Shown: positions 1 through 64,000 of the stretch, piece after piece
Layout of the letters: each line of letters begins with the position of its first letter
How positions within the stretch are numbered: position 1 is the stretch's first letter
Assembly: GCA_036172245.1 (NCBI GenBank)
Contig: JAYWIR010000075.1
Coordinates: forward strand, 124,001-188,000
DNA: 64,000 nucleotides
Reading direction: 5' to 3'
Source of the DNA: Raillietiella orientalis
Lineage: Eukaryota
Position numbers and translations under genes: made by a program
Notes under the pieces: model-generated
Database searches by the model: none
Told to the model about the DNA's origin: nothing
What the model saw: the letters and a program-made list of their open reading frames with translations, nothing else

Positions 1-416
1 GGCAACACCTCCGGCTGCTCTGGGAGGCAAGCTGCAACCCGACGTATTAATAGGGAAGCGAACCGAAGATCTGCACTTGTTCGGAGTGGCCTCCGAGCAG
101 GACGAGCACATGTGATGGGGCGTTTCCCCCTTTCCAGGTGGCGTGAAACCGAAGATGGAAACTAGGTGATGGATTTCGTACTGGAAAATAGAGGAACGCG
201 GTGATGGTGCCGGAGACGGCGACGAGAGGAAGGTCGGGTGTCCTACTGCAGCCCGCTGGGAGACATCGCAAATACACCGAGGCTACGGGGTTTCTCCTGG
301 AATGCCCTTGGGTGCTCAGGTCCCGGTGCGGGGCTCGAAGCCTACCATCGCTCGCGGCCGCGCTGCAGGAAGGCTGGAATGGGCATTTTGCAAGCGCGTC
401 TTTCAGGTCGCGCCGG
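1..416 (+). mobile_element. Fragment of the decayed Helitron-like element; inverted copy of 17244-17659
   Basis: Reverse complement of 17244-17659 (1 mismatch in the first 79 nt, roughly 95% overall by eye). ORFs 47..277(-) and 17167..17613(+) are near-identical. Cut by the window edge on the left and by a LINE 3' end on the right. Confidence 0.7.
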
Positions 417-418
417 TA

Positions 419-1200
419 TCTTCACCCGGATTTGGAAGAGCCTTTATTATTCAAATAATAATAAAATACATGTCATTATCAATGGAGTGGTAGAAAACTT
501 AGGTCTACCGCTTGCCGAGAACTTGTGCCGACCAGTAGGTGGACTGGCGGTGTTTGTTTCCGTGACGACGTGAAAAGAAAAACCGAAAAAAGAAAAAAAG
601 CGAAGAAAAAACGAAAAAAAGAAGAGGAAGTGTTTCCTAAAGCTGGGAAGGGTTCACTTTGTTTCGGGAGACGTTTTCCGCTTCCTGACCAGAATGCTGA
701 CAAGTTTTGTTCTTTCTTTTTGTAGGTATGACCATCTGAAGGCGGTCTTGAAAAAGATTGCTCCCCAGTGAGATGATGGGTCGGAATGACAGGAGTCTCT
801 GCCATCCCATCCTCTTATTCCCTCGTTTCAGGCTGTCCCGGTTCCGCGAACGCAGCAGAGGACTGTTGGGGAGGCGCGGCCGGAGGCAGAGCGGCACGCA
901 CAAGGAGACGTTGAAAGAGGTCACTGGGGTCGCCACCCACCGGGATTTCTAGGATCGTCGGGACTTGATTCCAAAGGATTTGGAGGGCGGCACAGTCCAT
1001 CAGAATGCGGGAAAGTTTTCTCAACGCAGCTTTCACAACTGGCATCCGCACACCCCCGTGCCCAATGATGGAGGCCTGATTCGGGTGTATGGGGATGGCC
1101 TCGATTCCGTCTCGAAATCATGGAGGATGCAGCCCGGATTGCAAGGCTGCAGGATGCAGCATACAAATCCAGTTACTCTCCCATCTCACTTCCGGGTCGA
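419..1200 (-). mobile_element. 5'-truncated, decayed L1/Tx1-type LINE (zinc-finger C-terminus plus 3' UTR)
   Basis: Minus-strand HHWARGCADASCESC and ILMDCAALQILWNQVPTILEIPVG align with the zf-RVT-like end of the copy at 59065-59499. T-rich 3' UTR and family terminal motif at 423-448. Confidence 0.7.
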
Positions 1201-1859
1201 CAAACGTTGGAGCCCGATGTTTTCCTATCTTCATTTATCTGTTCGTTTTCGTCCCCCCCTTTTCCCCTTGACGTCCTCAGACTGGGCACATCTTCCGCTT
1301 GGCCACGGCTCTGCATGTTGGCTTTCCTTGGCCCGCGTCTGTAGGGTACGAGAATACGCGTTTAACTCCAATGGATATTGGGGGTTAATATCTCGGTGAG
1401 ACTGAGTCTGAAACTTTCTGCTTACGGAAGAAGGGACGGGAGCTCACCAGCTAAGTGGTTCCATTACTAATAGTTACTGAAAACCTAACGTCCCAAAGCT
1501 CCCTGCTTACTGAAACGCAAACAGACGCTTGCAGAAGAGCGGAACGCACGGGTTCGGAAATGAGACAGGATAAAATAGCCGGAGGTGTAAAGCATTCTTT
1601 TCCCGGTGTACGTTCCCGGATATCCGGGGAATTGATTTTTTGTCCCTTCTTCTTCTTCCGAAATCCATCGTCATCGAGATTGCTCTGTTAGAATCTTGAG
1701 CTCATTCGCTGTGCATTCAGTCTTTTTTTTGGATTAATGGGAGGCTGCAAAGTGCCATCTCGTTCCAGAGGTCCTTCACGACCGTTTGCTTCCTTAGTGG
1801 GACTCACAAAACTCTTTTAACATGTCCACGCCATCCGAGAGTGAACTCTTCAAGGGTAG

Positions 1860-2250
1860 TTATAGGGGATAACACGGGAGGGACCACCGTATGAATCCAG
1901 GAAGGCTCCGAGGAAGAAGTCCGTTCCTTTTACACTTGGGAGGGAACCCTTATCTCTCCGGAAGGATCTTTTGAGGGGCTACTTCTTGTTTCCTCCTTTG
2001 AAGGGAACCTCGAAGGGACATTTACAAATTTCTCTGAAGAGCTCTCCCTGAAGGGGCAGCACGTTTCTTGACACTCTGGAAAGGAAAATGACTCCCCTCT
2101 CTTAGTGGTAATCAACCAGCTCCAGGGTACGCACTGGAAGGTCGGCCTTGTGGGAAGGGGACGGCTCCATTTTTACAGCCGGAAAGCAATCCCGAAGGGC
2201 TCCTTGATTTCTGGAAGGACCCCCGAAAGGTTAACTTCCAATCCCGGTTA
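1860..2250. repeat. Dispersed repeat with internal TCCGAAGGGAACCC-like units, copy A
   Basis: Collinear similarity to 22030-22625 and 53930-54515, e.g. GGGACCACCGTATGAATCCAGGAAGG, CACTCTGGA, TTTCTGGAAGGACCCCCGAAAGG. Confidence 0.7.
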
Positions 2251-2339
2251 GTCAACGGGAGCATTCGGGGTTTCCGTCTTCTATTAGTGTCTCACCCTGG
2301 GACATGCTACTGAGTATTCCGGAGGAAGACTGTAGTGGC

Positions 2340-3055
2340 CATCTGTGCTCATGAACACTCGCATCCTCCCCTTAAAGTGCAGGGAGTCGGCATTGCACCT
2401 CCCGTGCAACGCCTGCCGGCATTATTGGACACGAGTGTGTGTGGATCCAAACTGTGCAAGGTGCAGAGAGTGGGAATCCCTCCCGCACCTCGTAGTGGAC
2501 TGTGTTGCCCTCCGGCCTCTTTGGGGACGCTTTGCCACGACCCTTGGGACTCCCCGCGGCAACGTTAGAGACGTTTGAAAGCTCCTCTTCCTGCGCAACG
2601 CCCTCACGCCGGTCGCATCCCCAGCAGCACCTTGCTACCCACGCGGCAGGATCGTGGCTGCTTGAAGCAACGCTAGAGGAGGTCAGAACGACAAGGACGT
2701 CATTTATTTTGCTGTCCTATTCATGAGGACAGCGTCAAGATGGCCCCCTCTGGGAGTCTTGAAACAGGAACTTTCCGGCATCTTGGAAAGGATGCAGAGG
2801 ACGCCTTCCAGCATACTGTGATCCATTCCCAAACCCCCCATTTTTTGACTGTACTTTTTTTGTTTTATTTTTTCTTGTTGTTTGTCTCCCCTTTCCCTGT
2901 GCTTCGAGGCGAACCCCACTGGTTTGCGTGCCAGTTCCCGGCAGGTTTCCTCTCGTAGTTATAAGTAACGTGGCAGGATCAAACGTTCTGCCACAGATGT
3001 ATGTTTATGTATGTTTATTTTATAAATAAATGCCCCGGTATGACCGGGTGGCAAT
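2340..3055 (+). mobile_element. 5'-truncated, decayed L1/Tx1-type LINE 3' end
   Basis: LPCNACRHYW...VDPNCARCREWESLPHLVVDC (CX2C...H...C finger), ILERMQR end, T-rich UTR, AATAAA at 3025 followed by the terminal hairpin. Confidence 0.8.
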
Positions 3056-4469
3056 CAGTGCAGCTCCTCGAAGCCTATAAGACCAACTGGCGTCATCCTT
3101 CCTTTCTTTCCCTACGTCTCTGTCTAAGGTCGCTTTTACGATTTGTTGCACAACAACAGTTGGCGCCTATACTTTGTTCAAGTGAAATCCGTTTGGAAGC
3201 TCCTGTTTTTCTTTCGCACAGTGTACGAAGGCATCTCCCACATTATTTTGCTTGCTTCTGCAATGCACTGGAAAGTTTTCCGTAGACAGCTGACCATGGT
3301 CATCCGCAGCCCCCTTTGCGACCTCTCCATATCCAATAAACATGGCTTTCTTGATAGCATGTTTTCCTTTCACAGACCAAAGAGTACTCCGAGGTGAGTC
3401 GTTTTTGCTGCTTATTGAACTTCCAAGAAAATGTCCCCACCTCTACCCAAGCTTGTTCTATCACTACTATGTCCCAATTGTGATCTTGCAGCTGCTTTGT
3501 CTGGAACAAACCGTGTGATCCTTTCACTCCTTAGAGTCGAAGCATCACTGACCCGGGACCTTACGTTTTCGCGCTGCAAGAATTCTTCCAGCTGCTCGCA
3601 CCACTCCGTTTGCGATCTTGTTGCCTTCCTATCACTTCTGAGGTGGGAGAGTGCAGTTAGTGATTCAATCAGCGGGCTGCAAAACCTCGATAAGTGGGAC
3701 CGGTAGCAAAAAAATTGCTTGCTTAGATGGTACTCAGTGAGCAAATTTTTCGCTGCCGAGTAAGCAAATCATATGTAGGGATTCCACCAGTCTTGGAAGG
3801 ACCAATGCTGACCCATTTTTGAGATGGTTTGTCCAACCTACAGCAACCTGGAAAGTTTTTCAAACCAAGGTATCATACCCATGTCCTAGTGCCGAAATGC
3901 TCGTTCCCTTTTGAACTTGAGCGAAATTCTCAGTTGCGAATGATTGTAAAGAAGATGAGTAAACATTCTCTCCTCCGGCGTGCAAAGCGGCAGAAGCTGC
4001 AGTGTTTGAGCCGTAGACGATGCATTTCTAGGCAACAAACGCACGCGCAAGCGTCAGCAATCTGTGCGAGTAAATTTCTCCAAGTTTTATAGGCATTGAA
4101 TCTGTAGGGAGTCTCAGCACATGTTTGGAGGAAAGATTTTTTTTTTTTTTTCCCCGGATACAATACACCTTTAATAAATCGTGTTCCGCAACCTTGGCAC
4201 TCAGAGAGTGGCAATTGCGTACGCATTTTCCCTTATGCGGAAGCCTGAGGGACTTTCAATGTTTACTTAAGATGGGAGCTCTTCTTGTGTGCAGGATGTG
4301 AGGATGCTAACGATGCGCACTCTCTCTTGCGTATCCAAAGGGTGTTTTTTTCCCGGTTAACATAGCTGAACGGAAGTCTAGGCCGGGTTGTAACAGGAGA
4401 ACACCGAGGTTGTGTGGTAGCTGAATGCAAGGCGCCATGCGGTGCCAATCGAAATACCGAAAGAGCATA

Positions 4470-5113
4470 CATAAACGACACGTATGCTTATTCTACATAG
4501 ATTAACATACCAATTTTTTAATATGCATAGTTCTTTATATTTACGAACATACATATTATTAACATTAACATCATTGGAACACACATTATTAAGGTTCAAC
4601 GACATACATTTTATTAATAAACTTAATAAGTTGTTGATTATATATATATATGTTAAAAATGAGAAAAAATCAACGAATTTGCTTATTATACACATAAGGA
4701 TAATAAGCAAAATATAATAAGTATAATAAGCAAAACATAAGTATGTATATATGAATAAAAATATGTACGCACACATACATCAATATGTGTATAAATATGT
4801 GTATCAATACACATAACAAGCATATGTATTTATCTTTTATCATTTGCATGGTATATATTAATATATATATTAGTCTCTATGTAAATATATATAATAAGCA
4901 CATGTGCTTATTTTTTCTAATCTTTTCCGACAATATAATCAACAACTTAATTTTATTAATAAAATGTATGTCACTGGATCTTAATGAATATATCTGTTCC
5001 AATAATACTACTGTGCATAATGTGTATATTAATAAATACAAATAACTATGCACATTAAAAAAATGTGTATATTAATCTATATGTAGAATAAGCATACGTG
5101 CTCGTTGTTTATG
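4470..5113. mobile_element. AT-rich foldback / MITE-like element with about 230-bp imperfect inverted arms
   Basis: Left arm CATAAAC..CACGTATGCTTATTCTACATAGATTAA...GACATACATTTTATTAATAAA...AAGTTGTTGATTATAT matches the reverse complement of about 4885-5113. Mirror ORFs 4378..4776(-) and 4785..5045(+) are similar. No clear target-site duplication. Confidence 0.75.
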
Positions 5114-6299
5114 ATCTTTGGCTGTTTTGAACCAGACCCATGAGTTCATCATTTGGAAATGTGAGCTTTGAGTCTTAGAGTCCCCCCTTCCCGATATATG
5201 AATATAAATATCCTTCTCAGAGCTGGGATTCACACCCTGAACATTTGCTGCAGAGGTCTGCACACATGTCTTAGCACAAGTGCATGAGAACTCTTTGCCC
5301 AGGAGAACTATTTGTGCACGGCCGGAACAGAAATGGAAACCTCCAATCAACCGGGAATATTCAGCAACGGTCATCCTTGGGGAATTTTCGGAAACTGTCC
5401 TCCGTTGCCGATCAGCAATTTCAAGATGAAAATGAGCATCCTTGTTTTCTTCAGAAGTGCTGCCTTCTTTCTTCAGAAGGACTCCTTCGGTGATGCGATT
5501 TCTTCGTCTCTGTTTCCAGCCGTCTCTCGCGAGCGCTCGCCTGTTCAAACGTGATGGACTCTTGAGCTCGTCACACACGGCAACGCTTCACGAGAAGGGT
5601 GCGATGAGGTGATGGGTGACCAATCAACTCCTCGTGCGGTTTGAAAAAAAGCAACTTTTAATGTGCAGTGACCAACTCGACGAACGTCGAGCGAATGCAG
5701 GAGGTTCTGGATAACCAATGTGTCACGTGGTGACCGTAAGGAATGGACCTTTCGTACTTCGCGGCGGTTCTTCGCCGGAAATTCGTGGGGATCCCTTTCA
5801 CGGAGCAACTTTCCGAGTTTCGCATCAAGCGTGAGCTTGTTTCTCTGGTCCAACGCACGATTAACTGAAGATTCTTCACTAAAGAGTTGGTGATGATCAC
5901 AGATCCGTTGCCATCTGTGTGGAAGATGGAAGCTCGCATGAAGTAGGCGGATGAGGAATCTGTGCGAGGATGCGGCGTTTAAGAGTGCGAATCCCATCGG
6001 GACACTTCAGCTAATCCGAAAGCTTGAAAGCTACGCAGCACAGCTCGAAAGCTCTTGGTGAAGGAAGAAACCCTGCCGACTTTGTTAATTTTCATTATAA
6101 AAAAAGATTGCAGCTCTTTGGAACTTCTCCTGTGGTATTTGAGTGGGGGGAAAGGAGCGCATCTCAATCGCTGTCAAAGCAAGCATACGAGTTCCAGATG
6201 ATTTTCTTGAAAAATGCACAGCATTGATGATTTTGACAGCTGGGTAATTTAAGAGTCGCTCATAGCACCTATGTATTCACATGCTCCAGCGTCTATTTT

Positions 6300-7700
6300 T
6301 GAAATCAGCATCCTTTATCAAAGACTACAGTTTCAGGACAGGTAGGTTTCATAAATACCTGCTCATTCAGTTGATGACAACTACGCTCATGACATCTACA
6401 TCTCCTACAGTCCAAGAAGTCAAAAGTCAATAAAACCCTCTCAGACATGCGGACTATCGACTAGCTGGATGCTGAGTCTTCTTATCAACATCACTTCTCC
6501 ACACTTTCCAGCGGTTTGTCTGCAAGTGCTGTGAAATATGGATGTGATATGTCTTCAGCTACTCTTCCTTATATTGCACGAACCCATATATAAGGAGGAC
6601 ACTTTCATAGCCTCACCATCCTTTGACCCATTTTTCCAATAAATTAAGAGGAGCCGCTCCCGTCCAAAAAATCACAGTCCTCTGCATCACAACACCGTTC
6701 AGACCATTTGTTCTATCAATTTGTCAGATGCTGTCCTCGTGAAAAATGCTCCTCTCAGCACTGACCCGATGTTCCGCGATGCTTTCCGAACCATGACCTT
6801 GACTCCCTTACCCGCTACACTCAAGATTCATCCATATTTGCTTGTCATTTCACTTCCTTATCCTCCTATCAAGACTCACTGCCTCAATCATTTGAATGAA
6901 AGACTAATCTTCTAAAGCGAATATCAGTCGGATGATTCGCTTTCCTATACACCTCATAGTTCAATCAAGAAACATTCCTCCAACACCTATGTAAGTGTTC
7001 ATTTTCCAAATGACCCTCGGTCAACCATCGATGCCACCATGACTACGCTCTTACCCTAAAGACAAGGAAGCAAATGTGCCCAATCCATTCTCTACATGAT
7101 CAGAACCAGCTCCCCGTTCACCCTGAGCGGAATCTTGAGACAAACGATGAACCCCTGCCGTGCACACCACAGCTCATGCTAAACACACCTTAAAACATGG
7201 AAACCTCGACAGCCACATCTTTACTGTCAGTTCACATTTCGTGGTATTCCTATTGCAGGAAGAAATCACACCCTCGCGAGAAAGCATATGCGGAACCTCA
7301 ACAAAACACCTATAATTTCTGTTCCTCATGCATATGAAGTCAACATCCCACATCTAGTTACCCGTGAATAACTCAGTATCAAATGGCACGTTTATCGTCC
7401 ACAGCTCTCAATATCTCAGATATCATGCTCATGTTCTCACTCTTATTTGCGACAAAATCAAAGGATCCATTTTGTTTCATTCTCAAATACCAACTCATGA
7501 TGCCCTTCATGAAATGGCTTGAAACTATCCCCCCCCCCCTATCCATCTCATAGCCATCCTCTGAGAATGACACTGAGCTGCACCCCTACCCAAAGTATTC
7601 TGCGCAGCTAGTGTTACCTACGCCACTTTTACCTATGTATTAGCACATGCGGCAATGCAATCATTATGCAACCCAGACTGAAATACTACAGAAGAACTCA
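6300..7700 (+). mobile_element. Possible very old LINE remnant
   Basis: C/A-rich strand bias and an SDH codon run (TCAGACCAT, about 6699) like the end of an AP-endonuclease. No open frame. Confidence 0.2.
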
Positions 7701-8103
7701 GACTATCTAGGACTTCCGGAAATATGCGAATCTTCCTTCTGAATTCCATATGGAGGTCTCAAGTTCTCATGGACTTCTCCTCAGCACCAAACTGTCGTTT
7801 CTCGAGCAGATCATTTTCTCTTTTTCAGACCACACTCCTTTCTGAACGGTCCACTGTTTCGAGAAAGACTCGTTCTCATCATGGGAGATTTCGTAGCTTT
7901 TTCGGTTTGCTCCCGTCTCTCCGCAAACTAAGAGACCCACAGCTCCGAAAGGCCGCCGTAGATGTCTATACCTCAATGCATGGGACTCGATGTCACCAAA
8001 CCAAGAGAGCCCCGCTCGATGTGACCTTTCCTCGAAAGCGCTCAATGGAACAAACGATGATTAACCAAGGTCAAAGGCCGCAGTCTTCTCTCCAGTGCCT
8101 GAT

Positions 8104-8183
8104 GGACCCTTTCTTATGACGGACCCTTTCTTATGACGGACCCTTTCTTATGACGGACCCTTTCTTATGACGGACCCTTTCTT
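8104..8183. repeat. Perfect 17-bp tandem repeat (GGACCCTTTCTTATGAC) x4.7
   Basis: Four identical units plus a 12-nt partial, read directly. Confidence 0.95.
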
Positions 8184-9418
8184 TTCTTACGACTAATGGA
8201 ACACTTTCCGAGAGGTACTCTGGGTGAACTTCTTCCGAGTTCCCCGTCTCGTGATCTCCACCAGCTCCCTATTCCTTCTTTTCTTACTCATCCAAACCGA
8301 ACCATCTCACGTGATCTATTCGTCGCGTTTCCATGTCCGATACGCTTCGTATTAGAACACCACAACGGCTACCTCGAAGTTTCTCCTGTTTGCCTCAATT
8401 AGCACATGCATGCGACATCGGGCTGCCCTATCCTTCCTGGCTTGATGACTCCGACATTAATCCTTCAGAATTCTGACTGGATGATGCACAGCTCCATAAC
8501 GCTGCATGAAACACCAATCACATCTGCCCATTACCAACTGGATCTTGGGAGCAGAACTGGACTTCGCTCTGCTGAAGACGACACTGTGCTCGGCCGTTCG
8601 AGTCCCATCTGCTGTACATCAGTATCTCGAGTGCGCAGGTTGGAGATCCGGGGGCCTTTTGCGACGGTTCTTCTCTGAGGTGTTTCATCCACTTGCGCGC
8701 GTCCCATGGGCGGCACAAGAGAGATTCGTCAGCAAGATCCCATTTCCCAGGTGGCCACGGCAATGCAATGGGATATACACGAAATTAGGGACGTAGTTGT
8801 GAGATAGCTGCGGAAGTGGCCGGCTCTGAGCCAGGGAACCCGTTCGATTCCCTCGAAGTGTTCACTCGGGATTTTGCGAGTCTCTCTCTTTACTATGTGC
8901 TCCTCCTCCTTCGTCCACTTTTTTTCTTCCCGGCGTCCTCTCCCTTCGTTCCCTTTTCCGATAACACCCAGTCAGCATCTATCCACCGTCTCTTTCCCCA
9001 CAGTTTTCCATGTCACTCATTAATTACTCCACTACCAACGTCCTCGCACACACATCAAACACGATTTCCTGCAATCGTCGACTCCAAGGACAATCACTTT
9101 CTTCGGGTGGATCCTACCCAGGTGCTTAAGAGCACCCTCAGACCCCGTTTCCTTTATGACTTGTCTACTCTCGCACGGTAGCGGAGACCAGCTTGCTGCT
9201 GGCACCCGCCATGCTCCCAGTCCACCAGTCGCTCGTAATCCCTACCGCACACGAAGCTGCGTAAGTATGTCTCGGCAACCATGACGATGAAACTGCCGTG
9301 CTCCTGCATTCTTCCTCGTGGCTGCATCTCTGAAGCGTTCTTCTCAACCGAAAACTCGCTCGCACCTCAGCGGTCAAGAAGCGATGCGAAGAGAAGAAAA
9401 AAAGCATGTTCCTTGTGG

Positions 9419-9489
9419 ATCGCCAGCTGCAAAGCGAGCTTCCCTAATGAATCGCCAGCTGCAAAGCGAGCTTCCCTAATGAATCGCCA
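9419..9489. repeat. Perfect 32-bp tandem duplication
   Basis: ATCGCCAGCTGCAAAGCGAGCTTCCCTAATGA x2 followed by ATCGCCA. Confidence 0.95.
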
Positions 9490-12400
9490 TTCGGATTCCC
9501 TTCCACATTCCTTATTTGTTCACCTGATTTTACTTTACAAACCCGAAAGTGAATATACGGAAAAGAGAAAGATTTCTTGAACTCTGAAGGTTTTTCATAA
9601 TGATTACCCGATCGAATTACCATCGCATTGAAAATCAAATGCCGTTAACTGAAATCCTCTTAACGTGTATGCGTGCCATGCTGCGAAAACCAATGTGGAA
9701 TCGAATGGGAAAGTCATTACCAGCAGTTGGTAATCGCAACCACGTCCCGAAGTTCATGCATGTCCCATATCCCACGCATTGTTCCAGCCACTCCTTGTTC
9801 TTACATATTCTCTCATCACTTGCTGCCTTTTGCTGTGAACCAATGCTATAGTTAAGCTGATTCTCGTCCATTTCCTTCCATTCCTCTGAAAAGAAACGTA
9901 GGAGCAAAATCCTAATTATCGAATAAGTAATTTCAAGTACAGCCTCTTTACAAAACTAGCATTTTTTTTCTAAATAAATAACATTATCAAGCACAATCCA
10001 TTCCACATTCATTCCTGTGATTAAAGGTTTGCCAGTTTAGTGCTGGATGACTATCTGAACCAGGAATAACTTCGGTGTAGATGTTATATACAAAAATTCA
10101 GGATTCTGAATTTTATGATTCTATTAGAACCGTTTCCTCTCTATCAGTTTTTTTTAAAATCCTCATGCTACAGGTTTTCATTTCATCATCTTTGATCCTT
10201 ACCAAATTATAGAAGATTACATGTTCATTTGATACTTTATACGTTTATGTGTTTAAAAATCAAAACGACTATTCTTCTTTCCTAACGGATAATTCTAAAA
10301 TGAAAGGTGTAATATAATAGATTTGACTAGATAATAAGGAATTAATCAAACATATTTATGTTACATGAGACATATTCATATCCATCCCATGATCGATGTC
10401 TACGTAAATGTCAAAAATACCTGAATCTTTATCTGTTTTCAATCCAGGCTGATTCCTGGATTGAAAACATGGTATCAGGAACATCTGTGCCGCTGGAAGA
10501 GAGCAAGGATCAAACTGTCACACAGAAGTAGAGAACTCTTTCAGAATCGAAAGACGTATTTCAGTTTCGAGAAGGCGGAATTAAAACCAGAATGCACAAA
10601 AAGTATCTTTCGTTTCGCTTATGTGGCAAGAAAGCAACAAGAAAGAATCTTTAAAACCTTCACAGGAATGGACACTGGGTCTCTCGATTAGGACGCGAAC
10701 ATTTTCCTACAAATAGCGTAAAGGAAGGGGTGAAAAAAAAAAAAAACTTCAACTTGGAGTCCATGACCGGTGCGTGTTCCAAGTGGAAAACCGGATTGCC
10801 AGTTGTGTGAAGTAGTTGGGATATCCCAGAAAGCGCTCCCCCCGAGGACTACGATGTACCCGCATTCGGCGAAGCACAAACGGGATGGATACTATTAAAC
10901 CTCCAAAGCTCCTCTCACGCTCTGCTTTCTGTGGATCCAAACGTGCATTTGGCGGGGACTACTTGTTGGAGAATGCACTGCAAGAAGCCCGCTTGAATGG
11001 TGCGTGTTCAGATCGCAACCACTTGCATTTGCAAGCGTGTCTAGAGTGTTCTATATAAAGGAGCTTGGTTTGGCTAGAAAGCAATCAGACCACGGCGAAC
11101 ACTTCGAGACGTGAATTTGCTCTGTGTACATCTCTGATTACTTGTACCATACACGCAGGCAAGAGTCTTCGTATGCTACAAATGGTGATAACACGTAGTA
11201 CTTGCTAGTGGGGATGTAATCGTAGTATCATAGCTGCTATCAGAGAGGAGGATATGCTTTCTTGCCGTTTCTAAGGTTCCCGACAAAAAAATTAACAGCG
11301 ATTCTCGACGAAGGGATTTATGAAGAGAAGACTCTAAGGGGAGTCACCTCTACTCTCTATCTCCCCAGTTTTCAGAATTGCATTCTAATGAGGTGTTCGT
11401 GATCATTCAGGCATCATTAGGGAGAAGACGTTTCACAGAGGATAGCAAGTGCGCGACGGTCTGTTAAGTCTGATAAATAAAGGGTGGGAAGCTGGCATTG
11501 ACAAGATGAAAATTCGACGCTCTCGAGAGTTTCTGAGAGCACCCGATACGTGTTGCGATCGTTTCGCTACTCGTCAGAGCTGATTGACAATTCGAGGTGG
11601 TGGTCAGCTTCTGTTTCCTCCATTGAGAAAATCTGCTGCTGCTGGACCGGAGCCATCTCTGTGACCACGAGTGAATGCTATCCTCAACAAGAAAGCAGAT
11701 GAACCCAGTTCATATCCGGACCTGCAGATCTCCGCAGTTTTTAAGAGGTGGCGCTTTGCCAGCAGTCCACTTCTCGGGTTGTAGCATCGGCGCGGTGCTC
11801 GAAAGATGAAATCCAGAGTTCCGGGATCATGATGTCATTCTGTGGCTAAGCAGATTGATTTGTCCTGTCTTTTCCGATCAGGTAAATTAGGGAACACTTG
11901 GGGCTCAACAGGGATAGAGTTGGGACTCTACCACAGTTCTACTGGGAATCTGAGCTACACTCATTTCATAGGGGTTTCTTCTCACAGTGAAGACGACAAA
12001 CTCATCATTCACTACGCTTTTCATATCAGCAAACTGAGCAACTCTTTGAGCTCTTTGAAAGATGCATGTGCCTTTTCCGCTCTTCGATTGGAACGGCGAA
12101 CATTCGTTTGCACATCTTTGCATCCAAGCTCCCAATAAAAGGAAAAAAAGATAGTCATTGCAATTCAGAATTGAGGTGCTCGAGGAAGAATAAAAGCTCA
12201 CGAAAAACAAAGGATAAGTAGGTGGACAGACAGCTCACAGAAATTCAAGCCGGACCAATAATTTCACGAGGGCTTGGAAATTTTTTTTTCAAAAGGTTCC
12301 ACGAAAGGTGACATCCTTAGCCATTGAATTTGGATTCTTATCGAGCAAGAGCCTCCATAAGAATGGCCTTTTTTTTTTTTTCCAAAGAATTTCAAAACCG

Positions 12401-12999
12401 CAACAGCACATCTGAAGATCATGAAATCAACCATCTCAAAACTGCTGTTGATAAGCTTGAGGGTGATTTCGCAACAGTTAGATCTTTATCTACTCCCTGA
12501 CGTGCAATAGAAATCCACAACGCAACTTGAAATCTTCCCCAAAAGGCACACGGCTGATTGGAATCGTTACAGCAAGTTATTTGGTTGCTGCTCTTCCAGC
12601 TTTCTGTGAGACGTTTCCACTCAGAAGACGAGAATCTTTTTGCCTTTTCTTCCCCTGGCAGCTCTGATATCCATTCCGTTTCCCGGATGATTGCAGTTGT
12701 GGAAACTTGCAGCTGTGTGATGAGCACTAATCCCGGCTTAACACTGATGCTGCGAGGAGTTGCAAGTCAAACACTTTGGAGGGGGTTTGCTCTTCAAACC
12801 TCATCTTGCTACTCCATTTCGTCTTTGCTGACCAAAAGATGTCGACTGACCGGCGCGCTCGGACATGCAGAGCTGCGCTTTCCGTCCAGTGCTTGTTCGT
12901 TTTACTCTCGCCTTTTTCGGCCTGTTTGCCTGATACCCAGGACATCATCGTAGTTCCTCCATGTTTTTAAACTGGTCCCGACGTCCTGGAAGAACCCGG

Positions 13000-13650
13000 C
13001 CATTCCGTTATTGCGCTGGCGTTCCCAACGCCGGGGCGTTCACCTCCCAACGAAAAACAAACAAGCAAAGTAGGACGTCGATCCTATGGTTCCAGGAGTC
13101 TGAGAAAGGGGGAATAAGCCACCGACTCGCAGGTTGACCAGAAGAAGGGCAGGGATGGTTAAAGAGAATAGACAATAAATGAATAAAAAAGGGAGGAAAA
13201 GATGAGAATTATCAGTTAAATCTGACGACCGCATTCTGCAACCTCCGAGCAATGCAGTCAGCGTTCTTGCTGCAAGTGAGGCCATTTGCCACATTGTGCA
13301 GCGCCGAGGAAGGACCTTTATGTCATTACTGACACGATTTCTGAGATCTCCGCGCAGAAAGGACAATCCTACCGCTGCAGTACGGATTTGCGAGCAGGAT
13401 GGAGGTCGAAAGCCCATCACACATGGAGATGCTCCACAACAGCTCCTTGGGAGTGCCCTCAGGTGAAGCAGGGGCAAGCTCAAGGAGCTTCCAGATGCTC
13501 CGAAGGCATCGCAGTCCAGAAACAGGTGCGGGAGTCCTCCTGCTTTCCCGCACCCGGGACAGCTCCGGGAGGTGTTCCCCTCGTCCAACAATGCCGACGC
13601 TGATTTCGCGGGAGATCCCAGTTCAAGAAGAGCTCCACCTCATGATGCCA
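13000..13650 (-). mobile_element. Decayed L1/Tx1-type LINE 3' fragment
   Basis: CPGCGKAGGLPHLFLDC finger in ORF 13040..13591(-), followed by a T-rich UTR. Terminal motif not recognisable. Confidence 0.65.
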
Positions 13651-15749
13651 CAGGAGGGGGAATTTAGAAGTCTCTGAGCACAATGGAGGGACAACGAGTT
13701 ATTTTGGGTATTCACTCAAAAGTGCAGTCCACAGACGCGGTTCTTTGGCCTGGATTCAAGGCATAGCTGCATTATCCTGGATCTGACCTCCCGCGAAAGA
13801 GTTACGTCACTTCTGCTCTGCAGCAAATCACTCACCTTGCCGGTTGGCGACTGTTGCTCCTCTCCCACAAGGAAAACAGCCCTGCGGATAAGGGTGGTGG
13901 CAGTTGCTCGGACCCACAGCTGCAGTTACCGCCTCACGCTTACCAAGCAGACTGTTCCCAGGTTGTGAATGCGACGAATCAGGGTGGCGTTGGTCCTCTT
14001 CATGAGAATCCAAGTGGCCACCACTCCCTGCAGCCGTGCTTTGTAGATTGCGAGGCGGCATGAGATCCGTTAGTGTTCTCCGCACAGCAATCTGCTTCAG
14101 TGGGAATCCAAGAGACTTCATGAGGTCTCGGTTGCAAGGTAGCAGCGACGCCATTCCCTTGCAACCAATCGCGTGCCAAAGGACGCGCACCTCCACCACT
14201 GAACGAGGGGAACTGTTGCGCCACACAGTCAGGCGCAGCGACGAAATCCTTACCACCTGCTTGTACATTGTGTTGCTCCCCGGATACTATGACAACGTTT
14301 TTTCACGATTTTTCTTCCATCCCAGAAGACAATTTGGTGACGTCAGAAACCTCTCTTTGTGAGGAGTGCCATGTCGCAGCCATGAAGCACACCCTTCCCA
14401 GCGGTCAGAAGGTCAAGATTCCATGCGGCGTAAAGAACCGCCGTGGAAGCCGCCGAGGGGAGTCTTTCGGGTGCAGGAGGGAAGCTGCCACTCGTTGCCA
14501 CCCGCTGCGAAGGGAATCGCAGCAAGGAAGGACAAAGAAGAGGCTGGAGAAGCTTTCGAGGCTTGCAACAAAAAAGGCTTCAATTCGAGGAGTGAGAATC
14601 GCAGGAATCGTAGGAAATCAGCAGTCCCACTGAAAGATCTCACCACTTCTGGAAGAGAAGCACTCAATTCTGATGTTCCTTTGGTTTTTTTCCTTTCAGA
14701 GGAAATGGAGAAAAAGGAATATGAGATCCTCTTCTTGGAAGAAGAAATGCAGGACAAGAAATCAAAAATATTCCAGCGACTGCAGACTGGATGACCATGA
14801 TCTCAGAAGAGAACAACTCACTGCGGAAGACGTTTTTGGAACGCTTCAGAATGCTACAAGCGTAATCTCGTGCGTTTTTAAGGACGCGGTGATTCACAGG
14901 GACGCGTACCAGAAACAAAGTTGACAATGTTGAACGGCGGGTGCTCACAAACACTCGAATCGGAAGCTGAACTCTGCATACGAAAACAGCTCTGCAGCAG
15001 CCACAGCTGCGAGAACGAGAGCCATCTTCTTCACTATCTCTTTCCACGCTGGACATGTCGCTAAAAGGTGCACCGCCGAATGAAAGTTCCTCAGAAACTC
15101 TTCCGGGTGGGCATCCGAGATCCAAAACGATAAGACAGATGAGTTGCTGGAGAACCTTCTTCTCTACATTTAGCAACGCCTGCTGGAATTCTGAAACCCC
15201 ATTCACCCTTTCAAGACGCAAGGACTTTCGCAGATTTCTGGAGAACCAAACTCCACGTATCAGTGAAGATGAAACGATGCAGTACATGAGCACCTGGGTG
15301 CAACAGCAGGTGTCTTGTCAATCACAATTTTCTTTCGATAAGAATATCAAAATTCTTCTTCCCGTTTCACATCAAGAGTTCTACTCATGTAAGCATTCTA
15401 GATTCCAAGACGTATTACAGACAAGGATTCGAGAAGCAGAAGTATCCAGTTCTCACAAGGAAAACGAAGGTCAAACCAGCTTTTTCGGAAGGACAAAAGA
15501 AAAGATTCTTTTCAAGGTGAAGAGGTGCATTCTGCAAGGGATGCTGCCACAGAATCGGGCTATCATCAAATGGCTTCAATGGAATGCAGGAAGGATCAAA
15601 GTGTCCTGAGTTACCCTGCAAAACGAAGATGAGATGGCGGAGTGTACTGTCTAATCGTTCACGAATTGTTGGCATCATCCTTGAAGTTGGCTTCCTCTAC
15701 GACGACCTACCTGACTCACAGCTTTGTGCATCGTGTCCAGAAGCAACTT

Positions 15750-18700
15750 TTCTTATATCGATAGGAGCGACAACGTAGCACCATCGACGCTATTCGACAA
15801 GTCAACTCGCTGCAGCAGTCGAGATAGACTTGTCGGGAAACAACGGCGCACCCGTGCCGCCTGCATCCGTGAAGCAAGACTCCATTGGCGATTCCCAATT
15901 TCGGTTCCCTCTCAGAACAAACCGGACCGCAAACATTCAAAGAGGCGTGGAGCCTCGTTGAATGGAACGACGCAGAAGCGAACGAGGGTCCACGCAACGC
16001 TTACCACAGCAAGTAACGCTGCAGCAGCACGGCTGCAGATGCTTGCGCGCATCTTACACGCTCACTTTTCGCGCGAGCTCATTCCCCCAGAGCCCCCAGT
16101 TGCGGCTTCGTTCTCGACTCTTTTCCGAAGCGAAGAACGCAAAATTCGTGGATCGGACTCTTTGCTTCTTTTACCCCCTCATTCATTGCGCTCTCTTCTT
16201 CGTAACCTCTCACGCAGCACGCTTTGCCTCTCCTTTGAGGGCAGCTTCAGATTTCATTGGACATTGCTGACGGAAGTGGCATTGAGGAATGCCCGTAAAC
16301 AGACTGCTCAGGATATTCACAGAGCGAGGATCTTCGTTGTCGAGTATTTCAGGTTTGCACTTTCCCCTTCGCTGCTCCGGGTTGCTCAGCTTCCAGGAAC
16401 CAGAGAACGTGAGCGTCTCCCGATGTATCAAGGTGCTGACTGCATCCTAGGCGAGCCTTCCGTATTCCTCCTTATCGCATCAGCTACCCACTTGGAAGAC
16501 TCATTTAACACCGACGAATCTCCATTGTCTTTTCTCCAGGGAACTGGCTGATCGTGTGCTTTTGACTAGCTGGATGATAGTAAAAGAGGATGATGCCCCG
16601 TATTCTTGTTTGCAGTTACAGATGGGTGATTGACTTCCTGCTATGGCTCTCAAAGTCTGTCGAGTCCCTCCAACTCCAATTCGCCATCTTCTCTCCGTTA
16701 GAATGACTTTCCTTTTCTTTTCGCATCTCACAAGTTGCGGAGCCCGAGATCTGCGATGTTCTCGCACTCGTTTCCGATCGCTCCTGCCTCGTGAATCGTT
16801 CCATCTGCATTCGCTCACGACAAGGACCTCCCTTCATCTCCGCTACCCAGAGGACCACAGGAACGAGTCACAACTCCTAGTTAAGTGTTAGCAGACGGAC
16901 ATCCAAGACAACGAACGCAAGAGAAAGCGCAACCCACGAAACACGTAGAAGAGGTCCGACAACGGCTTCGCGTTGGGAGGTAGGCAGCCCGGTCGGCTGC
17001 TCGAGCATCCGTGTTTCCTGCACTCCACCCACCACTCGAAGAGCTTTGCTAACGATGAGAGAACCGCTGCTGCAGCGGCTGCTCGAAACGCACGAAACAC
17101 GAAACCAGGATGCGAGGGGATTCTTGCAGAGGCCGCGGTTCAATGCTGGAGGTGAGGACGGTATGAGTGATGAGGATAGCCAGGGAAATGGATGGAATCA
17201 GGCCGCTGCGCGGAGCGTGGGAGGCATGCAATGGGAACCCAGCCCGGCGCGACGTGAAAGACGCTCTTGCAAAATGCCCATTCCAGCCTTCCTGCAGCGC
17301 GGCCGCGAGCGACGGTAGGCTTCGAACCCCGAACCGGGACCTGAGCACCCAAGGGCACTCCAGGAGAAACCCCGTAGCCTCGGTGTATTTGCGATGTCTC
17401 CCAGCGGGCGGCAGTAGGACACCCGACCTTCCTCTCGTCGCCGTCTCCGGCGCCATCACCGCGTTCCTCTATTTTCCAGTACGAAATCCATCACCTAGTT
17501 TCCATCTTCGGTTTCACGTCACCTGGAAAGGGAGAAACGCCCCATCATATGTGCTCGTCCTGCTCGGAGGCCACTCCGAACAAGTGCAGATCTTCGGTTC
17601 GCTTCCCTATTAATACGTCGGGTTGCAGCTTGCCTCCCAGAGCAGCCGCAGGTGTTGCCAGCAGAGGTTCACCACCCAAGTCCTGCCGTTCCGAAGAGCA
17701 CGAGCGATGCATCCTTCCGACGAAAGAGTTGCCCTTCTGCTTCCGCAGGGCAAACTCTTCTCCGTGGCGGCACTTGTCGTCGTGCTCACGGTGAGTGCAA
17801 CCGTTTGCTCACCTGTCCCGTTTCCCTGGGGCCCGCGGCAGTTGACTTCTTCGGCTGCTAGATTCTCACTCCCAGGTGGACTCCCGCGAGCGGCGTCTGC
17901 GGGCGTGACGGACGACTGCTCTGGGGGCACCGCGTGGGTTCGGCCTGGAAGGATACTCTCCTTCACGAAAGGAAAATCAATCCTCTTTCGGTCCTGTTTT
18001 CTCGCGCGTGATGTGGATCATGCAACTCCGGGAAGATGATAGGCTTTCGCATCCTTGATCGACGGTCGGTCTTTCCGGCTTTCCTTCTGTACGCACGTCC
18101 CTGGGGAACTCCTGCAGCGCTCGATGAGACTCCGATGGGTCGCGGTGAAATAAACAGGAACTTTCTTTCAGATCCCGGCTCGTGGGTTCGTACCCTTTTC
18201 CCGAGAAGAAAGCGGACACTTCGAGAATATCTCCAGCATCCCCATCGTGAAGCCCACGCAGAGGTTTTCTGTCGAGCAGCGCTTCCTGATTCAATTCTCC
18301 CAAGGGTCGTGCGATCTGACCCAACCCCAAGGAAGCATAGTCAGCACCGTCACTTTTTCCAGTCCTGGAAATCCGGGCAATTTCCCGGCGAACTCGAGAT
18401 GCGTTCTGGGACTCCAGGTAGCTCGAGTCCAAGAGAGGCCGACCCTACGTCTGTTCCTCAGCCAAACAACATCGTGCAGTCCCCGGAAAACGTCATAGGA
18501 GTGTTTGATGCCCAGTTCGTTCTCGGAAACGGAGGCTCTCTCGTCGTCGAGGATACGCTACGCAGCATAACGTGAGATGATTTTCTGCTGCTAGTCAGCA
18601 TCGCCGTTCATCCTGACAGTTGGAGTGAACGGCCGCCCGCCCGCCACCCTGCTCCCACTCCCGCATTCTCGGACGCCGCTCTTCAAAGACCTGGTTGCGC

Positions 18701-20150
18701 CTCTCTTCGGTCGCAATTCCGGGAGACGTTCGGACCAACTGCATCCGCACCCGACTCGCGACCACTCTCCTCCTCACCCATCCGCGTCCACTATGCGTCA
18801 GCGTTCGCTTCGTCGCGCTGCGCTCGATGCGGACGGGGGGCGGCGTTGCGCGCATCTCGCGAGAAACCCCCCCGCCGAGGAGCCGTCAAACCGACCTGCA
18901 GCATAGCCGTCGCACCCGCCTCACCTTCCCCACCAGAAAAGTATCCGGTTCCTCTCGCTCATCTCGCCGGCCTGTCCCGGAAAGCGCGCGCGCTCCTCGG
19001 GACGCTATCCTCGATGCCTTCGGGAGGCAATTTCTTCTCTGCGGCGGCGCGGGATAGCTCGAAAAAGCCACCTGCCGCCTTCCCGCTTTTCCTCGCGGAA
19101 CCAACAGGCATGGGAGGACGCTCTGCGACCCCTGACCCCAGACAGCTCTGTTCATCGATGCACTCCCCCCCCCCTTCCGCTTTCCAGGATCACCAGGCAG
19201 GCGGATCTCGCTTCGTTTCCCAACCTCCTGCTGTTCCTGCCGGCTAAGATAACGTTCACAGGAGTGGTGGCATCGAGAGGATTTCGTCTCACTTTGACCA
19301 ACGCGAACAACGCATTCCAAGTACCTGCACAGCTGTGGACAACCAGTACAACCACGATGATGGCAACCTCTCCCGCTGTTCAACCTTTCCTCTCTTTGGT
19401 CATCAAGGTACGCAATCCTGGAATCGTGTCGAAGAGTGGTTCTCGAACGCGTCTGCTCGCAGTGTGACTCTTTTCATCCCCACCGGGGATCGTGGATGGC
19501 CTCTTCCGTCCGGTGATGAGCGACCGAATCGCCGGACTCCGCTTTCGTCAGGGGCTCCCCGTTGCGAGCGATTCCTCGATTCGCTCTTCTTGGGAAGGGA
19601 CCTGCGCCCTTGTGCGAGCTGCGCGCTTGCCTTTACTCCGGTTGAGCGGAACCGCCTCCCTGACCGCTTCTCGGAAAAGAGAGACTGCCAAAAGATGCGT
19701 CTCCACGTCTCCGGCGTTTTCTGTGTTTCGCGGGTCCCGCCGCGGCGCAAGCTCGACTTGGTTGACGGAGGGCGCGAAGCGTGCGCGCACGAACGGTCCG
19801 TTCCATCATCTCCCCTCCGACTCTTCCTCGACCGTGCTCGGCACTTCGATTCAAGGGAGTGCGGAAGGCAAAGGCAACCAGGAATGCCAGGAGGCGTCGT
19901 TCGCAGGGGTCAAGGATCCTTCGGAAACGAACAGCAGTTGCTCGAGGTTCGCATCCGTGCCCCGTTTCCACGTGACCGCTGCGAGTCCCGGGTGGCGCCT
20001 GAGCCTTTCGAAGGTTCAGCGAGACTTGCAGGGCTTGCGGGCGGAACACTCTTTTCCCGAAACGAAACGGAAGCTCCTTTTCCGGACGGGTGCCCCGTAG
20101 AGTGCGTGGTCTCCCGGCTGCCGTTTTCCCCGGTCTTTTTTGCACCAGCG
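15750..20150 (-). mobile_element. Heavily decayed Helitron-like Rep/PIF1-helicase coding region
   Basis: Eroded motifs in the order expected for RepHel, across frameshifts: APDE..FGRSSPDGRG (about 19560-19490), GDP..SMNR (about 19200-19140), ELGIKHSYDVFRGLHDVVWLRN (18453-18518, HUH-like), SCMIHIT (about 18020), FLLECPW (about 17360), QPTG (about 16995), EVLVVSEC (Walker-B-like, about 16820), DPRSVNIL, LGIANG (15881-15898). Recognised by eye only. Confidence 0.5.
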
Positions 20151-20479
20151 CTTCCTTCCCTCTGATCTCAGCCGGGATCAGGCCGGGAAGCGGTTCTTCT
20201 CACTGATACCCGAACCGCTCTTGCCACGTGCGGGAATCCAGCATCTGAGATGCTTCGAGCTTGTGGGGACTTCCCGCTACCGCCAATGCTGACTTCCTCT
20301 TCCTTTGCAGCCAGCTCCATGGTGCAGTTTCGTCTATGCTCAATTGAGCAGCCAGAACCTGTTGTCTGGAGAGCTGCTCACTTTCGGAACGAACGGGCAA
20401 AATCTCCCTCCGCAGATGCACACGACCTTTCCCGGCCCGTCCCCTGTCTCGAGTTTCCGCCTCCAATCGCAGCGAGGGA

Positions 20480-21960
20480 AAGCCATTGTCGTGTATTACT
20501 ATAGGAACGACAATCGGGGAGTTGCTGGGAGTTTCTCGACGTCCATGTTTTGCGTTTAGTGGTTCGACGGCGGTGGCGAGGCCTGCGACCGGGGAAAAGC
20601 TCCACCGATTCTGCTGGATTTTGAGGAGTAGCCACGGCGAAATAAATGCTTGCTGACTTGCTTTCTCTCGTTTGACTTCCGTACATTCCGAGCCAGAGGA
20701 ATTAGTGTCGCTCTGTTCCTCACTTCCTAATCCTCTCTACCGATTGCTGCAACTTCACTCGAGCGCCACTTTCTCCACTATCCCAATTGTCCATGCAAAG
20801 TGCAACCATGCTCGTGGTTGGTGTGCAGATCAGCACTTGTTCGAGGATGTGAGCGGCTTCTAGCCATCAACCAATCCCAATCCCCGTACATCCTTCCGAA
20901 ATGACTTCCGCGGGAGTTCGAAACCAGCAAACCCTTTTGTCGAGCATGCTCCTTTCCTGACGTCTTGCTGGATGTCAAGTTCGATTCAAAATACTTTGCC
21001 CGTGGGAGTGTGCAGAGCAGTGGTCAGCCAACCCGATTTGGCTTAGTCCTACTAGAGGATAGATGCCGAATTTCAAACTGCAGCAAACGGTGCGTTTTCT
21101 TTTTCCATCCCGATGGACGCTCCACTCTATGGCGACTCTGTGAGGTCTCCGCGTTCCTTTCCCACGTGATCGATCGCGTTCCTGCGTGGCGTGGACGTCT
21201 TGCTCCTTTAGCGAGAGGTAGCGAGACGTCCGGAGTGTGACCCTTTCACACTGAACTCATGCCTGTTTCCTCCTTCCGCAGGTCTGGTGGCATTTCTGCG
21301 GCTACTGCACTTCTCCCCTCTTAGGAGGTTCATCCTCCTCCTCCGATGGAGTTCGTCAGGAGGAAAGGGATGCGGGTTCCTACCCTGGGATTGCACAGGT
21401 GGGCGCTTCCTTCCCCTTGAAACGATCCCTCTAGGACTCCCGATTTGGTCCTTGCTTGCAGACTCCCTCACCGACTTTTCAAGATGGTCTCCAGGTCCGA
21501 CATGCGGCGTGGTGGTTTTTTGTGGACTACGCGAAACCAATACAGAAGTGCTGCCACTGCGCGCGCGCGTGCAGTGGAAGCACTCGAGGCATTTCGCCTC
21601 GATTGCTTCCAGTAGCATCACTCATGGTTCTGATCTCATTTTAGGGGAAAGGGGAGAGGGAATGTCACATCTAAGCAGTGGACATTCCCTATTGTTTTGC
21701 TCGAAATGTAACTGCAAGACAAAGCGGAGACTCTTCCGCAGCTTCGGATGCCGATCTCTCTTTTCATCAGTCCCGATGGAAAGTCCATAGCTGGAAGCAC
21801 GCGCTCTTCATCTTCCACTGCTTGGCTCTTCTTATTGCGGTGTTCGCGATGAAGAGAGCAATGCGGTTCCTGACCTCAGGGTTGTATCTGGGCGCCTTTT
21901 CATCCCCATTGAACAATCCGGCATAGATTTCTCGCTCTTGGTCCTTTCCTGCAGGCATGT
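20480..21960 (-). mobile_element. Decayed BEL/Pao LTR-retrotransposon pol (integrase region)
   Basis: Minus-strand motifs in order: FIAN..QW, KCLECFHC, GSHFGRMY (cf. APHFGGxYE), WRKWRSSE (cf. FWxRWxxEYL), VELFPGR (cf. IxELxPGxDG). Confidence 0.45.
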
Positions 21961-22029
21961 CACCGCCTTCGGCGCCTTCCGCTGTTGGTCGAGCGTTAGG
22001 CAGGCGAGGACGGGGAACAATTCCCTAAG

Positions 22030-22625
22030 ATAGGGGGTACTCCGAGCGGGGACCGCCATATGAATCCAGGAAGGACTCGGAGTCCGTTCCTCTCACGCCT
22101 GAGGCGAGATCCGAAAATTGAGATCGCTTCCACCCTGGTTGTCTCCGAAGGGAAGCCTGCGAAGGGAATCTCCTTCCTTATTCCCTCCTGAGGGGTCCTC
22201 TCCATTTTTTCCTTTTCGAAGGGAACCCGGAAAGGATCCGCTAGTAGAAATTTCTTCTCCGGAGAGAATCCGCAAGGGAACCGCTCCTGTTTACTCCTCT
22301 GAAGAGAACCCCGAAGGGACGCTTCCCGATTCCTCAGAGGAACGCTCCCGAAGGGAGCGGCTTGCTTATCTGCACTCTCTGGAGAGGTGGCGATACATCT
22401 ACTTCATCAGTATGACTCTGTGGGTCCCCCCGAAATGAGGGTCCTCTCCTTCACAACCGGAGGGGAGCTCCCACGCCGTGATTCCTGGAAGGACCCGGAG
22501 GTCGACTCCTATTTGTCCTGGCCCTCAAAGGGAACATCCAGTTTCAACAGCTACCATTGTCGCATCCGGATGAATGGAGGCCAATCAGTGTCATCTTGCG
22601 AGAGGAACTCGAACCCACGACGTAC
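22030..22625. repeat. Dispersed repeat with internal TCCGAAGGGAACCC-like units, copy B
   Basis: Homologous to copies A and C. Shares GGCCAATCAGTGTCATCTTGCG..ACTCGAA..CCACGA with 54468-54512. Confidence 0.75.
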
Positions 22626-22861
22626 TGCGTCGATTCAGTTCGGAGTATTGGAACGCACGATGCATGGTGTCACGGGGTGACACCACCGTAACCACACAGC
22701 CTCCGACGCGGGCCGTGGGTTTCCCGGCTCCTCAGCCAGCGCAAGTCTCGCCTGATGCATTTCTTATCCAGTGCTTCGTTTCTGATCCACTCAGGATGCC
22801 TCCGTGGTAGAACATGAAGAGACTTTCCTCACCAGCTTCCGCTCTTTCGAATCCTGGCTCG

Positions 22862-23830
22862 TTTTCCACCCGGTTCTGCCGAGGCATTTACTATTAAACA
22901 AAATAATAATAAAAGTCCACTAAAACATTCAATTGTTGTAAAACACTTGGTTTCACCACGTTCTCGGGAGTTGCTTTGACCGGCATGCAGAACCGGCGAG
23001 GACCGTTTCCTCGGCAACGGGAAAGGGAAAACCGGGAAAAAAGGGAAACAAACAAAAAGAGAAAAACGGGAGAAAAAGTTTTACCGGAAAGTAGGAGGGG
23101 GAGGAGAAGGGTCCGGGAATGGGATCACACTTCGCTAAGAGACGTCCTCAGCACCCTGTTCAGGATGTTGGGAAGTTCTATCCTTATCTTGCCAAGTGGG
23201 GACGGCCATCTCGAGGCGGTCTTCAAGACGATTGTTGCGCAATGCATTGCGTCTCTTCCATTCATGCCTCTTCTTCTGGCCTTCCCCGCCACGATCCCGC
23301 AAAGACAGCAGAGTGCTGCACGGTACGCGGCTGGAGGCTGCGCGGCACGCGCGCGCGAAGAGGCGTCCGCAAGTCTCCCTGCGACCTCCAACCGGGACTC
23401 CTAGGGTCTTCGAGAAGCGATCCCAAAGGGGACGGAGGGCGGCGCAGTCTAGCAGAAGGCCTCCTTTTCGCCACATCTGTCGCACTGAGCGTCCATGCTC
23501 CTCCGTATTTAATGATGAAGGCGTGCTTTGCACAGGATTCCCCCATGCACCACCAGCAACGCCAAATTTTGTCACTTGAGAGGGAGGATGCCGATCACAG
23601 CTCAACCTTAGGCAGGCGGACACGTGCCACGAGCCTCCTCTTCCTCCATGCACCCTGCAATGCCCGTCTCGGAAGTTCAGAGTGCCCTCGTACGACTCAT
23701 TGGTGCGAAGCATCCCGACCTCCCGGCGGCAATGGAAGTGCCGCGTAGAATCGCCAGGAGTTGATCCCGAATTCTCGGCATCACTCTCCTCGCGTGTTGC
23801 TCCGTTGCTTGCTTGAAGCATCCTCTATCG
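22862..23830 (-). mobile_element. 5'-truncated, decayed L1/Tx1-type LINE 3' end
   Basis: LLLDCAALRPLWDRFSKTLGVP and ILNRVLR on the minus strand, T-rich UTR, terminal motif at 22867-22892. Confidence 0.75.
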
Positions 23831-24369
23831 GTGGACTACGAAGACCTCTCTTTACGATCCGCACCTCTTGGAGCGCAAGCCCTAAGAATGGCAGTCCCTT
23901 ATATTAGGCATCTCCCGTTTCCTCGGTAACACCGTAGTTTCCTCGTTTTGCAGGTGAGACATCCTTGCATCCTTTGGTCACATGGAAACAGCCGCATCTC
24001 AAGGAAGTTATCTTTCTTTTGTAGACTGCTTTGTGTGCGTAATCACTAGCTGTGTCCTTCGACGGATCCGTTGTCCCTCCAGAGATAAGCAAGCGAGGCA
24101 TCACCAGAGTCAGTTCCTCTTCTTAGAGTTCCCATCTATAAGAGACTACCTTCATCTTGATGGTGTACAGCGGCTCTTGTTGGCTAAGCCACGTATTTAT
24201 CAACTGACCGGTCTTCGGCAGTGAAGATGACATCAATACCCCTGAATGGCTAAGCAGTCTCCAGCACGCGCTGTGGCACCCTGGGGATTTTGTGATTTCT
24301 AGGACTTTCTAGGAGCATCCAAGTGATGAATGGAATGTTCACTGAGCTTCCATCATCAGGCGATAAGGC

Positions 24370-24440
24370 CTTCATCCCTTATCTCCTTCCTGAGGGAAGG
24401 TGATAAGGGATGAAGCCAGCAGGCCCTCCTGAGGGGAGGG
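24370..24440. repeat. Two adjacent hairpins with CC-TGAG-GG apex
   Basis: CTTCATCCCTTATCTCCTTCC-TGAG-GGAAGGTGATAAGGGATGAAG (20/21 bp, 24370-24415), then CCCTCC-TGAGG-GGAGGG (24424-24440). Confidence 0.85.
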
Positions 24441-25089
24441 GATGTGGGAGACATGGGAGTCTTTAAGCTTCGCACTCGGGTTTTGCATGGCACCTTCTGT
24501 TATACCTTCGTCGTCTGCTGATCGATTTCCTTGCCCGGCTGATGGAAGACGTTGGTAAAGAGTGCCTTAAGAAGCCGAGCACTATCGCACAAGTCGGCCT
24601 TCCGCCTCAAGCAAAAGTCAGCCATACTTGGTTTGGCTTCTTTTTCGGTCACTTTCTGTTAGAGTTGTTTCCACGATAATTCGGGCTCCGGGGCATCTGC
24701 AATTGGGATTGCGGGTGCCTGACTGTCTTCGTTTTGCAGATCCCACACACCGTCAAGGCAATGAAGTCCACAGTCTCCATGGGTGCAGTTCTGTATTTTG
24801 GGGCGTTAATAGTGTTCCAACCCACCCTTTGTCGAACCGACTATCTCGAAGGACTCATGCCCATCCTTGCCTTTCAGGAAGAAGAGAAAGTCATCTGAGT
24901 GCGCCGCAGCAGTCGTTGTCCCGATTGCAACGTCCTCCAGGCAGCTTCTTTAATGGATGATCAACATCACCGCCTCTGTGTGCAGTACGAGCAATGTGGA
25001 CGAATGGAGGCTGCTTTCCATCGGAATGGCTGGCGTCCCACATTGAGACTTATCAAGAGTATTTTTTATCTGAAACCCAGAACCATTTA

Positions 25090-25210
25090 GATCCTCAGCA
25101 TAACATATAATTGAGTTATTTAAAAATTTCGCCGAACAGTTATCAACCATTAATACAGGGTTTCGATTTTCGTTAATTACTATACATTTACTTTTCCTAC
25201 TAAAGCTTGA
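25090..25210 (-). mobile_element. Short pogo/Tigger-type (DDE_1) transposase remnant
   Basis: ENRNPVLMVDNCSAK resembles the xxRKVLLxVDNCxAH motif. Confidence 0.35.
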
Positions 25211-25639
25211 ATGGCTTCTATAATCCTTGCTTTCTTCATACATCATCATCTTCGTCATTCAATTCATAATCGTAATCATCATCATCTTCATCACTCAAAG
25301 ATAGATTTCTACTCGCCGTAATTTACTTTGCATACATGCAAAGTAAATTACGTCAACCTAGAGACTATTTCTCCAAGAAGAAATAAGAACACTGCCACGG
25401 AGCGGTTACTGTGATGAGTCAGGGGCTGTGGCTCTATTTGCTTGTCTTTTATGTTATCACAGCTAACCTCATTTAACTCGCTATCCGGTAAACGCTCTGA
25501 TTTTCTTGTCAAGAAGGCCTAGGTTCTTCCTCTGGTGGTTTTGTTGGTTCATTAGCATGTGTCCCCTATTAGTTGGAGTGCTGTGGTGCTCTCTGCGCAA
25601 GATGACTTCCACATAGTCGCAGAACGGACTCGGGAAGAT

Positions 25640-25790
25640 CAATCTTCTCAAGATGCTGCCGAAGCGCTTTATGGTCCACGGCGTCGCACAACTTTTGCAT
25701 GTCGGCAGAGTCCAGCACAGGTCAGCGCCTATGCAACGGTTGTAGGCGATGATTGCTTGGTCGTGTTTGACGTTGTCACACTTGCAACGG
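25640..25790 (-). mobile_element. piggyBac-type transposase remnant
   Basis: VKHDQAIIAYNRCIGADLC resembles the KPxxIxxYNxxMGGVD motif around the third catalytic Asp. Confidence 0.35.
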
Positions 25791-28700
25791 CCGAGCAGCG
25801 CTCGTGTCCGCTTCGGGGAATTGACCGTCGGCATGCTGGTGCATACGGTCGGCCTAAATCTTCACCAGCCGTATGCAGCGTTGAGATGACCTCTAGTGGG
25901 TGAGCTTCGTCGGTTGTCCTCTCCTGCATAAATTAAGCTTTCGCGCAGTGGGTAGGAGATTACACAAAATCAGACAATGTAATATGAGATCATGACAGAT
26001 ACATATGGGTATGTCATTCTGAATGCATCTGCAAAGGCGGGTTCTGATATAGATGTTATGGCCACCGATTGCTTTCTACCCACATTTTCCTATTCATCTT
26101 TAAATAAATTATGCGGGTTAGGAATCGACTTTGCATTCGCGCAGCTCTGCAACCGATGAAAAACAGAACTGAGTGGACTTTCTGAGTGAACAAGGAATAG
26201 CTGTTATGTTCCTCGCAACTGTTGTGGTTCCAGCTCCTGGAATCACGGCTGCTTTCTTTCGTTGCAGCATTCAGGTGGCGAAATCTTCGCAGTGTTCCTG
26301 GATCTTGCCAGTCCGGCGCTGAGGTTATATATATAATGTATAAAGGTCGTGTCGCTGCGTATGAACCCCGTGTTGTGGAGTCTCCATTGAATGCTTCTCA
26401 CTGGCAGCAGTCTGAGTCGGAAGTATGAGAGCTTTCACTTATCTCGGCCACTATGATAGGTTGCGCTCTGTATGGTTCGAAGACTCAATAACGTGCTAAA
26501 TGTCAGGTCAGCGGTTCTTCGCAGCATCTCTGCTCAAGGTTTCAGTCTTCAACTTCGGACATCAGCAAACAGTGAGCTTCCTGAAATTGCTTTGCTTCTC
26601 ATGCTTCTCAGATCCGTTGGAAGTATCCCAAGTGATCCAAGATTCGAGCATCTTGTTTCTTGACAAGCACTTTTTTTGCCACAGCTCCGTTTCTTCTGAG
26701 CGCTTGATCCCAAAGCCATAGTTTCCTCGGTCTCAGGAAACTGCAAAGCAATCTTGAGATCTCAACGAAACTGAGGGTGACAGTGAGGCTGTGGGAACGA
26801 ATCGAAACTTCATTTCAGATGTGGCCCAAAGTATAAGTCCAAGAATTTCTGGTGCACATATCCTGTGCAGTAAGAAGCAACGTGATTCAGCAACAGCACG
26901 CCTGTAAATGGTTAATGGTATAGTATTTGGGGAAAAAGTGCGTTCTATTTCTCTGTGGTATGGCTTTTCCGCAGCAGTTTTGGTTCAAAATCTCGAATGT
27001 GGAAACCTCGAAATTCAGCAACGGGTGAATTTGTAGAAATCGAATGTTTCATCCAGAATGGGGCATTATTGGATGAAATGGGAAAACGTGACACGCGAGA
27101 GATGTACCACTTCAGAAGCAAAACTGAAAACACGAGCTTCCACAAAACGCTCCAGAAATTCCTAAGGGCTTTAAACAAGTTCACTCCTCTCTCTTGCAGC
27201 GAGCTCGCAGAAATACAGACACCAAAAAAAAAAAAAAATTTGCTTTCCCCAAGGGCAACCTAAAAAAGCTGTACTAATCGAGCAGGAGGCCGGGAACCAT
27301 GTAGGAAGTGGTGAAGAAGCAAATTTCTTATTATAAGGAAGAATCAGGAAGGATCGAGCGTGCATATTGGTGTCCCATGAGAATACCTTGCCACATTTTA
27401 GCTCGAAGGGACTCCAACAGAGTCATCGAAATCCCAGTGCTATGATCAGGGTCTCGTGTGCAGTTTGATTGATACTCTCAGCCTCGAATGTCTTAAAAGT
27501 CTTAATCACTGACTTTATTTGACTATTGACACTATCATTTCATGCTTCACATCTCATCTTTTTCGAAGTATTTTTTTTTTCTTCTCTCTTGCGCTCGTTT
27601 GTTACAAGCGTGATTTCGTAGAATGATTATTTTTCCAATTGTGCCAATACTTTTGAAAATAAATCTGATTTGATGTTTCACTCAAGTGTTTCATGATTTT
27701 GCCTCGAATCTTCCTTCAACTTTCGTGCTGAACTTTCCTGAACGTTCTTTCGTGGTGAACTTTCGTTTCTTATTCAAATAAATACATCCAAGAGCTCTCG
27801 TTAGTACGGTATGAGGCACACCATTAAACGTATTCTGGTTGGCCTAATCTGAAAACATTCTCGCTAAACCGGTAGCTCCTCCATGGCTTAAATTACAATT
27901 ATTTCAGAAGAAGTGCTTGGAATTCTTTGCCCTCCATTTGTTTGTCTTCATGTTTGCCTGTATAACTGAATACTGCGAAACCTGGGACGTCGCCAAAATC
28001 ACAAGGGCAGCTGCTCTTCTCCAAATACACTGGTCTTCAAAGCAAACACCGTTGTTAGAAAATACCATCTTTTACCTACTTTAGCAAGTGAGTATACTCG
28101 CATTACCCAAATGTTTTCGTTAGCTTGCAACTGATTTTGATGAGCAGTGACAATCCAAGAGCAGTCCAACGGAGGCAACTACAAAAAGCAAAAAGTGTTT
28201 TACTGATGGGATGTACCATAGAAACAGTGTTTTGGAGATGATAAAACAATAGTTTTTTGACAGATAGATCACCGTTTCGAAGAGAAAAAAATATACAGTC
28301 AATGCTAGAGTATAAAAAACACTTGAGGAAAAGAAAAATTTCGATAGTTTTGCTCTGAGGGAAAAGGCAAAACGAAAGTCGTAGTGAACGAGTATGCCTC
28401 TGGCTATGAAAGCAAGCTCGTTGCTTTGGGACTTGTCAAGTGCTGCGATCTTCTCCAATACTTCCATTACACAACTGTTTGATTGGTATTTGGTTATTCC
28501 GTAGCGCTTCCCATTCCCACTACTTGAAGCTTTTAGTTTGAAGCAGAGATAACGGTTCTTGGAACTGCCTCTGAACACTTAGAAAAATTTTCATTTATGG
28601 ATTTCGACGTATCTTCCTTAGTTGTTGTTGCTGATCTTCGAGCTTCCGTTGCGTACAAGTAGCGCTACAGACGTGCAAAAATTTTAATTGATCTACTCTT

Positions 28701-31014
28701 TGCTCTCACCTTCTGTAAATTTGGCAAACGTTGATTTTGTTCTCAGATCATTCAACGATTATCGTTCTTAAAGAATGCACTGAGTGGCTACGGTGCAGCT
28801 TCTCTATTACTCCTATTGCACTGACTTCCAAATCTATGATATCCGCTGTGGCTATTTTTCTTTGCTTAACATTCACGCGATTCTACGCACTCACTGATTT
28901 GTTTCCTCCTTCTAATACTCAGCATACAATCTTATGATGGTTAGTACAGGTTTTCAATATTTTCGATCGCACAGCACCTCCGCCGTTCAACAAAATTCTA
29001 GTTTGTCACCTGGAATTGCATTATCAATTTTTTTTTTGGTTAAAAACTCCCACTCTTTCAACTTGTCGTGATCATTATCTGGATTTAAACTGAGATTCAA
29101 CTTATCTTCTTCTCTAACATCTCTACACCCTGGTTCATAACAATTCACCTTTCACCCATTCTACGCTCCGGAGCTTTTCAATCCCTCGGTTCAAATGAAT
29201 TCATTGGTGAGCATACTCTACACAATACAAAGAAAAGCCTTAGAAAAACGAATGCTCACAGTATTGAGGAACTTCTTACATTATCCTTTATTTCGTATAT
29301 ATAAAAATTAGGACTCCTATCTATCAGTCAAGGACGCAGGACACATTTTTTTCCCCTTCTTACATACAGTGCACGATGTAAGAAGATCCGGACCTTCAGA
29401 TCAGAAAAAACAACATTCTTTCAGTTGTCATCAGTGTCTAATGCATTACTTCAGGTCCGGATGAGTCCTGTGCATCATGCATCATTCTTTTTCCATCTAC
29501 CCACAAGTCTTTCCTGCAAAGTTCTTCCAGCCTGTCTGCGGAAATTATGTTGTTCCTCATGTTACTTTTTTATTTGCGGACCACGTTTTTTTTTTCCTAC
29601 TTTCATGAAGATTCATTCTTCCTAATATTTCGTGAGCACTCCTCCCCCTCCTTCCACTTCCATTTCTTCATTAATCAGAGAACATACACTTATAAAGGGA
29701 TTCTTGTCTCTTAAATGCATAACAAGTTTTTTTCCATAGCACCCAATTCGACATCATGAAAGTGGAGAAACTCTCCTGTGGCAATCATGCATTCTTTTTA
29801 TCAATTAAACTACTGATTCGCATGCAACTCGAGCAAAGTCAAAACTCCTCTTCGGTCACTCCATAGCCTAACAGACCTTACGGTGTGTTTAGGGTCTTCT
29901 TAGTGAAGAAAAAAAATCTTTTCCTGCACACTTGCAAAGTTTGTCATTGTATTATAGATAGCATTAATGTAAATTCTATGCTTTCAGTTGTTCAGTCCAG
30001 ACTTTGTTGCAACCATCTTCCTTGGTGAGAACGGATATGTTAGCTCCTCAGTTATTAGAATCTGTTTTCCTTGTTTTCCTTAATCGGTAGTCACGTCACT
30101 TTTCCAAGAAGGCGACCATCAACGTGGTTTCCATATGACTATCTTTCCATTTCTTCCATATCCATTCTTCTCGTACTCAATCTCATCCATAACTGCCTGT
30201 TCTTCTTTTCTCCACAATCACTCAGCAAGGTGCTGCTTTGGCTGACAAAGCTGCAAAGCAAGACCAAACCAATTGAAGACCACAACGTACTATTCTCTTC
30301 AAAAAAGATCTCACATCCCGAATATCTTAATTTTCAAACTCTTCATCAGTTAGCCATTCCAGTTTTCGTTTTGTTTAGTAGCCTCATGCATTTATTGAAT
30401 AATAAAGAATCCATATTAAAATCATCCACCTATGATCCATTCCATCCTCTTACTACTTGGTCTTCCTTTTCTCTTACCTGAGCACCTTGAGAAACCACCA
30501 TATCCAATCCGATAAGATCACTGTTAACCTTTATCTCGATAATGCTTAACGAAGCACCCCGAGTCTACTACCATCTGAGCAATTAAAACAACCACCGCAT
30601 TCCTTTCCTTTTTTCGTATTCTTCGTGAAATACCTTTGATATGTCCCTCTGTGCAGAGGCAGCCTAATTAGTTCCGATATCTCCTTTATCGAAACAGCGT
30701 TGCTTTTGTCGATCACAAATCAAGAAATAAACACATTCTTCACCCTCTATTGCGAGCAATTCTTGTTTCATAAATGCACTTCAGCATTGTCTCAATATTT
30801 ATATAAATGAAGCCCAACATTCTCCCTTGAGTTCTTTTGGCTTCATTTAGAAATTTTTTGTTTCCAAGATCCCTCACTGAGTAGTTCAAAGGTAGTTCCC
30901 ACATTCTTCCATGACAATAAATGTTTCAATTTCACAGACAGTTTTAATTTGGACCAGTTAGGCGAATCCATTAAACAGAAACGATGCGGACATTCTAGAG
31001 TACTCCTCACTTAG

Positions 31015-31060
31015 TTAATTTTTTGTTCCAAGCAAATGGAAGCTTGGAACACAAAATTAA
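31015..31060. repeat. Inverted repeat, 18/19 bp with 8-nt loop
   Basis: TTAATTTTTTGTTCCAAGC-AAATGGAA-GCTTGGAACACAAAATTAA. Confidence 0.8.
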
Positions 31061-33141
31061 TAGCAATCGGATTAACTGATGGGCGGATAGATGTATCTCA
31101 TCTGAATTAGACTTTGGTGATTGACTACTTCGTTTTAGTTACCCAGAAAGGTCGTTGCATCCGCAGATATGTCCCACTTCTCTACAAAATTTGAAGAGTA
31201 GGAAAAAAGAGTGTCTTGGACATAAATTAGCTTTCATGATGATAAACTGGGATATGTGATTCAATATTTTGCTTTCTGTTTTTTAAAGATTCATCTTTGC
31301 AGTGGAACAAAAAATCTGCTTCTATGCTGATGGAGTGAACAATAAATTTGAGATTTCTTGTTTGCAGTCATGTTTCAGCGTGAATTATTTTTTTCGGCAA
31401 GTTCTTGAACAAAGACTTATTATTTTTTTTAAATGTTATTCTCGATGTTTATTAACAAGCACATGGTGCATGTTCTGCATTGTGAGATGTCTAAGAAAAG
31501 TCTGGTATCTTTTGGAAAAGAACAAACCAGTGAATTCAACATGTAGACCTAAACCCAAAAGTTGATTCAACGAAGCTTATTCAACCCTAGTTTGCAGCCC
31601 TATTTTAAAGGTGAACTTTATCTAAGCAATTTCTGAAAACTAGATACACTATAACGTGCAATTCCAAATTCACATCAGTTGCATTTATAGAAATGCACTT
31701 CATCCACGTAGCTGCTTGAGCTGTCGCCTGATGCTTTTCAAGAACTAGAACTTTCTGAGCAAATTTAGAATGGGACTGTCGTGAATTTGCTCCTTGACAA
31801 CTTGTTTAGGAAGATAACTAACTCTTTATCATAGTACCATTTATAAAAACAGCGAGCACAAAAACCAATAAACGAATATTTTCCTTCCGAATTTTTTTTT
31901 TTTTGTGAGACGACCGTTTTAGTGTCTCTAAAGCTTCTTTAGTTAAATCCTTCATCTGTGTGAAGATATTTTTAAAACTTAGAATATTAGGAATAAGCAT
32001 GACCATTGACAAAAATATGTAGGATAAAGCATGCTTTAAAAAATTATATATACGTGCTTAGATAGTTAGGAACGAGCATTTCACGTATACCAACAGCTCT
32101 TAAAACATTAGAAGGAAATACACGCAAACGTAATGTTGGAAAAAAAAAAGTGGTTTCAGACATGAAACGCCTCTACGCATTAGCGAACTAGGTATTATTT
32201 TCTAATTCTGTATCTCCATAATATCAACATAACACTGGAAAAAATTGTTTATCCTGGAATGCGTTCTGCCATGTTTTCCCAACGTTTTCCCAGTATTCCC
32301 AATTGAGCGATTTTCTAGTCGTAGAATTTACTTGGTGATGAGTGGAAGTGCGTAAGGTAATGATGTACGGAAAGCACTATAGGCTGTTTTGAGGTATATC
32401 GTGCAAAATGTAGAGTTACTCTTTCCCAAGGATATTAAAAAGGAATCAAGTAATTCTTAAATTTTTTTTTTTTAAAGCGTTTTGTGTTTAGAATGCATAT
32501 GCGTGAATTAATAGGTATTGATCAGCTGATCGTTCTTGATGTTCAGGATTTATCCGGAATGTGTTTTTGGCATGTGAATCATAATTTGATTCGTAATTGC
32601 TCAATATTTATTCCATTAGCTTGGTGAATTTATTGAAAATCGTTTATTGAAAGCTGTAGAGATTATTTGTAAGCTTTAATTTTTCTAAAGACTGTGATAT
32701 GTAAGGTTGTTGTTTTGGCTTGTATTTTCAGAATGCATGTATTGAATAATAAAGAAATGGATTCCTGTTGCAGTTTTCGGTTTCCATAAATAAATGCGGC
32801 GGATTTGCAAATATTATCGCGATATTTTGCCCACCATAAATTCTGGAGTGAATAAAACAGTACAATATATAAATCAGTATGTGTAAAAAATATTGTTTTG
32901 CCAATACGCATATGGAAGTAACTTGAGCTAATAAATGTTTCATCTTTCATAGTTGATTTTTAAAAAAAAAAAAAAAAATTGTTAGCAAAGAGTTAAAGTT
33001 TATCACTGAATCAGTGATTATCATCAAGATAATTACCGTAATTGTTGTCCTTCTCAAATATATCGATATATCTTTTTGTTGATACAATCATTTAGAAACT
33101 TCTGATTCAGATATGGCTTAGGATACAATGTAAAGTAATAA

Positions 33142-34816
33142 ATGGCTGGCAGAAAATACCGAAGAGATCAAACAGAAGTTAGTTGCTGTTTGAAATATCT
33201 CATTTTTGGATTCAACGTGATATTTTGGGTGAGTTCATTAATCAAGTTACAAACTGTAATATATCCTTCATGAAATATACAACTTGAGTTATAAAAAACA
33301 AGTAATTACTTGACTGTATTTCACAGCTTCTTGGGTTAGGGATCCTAGCTATAGGTGTTTGGGCATGGACTGAGAAAGATACTTTCAATAATCTGAGCCG
33401 CCTAACAAATATTTATTTAGATCCAGCTTTTATCTTCATCATTGCAGGTATATTTTCCTATAACTTTTTGTTGGTACGTTTCTCATTGCAACATATAGGA
33501 AGCATAACTTTCATCATTGGTTTTACTGGATGTGTGGGAGCTCTACGTGAAAATACTTGTTTGTTGGCATTGGTAAGACTGATGTTTAGATGTAAAATGA
33601 AATATTAATGTCATTCCAGTATTCCATAATTTTGGCAATTTTATTACTGCTAGAAATGACTGCAGGAATCTTGGGATTTATTTTCAAGGATTGGGTATAA
33701 TCTCTCACTTATTACAAATGTTTATGAGTCCAAAATTATCTCTGTTGTAATTTCTTGTCTCAAAATTTCATTCTTGTCTTTTGTGGAAGTGTCATTTCAT
33801 GCTGACCATGTAACATATACTTTTCTGTTTGGAAAATGGAGCGTTTTTGAACATGTGTAGAATCTGTTGCTTTTAGATTAAATTGAAGGCAACTGGAGGA
33901 TTTCAAACTTTTATTGTACATTATCGAGATGATCCTGATCAACAGAATCTTATTGACTGGATACAGGAGGATTGGGTAAAGTAACTTCTTATTGGTCATG
34001 AAGTATATTTCTTAAATAGCTGCAGTGTTGTGGTATTGAAGGTCCTAAAGACTGGGATAAAAATATTTATTTTAATTGCTCTTCAGTTGAAGTGGGAAGT
34101 CGTGAAGCATGTGGTGTGCCTTTTTCCTGTTGTAGGCCCAAAAAAAACGTAATGTTTCCAATATAGCTGATAAATTCAATCTCATGTATTTTAGGAGATC
34201 ATCAAAAATAAGCAATGTGGCTATGATGTGCGCAAGCCTGATTATGTGAGTATGAGTACCTAGTGAAGAGGGTAGCTTTGGCTTGCAAACACTGCTGCTT
34301 TTACTAACTTTTCTTTTCTGGCACTTAGCTTGGGGATCGAAGTGTCCTTTTGTTTGAAAAGGGTTGTCTAAGGGCAGGCGAGCAGTGGGTAGAATCCAAT
34401 TTAGTGCCAGTGGTGGCAGGCCTGGTGGGGATAGCTGTCCTTCAGGTATTTTTTCTTGTATTGAAGGTGATGGTGCTTGGCACTCTGCATCTTTGGTGGG
34501 TCGGAAATGACAAATATAAATGTTTTTACGTGATCATCTTGCAGAAATATGATGCAGCAAAAATAATTTTTGATAAAGGCTGCCTGCAAGCTGGTGAAGA
34601 ATGGCTTGAACAGAATTTACTCCTGGTGGGTGGGGTAGTTATATTTGTGGCCTTTCTACAGGTGAGTCGATTGAGAGCAGAGTGTCATGCCATCAGTTAC
34701 ATTATTTGCCAAGTTTGCATTATATTATCTAATCCGTTACACAGATTCTCGGCATCTGTTTTGCACAAAATCTCCGAGCAGACATATTTGCCCAGAAAGC
34801 CAAATGGCACTGCTAA
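33142..34816 (+). CDS. Tsp26A: TspanC8 tetraspanin (Tsp26A / TSPAN5/17-like), 274 aa, spliced
   Basis: Exons 33142-33228, 33327-33447, 33499-33572, 33620-33694, 33877-33975, 34020-34148, 34195-34245, [34329-34445 or 34545-34661], 34745-34816. All introns are GT-AG and in phase. Protein [29 protein letters not shown]...[13 protein letters not shown]...[12 protein letters not shown]...[59 protein letters not shown], with 8 Cys in the large loop. The symbol is the closest recognised Drosophila gene; orthology was not tested. Confidence 0.95.
34329..34445 (+). CDS. Tetraspanin alternative exon 8a (117 nt)
   Basis: TTACTAAC branch point and TTAG acceptor, CAG|GTATTT donor. Encodes [39 protein letters not shown]. 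Confidence 0.88.
34468..34695 (+). promoter_or_regulatory. Complementary intronic elements flanking exon 8b (candidate selector/docking RNA duplex)
   Basis: 34468-34488 TGATGGTGCTTGGCACTCTGC pairs with 34677-34695 GCAGAGTGTCATGCCATCA: 19 bp (3 G-U) with one 2-nt bulge, extendable by 4 bp past a bulged A. Confidence 0.7.
34545..34661 (+). CDS. Tetraspanin alternative exon 8b (117 nt)
   Basis: TTGCAG acceptor, CAG|GTGAGT donor. Encodes [39 protein letters not shown], 17/39 identical to 8a, same length and phase. Confidence 0.9.
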
Positions 34817-34943
34817 ATGGTATACAACATTAGACATCCAGTATGATATGTGCTTATGTATGCAGATGTCTCATTATGAAATGGAATCTCACTTGATTGT
34901 TTAAATACTCAATTAAGTCATATTTTGATTATGAAAATAAGTA

Positions 34944-34949
34944 AATAAA
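34944..34949 (+). terminator. Candidate polyadenylation signal of the tetraspanin
   Basis: First AATAAA, about 130 nt after the stop codon, in AT-rich sequence. Confidence 0.4.
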
Positions 34950-35846
34950 AGTATTGCTTCTTTATAAAGCATGCTGCAAAATACAGTTTGCTTTCTGAAT
35001 TGCATCCGTAAATGAAATAACACATACCTTAATTTGCTTTCATTAAATATGGGTAACACTTGATCATATGTCTTTCTGTTAAGTTGTTAGGCCAATATGT
35101 TGACAATATAGTGAGATTAATAACCTTGTGCAAAGTTTATCCAACAAATTCCCCGCACATACTTTCTCCTGCAAATCGACTCATTTGTAAAGTCGTGGAT
35201 GCGAATTTCAACAGATCAGCTGATGATGCACATCAAACATGTATTTGTCGTCCGTATTTTTTGATATTGCCTGCCTGTATATAGATTTGTTTTTTAATAC
35301 GTAGAGTATTAAATAGAACTTGCTTTAATGAAAGAATGCACATTACGTTTTGGAACCTACGATACGAAACCCGTTAAAGTTTCCGTGCTGCACTTTTGAA
35401 TAGCAAATAGAACGACTTTACTTTGATTTGACATTTAAGTGTTTATTGTGATCAGTGATCAAAATTCCAAAATTCGTTGGCAGCAATATTTATTAGGAAG
35501 ATCACATTTAAGAGATGTCGGAGCAGTATTTAGGATAGGGCAGATACTACTTGAAATTTTTGGTTCTCCCCGCAGAGGCGTTGGAAGTAAGAAAATGCCA
35601 CCGGGTGGATTAAGAAAGCTATAAAACGACAATGAGATTACATACTGTCGAGGCTATCCCTTGGAAGTCGCTCTTTAAATATTTTTTTTCTTAATAGTAG
35701 AAACTATCCAAAAACTAATTACAGAATAACTATCATTCCGATCACGTATATTGGAAGCATAAAAAACTTTCTCAGTTATCTGCGATCCAATTTCACATTC
35801 AAGGAAGTTGATTTGCAGCATGCCATCGTATGCCTCGGCATCTACT

Positions 35847-35874
35847 CCTCTCTTACCACAAGTGGTAAGAGAGG
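35847..35874. repeat. Perfect 13-bp inverted repeat with 2-nt spacer
   Basis: CCTCTCTTACCAC-AA-GTGGTAAGAGAGG. Confidence 0.85.
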
Positions 35875-38745
35875 GAACATTGCAAATTCACATGCATTCT
35901 CTGGTAGTTTTACGCTGTGCCTCGAGAAACAGACATGAGTTTCCTTGCACATAGTGTACGTTTCATCGATTCTGTAATCCGATCTTTGATAAAAAACCAA
36001 CACGCAAATTAAATGGCGCTTTTGAGTGTCCAGGTGGTGATAGAAGACGACTTTGACTTTTTTAGTAGTTTGACGTGTTTGCAGTCCGACTTCTTAGTTT
36101 GAGTGTGCACAACAGGGGTGCGGTTCGAAATCTCAACTTCATTTTTGACACTGTTTTTGGGGAATCCCGGCATAACTGTCATTACCCTAGCCATGGGGTT
36201 TCCTTTCTTTTTGATTGCATCCGTATCCTGTAGTAAATGGAAGCATCGACCATGTGGCTTTTGCGATATGAAATGGCTCTCTTCTTTGACCTCGGTTCTT
36301 CGTTTGTATCTACGATTCGACTGGTGTGGACCTCATTCCTTCTTAACTGAGGACCATTCAATTGTATGTTTTTGGATATATGCACTAAGTTACGATGAAA
36401 TATGCGATGCAATAAAAGTTTATTTTGCATATAACTGTCTTTACTGGCGATCTAAATTACAGATTCCAGGATTAGTCTTCCCAGCCATATAAGTTTTGCT
36501 TATTTTAAAATAATTGAAGAGGAATGCCTTCTTTTTCACGTTTTTATCTTTCAATCTGAAACACAAAATCACATTTAACTTGTAGCAACAAGTTGTTGCA
36601 TGCTGTTTGGGCAAATCACTTGAGGATTCGTTACATAATCCTCAAGCTATTGCAACATTTCCAGTCGAGCTTGTCGGTACGTTGTCAACCTTCATTTAGA
36701 GAAAAATTTTCTTCGCAAATTTTATAAACTGACTTCAGCTGACTTTTCTACATGTGCTGTTATTTTTTTGGCTGGGAAAAATCGCCACTGCTACTTTTCT
36801 AGATTCGCATGTTCTATTTGCATGGTTTGGAAAAAAAAAAAAAAACTGTATGCGAGTTCTCTTCCTTTTTTAGAAAGAGAGAAAAACCAACTAACGAAGT
36901 AACGAATACGATTTCTTGAAGTTTTAATTTTTAGGCCTTCCAAATCTTTACTTAGCAATGGCAGGAACCATAAGGTCAAATAAGCGTGCTATGAAAGCCA
37001 ATCTGTTCGAACTATATTGTCATCAAATGACAATTCACTGAATTTTTTGGCAAGGCGTACGGATATGCACTAGAAACATTCATGTTGAGCTGGACACTGC
37101 AAGCATATTTGGAGCAGTATCTAAATCATTACCGCTAAAACAAAATCTATTTCTAGTAAAGCAGCAATAATGCCGACTTGAAGGAATTGAACTCACGTTC
37201 TCAGTTTATGTAAACACTGCTTGAATGCAATCAATACAATGAAATTTGCTTCACCTATTTCACCGAACAATAAAGTTCCCGTATAAAGTACAGTAAAGTT
37301 CACCTATTCCTAATGTGGAAAAACAAAAACAAAGATCGCTTCTAAGGAAAAATCTTCGTCATCCAAAAACGCATTCGCTGCAAAAACAACATGCAGATGC
37401 CAAGTCCACTAAAAACAACGGATGAAATCGATAGGCCGTTTACCATTTTTACCATAATTGCTTGTCTGAGTGTCCAGTTGAAGGTGGAAAAAAAAAAAAA
37501 AAAAAAAAAAAGGTGATTACTTCCGATCACTTAACTTCACGCAAAGTTCCTCGAAATTGTACACGTTTTCTTCTCAAATACAGCGACTTTTCCAGGCAAC
37601 AACTCAGCAAAAACTGGAAAATCCGAAATATAAAAGCAATTTGGTATATTTCACCATATTCAATAACCAAGAATCGGAATAATTCTAAACATAAAATGGA
37701 CTCCGAAATCATACATAGCGTCAAAGCCAATAGAACGATTTTCTGCAAATTTGCACATAATGCGTTAAAATCCCCAAGAAATAGTTTCTTACAAGCTTTA
37801 GCAAGTCCATATTTTAAATTACAGTACACAAGACGGCAGATACGGTTTACTGAACGTCTTTTCCAATGCCTGATGTCTTTCATTGATGTCCTTACAACCG
37901 CGTCAGCATTTCTTGGTCAGCTGCAAAAGAATACCTCGCGATGAGTTGCGTTTCTACAAAACGACTCCTATTGAAACATACAAAACTGGCGTTTTTCAGC
38001 ACAACTGATAACACATTTATGTAATCTTTTATTGTTGTGAAAACTACTTACTTTGTTTTACATATTGTGCACACAGTGGGCTGTGGTTCACGTATAACAT
38101 TGTCCGAACAGAACTGTGATGTGCCAATAATTTACACAATGACTTATTTTGACACTCTTTTTGGATTCCATTTCTTCCTACTCAATTTTGCAACCAATGC
38201 AATTATGTTCTCTCGATCAATCCTTTTCAAATTGCACTTAGTCATTCACAAATAAAATCACTTTAAACATCGAGCTTCCTTTAAGCATTCCCTTCATTGT
38301 GAACATTCAATTTCTTTATTCGCTTCGTAATTTACATACTTCAAACAAAAATTCCACTTACCCTATTCTGAAACAAGATTAACTTTATTGTTCAAATAAA
38401 ACATCAGTTTTAACGCCCCCTTTTGTTCAACAGTTGGAAAGAAATCTAATAATCTTACTGCATTTCGGAAACTTCATTTCAAATTCATTAGTCTTAATTT
38501 AGTCGCATACACCCCTATAATAAATTTTGTGATTCAAAATACAAATACCCAAACATTAGTTTGTATGTAAATGACTTTTATATGCAGGAGGCATATTTTA
38601 ATATGCTGATATAAAATGAATTTCAAACTCATTTTGTAACAATTTATTCTGACAGTTTTCAGCATTCAGAATTTTTGGGTAAGCAGATATAAATTGACTA
38701 TAATTAATTAAACAAACATAATAACCAAACTTGTTCTAATGACAA

Positions 38746-41624
38746 TCACTGTGTGTGCAGAACATCTGAACCAAAATATCGAACATTTTCTCCAGATTGC
38801 AATTCCTTCTTAACAGCCTCCCAAGCTAAAAAATGTAAATAATAATCTAGAATGAGACCAAACTGCTTACCATTGCTAACAAACTGAAGTAGAAAATCAT
38901 AATTGTAAGTGAATTTGTCATTTGGTGAATGAAAGGCTTTTATCAGTTTATCAACATCAAATTTGCATTGAGTATCACAGAATCCCTTAGTTGTACTGCA
39001 GGCACTACTGTATTTATGTAATAGATGTTCATTAACTTCAAAGCCAAAAGTCACATCAGTAGGTGCTACAGGATGGATGGGTTCAGGCATTATCACTGGG
39101 GCAAAGCAAGCACTAGAAGCTGTTTTTTTTGAAGACTTAATATTAGAATGTTTTTTTAAGGAGGGCTTATTAACATGTAAATCAGAATTCACATTTGCTT
39201 TTACATGTTTAATGGGGGATGGCAATGTTTGCATTGTTGAAGAATGAGAGCTTGCTGGAAGAGAGCGCACACTATTTTCAGAATCACTAACATCAGAATG
39301 ATCAGAAGGTGGCATACTATTGGCATGTAAGGAATCACTGTAAGTATCCAACCAGCCATATACTCTAGATACAGTGCTCTTTGTATGAGTACTATCTTTG
39401 TGTTGTCGAGCGATCTTGGTAAGTCTATCAGTACGAATCTTCTTACGCTGACGACGAGTACCTACTTCAAACCAGAGATCGTCACTTTTTGCTACCACTT
39501 CTAGTTCATCTGGAAGTAATCGATGGCAAACTTCCAAATCTACTGCATTACATGCTGTTGGCAAACAATCTTTGCAATCTGACTGATAAGGTAACTCAAC
39601 AGCACTGCTTGATCGCTTGAGCGTCTGTTTTTCACTATGTTTCTCTGATTTACTACGCACAGAATTCTTATCAAATGGGACTGCTTTCCCTTTTGGACCT
39701 TTTTTACTCTCCTGTGAAAGATGACCTTTAGGTTTTTTTTTTCTATCATCAGAATGAATATAATCTAAAAGGGCTTCAATACTTGCATTTCCCTTATGAC
39801 CTTCAATTTGTTCAGATGTCAAACAAGATACAAATTTTCCCTAAAAAAGTTTAAATTTCAAACCCCACCTGATCATCATTACTAGTATTAACCTTAACAG
39901 GGCGACGTTTCTTGATCCGAGTTCCTATACCATCTAAAGACTTGCTTTTGTTGAATTCTGGAATTCCAGTTTTGCGATCTAGGTTAATGCAGGTTGCAGT
40001 TTTGTAGTCAGCAGGATTTAACATGAATGCAGATATAGCTGGATGATGGATATATACAGGGTTCATAGACTCAATACCTTTCTGTGATGAAATTAATACA
40101 ATTCATGCAAATAGTTTCCTAACCTGTACAGTGCCATCCTCTTCATTAACACAGTTTTGTGTTGTCCCTGACCATAATCAGTAATTTCACATGAGATCAT
40201 TCCCTTACCTTCTTCTTTGCAATTGCCTGTTGATAACCAAGATCGTAGCTGTGTAAATCTATGCATACAAGGATCATCAGCATTTTCCGCACACTGTGAT
40301 GAAACCTACGATATTTTCAATTTGGCATTAGCAAAACAATTATTTGCTTAACCTCTGAGCCTCTTCTCAAAAAAAAAACACAACATAATAAACAATATGC
40401 ACACAACATCAATTGAAACATGCACTAATGTACATACCTACATTCAAAGTTAAATGGAATCTTTAGAAAATTCAATAAAAAGTTATGAACTTTTTTAATA
40501 TACAAAGATTAAATTTACAATCATTGCAAACTTATACAAATGAAATAAATCTCTATGCTGTCAAAGCCACCTTCATATAATCATTAGCAACTTTTTCATA
40601 AGCCTTAAATCTAAGCAGAATACCCATTCAATACCAAAAAAAAAATATTCCACAGTGCACTTCAGTAATCTATGGATATCCTGCTAACACTAAAGAGTAT
40701 CAGAAACACAGTTAGGTATTAAACTACAATCTATATCTAATATCAGTCAGTTTGATAAACTGCTTTCTGACATACTAAACATTGCAAAATATTTTTTGGG
40801 TGCTTGAAGTTTTTACAAAAAGAACAAAATCTGGATGGCACTAGATGAAAATGTTTCCAACTGATAAAGGCAACATTTAAAGAATTCATCACATGTACTA
40901 TTAATAGACTTCATAATTATGAATTAAAAATTATAATCCTGATATATTCAAACAAATACAATTTGCAACTTACATTGCTAAATTCAACAATGAATACCTA
41001 AAAACCAATAACATAAAAATGATCTAAAAATTCTAATATTAAGTTATCACATTGAAAACCTCAGTGATACACTACCATAGAAGGTATCCATGATTTACTG
41101 CCTTCCGTTGCAACTGTATTATTCTGTTGTTCCATATAAACAGTGTTATCAATATCTACTTGATTCTTTTTGGAGTTATCATGCATTCTTACTATGCCAT
41201 TCACTGATAACATTCCACTAAGGAATTGCAATTTTTCGAGCTGTAAATCCAAAAAACCTTCATTGGAACCACATGTTAACTTCACCTCTGAATCTTTCAG
41301 ATACTCTGGTATTTTTGAATTTGTATTCACATTACCATAGTCAGACATGCGTTTCTTTTTCTTTTCTTCTTTTTTTTTTCTAAAACCCAACAACTGAAAA
41401 CTGTGTATAGACTGTGAATCTTTTTCTTTTGATTCAATTTCTTCAACCTCTTTCAGCAATTGCTGTAACATTGTTACTTTCTTGAGATTCGAAGATATAC
41501 TAACCTTGAATATAATGCTGTTTTCGGTTTTTACAGTACTCTTCTTATAATTCAATGCTTCATCAAGAATGGATAAAAACTTAAGATCATCAATATCAGT
41601 TATGCTTGTATAATCAGCATTATT
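38746..41624 (-). CDS. Uncharacterised spliced protein, at least about 628 aa, mostly low-complexity with short motif islands; 5' exon(s) unresolved
   Basis: Phase-consistent GT-AG model: 41624-41505, 41462-41076, 40305-40209, 40167-40124, 40081-39893, 39840-38871, 38825-38746 (TGA). Introns are 42, about 770, 41, 42, 52 and 45 nt. Motifs: DDLKFLSILDEALNYK, GHKGNASIEALLDYI, WFEVGTRRQRKK, SMPPSDHSD..SVRSLP, VTFGFEVNEHLL, FVSNAWEAVKKEL..VRYF. The 41076/40305 junction is the least certain. Confidence 0.8.
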
Positions 41625-44600
41625 CTAAAATGAAATTCTCTAGAATATATTCACATCTATAAAACAACAACAATTTTCCAAGGCATATGAGTATTTAGGG
41701 AAAAATTTATAACATAGCACATTCACATAGAAATAGATATCCACATATTCTTATTCGGTTAGTATTATTTACCGCATTTATCTTGAAATTTTTCAATTCT
41801 GATGCTCGAACATAATTGAATATTAAAAAATAAAAGCAAACATCGGATGAAAACTTCTGATATGTATTTCCCTCGAAGGCATTTAGATTTGTTTAGAGAA
41901 TTATGAATCGGCTAAAACTTAAAAGTACACGCACACACCCTACCGAATGCACACTGCTTTTAAACGATTATGACGTAGCATATTTACTTGCAAAGCGAAT
42001 AATCCACTAGCGAATTACATACAGATATAATATAATATATACAGCACAAAGACTGATAAGAAAAATAAAATACATACTTCTTTCCCAATTCTAGGCGGAA
42101 GCAATGAACTCGAACATATATGTTTAAGGCATTACAGATTTCATCACGTGTGTCACTTTCTACCTTGCTTTGAATAATTCATTTGAGCTGCGGCACATTA
42201 CCAACTGATTTCGGAGATTTACGATCACTACGGTACGCACAAAAGTTTCCGTGCCCTCTAAGTTTTACGTATGCACAAATAAATGAACGTATAAATTAGC
42301 TGTCCCTTAAACTTTCGGACAAAAATTGATGTACATCTACATCAGAGCATCGGCATGTAGAGTTTCACAAGGGTATACACGTACGATCAATAAAAATAGA
42401 ACCGAAAACGTTCAATACGTGAAAACCGGGAAAAAAGTGAAAAGCTGGCAACTAACATTTGTTAAAATGAATTCCTAATGTTGGCCTACTATATAATGCC
42501 AGCATCCTTCTCCCGCCGCCCAAAAAAACGCATGCAATTTACTGTCCTGTCGAGAATGATTTCACTTTGACGTTCTCTAACAAAAATCTTGCTAAATTGA
42601 GGTGTTGTATTAAAACTGCATGCCCCGGTGCATTCGAGATGGTATCTGCATGCAACGATAGGCTTCCCTTCTGATTTCTGTAACTCGAATTTTCGATTAC
42701 CTACGTGTTAAATAAGCCATACGTAAGCACCTTTACGGTGATTACGCTAAATATCATCTTTACTCCACGAACTTGTGAGCATCAAGGAAAATCTTACTCA
42801 TAGAGAACTAAAAAATCACTGAACGCTACGACAATGTTGGGTTCTGCAAATTATTCACCTAATGATCACAAATGTATTTATGACATACTTTCCATGATGC
42901 ACTCAACATTTAAGGACTGCTGTTTTTTGAAAATCGCAAATTCTTCGGGCTTAAAGTTTTTGTGCGGAGACCTACGTTAAACAAATGTACACACAATATG
43001 GTTACTGATAATACATGTGAGTGCCTTTCTTGAAAAGCACTAAAACCTTACATGTTTGTAGACCATATTTTTGTATTAATTTCATGGCAAGCTTTAGCAT
43101 CACAGCACACACCAATGAGTATTTACAACATGACTGTTTGGTGAATGGCTTCTTCTACTCTAAATTACATTGTAAAGTTCTTTCAATTTGCATTTGATTT
43201 TTAATGATTCGACTTATAGTAACTTTTTGTTCATCTTATGACATATTTTTGAATGCATTGCAAAATATCAGGAATAGATGAAAACTTTGATTACCTCTTT
43301 GGGTGATCATTAACGAAAAATATCATTACATGCATATTAACTCATTACATGTTTATAACTCATGAACTCATTTATTCATTCATTTCACTTCCTGATTACA
43401 AATCAGATTGAGTCATATTTACAGAAAATGAGAGCAACTTTTGAAACTATGCCGCACCATATGAATTAATTGCAATTTGAATTTCAATATATGTTTGGAA
43501 ATCTATGCACGGATTCTTCAATACTTAACATAAATAACGAAAGAATATTTACATACAATTCTAATGACTTTTGAAGATAACAATGTTTGGCAAGACATAT
43601 TGGACTATCATCTAAGCATGAACAAATTTTAACTCACTTTCCAATGAACTACATGAGAGAGAACAGAAGTGCTTAACTTCTCTAAGTTCTCTTTTCAATA
43701 TTTTTGCTTTTAAAAATCCAATACACTTATGGTATGATTAAATAAGACTATCATCAGCATGATTGGAGCTCAATATACATAAAGAAACTGATAGCAGCTA
43801 ACATGCAATGCACTTTCCTGTTTTAAATGGAGACTCTTGAATAAATGTGACCAAGATTTACTAAAGAACATTCAAGAAATTATAACTTCTTGTCTGATCT
43901 GGAATATTGAAGAACTACACGTTTAGAAATTCAAAATGATTCCAAAATTTTTCTGGACAAGCATTTTTGTGCAATTACATATAAGAGTTGGTAAGAGAAA
44001 TATATTAAACCGATTTCTGAATGGGATTAAGTACTAAAATCCAATCAATGTATTTGATGTTGCGATACGTCTGAGATTCCTAAACCGCTACTTTCTGATG
44101 ATTTCCATACTATACATACGTCTTCAATGAGGAAAATCTATTGTCATATAATTAATCTTCGTTGACCTAACATTTTAGAAATAACACATTTGCACGGGCT
44201 GGTAAAACAGGAACTCTCAATACAACCAAACAATTCATTCCGCTGATTTATCTTATTATACGAACGTATTATTCGTCTATTAAACCGCCAAATAAATACA
44301 CCATAAATATATAAAGTTGCCAACAAAGAATTTGCAACTTAATGAAGCATCAAAATTCGCATATAACTAAAGCTCAATGAATTGCATTCTTAATAATCTT
44401 AAACTGAATTAAATGAATTGTAATTTCTGGGAGTGTTTTCCTTCAAAGAGTGAAACATTACTCTGTAATTTCAAATTCGAGATGGAAATTCCAATTTCCA
44501 AAATTCTGACTTTTCGAGAATTGAACTGAAATATGCATTGACTTTGATTATGTTCAGAAAAGAAATTCACGTTTACAAACACTTTTGAGCCTGTTGTACA

Positions 44601-45477
44601 AATTGCATTTTGATTAATTCACTACATAATTTTCATAAAAACACTTTAAATTAACCAGCTTTCACAATGAATTCTCTTAAACATTCATACCTCGATATTA
44701 TTATGCCCAGCATCAATAGTTTTCGTAAGTAAATTGTTTTTTAACACCGTGTCTTCTGCTGAAGAATCTGCCATTTTCCGATTTTCTTCATGTTTCGGAG
44801 ATACCATGCTTGAAGATAATAGCACCAACGAAGTATATCATTTTCTAAGGTTGTGAAATATATGTTTTATCATTACGGTAAGCAAAATATTGACGATTAG
44901 GATTGTAAACTACGAGAATTGATGAAGATAAAAAACTGGAAGATTTCAAAGTAGCATGGATTTTTCAAAGATGCTTACGAACGGATGTTATTTCCATGAA
45001 AAAAAAATAGCATTGCAAAGCTAATAGTTCTATTGATATTTCTAAAATGATGTGTATTCTAAATAATATGTGGTGAAAATATTACAAAATTCACTGATGC
45101 TATATCTATTATTAAGATTTAAATACATTTCACAGCTGCCAATTTTTATGTATTTGTATCTGTAGAAAACAGTCATATGCTCACCGCAAAACGTTTAATC
45201 AATGGTTTAAAAATCAAAAAGTTAAAGGTAATCTGTAATTTGTTTATTAAACATTTTTTACCAGCTTACTTTTTTTTCTAATTATCTAATAAAACTTACA
45301 GGCAAAAATAAAATACATGACACTTTTAGTAACGGTTGCATTTACACTGCTGACATGTATTCATGATTTGAATTGTTTTCAAAGAGGAAAAGATTTAAAT
45401 GATTGAGTTCATCAGCAAGATCTTGTAAGCAGGCGGGCGTTCTTAAAACAGAATGATTTCATTTATATCTCATTATG

Positions 45478-45526
45478 AAAATTACAATAAAGTGTTCATG
45501 CATAATGTACACTTTATTGTAATTTT
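45478..45526. repeat. Perfect 18-bp inverted repeat with 13-nt loop
   Basis: AAAATTACAATAAAGTGT-TCATGCATAATGT-ACACTTTATTGTAATTTT. Confidence 0.85.
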
Positions 45527-48500
45527 GAGAAAACCATGAACCTTTGAGAAAACATTTTTCGGTGATTTTATATATGCAACATACACGCTAGGGATTAAAA
45601 TCCTATGTGTGCCAACTAGTGATGAAGCTAATGAGAATTCAATTCAAAAGAAAACGGTCACCTACAAGTAGAATGAATTATAGGTTCCATAAATCACGTT
45701 TACAAGAATAGCACTTTCTATTTCTAATCACAAATCAAAGAAGAATATTGCGAATAATTGCAAGATATGCAAAGTTATTTGAAATGTAATTTAAACGTCC
45801 ATATGAAACTAGCACAAAAGTAAATGTAGCAAGTAAATCATATAGTGTCAAAACACTTTCGATGCTATCACCGATGCGAATATTCACATCTGATCTTGAT
45901 TACATTTAAACTGAAGTCATATACCTTTAAAAAAGCTATTAGGTAGAACCGAATGAATCAGTATTATGACAGCTTACATAAATCGAGACAAATAATAAGG
46001 CTGGTGTTTCCAATGAAGAACCAAATCTCCAAACCGCAAACAAGACAATTTATCGACTTAACAACGTACAGATACCTAAGTTATAGAGAAAGGAAAAGTG
46101 TAGAAACAGCAAGATGTTGGGCCGGAGGTAGTTCAGCAAATTAGTTTCGTTTGGATCCTCGATAAAGCAATGTTGCTTACATTTTATCGGATCCGCACTT
46201 CTTTTTCTCGAAAACATATGAAAACTTAGTAGCCCATGACAGCATGACATCATTGAGAAACTTCACTATACAACCATTTTACTCACTCGAAAAATCTGTT
46301 CTTCTAAGTTGACGATGATGAGCAGAGGAGTGATGAGCAATGATAGCGTATAACTTTCAACGATAGCTGGACTTTCATCGAAAACATACGATTTCTACAA
46401 TAAACAATTCGTTGATACTTTCCTTTGTATTGAAAGCATCTTGCAATTGGAGGTGTGCTTTAGGCTATGATTTCAAAAGTTTCGAGTTAATGAGTTAATT
46501 TTTTTCTTAAATGCTCTAATGAGAACGAGGGAAAATAATTTTCGTTTAAAGGATTGTTCTGCGTATTAACCGATGTTTTCCTACTTATTTTCGGTCTGAA
46601 AATGCGACGTCGTGCTCAGGGTACAAAACCATCACACATTTTATCATTAATTACTTAAGCAACTGCTGTTGCACTTTTATTATCCAGCACAACTTGTTGG
46701 TGGAGTTTTCCTCAAATCTTTTAGTCGATTTAGGAGGCGGAACTGTTAGCATGAGTTCCTAATTCATAATTCTCTTTCAACGATGAGAAATTATCTTTGA
46801 AACATGGAAACCATGAAAAAGCTAGTCATTTGTGAATATACTCTTTGGGAAGACACAATTTCAAGTATTCTTCGAAAGTGTTCAATAAGCCTGGTGTGTC
46901 CTTGTTGTCTGGTGAACTCATTAACTTTTACCAACCTCCCAAGTGATGCAAACTGAGCTCGTTTACTTAATGCCATTTCAGTTCCCTGAAATCAAGCAAA
47001 TAGTGAAAAGGAAGTGAATTCAGAAAGTAAACATGCTGCATCAGCATTGCCTTTCATCAGAATACAGTATCGAAATCGACAGAGCAGTTGACTCAAAGGA
47101 AAAAAAAATTATCGTTATTTACGGTTCCAAGAAGTTGGCACATGGACATTGGATTCAGATCAAAAAAAAAAGATACTCGAATACTGAGTGGTCAATGCTT
47201 TAGTTCTTCACTTCCTTTTTTCAACACAATAATAGTCAGGATTATTTTTCTAAAAACCAAAACCACGCAACTTTGCCAATATGGAACGATTTGAATCTTC
47301 AGTAGTACCTACTGTGTGAACAAAGTCGATCAAAGGTTTATTTCCTGTTCTTGCGGTTACCGTTTCATTCAATATTGCCAGCGTTCGCGCCGCCTCAGAA
47401 AGCGAAAATCTCTCGTCACGTATAGATAACCGGAGAAAGCATCAATGTTCCGTTAGCTACAATTCCTTCAACATTCATGGTCAGCGGGAACTATTTGATT
47501 ATCTTCTTTTTTTTGCTTCAGAATGCTGTGATAACTGGAACTCCATTGCCGTTCGCAGAACAGCTACACAAACTTCTCATTGAAATTGATTGTGGGTTTG
47601 ATTGCGGGTTTAATCAGGATGGAGAAAGTTAATGACTACGAAATCCCCGGAATCCGGACCTAAGCCCTTAGTCGCTAGGTCTTACTTTCGAGCATAATAT
47701 GCTTTTTAATGAGCAATTGCTCATGACGAAAACGTCAATATTCATCTCTTTTTAACGTGAAAAGCAGTCTACACACCAACGCTATCATTGTTCTCATTAG
47801 TTAATAAATAGGAACTCCGTGAGTAATCAAACTTTCTCTAAAATAGAGAAGAAATAGTTGTTTCCCCTTTTTGATGACACTCATCAAGCAATTCGCTCTC
47901 CTCTATAACATCCTACAACTCCGATATAGACAAATAAAACTGAAAAGTCGTACAGAATAATTGTTCTTTTAATCGAGAAGTCAAAATCAAGTGAAATTCT
48001 CTATAGCATGCTCTTTTTTCATATGTAAAGGTATAATTTCTCAAGTAAAACAAATCTCATCAGTAACTCTCCATTTACAGAGGACAAGAACTCCGACATG
48101 CAATCTTGTTTTCAGACACTCTTCCTGCGTACCCAGTCTCATCATGGTGTTGTTTTTAACTTAACTGAGTACGAAGTCCCTTTTCTTCGTTGTAAATTGG
48201 CTTTTTGTTTAGATTAAGTGTGACTTTTCATTTCTATGCCTTCATTATTTTAGTATCGAAGACATGGCTTAACGATAACTTCTAGAATCATTTGAAAGTG
48301 TTTTTGATTGCTTTTTTTCCAATTTGGATGCTATTCGGAGCTGAGAAGTAATGATACTTCTATATTATAGTTTCGAAGAAGATGAGGAGTACAGTCTAGC
48401 ATTTTAGATACAATAAACACTTAAAAATTAATTTTTAGCAACTTTCCGGATCATGTTTCCTGTTTTCTGAACCAAAGTTGGACTCCGGTGCGATGACGCG

Positions 48501-49559
48501 ATGCATCTCCATGTTTTCTTTTGGTTTGGTTTGTTGGCTGAACTCTGATATAGGGCTGCCAGAATTTCATGTAGGCTTCCCAGTAACGACTGAAGTCTGA
48601 AGGTATGAAATCATTTTTCTCCTGTACATATTTTTTTCCCAATTGCCCAGATATGTTTTAAATACTTCATTGTTTTTGTTATCTCTGTTTCCGACGAATC
48701 ACTTTACACATTGATGTACAACGCATACGTAAGTACTTAAACTCCATGTGATTGATTCTTCTCAACTGAAGATTTATCTATCGCAGATTCATTGTTTCCT
48801 ACGAACTGAACACTGATCCTGTCAGGAGGGTGGCTCATAATACTTATATTCAAAGTATCCGCCTAATGGATCTATTCAGCTTCAGTTTCTAAATTCTATG
48901 TTTAGAAAAGGACACTGTATGGCTTTTAAAAAACTATTGAAGAAAAAAATGAAAGTCGCCATTTTATAGTTGTACTAAAATGTTGAACTCATCATTCATT
49001 ATGTGAATTATGAATAAATGTTTCGGTTTTGCATCAGCGTCTTTGCAATGGCAACCTGATCGCCTAATGTATCTATTTCACGTTGAATATCAGCTTTGGG
49101 GGGGGGGGGGAACTAACTCTTGTATCTCCTAGAAATTAGTCTCCTTTGTTTAAACGAACGAACAAAAAAATGAAGTGGTCATCCGGACGAAACTGCGGCC
49201 AACACTGTCCGGGCTCGGGTTGTGTTTACTGGTTTTGTCGGTGAATAGACTTATCTGGCTTCGAAGCGTCATGATGAAGTGAATCGATGGATGTACGCTC
49301 ATATGTAGTGAACAGTGCCTGCAAGCATCGAACACTTGGACTTAAGTGGACAATCCTCCAGAGAACTGAAATAGCCAAGTGCCTCCATGGAGGTGTGCCA
49401 ATCATGCCCAGAGGGAAAGTCATCTCCCTAGGTGAACGCGGACACACCGATCGACGGCGGCAACACTCCACGTGATGATGGTGGTAGTCCAAGTTCCGGC
49501 ATTGAATATTCCACCAGTGGATGGGAGAGAGGAGAAAAGCTGCTATTATGAGTGTACAG

Positions 49560-51500
49560 AATCTAGATGGACTATATTACGAATGGGCGCAGTCAAACCA
49601 GTTGACTTTCGAGCATGAACTCGCAAGTTTAGGATGAATGTAAAGAACCGAGAGATGTCATAGTCATCGTGGGGGACTTTAATGCCGATCTAGAAAGGCA
49701 CCAGCATTGAGACGTTTAAGGAGATAATGGTTTCGGGATGAAGAACTCGATCTCATCCGGACGGTTGCCACACACACTCCGATAAACTACATCCTCTACC
49801 CAGAGAACGTCAGCAATCGTTTTCAGAGACTTAGGGAATTGCCCACCTCTCTCTCGGACCACCTTTTGCCAAGGTTTCGGGTGAAAGCCAATAATCCGAA
49901 GAAGGTACACTTAGTAGTCAAGGCGGCTCTCATCTGCATGTCCTCCTGGTGCAAGAGATGCCCGAAATACCGGAACATCATGAAGACCATCCTGGACACA
50001 ACCGCCAACAGCAGCTTCCAAGAGTGGGATCGACTCAAAAATGCTGTCCATCTCTTCTATGATATGTTGCTCGGAGACAGGGAGCTAAAACAGCGAGCGT
50101 ACTGGGAAATGAGCGAACAGCATCTCCCCTACTCTGTTTACTGGCAGCAGTACCAGAGACGATACCTGGACCACAGCGTCAAGAAGAACGTCGACATGCT
50201 GGGAAAGATGACATTTTCCAGCTTCCACGAACATTTATCTCACCCACTACCTACATCGCGACTATCGGGCCTGGGAACAAGTGCTGTAGTCGTTTCACTA
50301 CTATGACACCGAATTATTCCGCAGGAAACCTCTCGACGAGGAGGGTAGAAGAGACGGGTCTTCCTATGTGTCGTCAAACGACTCGACTCTCTTCAACCAC
50401 AAGCCTTGGACCAAGGATTCACGGATCAGGAGATCAGGACGGCTTTCCTGGAGCTCAGCAAGCATCTGGCGGCGGGTACTGATAGCGCGCGTCCGTTACC
50501 CACCACCAGCTGCACCTGCCAGCCAACCCGCGTCTGTTCCTCCAGTTGATGACCCGAGCGCAAGGAAGAAGGAGGAAGGCTGCCTGACCTCTTCCTATAG
50601 GGATAGGATGAGACTTCTCCCAGGTGATGTGATTTGAAGCCAGCCACCCATCTCCGTCCTCAATTCCGATACCAAGTGGGTAGCCACCGGCTAAAAAGAT
50701 GCGTCGGATCGGTGATTTCTCCCAGGCAACCGCGTGCTATCCCTGAAAGACGTAATCGCGGGAGCTTTAAAGGTCTCCTAAATCCTCCTAGAATACAACC
50801 TCATAGGAAATGAACTGATTCTGGATCTCAACGGGCTTAATTAGGCCATCGAGTCCGCTGTCCACACTATTGTTGAAAAAATGGGCTACCTGAGAAAAAA
50901 TAGGCTTCCACTGGAAACTCCTGGCATGCGCGGCGGTCACTCTGGAAGGAGCGCGATTCCACCTTGCCATCGACGGGGAGGGCGATCTCCGCTAACCGAT
51001 GGATGGACAGAGGAATTCGCTAAGGAGATGCTTTATGCTCTATACTCTTCGTCCTCCACACGGACGCGACAGCATTCTGTGTTACCAAAAAGAGCAACAA
51101 AAGAGTCTCAGTCTGGATAGGGAGATCATCACCAACCTGGCTCATGATCCACTATTTGTCATGGCTGACTAGAAAGATCAGAAGGCGCTTTTATCGATCG
51201 CGGAAACCGTGGAATACGGATTCAAGATTAACGCGGCCAGGTCCAAGCTTCTCGCTGCCATCGGAATTTCTGGTACCGCTATCCTGCAGTCTCACGGATT
51301 CGGGATCGTGGATGACCCACAGTACTTGAATGTATCCACATAGGAGATGAAAGGGAGTAACCAGCATCCCAACGGAAGGAGACGATAAAGATCAGGCACG
51401 AAGCGATGCAGTGCAGAGGGGAAAACTTCTCCGGTGCGTCTTCGCTACCGACTTCTTGTTGGCGTGGTCTTCTAGCACATTCCAGAGAAATGGTCAAGCA
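49560..51500 (+). mobile_element. Decayed L1/Tx1-type LINE ORF2 (endonuclease to RT)
   Basis: VIVGDFNA (49663-49686), LSDH (about 49855), FQEWDRLK, PISVLNSDTK (50647-50676). Many stops and frameshifts. Confidence 0.7.
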
Positions 51501-52244
51501 TCTGGAAGACTCCTGAAGAGCACTAAGGTGTACAGGAGGGGAAGTCCCGAGAGAAACTGAAGCTTTTGCTTGTCTGGAGATGAGGCAGGGGCAAAAGCGT
51601 GTGGGAAATCGCCACCGAGCTCCAGGATTTGCGGCACGTCAATGCCTGGGACGAATGACCGTGCGTGTTGCACCGAACCTACGCCAGACGGCTCAACGGA
51701 ACCGACTGCCTGATGTCAGCTCTGTCCGGGACACGAGGGCGGAAGATCGACCCGATCTGGCCGAAGAAACAAAACCTCGTCAAAAGCGTTAATATGAAGA
51801 ATGCACTGAAGAGCAAGGTGCTCTGGATCAAGGGGCCGGGAGTGGTTATTCCCGCTTTTCGTAAGCGTTCCATGGGCCACCGAGAGATGGCTCCAGAGGA
51901 GACCACAACTGACCATCAACGATCGAGATCTATTCCCCAGCAGTGGGAATGTCTCCCCGAGGAGCGAGTGTTCCAGCACGAACTCCAGATGCAAGGGTGG
52001 GCGACCTGCAAGTTTCGCGAACTCTGGCAGGAGCAAAGCTCGGAGGAAACTAAGGTGAACCTCCGAGCTCTGGCAGTGCAGTTCACATTAAAGACCACTG
52101 CGCACGAAACAGTCGATGTGGACACAGCTCAGACAACGTGACCGTTCTATAGATAGACGACCTGGTTCCAGTGACCCAAGACAACCTCCTGACGTTCTAT
52201 CACAGAGGGGCCCTGTGCGACTCTCGACTGCCCCACGCTGGATG

Positions 52245-53520
52245 GTTTATCACTAGGTTACGCCGGGAAGTTTATTATAAAAAATGAATGCACATTTGTA
52301 GGGCCATCGGCGCTTCATTGTCCGAAAATGCTCGGAACCTGCCGAGTAACCGGCATGCAGGACGTCGAGGTTCACCTCGGCAGCGGAGGGGGAGGGGGCA
52401 AACAAAAATGAAAATAAAACAAATATATATATACAAAAAATTGAGAGGGTTAGGGAAGGGGTCACCGGAATCCGAGGGGCGTCCTTTGCATCCTTTTCAG
52501 GATGCCGGCCAGTTTCCTCTCAGTACGTCCCAGGTGAGGCCATCTTGCTGCCGTCCTCATGAAGCGCAGGGCAAAGCAGATGTTCAGCAGCGTTCCTGTA
52601 GTAACGTCCTCTTCTCGCGTAGCTCTAAGACACCACAACCCCACATAGGCAGCAGCAAAGAGCTGCTGGGTATCCGGCAAGCGAAAGAGCATCGCTCACG
52701 AGGAGGCGCTTTATCACGCCCCTGGGATTTGTCCGTCGGTGCACCAAAGGACGTTGCGTAACGAAACCACAGGGACCAGAGGGCAACACAGACTACGAGC
52801 AGGTGAGGAAGGGATTCCCATTCCCCGCACCTGCAACAGTTGGTGTCCACAGTCCCCCAGTGAGAGCGGCGGGCATTGCACGGGAAACCCCAGTGCAATA
52901 GTAGAAGTGCCGACTCCTTCCACTTCAGAAGAAGGACCCAATTATTTTTGAACGCTGGGGGCCACTCGAGGCCTTCCTGTAGAATTCCCAGCAGCTCACC
53001 TTAGTGAAACAGTCTTTTCGTTTAGGAAATTGAAGTTGCAGCCTTCTTGAGCTGGCTCGTGGTTCAACCACCTAATTCCTTCGCTCTTCCACCGATCTCA
53101 CATCGGACCTCCCATTTGGCCAGCTGATCACTGTCCAAGTGCTCCCTGAGAGAGGACAGTGCTGCGGCTTGGGAGGTTCTTTGAGACCACTTACACGTGA
53201 TGGGCTGCACAATGACGTCCTTCAGCGAGTTGTAAAACGAGTGCAACAGCCGCTGGCGCATCTCCGGGCTCGCTTCGTTGTTTTGGGCTTATGTGCGAAC
53301 GCTTTCCTGCAACCAGGCATTACCGTTCGCGGGCCGGCAGAAGATCCAGTTGTTGGTCCTGGTCAGCTTGGCCACTTGCCGGAGCTTCAGTCCGCAGAGC
53401 GACACATTGATATGGAGGAAGGTTCCATGAGAACAACCTTTGAGCACTGTCCCCAGTCAATCTTGAGTCCTCGAAGAAATCCTGGTGCAGAGTTCCAGCG
53501 AACTCTAATCTCAAAAACGC
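52245..53520 (-). mobile_element. 5'-truncated, decayed L1/Tx1-type LINE 3' end
   Basis: LAKWEV, HWGFPCNARRSHWGTVDTNCCRCGEWESLPHLLVVC, GILKRMQR, UTR and terminal motif at 52251-52276. Confidence 0.85.
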
Positions 53521-53929
53521 TACTCTCAGAGGTTTAATAGAATTACTGCAGCCAGGTCAGAAGTCAGCAAAACGGTTATGCTGCTGGGGAGCAATTCAAT
53601 CGGACTTACATGAAACAAAAGTGCTGTCGGTCCAGATGGGAGTCATTCCTCAAGCCAGTGACATCCTTATGGTGGCGTGAAAATGTGAACTAGGCTAAGA
53701 ACGTAATATTTGAAGGAATATCGACAAACCATGCACGCACAGGATAGTTGATCAGCACAATCCGCACAATCCGTCTTTACATGCGATTAATACAACTACC
53801 TCGACGGCTACGCACCTCAGTGTAGTCACCATAGTTGCACTCTTCACCACCTCTGTCCGTCATCATATTTTTTCGAAGTTCCCCTCATGAAGTCGTCAAC
53901 CCTTCTTTCAATGATCCACCTTCAAGCTA

Positions 53930-54515
53930 GGAGTAACCCCGGGTGGGGACCATCCTATGATTCCATGTAGGGCTCCGCAGAAAGGACTCCGTTCCCACAT
54001 ACTTGGGTGGGAACCCGGAAGGGAACATCTTCCTTATTCTTTCCGAATGGACCCCTAGAGCGTAGGTACCCTTCGTTTCTTTTCTGAAGGGAACCAGGAA
54101 ACCCTGGAATTTCTTCTCCGAAGGGAACCCGAAAGGGAGCCGTTCCTTGTTACTCCTCTAAAGAGAACCCCGAAGGGACGCTTCCAAATTTTCTCCGAAA
54201 GGTCTCTCCCGAAGAAGGCAGCACGCTTCTCGCACTCTGGAGAGGTATTAATCCACCAGCTCCGTGGTACACATGGAATGGGTCCCCCACGAAGGGAGAC
54301 GACTCCATTTGCACAACCGGGGCAATCCAAAATGAACCGGACTACTTGATTCCTGGAAAGACCCCGAAGGGTCAACTTCCAATGCCACCCACTCGTCGGG
54401 TGCATCCGGTTTCCAGCTTCCACCAGTACTGCACTCCCCGGCGTGACCAGTGCTGCACTCGAACATGGGCCAACCAGCGTCGTCTTGCGGGAAGGACTCG
54501 AAATCCACGATGCAT
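53930..54515. repeat. Dispersed repeat with internal TCCGAAGGGAACCC-like units, copy C
   Basis: About five 35-42 nt units. Homologous to copies A and B. Confidence 0.75.
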
Positions 54516-54534
54516 CCATATCTCGGGCGTCGAT

Positions 54535-56715
54535 CCTTTATTTTCACTCGGTCACGCTGTAGCGTTTATTGTAAAAAAAATATTTACAGAAAAAAACAGT
54601 CATATACAAGATGAAAAATGTCTTTCTTCGTAGTGACTTCACATCACCACTACTAAGGGAGATGCCTCGGAGGCGCTGCTTCTCGTTAGCAGCTCCCCTG
54701 CACTCTCCGCACTGCCCCAAAACATTCCCTCCTCATAAGCAATGAGGTCCGCACAGGAGGAGTGAGATAAGAAGTAGACAAAAACACACAAAAAAGCACA
54801 AAATTTCAGCTTCAAAAAATGCTAGGGGGGAAGGGGAGGGAGCACATATTTCTTCCTGGCATCCTCAGCATCCTCTGGAAGATGTTGGCAACTTTTTCCT
54901 TTTGTTAGCAGAGATGCGGCCATCTTATCTCTTTCCTCATCAAGCAGCAGACGATTGAGATGGCCTCATCATTCGGCTGACCCTTTCGGAGCGGCTTCTC
55001 GCCGCTGCGATCTCATGAAGGCAGCACGGAGCTGCAAAGGAAGATGGAGGCGACATCCAGTGGCGCGCGAAGGAGCACCGCAAAACCTCTCTGCCGTTGA
55101 CCATCAGGAGTAGGAGGACCACAGCGAAGCGTTCCCAGGCGCTCAGGAGGGCAACAACACAATCCAACAACAAGTGCAAGAAGGTTCCTCTTTCCCTGAA
55201 CCTGGCACAGTGTGGGACGGCACTCACTCCTGTCCAGGGGGATTCGTGCGTTGCATGGGATTGCCCAGTGCAACAACTGCGATGCCGAGCCCTGCCACTT
55301 CAGGGGAGGCGTGGAGCTGTCCACAAACACTGAAGATATTTCTGCATCTTCAGGAGGAATGTCTAGGAGTTCTATCCAGCGACGAATTCCTTTAAGGAGG
55401 GCGGAGGGAGTGCATACGTCAGCCAGTTCACATGCCGTCCAGCGTTCCAGCTGCTTCTTTTTCCCCACGATCTCGCAGGATGCTACCCATCTCGCAAGAC
55501 ATCGATATTTCCACTTTGTTATTTGATGTCTAGCGTGGCCTCAAGTGGAGTGTTCCACACCCAAGTGATCTTCCTTGGGAAGTCCATGATTTCCCGCAAC
55601 GGGCAGCGAGCGTAGTTCGAGGATCTCAGACATCGCGACGGGTCCGAGTTCGTGCCGTTTCTTTTCGCCCACATCTGACCTGTTTCCTGTTTTCAGGCAC
55701 TACAGTTGACGAAGTGGCAGAAACTCATGTGTTCTGGATCAAGGCAGTCATTTGCTGGAGTTGGTACCCACATCATGGCAACTGTCGGTGGCCATTCAGG
55801 AGGAACATACCGAGTTTCCTCGGCTCCGGTTGCTCTCTTGGCCAAGAGTCTGGCTTGGACACCCAATAAGTGGTCCAAAACTTCGTCGACAGGACTGATC
55901 TACACTGGAGCTGCCGCTTCATTCTCTCCAACATCAGGATGCGAGTCCAGCGTTCCGACGCTGAGCGCGCACTAGTCCTTCAAGAGGACCCGAGACCTCT
56001 GCGTTCCCCAGAATACTTTTCGCAAAAGTCCTCAGTCCACTTTTTCACATATCCAGGAGGGGGAAAACAAAAAGCAGGGGTCGGAGGAAGGGAGTCGGAA
56101 CAAGTCCCACTGGACAGCCAGTTCCGGCAAGAGAAACTTGCTATTCAGGAACGGGCTGAGCGCCGATTTTTGGAGGCAACCGGACCAGGTTTCTGCTGCA
56201 CAGAAGTCTTCTAACGGGAATCCCAGATACTTAACGCGCCTGACTTGTGGAGATCCCCAAACGGATACAGTCTGGTTGCACTGCCCAGGCCGCATCAACG
56301 GGAAGCACAGTCGACTTCGTTCTGTTTCTACGCTCCTCGGCGGATCAGCTCGAGGAATTCCTCTAGCGATTCTGCCAAAACTGACATGGGTAACAGGAGC
56401 AGAAGATCGTCGGCATAGGCCAACACGACAGGCTTGCTGGGGCACGGACTGGGAAGGGCAGCAAGAGTTGTCCCATATTCTCTCAGAAGGAGAACTGAAC
56501 GCTGAAGAACAACGGACTGTCTTCTTGCCGAATACCGCGCAGCATCGGTACGCCGCACACGTGTCAGCCGCTGAAAAAAATGTTGATCATCACGTCGAAC
56601 CAGCAGGAGCGCAGGTAGGCCAGGAGGACATCCAGGAATCCCATGCGTTCCAAAAGTTCCCAAAGGAGCTCCTGGTCGACACAGTCGAGTGCTTCTTGCT
56701 TGACCAGCACCTGTG
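54535..56715 (-). mobile_element. Decayed L1/Tx1-type LINE (RT to 3' end)
   Basis: ALDCVDQELLWELLERMG, VLAYADDLLL (about 56400-56425), VKYLGFPL, WAIPCNAR, HLLLDC, terminal motif at 54545-54570. Confidence 0.85.
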
Positions 56716-56739
56716 CCCTTGCGTGGGCAGGCGTGGCAA

Positions 56740-59713
56740 GTTACCGTCCGAGCTGTACGACCATCGCCCGATCGTGCAAGAGATTCATCCGCGAGACACG
56801 GCCCACCCTTCGTCAGCGTGGCGTCTCCCAGGGGACTGGCTGAAGCTCCCGGACGCGGTGGAACATCTCCGCGCGTTCATATGGAGCATCAGAATGCGGA
56901 CACTTCAGGACTGGGACCGCTTTAAGAGGTCGGTCCAGGAGTTCTGCGGCCAGTTCCCTCTGCACCGCCTACCTGCGGGATTTGTGGACGGGGTCCGTAA
57001 CAAAAGGTCTTATCCACAGGCCCGACGTTACGCAAGGACCCCCGACACCCGCAGGCTAGCGGAATACAAAGCGGAAGCCGAGAGGCAAGCCTGGCAGTCC
57101 GGATCGGTCAGTTTGTTGGAGGATCAGGGCCGGGAGCACTCGGTACCCGCTCAGATCCGCGGCCTGCTGCGGCGTTTTTATCCCTCCCTGTACGCAAGAA
57201 CGCCTCCCGAGCGGGATGTCTCACGACTCCTGCTCCCGGAAGGCGTTCCAGCGATCAGAGAGGAGGAGAAAAAGTCCTCAACGAGCCTTTCACGATGGGC
57301 GAGATCATCTCGGCCATCGGAAAGCTCAAGAGGCGCAAGGCTCCAGGGGAGGACGGCCTGCCCGCAGAGTTTTATCAAACTTTGCGGCAGATCTTACCCC
57401 CCTGGTACATCAACTCACCTTGCTGACACGCGAGACAGGCAGATACGTTCCCGCCTCGTTTCGCTCGGCAAAGGTGCGGCTCCTCCCAAAAGGAGATCTT
57501 AGGAGCATGAACAACTGGCGTCCCATCACAATGCGGACGCCAAGTTGATAGCTAAGGTTTGGGCAGAGCGCCTGGGAAGGGTTGCAAACGCCTTCGTCAG
57601 CCCGGAACACACAAAGCATTCGACTGCATCGACCAGAAACTCCTGTTGGAGCTTCTGGAACGCTTGGGCTTCCCAGCCTCATGATTGGCCTATCTGCGCT
57701 CCAGCTGGCGCGACGCGCTCATCAATGTTTCTTTCAGCGGGTAGACCGTTCACGGCGTGCCGGTGCGGCGTGAGATATGGCAAGGAGACAGCCTGAGCCC
57801 CTTGCTCTTCAGCACTTACTTCGAGTTGGTACTGAGAGCGTACAGGTAGACTCTGGCGCACCTGCCTCACGACTACGCCTGTACGCCGGCGGTTTCAGCG
57901 TACGCGGACGACCTTCTGCTGCTGCTCCCTATGTCCATCCCGGCTTCGGCAGTCGAGGAGTTCTTCGACCTGCTGCATCGGGGAACCGGACTTACGGTGA
58001 ACAGGGCGAAGTCGTCCGTGATGCCAGTTGGTGCGGCGTGGGCAGGGCAGCAGGACTGGGTCTGTTTGGGGATCCCCACGGTGAGGTACTTCAAGTACCT
58101 TGGTGTGCCGTTGGGGGACTACTCCCCTGCGGAAGTGTAGTCCCGCTGCTTCCAGAAAGTAGAGACGGCGATCGTCCCGTTCCGAGGCGGCAGGTTTTTC
58201 CTGCCTGAACGGGCCGCGGTTTGGAACACGTTCGCGGCTTCTCTCCTCCGTTTCCTGATTTTTGTTTGCCCCCCCACAGAGAGGATTAAAAAGCGGACGA
58301 AGGACCTCCTTCGTATTGCCCTTTGGGGCAACGGGAGGGCCCGAGTCCGCTTGAAGGACTTGTGCGCTCCGCGTCGGGACGGTGGTCTCGGCCTCCTGAC
58401 ATTGGAGCGGCTGGAGCTTCAGCTCCAGTTCCGGATGTTGGCCGTCGTGCCGGAGTTCTGGTGCACCTGCTGGTGCGTCCCTGCACGTCTCCTCGTCAAG
58501 AAAGCCACCGGGAAGACGGGACTCACGTCCTTTCTTTCATTCCATCGCTCCCGCATCAACCGATGTGGGCTCCAGCTGCGGAAGGTGGCTGCCTTGGTTC
58601 GGAAAAATCAAGGATGGATCACCTGTCGCCCCGCGAACGGTAGTGCCTGGTTACAGGACACCGTTCGCACGTGGGCACAGTGCGGCATGCAACGCGCCCA
58701 ACAGGAACGAAGGTTCCTGTTTGGGTGCTACAGAAGTTGCACGCTCCGAGAGATCCTGGAGGATCCGAAGAAGCGAGCGTGGTCAGGAAGAACCCCCCTC
58801 GCTGCTGCGCTGGCCTCCCTAGTGGAACATCAGGACAGCGATGTTGTGGCGAAGTGGGAGGTTACGATAAAAATCTCCGGGAAGGAGAACATAGCAGAGT
58901 GGAAGACGGGTCAGCTGATTGACGCTGCCACCCCGAGTACGCCTCCCCATGGACTTCTGCGCTGGGGCGCGCTGCTCGATGTTGCCATTGAACGTCTGAA
59001 GTAGCCCCCGGTGCTCATGAATACCTCCACCCTTCCCTTAAAATGGCAAGAGTAGGCTCTACTGTTGCAGCACTGGGGACTCCCCTGCAACGCCCGCCGA
59101 CAGCACTGGACCTGGGGAGCGGTGGACCCCAATTGCGTTAGGTGTGGGGAACGGGAGTCCCTCCCCCACCTGCTTGTGGATTGTGTTGCCCTTCGGCCCC
59201 TTTGGTTCCTCTTTGCCGCGGCCATCGAAATCCCCTGCGGCAACTCCAGGGACGCTTTGAAAGCCCTCTTCGTTGCCGACGCCCTTCGGCCTGCGGCCTG
59301 GTTAGCAGCCCTGTGCTGCCTTCGCGGGATCGTCGTCGCTTGGAGCAAGGCTACGGGAGGACCTCGCGATAAGGGTGCCATCCAGCACGCCGCCGAATTT
59401 TTGAGGAGGGCATCGCAGTGGCCCCACCTGGATCCTGGAATTCAGAAAAAGCTTGTCGGCATCCTGCGAAGGATGCAACGGCCCCAGCAGCAACAGTGAT
59501 CCCTTCCCTCACCCTCCCAGCTTTTCTTTTCTATTTGTTTAGTTTTTTTGTTTATCTCCCTTCCTTCTGCTGCTGTGGTGGACCGTACCGGTCTGCGAAC
59601 TGGTGACCCGGTAGGCTGTGTTTCTTCGTGAGTGACTGGAGCACTGGTCCAGCCATAGCACGTCTTTGTTAAAGTTTGTTTGAAATAAACGCCCCGAAGA
59701 AACCGGGTGAAAA
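56740..59713 (+). mobile_element. Most complete L1/Tx1-type LINE copy (end of endonuclease, RT, zinc finger, 3' UTR), frameshifted
   Basis: YDHRPI, WDRFK, KAPGEDGLPAEFY, LLPKGDLRSMNNWRPIT, QGDSLSPLLF, YADD (57901), VNRAKS, FKYLGVPL, DGGLGL, CVRCGERESLPHLLVDC, AATAAA at 59684 followed by the hairpin. Confidence 0.92.
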
Positions 59714-60521
59714 TCGAATGCCTTTTGCAAACCGACTGCGATAGCAAGGGCTCCCGACGCCTTCGACCCAACGTGGCCTCTCGATCCCTGACCATCCCGG
59801 AATTCAAAATCCCTTTGGCCAGACGACTCAACCCTTTGTTGCAACTGAAGCCAGGAGCTGCGTCGATCCTTTCCGAATATTTGAACCCGTGACGCTTGGT
59901 GACACGCATGGAGACCGTAGATGCACGACCTCCAAAGTGGGCAGGCCTTTTCCTTGTAGTTCTCTAATGGAACTTCCATTTTTTACCCCTCCCCTCTCAG
60001 CTCCGGGTTTCTTGGAAGCATTCCGTTTTTGCGCAGTCGACTGACCAGGAATGCTGGATCCTTTTTCCTTCTCCTTCCTGTGGTGGCTCTGTGGGATCGG
60101 GGTGTACCTCCATAAACTTGTTTTCGAAGCAGTCATTGTTTTCGTTCACACAGAATCTTCCAGCAGGTTTGTTCGACTTCCACTGCCGACTTCTCTCTGC
60201 TTCTTTCTGGGTGCACTAACCCCCCTAGACGATTACCAAGGGTTTCTGCTTTTTCCGAGATTTTTCCTTCTTAGGTAATGCTTTGCAGCTTCTCCTGAGG
60301 ATCACACCTCAGCTACTGCTCTCCTTTTGACCAACTCCGGCTGCCCCTTTTTTCCGAAACGACAGATTCCTGCTCTTTTTCACTTTGTTTTTTTCCCTAG
60401 AAATCAGAGCAAGAGGGTAAGCAGTCTGTTCCCGGCAAAACTTTCCACAAACGTTAGCTTCTATTCTAGAATTCCATGCGTTGAAGAATGTACCAAGAAT
60501 TCTTCGCATGATGTACTTCTG

Positions 60522-60750
60522 TTTGTCACCCGGGTGCGCCGGGGCGTTTATTACTAAGCTATCCAGGAACAGAGTTCCCGGACAAAGAACACAGAAGAAA
60601 CGAAGGGAGGGGATCCCCGACACGCAGGTCGGTACACCGAAAGTACGGAACAGGAGGGAGAGGGGACCACAAATACACATATAAAAAAATAAAAATAAAG
60701 ATATGGGGAGAGGGACAGGGGACAGGGGTCTTTGGTGCGGCCGTTCCATT
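60522..60750 (-). mobile_element. LINE family 3' UTR-only fragment
   Basis: MERP end, C/T-rich UTR, best-preserved terminal motif at 60527-60552. Confidence 0.7.
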
Positions 60751-63700
60751 CTTTCAGAACCGGCTTTGGATGCCGGAGATCTTGCTCCTACCGCCCTCTG
60801 GAAGATGGACCCACTCGGAAGCCGACGACATGTACTTCTGTAAGCATATAATCACGCGCATTATAAAGGGAGGGGAACTGTTCTGATTGCTGTCTCTTTC
60901 CAAGGGTTTGAAAAAAATTTCCCTGGAAAACGTCTTCAAAATTCCTTTTTTGAAGGGTCACGTTTTTATGCGTCAAGAATGGTCGAGCAAACAAGACAGC
61001 ATTCATATCACTAAAAAGTTGTGCCCTTCAGCGTTTAAATCAGTGTTACACACGCTTTAACAAATGGAGTATCTAGGAATCATCGTGCTTCCATTCAGAA
61101 GTAGTTGATGTTTTGTGACTTCCATGTGCTCGGATTCTGCACTTGAATTTGAAAGAACCGAAATTGTAACGGCATTTTTCTTTGGAATCAGGACACATCT
61201 GTAAAACGAAGGGCTGATTACGTTTCGCTGCAACTCCCGTACGGTACACGTCTGAGCTTAAACATACTAAGTATCTATGGGAATAAGTAGAATTTGTTTT
61301 CTTGATGAGCGATACGCGATTTCTTTGTAAAGAAACCCTAATGAGGTGGGGAGTGTGTCTCATGAGCCCATGCACAACACACGGCTTTGAAAGAAGCGTG
61401 TCGCCGTTTGAAGGGGATTTCCATTGAAAAGATTAATAAGTTGAAAGTTCTTCATTCCAGAATAACAGGATTTGCCGCTTTCAGTGCTAATAGGATGAGG
61501 AACAGCTGAACTGTCGGGCCCCAAGCAATCGCAGTGTTTGCCCCCCAGGGCTTGAGGCATTGTGCCTCCCTTCTTACCGGATGGTCGATTCAGCGCTCTC
61601 CAGCTCGTATTCGCGAATCATTCGATTGCCGTTATTGCGATTACTGCACAGTAATCGGAAACTTTGAAGTTGTTTACTTTGAAGAATGAACACGCTGGGA
61701 TCGCTGATTACGTGAAATGTAAAAGTTTTTCATATGGTTCCATTTGGAAACGAAACAGAAAATGATATTCAGTTAATGATAATAATGGAAACGGAAAGCA
61801 AATGTGATTCAGTGAGAGGTAGAAACTGAAATGAAGAGTGCATTTTGAGCGAATGACAGTATTGGGAAAAACTTGAAGATGGAAACTGAATACTGTCACG
61901 TGACTCTATTCAAGTTCTTACTCCATTGAAGTTTCGGTCACTGCTGTCAGTCGCGAGCTTTTGCGCGAAGTATGCTTCATGTATGTTTCCTAGTAAAATC
62001 ATAGCGGAGGGTTACCCAAGTAAAGAATCATCAACTGCTGACTCCTTTTCCGTTTCTTGGCCCCGTAAAACTACGCAGTGGACCTTCGCTTACAGAATAA
62101 TCACACTACCCTCCTGCTTACATAAGCTTTAACGTTTGCGACAGATGATTCTTACCTCTTTCGTTCCACCTTTCATTTCGAAATCCAAAAGATTTCGAAG
62201 TGTTGTTCCTTGAACTAATACCCTTCTTTTAGCTAAAATCAAGTTGTCTCCCTTATGAAACGGGGATAAAAGAACCACTAGAATATCTGGATTGTTGGTT
62301 AAGACTGCCCTGGACAGACTTTTCCCCCACAGGAGATGATAGTGAAAATGTCATTTCTAACACTCCTCCCAAGTGATCGCGTCGGTTCGCTAACCGAACA
62401 AAATGAAACCAAATGATTCTGCCTGTTGAAAAAGCGCTGAATGGCTTCCAGAAATCGTGCTGATAATTCCACAAAATGCGTTTGGAGCCTGGCCGTTTGC
62501 AAAGGTGGAAAATGGTCGCGAAATCACTCGCTGATCCTTAGATCGCAAGTGAGAGAACAAACAAAGTACTGTGGGAAAGAGAGCAGCACTGTCATCAGCC
62601 AGTCGCCATGGCAGAATGCTAACTGACAGAACGGATATGAAAAAGCACAACGCTCTCCATTCCAGACTGAGTGATTTCAATGAAATTCCCCGTAATCTGA
62701 GTTTCACATACAGATGTGACCACAGTGCCGTTTCCTTATCGGTCAGCGACAGGTGTTCATGACAAACATCTCCTCCAGGTTATAAGAATAATTTGTGAAC
62801 TTTCGAAGATGAAAACGGTTGGGCTTAAAAAATCACTAGACAAGTGCAGTTGTTTAAGGAGGTCAATACCTGCATCCTATCGTTAACATGGGTGCGAAAC
62901 CACGTATCATATAAAGACAGATACATGATTACTTAAATATATACACGAAACGGCTTCTGTTGCTGGAAATTCTACTATGCCAGCTTTAACAAACTGAGAC
63001 AATGTGAGGAATTTGGCTAGTTAGATGAGTTTATTTCCACTTTTTTTTCTACTGTGAAATTCTATCAATAACATCCGTGGAAAAGGATTGTTTTCCTGGC
63101 AGTTCTCTGAGATCGTGGAGCATCATGGTCACCTTATGTGGTCTTCTTTACATGGTGCTGTAGTAGTAGTGACAGGAATCGTCTTCTGTAGTAGGAATAT
63201 AATTGTGATACCTATAGATGGATAACTAATCTTGAACATCTACTAACTCGATAAAGGCGATAAAACCTCACGGAGTTTCATTTGATCAACGTACAAGTTC
63301 AGAAAGCTGATTGTGTACTTTCTGCATACGAAATACGGTAATGTCGGGAAACTGGCTCATCGATGGTTATACTGATGACGATGCAATGAAGGACGTTGAA
63401 CCATTTTAGCAATTCACTTTATGACTGTCTTAACTGTTTAAAGCAATCGTTGTCAGTATTAATAAATTTAAATCTGAGAAAACGCCTGCATGTTGAAAGT
63501 ATCATGTAAAGTTTTTGAACTGTGCATGCAAATATTATTTCTAAATAGTGATTACTATTTAGGTTGTAAGAATCTTTGTCGAACAATGTTATCACAGAAC
63601 TGAATTCGGAATATCACAATTGAACACTCTCAGTGTATAAAAGAATGTGTTACATGAAGCACAACCAAATCATCCATGCTGCAAAATTTGCCTGGCGACT

Positions 63701-64000
63701 TACTTTACTACTTTGGATTACTTTGTATTCTGACTTCTGATTCTCATCCCGTTTTTGTAACTCCTAACAGTATAAGCATATATATATATATATGCAAAAA
63801 ATTATATGAAAATATCAAACAATCATCAGATCCTAAGGTATTGTTGTTATAAATGAAAATGCCATCAATAGTGACTATGGTTTACGGCTGAAATTCATAT
63901 TCATGATCAGCAACCTTGTGTTTGAGAGTCTACTCATTGTGCTGCTCTCAATTTAACTATTTCAAATACTATGATATACTATCTAACAGCTGAAATATAC

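Follow-up and report, generated by a model that had tools for sequence, protein, structure and literature searches.

Can a single tetraspanin gene supply two regulators of ADAM10 by choosing between two neighbouring exons? Mammals have six TspanC8 partners of ADAM10, which differ most at the surface that holds its catalytic domain and have a part in directing this one protease to more than 100 substrates. Arthropods have three TspanC8 genes. The locus considered here lies in a 64,000-nt stretch of DNA (the window), where an initial annotation proposed that tandem-duplicated, probably mutually exclusive exons swap the end of the large loop and TM4 of a TspanC8 tetraspanin. The explanation that best accounts for the evidence, and that is very probably correct, is that the gene is the Tsp26A orthologue and that its tandem exons 8a and 8b are normally used one at a time, giving two isoforms.

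Gene structure and family

A ten-exon TspanC8 tetraspanin gene with a 274-aa spliced product occupies positions 33142-34816 of the window, all on the forward (+) strand. Exon 1 (33142..33228), located by the list of open reading frames and by tblastn with the relatives P0252 and P0253, contains the start codon, the N-terminal tail and the start of TM1, and is followed by a GT donor at 33229. Tblastn with relatives and splice borders likewise place exon 2 (33327..33447; end of TM1, small loop and start of TM2, ending in phase 1), exon 3 (33499..33572; TM2 and inner loop), exon 4 (33620..33694; TM3, with a weak Pfam match, E 0.0022) and exon 5 (33877..33975; first helices of the large extracellular loop). 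Exon 6 (34020..34148) carries the CCG motif and loop cysteines 1-6, as indicated by the open reading frame list, tblastn with relatives, splice borders and the cysteine count. Exon 7 (34195..34245), a 51-nt exon found by tblastn with relatives, adds loop cysteine seven (QCGY). The alternative exons 8a (34329..34445) and 8b (34545..34661), defined by translation, direct count and BLASTP of one against the other, encode the same protein segment: the final cysteine and final helix of the loop, plus outer TM4. Exon 9 (34745..34816; tblastn with relatives) supplies inner TM4, the C-terminal tail and the stop codon, and matches relatives at 23/23 residues of the aligned stretch. The introns around the pair measure 83 nt before 8a, 99 nt between 8a and 8b, and 83 nt after 8b.

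Several lines of evidence bear out the proposed TspanC8 identity. A hydropathy scan of the spliced product finds four hydrophobic segments (13-45, 57-85, 85-118 and 232-261), and the large loop has eight cysteines in both isoforms (155, 156, 172, 183, 189, 190, 203 and 225). The Pfam Tetraspanin profile PF00335 exceeds its 32.1-bit cut-off on two exon read-throughs (35.9 and 38.2 bits). Matches include the exon 2 read-through at 33306-33605 (E 8.1e-9) and two stretches of the read-through at 34329-34661 (E 1.6e-9), where the best-scoring stretch, residues 5-48, corresponds to profile positions 179-221 of 225; the exon 6 match (E 8e-7, 29.4 bits) stays under the cut-off. A protein search returned 757 sequences at E<=1e-10, the best 120 of which are arthropod 'tetraspanin-5/-17/26A' proteins, and across its full length the window product shares 78-84% of its residues with arthropod proteins of these names. 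Among known structures, the best relative is Tspan15 (8esv_B, E 1.2e-40), ahead of Tspan7, CD53, CD9 and CD81, with the 84% identical relative P0253 standing in as query for the window's spliced product.

The window gene is thus best described as a putative orthologue of Drosophila Tsp26A, an assignment based on identity to proteins named 26A, -5 or -17, with Tsp86D and Tsp3A sequences outside the comparison. The fly list of tandem exons contains Tsp26A and lacks Tsp86D and Tsp3A (PMC9741552, Table S4). Around the gene, a Pfam scan assigned no family to 15 long neighbouring open reading frames, and an Rfam scan of the whole 64,000-nt window gave 0 matches.

Age and selection of the exon pair

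Exons 8a and 8b are each 117 nt long, in phase 0 and without a stop, encode 39 residues, and are preceded by AG and followed by GT (GTATTT after 8a, GTGAGT after 8b). The pair is flanked by an exon ending at 34245 and another starting at 34745, so the four proposed junctions are all in frame. In the product, the alternative exon spans residues 214-252; it includes the eighth loop cysteine at position 225 and overlaps most of the predicted TM4 (232-261 by hydropathy scan). This anatomy agrees with the initial annotation, which described two such exons encoding the last loop cysteine, the following helix and most of TM4. Its figure of 17/39 identical residues is also reproduced by direct count (22/39 differ), and the motif it named, F-x-KGCL-x-AGE-x-W-x-E-x-NL, is present in both exons.

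The resemblance between the two peptides (BLASTP 17/37 identities, 28/37 positives, E 2e-12) rules out chance likeness. At the DNA level, 58/117 positions are identical, distributed unevenly over codon positions 1, 2 and 3 (22/39, 27/39 and 9/39; chi-square p 1.4e-4). Such a pattern indicates old divergence under coding constraint, rather than chance resemblance or a decayed copy.

Relatives support the old duplication under selection that the initial annotation suggested. The same first and second exons are present in insects, crustaceans and chelicerates, whereas one further animal lineage has a single exon at that place. Module A followed by module B is found in 44 (strict motif) or 46 (loose motif) of the best 120 of 757 proteins. 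In addition, the exon pair, each member bordered by AG and GT, is present at nine genomic metagenome loci, measuring 117+117 nt in eight and 117+114 nt in one. Exon 8b is 76% identical to the second exon of Daphnia. A search with the 8b peptide extended by one codon matched only nameless exon read-through open reading frames, and no match was scored when longer proteins were sought with the 111-aa read-through.

In a tree of these exons, 8a groups with the first-position exons of relatives and 8b with the second-position exons. The labels change only twice, as opposed to a mean of 25 for shuffled labels (0/500 shuffles as low), and the split of first- from second-position exons has an SH-aLRT of 84. 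AU tests, run on 38 columns only, rejected neither an independent origin of the pair in chelicerates (p 0.73) nor a grouping of the window's two exons with each other (p 0.28). Against relatives, both exons show pN of 0.04-0.32 with saturated pS of 0.56-1.08. The exon pair is real and, judging from its distribution in relatives, ancient.

Could one copy nevertheless be a dead relic in this organism, never spliced in? Exon 8a would be the candidate. The first-position type in relatives has the consensus RGCLRAGEEW...NLVPVAG, from which 8a departs at several conserved positions; for example, the residue ahead of GC is K where the consensus has R, and the second E is replaced by Q. The terminal branch of 8a is also longer than that of 8b (0.49 vs 0.25). 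However, each copy is open, measures exactly 117 nt and lies between AG and GT, and the differences between the two avoid codon positions 1 and 2. Each also scores clearly as its own type in the profile comparison (8a +14.7, first-position; 8b -17.6, second-position), where the types are told apart at -6, -1 and +3, counted from the G of GC, and at +16, the last within the run assigned to TM4 by hydropathy scan. Exon 8b belongs to the second-position 'B' type (ten protein letters not shown, ...NLL). Selection points the same way, with pN in the window copies of 0.20-0.32 for 8a and 0.155-0.27 for 8b against saturated pS in both. The codon-position pattern, pN relative to pS and the type scores together rule out a decayed copy, and a never-spliced relic is the least probable of the alternatives considered here. 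Instead, both exons of the putative Tsp26A orthologue are probably in use in this organism.

Probable use of one exon at a time

Sequences assembled from relatives indicate how the two exons are used. The best 120 of 757 proteins include 22 full-length sequences from Logan, ENA and JGI assemblies. Each of these has a single module (A in 2, B in 20), and the same is true of 17/17 cDNA-like metagenome contigs (B in 10, A in 5, type unclear in 2), giving a single module in 39/39 assembly-derived or cDNA-like sequences. By comparison, 44 of the 98 annotation-only proteins among the best 120 carry both modules (Fisher p 1.4e-5 vs the assembly-derived set). As assembly contigs lose rare variants, these counts show the dominant forms and not the absence of a double form.

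Supporting this, tandem exons have been recorded in D. melanogaster Tsp26A. A 111-nt exon (6001159-6001269) is pan-neuronal and eMIC-dependent, a 117-nt exon (6001477-6001593) is alternative, and both share the flanks 6001083 and 6001669, each being listed as its own event in an atlas of fly splicing (PMC8797185, table S2). As in the window, two tandem alternative exons with common flanking junctions precede the last exon, although the intron between them is 207 nt in the fly, as calculated from these coordinates, and 99 nt in the window, where both exons measure 117 nt. This match rests on exon lengths, gene names and other drosophilids. For instance, the A-only isoform of D. mojavensis has an A segment of 37 aa (111 nt) of the RGCLRAGE type. 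Dependence on eMIC and tissue use are known from the fly only.

The pair has been recorded before, although the initial annotation was aware of no description. Tsp26A (FBgn0031760) is one of 154 fly genes listed with a substitution of tandem exons (Table S4 of PMC9741552), and appears in table S2 of PMC8797185. Annotations of this pair already exist for fruit flies and many other arthropods, which makes it a real and little-studied feature but not a new one. Literature titles included none on mutually exclusive exons in TspanC8 genes and none on Tsp26A isoforms, and no literature was found on Tsp86D with mutually exclusive exons. As the outcome of a genome scan this is modest: a conserved splicing event was correctly spotted that had been annotated elsewhere.

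If 8a and 8b were commonly joined instead, the protein would grow to 313 aa, gaining an additional half-helix and a ninth cysteine in the loop, and the locus would hold an internal repeat and no switch. Joint inclusion stays in frame, and the intron separating the two exons, at 99 nt, is of spliceable length in a genome that also has introns of 44-51 nt. The proteins with both modules (44-46 among the best 120 of 757) include about 25 RefSeq-named isoform models, and one cDNA-like, spliced JGI contig (P0027) reads A-B-exon 9. On the other hand, many of the double-exon models are submitter or ab initio predictions, and both modules occur in 0/22 of the assembly-derived proteins and 0/17 of the cDNA-like contigs above. 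The double form would also have an odd number of cysteines in the loop, and its first copy would give only a short hydrophobic run of 20 residues (232-251 by hydropathy scan) followed by a polar stretch. At one locus (L075), moreover, just 35 nt separate the two exons. Habitual joining thus appears very unlikely, though it is the likeliest of the alternatives. The mutual exclusivity proposed in the initial annotation holds for the most part in relatives, given the 39/39 single-module sequences and the common flanks in D. melanogaster, but it is not absolute, as shown by P0027 and the RefSeq-named double models. Use of a single exon is very probably the normal state, as far as can be judged from sequences of relatives.

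Exclusivity could in principle be enforced by spliceosome incompatibility, a steric block, NMD or competition between RNA pairings. NMD is excluded as the enforcer, because 117 is a multiple of three and double inclusion remains in frame. Steric hindrance could act in L075 alone, where 35 nt lie between the exons. A speculative RNA 'docking' element at 34672..34695 (+), in the intron after 8b, could pair with two equally speculative candidate selectors. The first, at 34468..34493 (+) in the 8a-8b intron, would form helices of 7, 11 and 4 bp with it and so loop out 8b; the second, at 34279..34303 (+) in the intron before 8a, contains UGCUGC and would form helices of 4, 2, 5 and 9 bp. Both selectors would compete for this one partner. 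The intron-intron duplex energies in the window were reached by 25/500 (I2-I3) and 13/500 (I1-I3) shuffles. At seven loci from relatives, the shuffles that attained the I2-I3 duplex energy numbered 2, 7, 14, 23, 29, 49 and 75 of 100, and the combined p for eight loci, 0.016, is driven by three (the window, L045 and L075). A conserved mechanism of competing RNA pairing is unsupported, as the I2-I3 signal is inconsistent over the seven relatives' loci. The global fold of 34236-34754 is not unusual (z-score -0.51).

A looser arrangement would treat 8a and 8b as independent cassette exons, so that A, B, both and neither all occur and the choices are unlinked. Every exon combination is in frame, the fly table treats each exon as a separate event (PMC8797185), and RefSeq-named tephritid isoforms of 256-257 aa, known by their length, exist. 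Yet skipping both exons would take away most of TM4 together with the last cysteine of the loop, and zero or two modules occur in 0/39 of the assembly-derived (from the best 120 of 757) or cDNA-like sequences. The apparent competition of two window intron elements for one downstream partner is a further, weak argument for linkage. Unlinked choice is accordingly rated highly improbable, and alternative use of either 8a or 8b remains the preferred reading.

Site B and comparable systems

Structural work on Tspan15 provides a possible function for such a switch. Its 'site B' residues are R207, Q211 and R217, and a chimera of residues 206-230 alters N-cadherin cleavage preference, that is, the position at which ADAM10 cuts (Lipper et al., preprint 10.1101/2022.10.22.513345). 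In the complex (PDB 8esv), site B contacts the ADAM10 catalytic domain and holds it at a set height above the membrane. Residues 206-230 align with the last two residues of exon 7 and the first 24 of the alternative exon (chain offset 12; about +/-1 residue), and the last residue of exon 7 aligns with R207. The segment swapped between 8a and 8b may thus be the counterpart of site B, an equivalence newly put forward here. This alignment strengthens the idea, already present in the initial annotation, that one gene may make two ADAM10-regulator isoforms; the expected functional difference is argued from an alignment with a human paralogue. In Dornier 2012, the Kuz-Tsp26A interaction is described as not tested.

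Under the preferred reading, splicing of either 8a or 8b between exons 7 and 9 would yield two 274-aa proteins. Their variable segment would include the strand running up to the eighth loop cysteine and the final helix of the loop, together with the outer two thirds of TM4. Because the extracellular part of the cassette corresponds to site B by homology, the isoforms would be expected to position Kuzbanian/ADAM10 in different ways, with effects on where it cuts, on its choice of substrates or, via the membrane helix, on its trafficking. One may be a neuronal and the other a general form, a logic made likely by the fly's first-position exon, which is pan-neuronal and depends on the eMIC domain of Srrm234. 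A more specific proposal can be made tentatively, and falls somewhat short of being the expected outcome. The locus could be a natural 'site B cassette', where the choice of 8a or 8b gives two Kuzbanian/ADAM10 scissors, neuronal and general, that differ in cut height or in substrates such as Notch, cadherins or APP-like proteins; a bolder layer would have the choice made by the two competing intron elements.

If so, one arthropod TspanC8 gene would swap by splicing the very surface at which the mammalian partners differ most, together with the top of TM4. Deleting one small exon would remove one 'scissor' while keeping the gene, making both the molecular-ruler model and neuron-specific Notch/Kuzbanian processing testable in vivo.

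The closest structural parallel, Tspan15 bound to ADAM10 (8esv), belongs to the same fold family as the window gene, and the extracellular portion of the alternative exon corresponds to its experimentally swapped 206-230 stretch. Unlike the 206-230 swap, the arthropod cassette also replaces outer TM4. In vertebrate TspanC8 proteins, the site-B stretch varies between paralogues, which are encoded by six genes, and tunes the cleavage position.

Mutually exclusive exons that arose by tandem duplication are known in Dscam1, 14-3-3zeta, Mhc and ion channels, and criteria for them reportedly come from Pillmann, Hatje and Kollmar. Like this class in general, the window pair is adjacent, equal in length and phase, homologous, ancient and part of a membrane protein. 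It differs in having a length that is a multiple of three, so that no frameshift removes double inclusion, and in being without a demonstrable conserved docking/selector RNA structure across the seven relatives' loci. Tandem exons are enriched in plasma-membrane proteins, and the human list of such exons has no TSPAN gene (0 occurrences; PMC9741552).

Within the tetraspanins, 'non-conventional' forms are reported to arise by splicing (Hochheimer 2019, cited in PMC8268256).

C. elegans TSP-14 is a single tetraspanin gene that produces functionally different isoforms by alternative RNA processing. In TSP-14 and the non-conventional tetraspanins, the N-terminus is changed or TM helices are removed, whereas the window gene would substitute one homologous segment for another and keep the predicted four-helix architecture.

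The gene and its two alternative exons

The gene was modelled from stop-to-stop open reading frames (ORFs), tblastn with full-length relatives and splice dinucleotides. On the forward strand, the constant exons e1 (33142-33228), e2 (33327-33447), e3 (33499-33572), e4 (33620-33694), e5 (33877-33975), e6 (34020-34148) and e7 (34195-34245) are followed by the alternative exons 8a (34329-34445) and 8b (34545-34661), and then by e9 (34745-34816), which contains the stop codon. The predicted product has 274 aa with 8a or 8b alone and 313 aa with both. A hydropathy scan of the spliced product finds hydrophobic segments at 13-45, 57-85, 85-118 and 232-261, and the large loop carries eight cysteines (155, 156, 172, 183, 189, 190, 203 and 225), the last encoded by the alternative exon. 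Several exon read-throughs match Pfam Tetraspanin, and that of 8a, intron and 8b does so in two stretches, the best-scoring of which covers profile positions 179-221 of 225. Judged by these cysteines and matches, the product is a TspanC8 tetraspanin, as the initial annotation had proposed. Its identity is 84% with Daphnia-type proteins and 78-81% with those of insects. Among the six introns that separate constant exons, four span 44-51 nt; those around the alternative exons have 83, 99 and 83 nt, leaving space for regulatory elements.

Elsewhere in the window, GC-rich blocks at 16000-24000 and 50000-60000 (GC 0.52-0.60, versus 0.30-0.38 around the gene) hold numerous long ORFs that overlap one another and lie on both strands, such as 55976-57502 (508 aa). 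Fifteen long ORFs, taken from across the window and mostly from these blocks, gave no Pfam hit, and Rfam gave no match anywhere in the 64 kb.

Translation bears out the earlier description of two stop-free 117-nt exons with splice borders: 8a and 8b encode 39 residues each, with AG before both and GT after both (GTATTT for 8a, GTGAGT for 8b). A direct count gives 17/39 identical residues, again as first described, and BLASTP aligns 37 positions with 17 identical and 28 similar (E 2e-12). The DNA agrees at 58 of 117 bases, unevenly by codon position (22/39 first, 27/39 second, 9/39 third; chi-square p 1.4e-4), so synonymous sites are saturated while the protein has been kept. The pattern looks like an old duplication with coding constraint on both copies.

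The 99-nt intron between them (34446-34544) stays open in the frame of the exons, creating a single ORF at 34329-34901, and database proteins from relatives (P0016, P0018 and P0023) also have read-through ORFs across both exons. This open frame is probably due to chance in short introns; intron retention would nonetheless stay in frame.

Conservation of the exon pair in arthropods

A HMMER scan with the 111-aa read-through recovered 223 proteins at E<=1e-3, including many exon-sized ORFs of one type only (first or second) and several with both in tandem; ten of these carry names that indicate a scorpion and six insect orders. With P0021, one of the 223, as the query, 757 proteins were recovered at E<=1e-10, the best 120 of which were examined. 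These 120 come from arthropods and bear the names tetraspanin-5, tetraspanin-17 or tetraspanin 26A, the last name occurring among them in bees, weevils and a planthopper. With a strict motif, 44 of the best 120 carry two modules (copies of the alternative-exon segment), ordered first type then second, and 76 carry one; with a looser motif the counts are 46 and 74, the 74 single modules scoring as second type in 54 proteins and as first type in 20. Within these 120, the search for the pair in arthropod relatives found it in insects (from mayflies to flies), crustaceans (Daphnia, Artemia, two ostracods and an isopod) and chelicerates (a spider and a tick). In a cluster look-up, a millipede protein had the first-type exon only.

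A metagenome scan yielded 80 loci, nine of them genomic with both exons, each AG/GT-bordered and measuring 117+117 nt in eight loci and 117+114 nt in one; these nine include the near-duplicates L017/L022 and L031/L032. A single module lies 5' of the last exon in 20 metagenome loci from another animal lineage, and a human tandem-exon list contains no TSPAN gene (Martinez-Gomez et al. 2022, PMC9741552).

In a tree of 76 exon peptides, first and second positions form separate groups: two label changes suffice, where shuffled labels need about 25 on average (0/500 as low), and the split has an SH-aLRT of 84. Only one row is out of place, a mayfly's second exon on a long branch. AU tests, which had 38 columns only, rejected neither a separate clade of chelicerate exons (p 0.73) nor even a grouping of the window's own 8a and 8b (p 0.28). 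We therefore treat the duplication, on this sequence evidence, as common to Pancrustacea and leave the chelicerate pair out of that claim. Both exons are under purifying selection: at seven loci, pN is 0.04-0.32 and pS 0.56-1.08 for both. Together with the codon-position skew, this upholds the earlier proposal of an old duplication under selection. The pair was read correctly and is real, ancient and conserved, with a putative function.

The second exon resembles the first type (GCLRAGE / GCLHAAE) in P0182 (Cloeon), P0197 (Parasteatoda) and P0207 (Ornithodoros). In the mayfly, spider and tick, this points to gene conversion or to an independent second duplication.

Exon use and the choice between 8a and 8b

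Evidence on exclusivity comes from relatives. Logan, ENA or JGI assemblies are the recorded source of 22 of the best 120 proteins. Each of these has its complete spliced coding sequence on a contig of 1-4 kb, and hence must derive from RNA. All 22 contain a single module (first type in 2, second type in 20), bearing in mind that assembly contigs report dominant forms only, while both modules occur in 44/98 annotation-only proteins (Fisher p 1.4e-5). Likewise, all 17 cDNA-like loci among the 80 from metagenomes, in which the module directly joins the last exon, are single-module (10 second type, 5 first and 2 unclear, by eye from type-specific residues). At one genomic locus, the 35-nt intron between the homologous exons (L075:404-438) is probably too short for splicing, so that steric hindrance would make the exons exclusive in that species.

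Against strict exclusivity, including 8a and 8b together keeps the reading frame. P0027, a cDNA-like JGI contig, joins first, second and last exons, and about 25 RefSeq-named isoform models contain both. Mutually exclusive use, initially called probable, holds in the 22 proteins and 17 loci but is not absolute. In a protein containing both, the first copy would give just a short hydrophobic run (20 residues, 232-251, by hydropathy scan) and a ninth loop cysteine, so a functional double-exon protein seems unlikely.

The initial annotation tentatively regarded the pair as undescribed, which does not hold: it is already annotated in RefSeq and catalogued in the fly. Table S4 of Martinez-Gomez et al. 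2022 (PMC9741552) includes Tsp26A among 154 fly genes with tandem duplicated exon substitutions. Two exons of D. melanogaster Tsp26A appear in table S2 of Torres-Mendez et al. 2022: a 111-nt exon (chr2L:6001159-6001269; 'eMICdep', 'pan-neuronal') and a 117-nt exon (chr2L:6001477-6001593; 'ASE'), with a common upstream donor (6001083) and downstream acceptor (6001669); the first exon requires the Srrm234 eMIC domain (PMC8797185). The first-type segment of D. mojavensis is likewise 37 aa, or 111 nt. In the TspanC8 review PMC8268256, 'isoform' is absent and splicing is named for truncated tetraspanins only, and neither 'isoform' nor 'splic' occurs in Dornier 2012. Judged by title, none of the papers found for TspanC8, Tsp86D or Tsp26A in combination with splicing discusses the pair; Hatje & Kollmar 2013 or the Torres-Mendez 2022 supplement may.

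Competing intron pairing is no more than a lead for how the choice is made in the window. A candidate element after 8b (34672-34695) could pair with the middle intron (34468-34493; helices of 7, 11 and 4 bp) or alternatively with the intron before 8a (34279-34303; helices of 4, 2, 5 and 9 bp). The former pairing would exclude 8b in a loop and set the 8a donor beside the e9 acceptor. The duplex energies are matched by 25/500 and 13/500 dinucleotide shuffles, and the same test at seven loci of relatives gives 2, 7, 14, 23, 29, 49 and 75 of 100; the fold of the whole alternative region is no more stable than those of shuffled sequences (z -0.51). The element before 8a contains UGCUGC and could be a protein-binding site instead of a pairing element. 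UGC, the motif of SRRM/eMIC-dependent exons, precedes both acceptors, as UGCUGC about 30 nt 5' of 8a and UGCAG at the 8b acceptor (34289-34298 and 34539-34544).

Nine RNA-derived contigs from relatives (P0159, P0163, P0287, P0296-P0300 and P0324) are spliced through exon 7 and continue into the intron before the first alternative exon, which could reflect slow splicing at a regulated site or assembly breaks at a branch point. In one beetle-like species, P0163 and P0210 have a three-residue FLQ insertion between exons 6 and 7 relative to P0159, explicable by a 9-nt microexon or by use of an alternative acceptor; in the window, the corresponding intron is 46 nt and could not accommodate it.

What the swap changes in the protein

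Numbered from the G of the GC motif, both types keep the GC pair, A+4, E+6, W+8, E+10 and the final Q. The types are told apart (first/second) by -6 R/K, -1 R/K, +3 R/Q and +16 V/I. Divergence is greatest in the ten residues preceding the cysteine and in the membrane segment. A VPVAG run, which includes a proline, marks the first type, and an F at +25 is nearly invariant in the second.

The nearest solved structure, queried with the relative P0253, is human Tspan15 with ADAM10 (8esv_B, E 1.2e-40). In Tspan15, R207, Q211 and R217 form a 'site B' that contacts the ADAM10 catalytic domain, within a stretch that varies among the six TspanC8 proteins; replacing residues 206-230 with Tspan5 or Tspan14 sequence impairs normal N-cadherin cleavage and favours a substrate longer by four residues (preprint 10.1101/2022.10.22.513345). 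These R, Q and R residues fall at 219, 223 and 229 of the aligned chain, so its numbering is offset by 12. In this alignment, which has cysteine anchors on either side, one gap and an accuracy of about one residue, Tspan15 206-230 corresponds to the final two residues of exon 7 and the first 24 of the alternative exon. The natural swap thus approximates the stretch exchanged in the laboratory, and we infer that the two isoforms may position Kuzbanian/ADAM10 differently. As far as our searches go, this link between the exon swap and site B is unpublished. Compared with the Tspan15 site-B chimera, the arthropod swap covers nearly the same stretch and adds the outer part of TM4.

Follow-up and report, generated by a model that had tools for sequence, protein, structure and literature searches.

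Pairing between introns is an established way of governing the choice among tandem alternative exons, known for Dscam, 14-3-3zeta, Mhc, MRP and srp. The locus analysed here, in a 64,000-nucleotide window of the Raillietiella orientalis genome (the whole stretch of DNA under study), raises the question of whether a tetraspanin gene with two adjacent exons of equal length, 8a and 8b, chooses between them by such a pairing. The preliminary description of this DNA had pointed to a stretch of the intron between the two exons that is complementary to a stretch of the intron after 8b, and had proposed that the duplex hides 8b, brings the 8a donor close to the exon 9 acceptor and so makes a minimal two-exon switch.

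Arthropod proteins aligned to the window by tblastn, together with checks of GT and AG borders, place the coding region of a TspanC8-type tetraspanin at 33142..34816 on the plus strand. The model has ten exon positions and nine GT-AG introns of 98, 51, 47, 182, 44, 46, 83, 99 and 83 nt. Exon 6 used as a protein query returned 443 tetraspanin homologues with PF00335, none of them identical; those bearing names (tetraspanin-5(-like), tetraspanin-17(-like), 26A) came from chelicerates, crustaceans and insects. Exon 6 itself scores 28.5 bits against PF00335, under the cut-off of 32.1, because it is only 43 amino acids long. The predicted protein has four transmembrane helices, and eight cysteines, the CCG motif included, can be read in its large extracellular loop across exons 6, 7 and 8 (CCG, NCS, ACG, SCC, QCG, GC); eight loop cysteines are the defining feature of TspanC8 tetraspanins. 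Judged by these sequence features, the gene is a TspanC8 tetraspanin, the orthologue of Tsp26A or "tetraspanin-5-like". No Rfam family matched 33000-35200, a 153-codon minus-strand frame over the locus had no Pfam match, and a scan of prokaryote genome contigs found no relative.

Constitutive exon 7 (34195..34245, plus strand, as are all features below) ends in the consensus donor GUGAGU and is followed by intron 7 (34246..34328, 83 nt). Exon 8a (34329..34445, 117 nt, 39 codons, A-type) has the non-consensus donor GUAUUU, and exon 8b (34545..34661, 117 nt, B-type) has the consensus donor GUGAGU. Between them lies a middle intron of 99 nt (34446..34544). After 8b, an 83-nt downstream intron (34662..34744), with a branch-like CTAAT motif at 34729-34733, leads to exon 9, whose coding part (34745..34816) is nearly invariant across arthropods. 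The two exons are homologous, their peptides being alignable end to end, and either one supplies the final stretch of the large loop together with transmembrane helix 4. Every splice product is open: 8a or 8b alone gives 274 residues each, both together 313 and neither 235. Nonsense-mediated decay therefore cannot police the choice between 8a and 8b, and at 99 nt the middle intron exceeds the length at which simple steric exclusion could act. The 8a frame also stays open across the middle intron, through 8b and beyond (34329-34904, 191 codons), so retention of that intron would likewise keep the frame; as a protein query this read-through frame found no match.

The surroundings of the gene differ in composition. 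Two blocks of the window, 16000-24000 and 50000-60000, have 52-60% GC against 30-38% around them, and both of their strands carry many long overlapping frames. Pfam gave no match for four of the longest, and the blocks are possibly mobile elements in decay. One 12-nt word of exon 9 recurs at 23771, amid GC-rich sequence that is otherwise unrelated; this was set aside as chance.

The exon pair itself is well documented in relatives. In each of 13 cDNA-like metagenome contigs, exon 7 is separated from exon 9 by a single exon 114-120 nt long (A-type in two, B-type in eight and ambiguous in three, with no contig having both). Among the 120 homologues listed, some are A-type and others B-type; in several arthropods both isoforms are annotated for the same gene, and isoform pairs of a single gene differ precisely in exon 8 (P0095 and P0107, for example). 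The view of 8a and 8b as homologous tandem exons of 117 nt, belonging to a pair used singly in relatives, is thus borne out by the contigs and by annotated isoforms alike. At least 11 database protein models, some named as isoforms, have A followed by B in tandem (P0007, P0018, P0039, P0045, P0055, P0065, P0069, P0079, P0110, P0112 and P0114). Such proteins would gain a fifth membrane helix, and the models may be mispredictions or may reflect real double inclusion.

Eight genomic metagenome loci (L021-L025, L031, L033 and L049) show the order A, B, exon 9 with clean AG/GT borders throughout. Exon B is 117 nt long in all eight and exon A in seven, with 147 nt in L049, and the middle intron ranges from 99 to 1072 nt across loci. 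Counting the locus studied here (donor at 34446), the A-exon donor is non-consensus in nine of nine loci and the exon 7 donor consensus in nine of nine; the B-exon donor is consensus-like in three of nine. Both exon types, always A before B, occur in chelicerates, crustaceans and insects, and a tandem order common to such distant arthropods implies that the pair is older than the arthropod radiation. Seven further loci (L013, L020, L029, L034, L042, L045 and L053) have a single exon 8 between exons 7 and 9; these are paralogues, or else they belong to lineages that lack the duplication.

The complementarity described for the R. orientalis introns is present as reported: the bases at 34468-34488 and 34677-34695 are those quoted in the preliminary description. 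The selector-like arm 1 (S2; 34468..34493) begins 22 nt past the 8a donor, with 51 nt remaining between its end and 8b, and the docking-like arm 2 (D; 34673..34695) begins 11 nt past the 8b donor, with 49 nt remaining before exon 9. ViennaRNA pairs 34468-34474 with 34689-34695 (7 bp) and, across a small internal loop, 34478-34488 with 34677-34687 (11 bp); beyond a bulged A at 34489, it pairs 34490-34493 with 34673-34676 (4 bp). The earlier count of 23 bp agrees with this, since 22 bp are computed and an optional pair between G34475 and U34688 brings the total to 23; G-U pairs account for three or four of these. A gapless inverted-repeat search independently recovered the core (34475-34488 with 34677-34690). 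The helix is present in the minimum-energy folds of both a 299-nt and a 625-nt context, and the thermodynamic ensemble has 21.9 expected pairs, so that the predicted helix is formed almost always. Before arm 2 is transcribed, arm 1 is predicted to fold locally into a small hairpin, with an unpaired probability of 0.29; when arm 1 has been spliced away, arm 2 is predicted to be largely free (0.47).

Composition and uniqueness set the arms apart. They have 50% and 52% GC, compared with 38-42% for the three introns around the exon pair and 25-31% for the remaining six, which upholds the remark that the arms are GC-richer than the gene's introns. The related remark that the introns of the cluster are about twice the minimal length holds against four introns of the gene, but intron 1, at 98 nt, and intron 4, at 182 nt, equal or exceed them in length. 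Arm 2 is unique in the window, matching itself alone within three mismatches, and the arms are no dispersed repeat.

The helix closes a 179-nt loop that contains the branch region, acceptor, exon and donor of 8b, and it leaves outside the 8a donor and the branch region and acceptor of exon 9. With the helix formed, the distance between the 8a donor and the acceptor of exon 9 would fall from 299 nt to about 71 nt. Only 11 nt separate the 8b donor from the helix, and the predicted fold adds a few weak pairs that reach this donor. As a model, then, the geometry is compatible with the earlier proposal of a duplex that hides 8b and brings the 8a donor to the exon 9 acceptor.

The most serious alternative is that the complementarity arose by chance, or as a recent neutral inverted repeat, and has no effect on splicing. 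We consider this improbable but worth weighing at length. Three coarse statistics do not separate the helix from background: folding of the whole region is unremarkable against shuffles (z = -0.9), with RNAduplex applied to whole introns, 96 of 2000 shuffles do as well, and 60 of 3186 window-wide controls, mostly in the GC-rich blocks, match it by a lenient score of base-pair alignment. A compact-duplex statistic was adopted in their place. By this measure the helix energy, -32.6 kcal/mol, is reached by none of 152 geometry-matched real-sequence pairs (mean -14.7, sd 3.5) drawn from both strands of the AT-rich window part at 26000-50000. It is reached by none of 200 dinucleotide shuffles in an exhaustive 28x28-nt scan (z = -5.9), and by none of 200 and one of 150 shuffles in the filtered pipeline, which makes one of 550 over all compact-duplex shuffle sets; one of 100 shuffles equals the helix in base-pair alignment score. 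Of the 28 segment pairs tested over the stretch that runs from intron 6 to exon 9, the helix is the sole strong outlier. The comparison with shuffles suggested earlier thus gives a divided answer, in that the compact-duplex statistic separates the helix and the whole fold and whole-intron RNAduplex do not, and the claim of an intron-intron duplex far stronger than chance stands on the real-sequence controls and the pooled shuffles.

Further observations weigh against coincidence. Only three intron pairs were relevant a priori, and the arms are GC-rich islands within AT-rich introns. Inside its paired segments, all departures of the helix from a perfect inverted repeat are G-U pairs on the plus strand, and for this reason the sense RNA is more stable than the antisense (-24.2 kcal/mol), by 8.4 kcal/mol; this bias points to selection on RNA rather than to a DNA-level repeat. 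The arms also sit exactly where experimentally proven elements sit (PMC4691838). What speaks for chance, besides the single shuffle of 150 that equals the helix energy and the unremarkable whole fold, is that a majority of the distant orthologues have no comparable duplex and that the introns of these orthologues cannot be aligned.

The orthologues repay a closer look on this point. The introns of the eight distant loci could not be aligned (between L021 and L031 there are no alignable blocks), and the compact-duplex test was also run on the three intron pairs of each locus. For the middle and downstream introns the p values were 0.35, 0.055, 0.25, 0.66, 0.01, 0.045, 0.17 and 0.13; the values 0.01 and 0.045 belong to two near-identical loci, and the Fisher combination was made over seven independent lineages. 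Complementarity between these two introns, unrelated in sequence to the helix here, is modestly enriched (Fisher p = 0.02), and the other two intron pairs show no enrichment in the same loci (Fisher p = 0.94 and 0.87, the latter for intron 7 with the downstream intron). Singly, five of the eight loci are null for the middle and downstream introns (p = 0.13-0.66), and no orthologous locus comes near -32 kcal/mol relative to its own null. These results are a weak hint that the same pairing layout recurs in other lineages.

It is tempting to speculate further, and we do so with low confidence, that a pair of exons more than 500 million years old is kept exclusive by lineage-specific, fast-evolving helices, always between the middle and downstream introns, with the architecture kept and the sequence turned over, and with an unusually strong and compact example here. 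On that reading exclusivity would come neither from nonsense-mediated decay, as all products are in frame, nor from steric hindrance, as the middle intron is 99-1072 nt long.

We lean, with a little better than even confidence, towards the reading that the helix loops out 8b, favours 8a and blocks joint inclusion of 8a and 8b. In this model the two arms would pair as a sense-strand RNA helix in the TspanC8 pre-mRNA, and the looped-out branch region, acceptor, exon and donor of 8b would be suppressed. The effective intron between 8a and exon 9 would shrink from 299 to some 71 nt, a size comparable with the other short introns of the gene, so that the weak 8a donor (GUAUUU) would be joined to exon 9 and not to 8b. 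The likely roles of the helix would be to favour the 8a isoform and to prevent double inclusion, whose in-frame product nonsense-mediated decay would be unable to remove. Where exon 7 is spliced straight to 8b, arm 1 would be lost with the lariat, and splicing of 8b to exon 9 could go on unhindered. We infer that the helix forms in vivo and alters exon choice, and it is probably functional in the splicing of this gene.

Whether such an element amounts to a switch depends on a competing pairing for the other outcome. Between intron 7 and the middle intron, the best upstream pairing reaches -15.1 kcal/mol, a value equalled by 119 of 200 and 92 of 150 shuffles, which lends no support to the earlier suggestion of a two-state switch. 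We read the element instead as a putative one-sided device that favours 8a and guards against inclusion of 8a together with 8b, and not as a demonstrated two-state switch. A helix predicted to form with near certainty would suppress 8b constantly, yet the 8b frame is intact and conserved, so some modulation must exist.

Intron 7 contains a second candidate partner for the docking stretch. This partner, S1 (34272..34299), is similar in sequence to arm 1 and pairs with 34675-34700 at -26.5 kcal/mol in a weaker, interrupted helix, the second-strongest of the 28 segment pairs tested. Its energy is reached by just two of 152 real-sequence controls and by four of 200, five of 200 and four of 150 shuffles. 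If D (34673-34700) paired with either S2 or S1, the choice of partner could set the isoform, an arrangement that agrees with the duplication model of PMC6071210. We give this little credence. Pairing of S1 with D would loop out both 8a and 8b and select neither, joining exon 7 to exon 9 for a predicted 235-aa protein without transmembrane helix 4. The S1 helix is heavily interrupted, its ensemble probability is negligible (0.0004 expected pairs), and the orthologues give no enrichment for intron 7 with the downstream intron. The significance of the S1 pairing is doubtful. Two other pairings in the region are not significant against shuffles: S1 with exon 8a (27 of 150), and an outer helix of the minimum-energy fold, between exon 7 at 34208-34230 and 34698-34723 (38 of 150).

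The direction of the effect could also be the reverse, with the helix promoting 8b by presenting it in a compact loop or by blocking a silencer in the arms. The direction in which a loop acts cannot be read from sequence alone, and in PMC6071210 the loops of the Dscam exon 6 model are described as "exposing" exons. Against this, the sole mutationally tested case of the same geometry suppresses the exon in the loop and activates the proximal one (PMC4691838); here, moreover, the predicted fold leaves the 8b donor, at a distance of 11 nt from the helix, partly base-paired. We regard promotion of 8b as quite improbable.

Reverse-complementary sequences in both introns flanking an exon are a geometry that favours exon circularisation, and this duplex does draw the donor and acceptor of 8b together; a main role in back-splicing that would turn 8b into a circular RNA of 117 nt, or some other function as double-stranded RNA (in editing, say, or as a source of small RNAs), is nevertheless very improbable, given a helix of just 22-23 bp, a small single-exon circle, and an exon that is a conserved coding member of an ancient pair for which linear splicing control is the simpler account.

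The preferred reading, a helix that loops out 8b and favours 8a, could have consequences for the protein. TspanC8 tetraspanins control the trafficking of the protease ADAM10 and hence Notch signalling. Because the exon swap alters the last part of the large loop and the fourth membrane helix, partner choice could change with it. The exon pair is already visible in public annotations and the pairing helix is newly described for this gene; in the open-access papers searched we found none tying a TspanC8 or Tsp26A gene to structure-guided splicing. The locus is also very small, with three introns of 83-99 nt and two exons of 117 nt, and no splice outcome breaks its reading frame, so a minigene built on it would be a clean system in which to ask how a helix enforces the choice of one exon out of two without decay pathways.

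Among known systems, the closest is srp of Drosophila. According to Yue et al. 2016 (PMC4691838), pairing of the middle intron with the intron before exon 5 (stem II) is required for inclusion of exon 4.1, and disruptive and compensatory mutations prove that both the use of this proximal exon and the fidelity of splicing, double inclusion being prevented, depend on it. Stem I, a pairing further upstream, activates exon 4.2, and loss of both stems leads to skipping and double inclusion (PMC4691838). The R. orientalis duplex is placed like the downstream docking site and selector of srp stem II and of 14-3-3zeta (PMC4691838, PMC6071210). As in srp, the cluster has two exons, the arms lie in the middle and downstream introns, and the distal exon is in the loop. 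A minimal two-exon arrangement is not in itself new, because srp is already a two-exon cluster with the same pairing. The two genes differ in other respects. In srp, stem I serves the distal exon, and there is no significant counterpart here, intron 7 and the middle intron showing no significant pairing that would make the control bidirectional. The srp duplication is Drosophila-specific and skipping shifts the frame, whereas here the pair is pan-arthropod and all outcomes are in frame. The srp elements are conserved and mutationally proven; those described here are known from their sequence.

The other systems are more elaborate. As in 14-3-3zeta and Mhc, the docking site lies downstream of the cluster, its complement lies in an internal intron, and what is between them is looped out; those genes have at least three exons and several selectors per docking site, and here there is one convincing selector. 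Dscam exon 6 likewise relies on intron-intron pairing in a tandem-duplicated array to govern exon choice. There the docking site precedes the cluster, each of 48 selectors stands in front of its own exon, and the global repressor hrp36 belongs to the mechanism (Graveley 2005, as described in PMC6071210); we found none of these features here. Human ATE1 offers another two-exon case, its mutually exclusive exons 7a and 7b being under the control of intronic complementary elements (PMC7797038). For ATE1 it is reported that a central element has two partners to choose from, one on its upstream and one on its downstream side, and that the whole cluster is bridged by an ultra-long-range helix, whereas in the tetraspanin gene the downstream partner alone is significant. 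PMC6071210 also reports that, in general, outer introns tend to pair with inner ones. The locus shares with these genes tandem exons of equal length, whose single use is read from relatives, along with the placement of the arms and a stable helix. By analogy it fits the intron-pairing class of splicing control, in its downstream-docking form.
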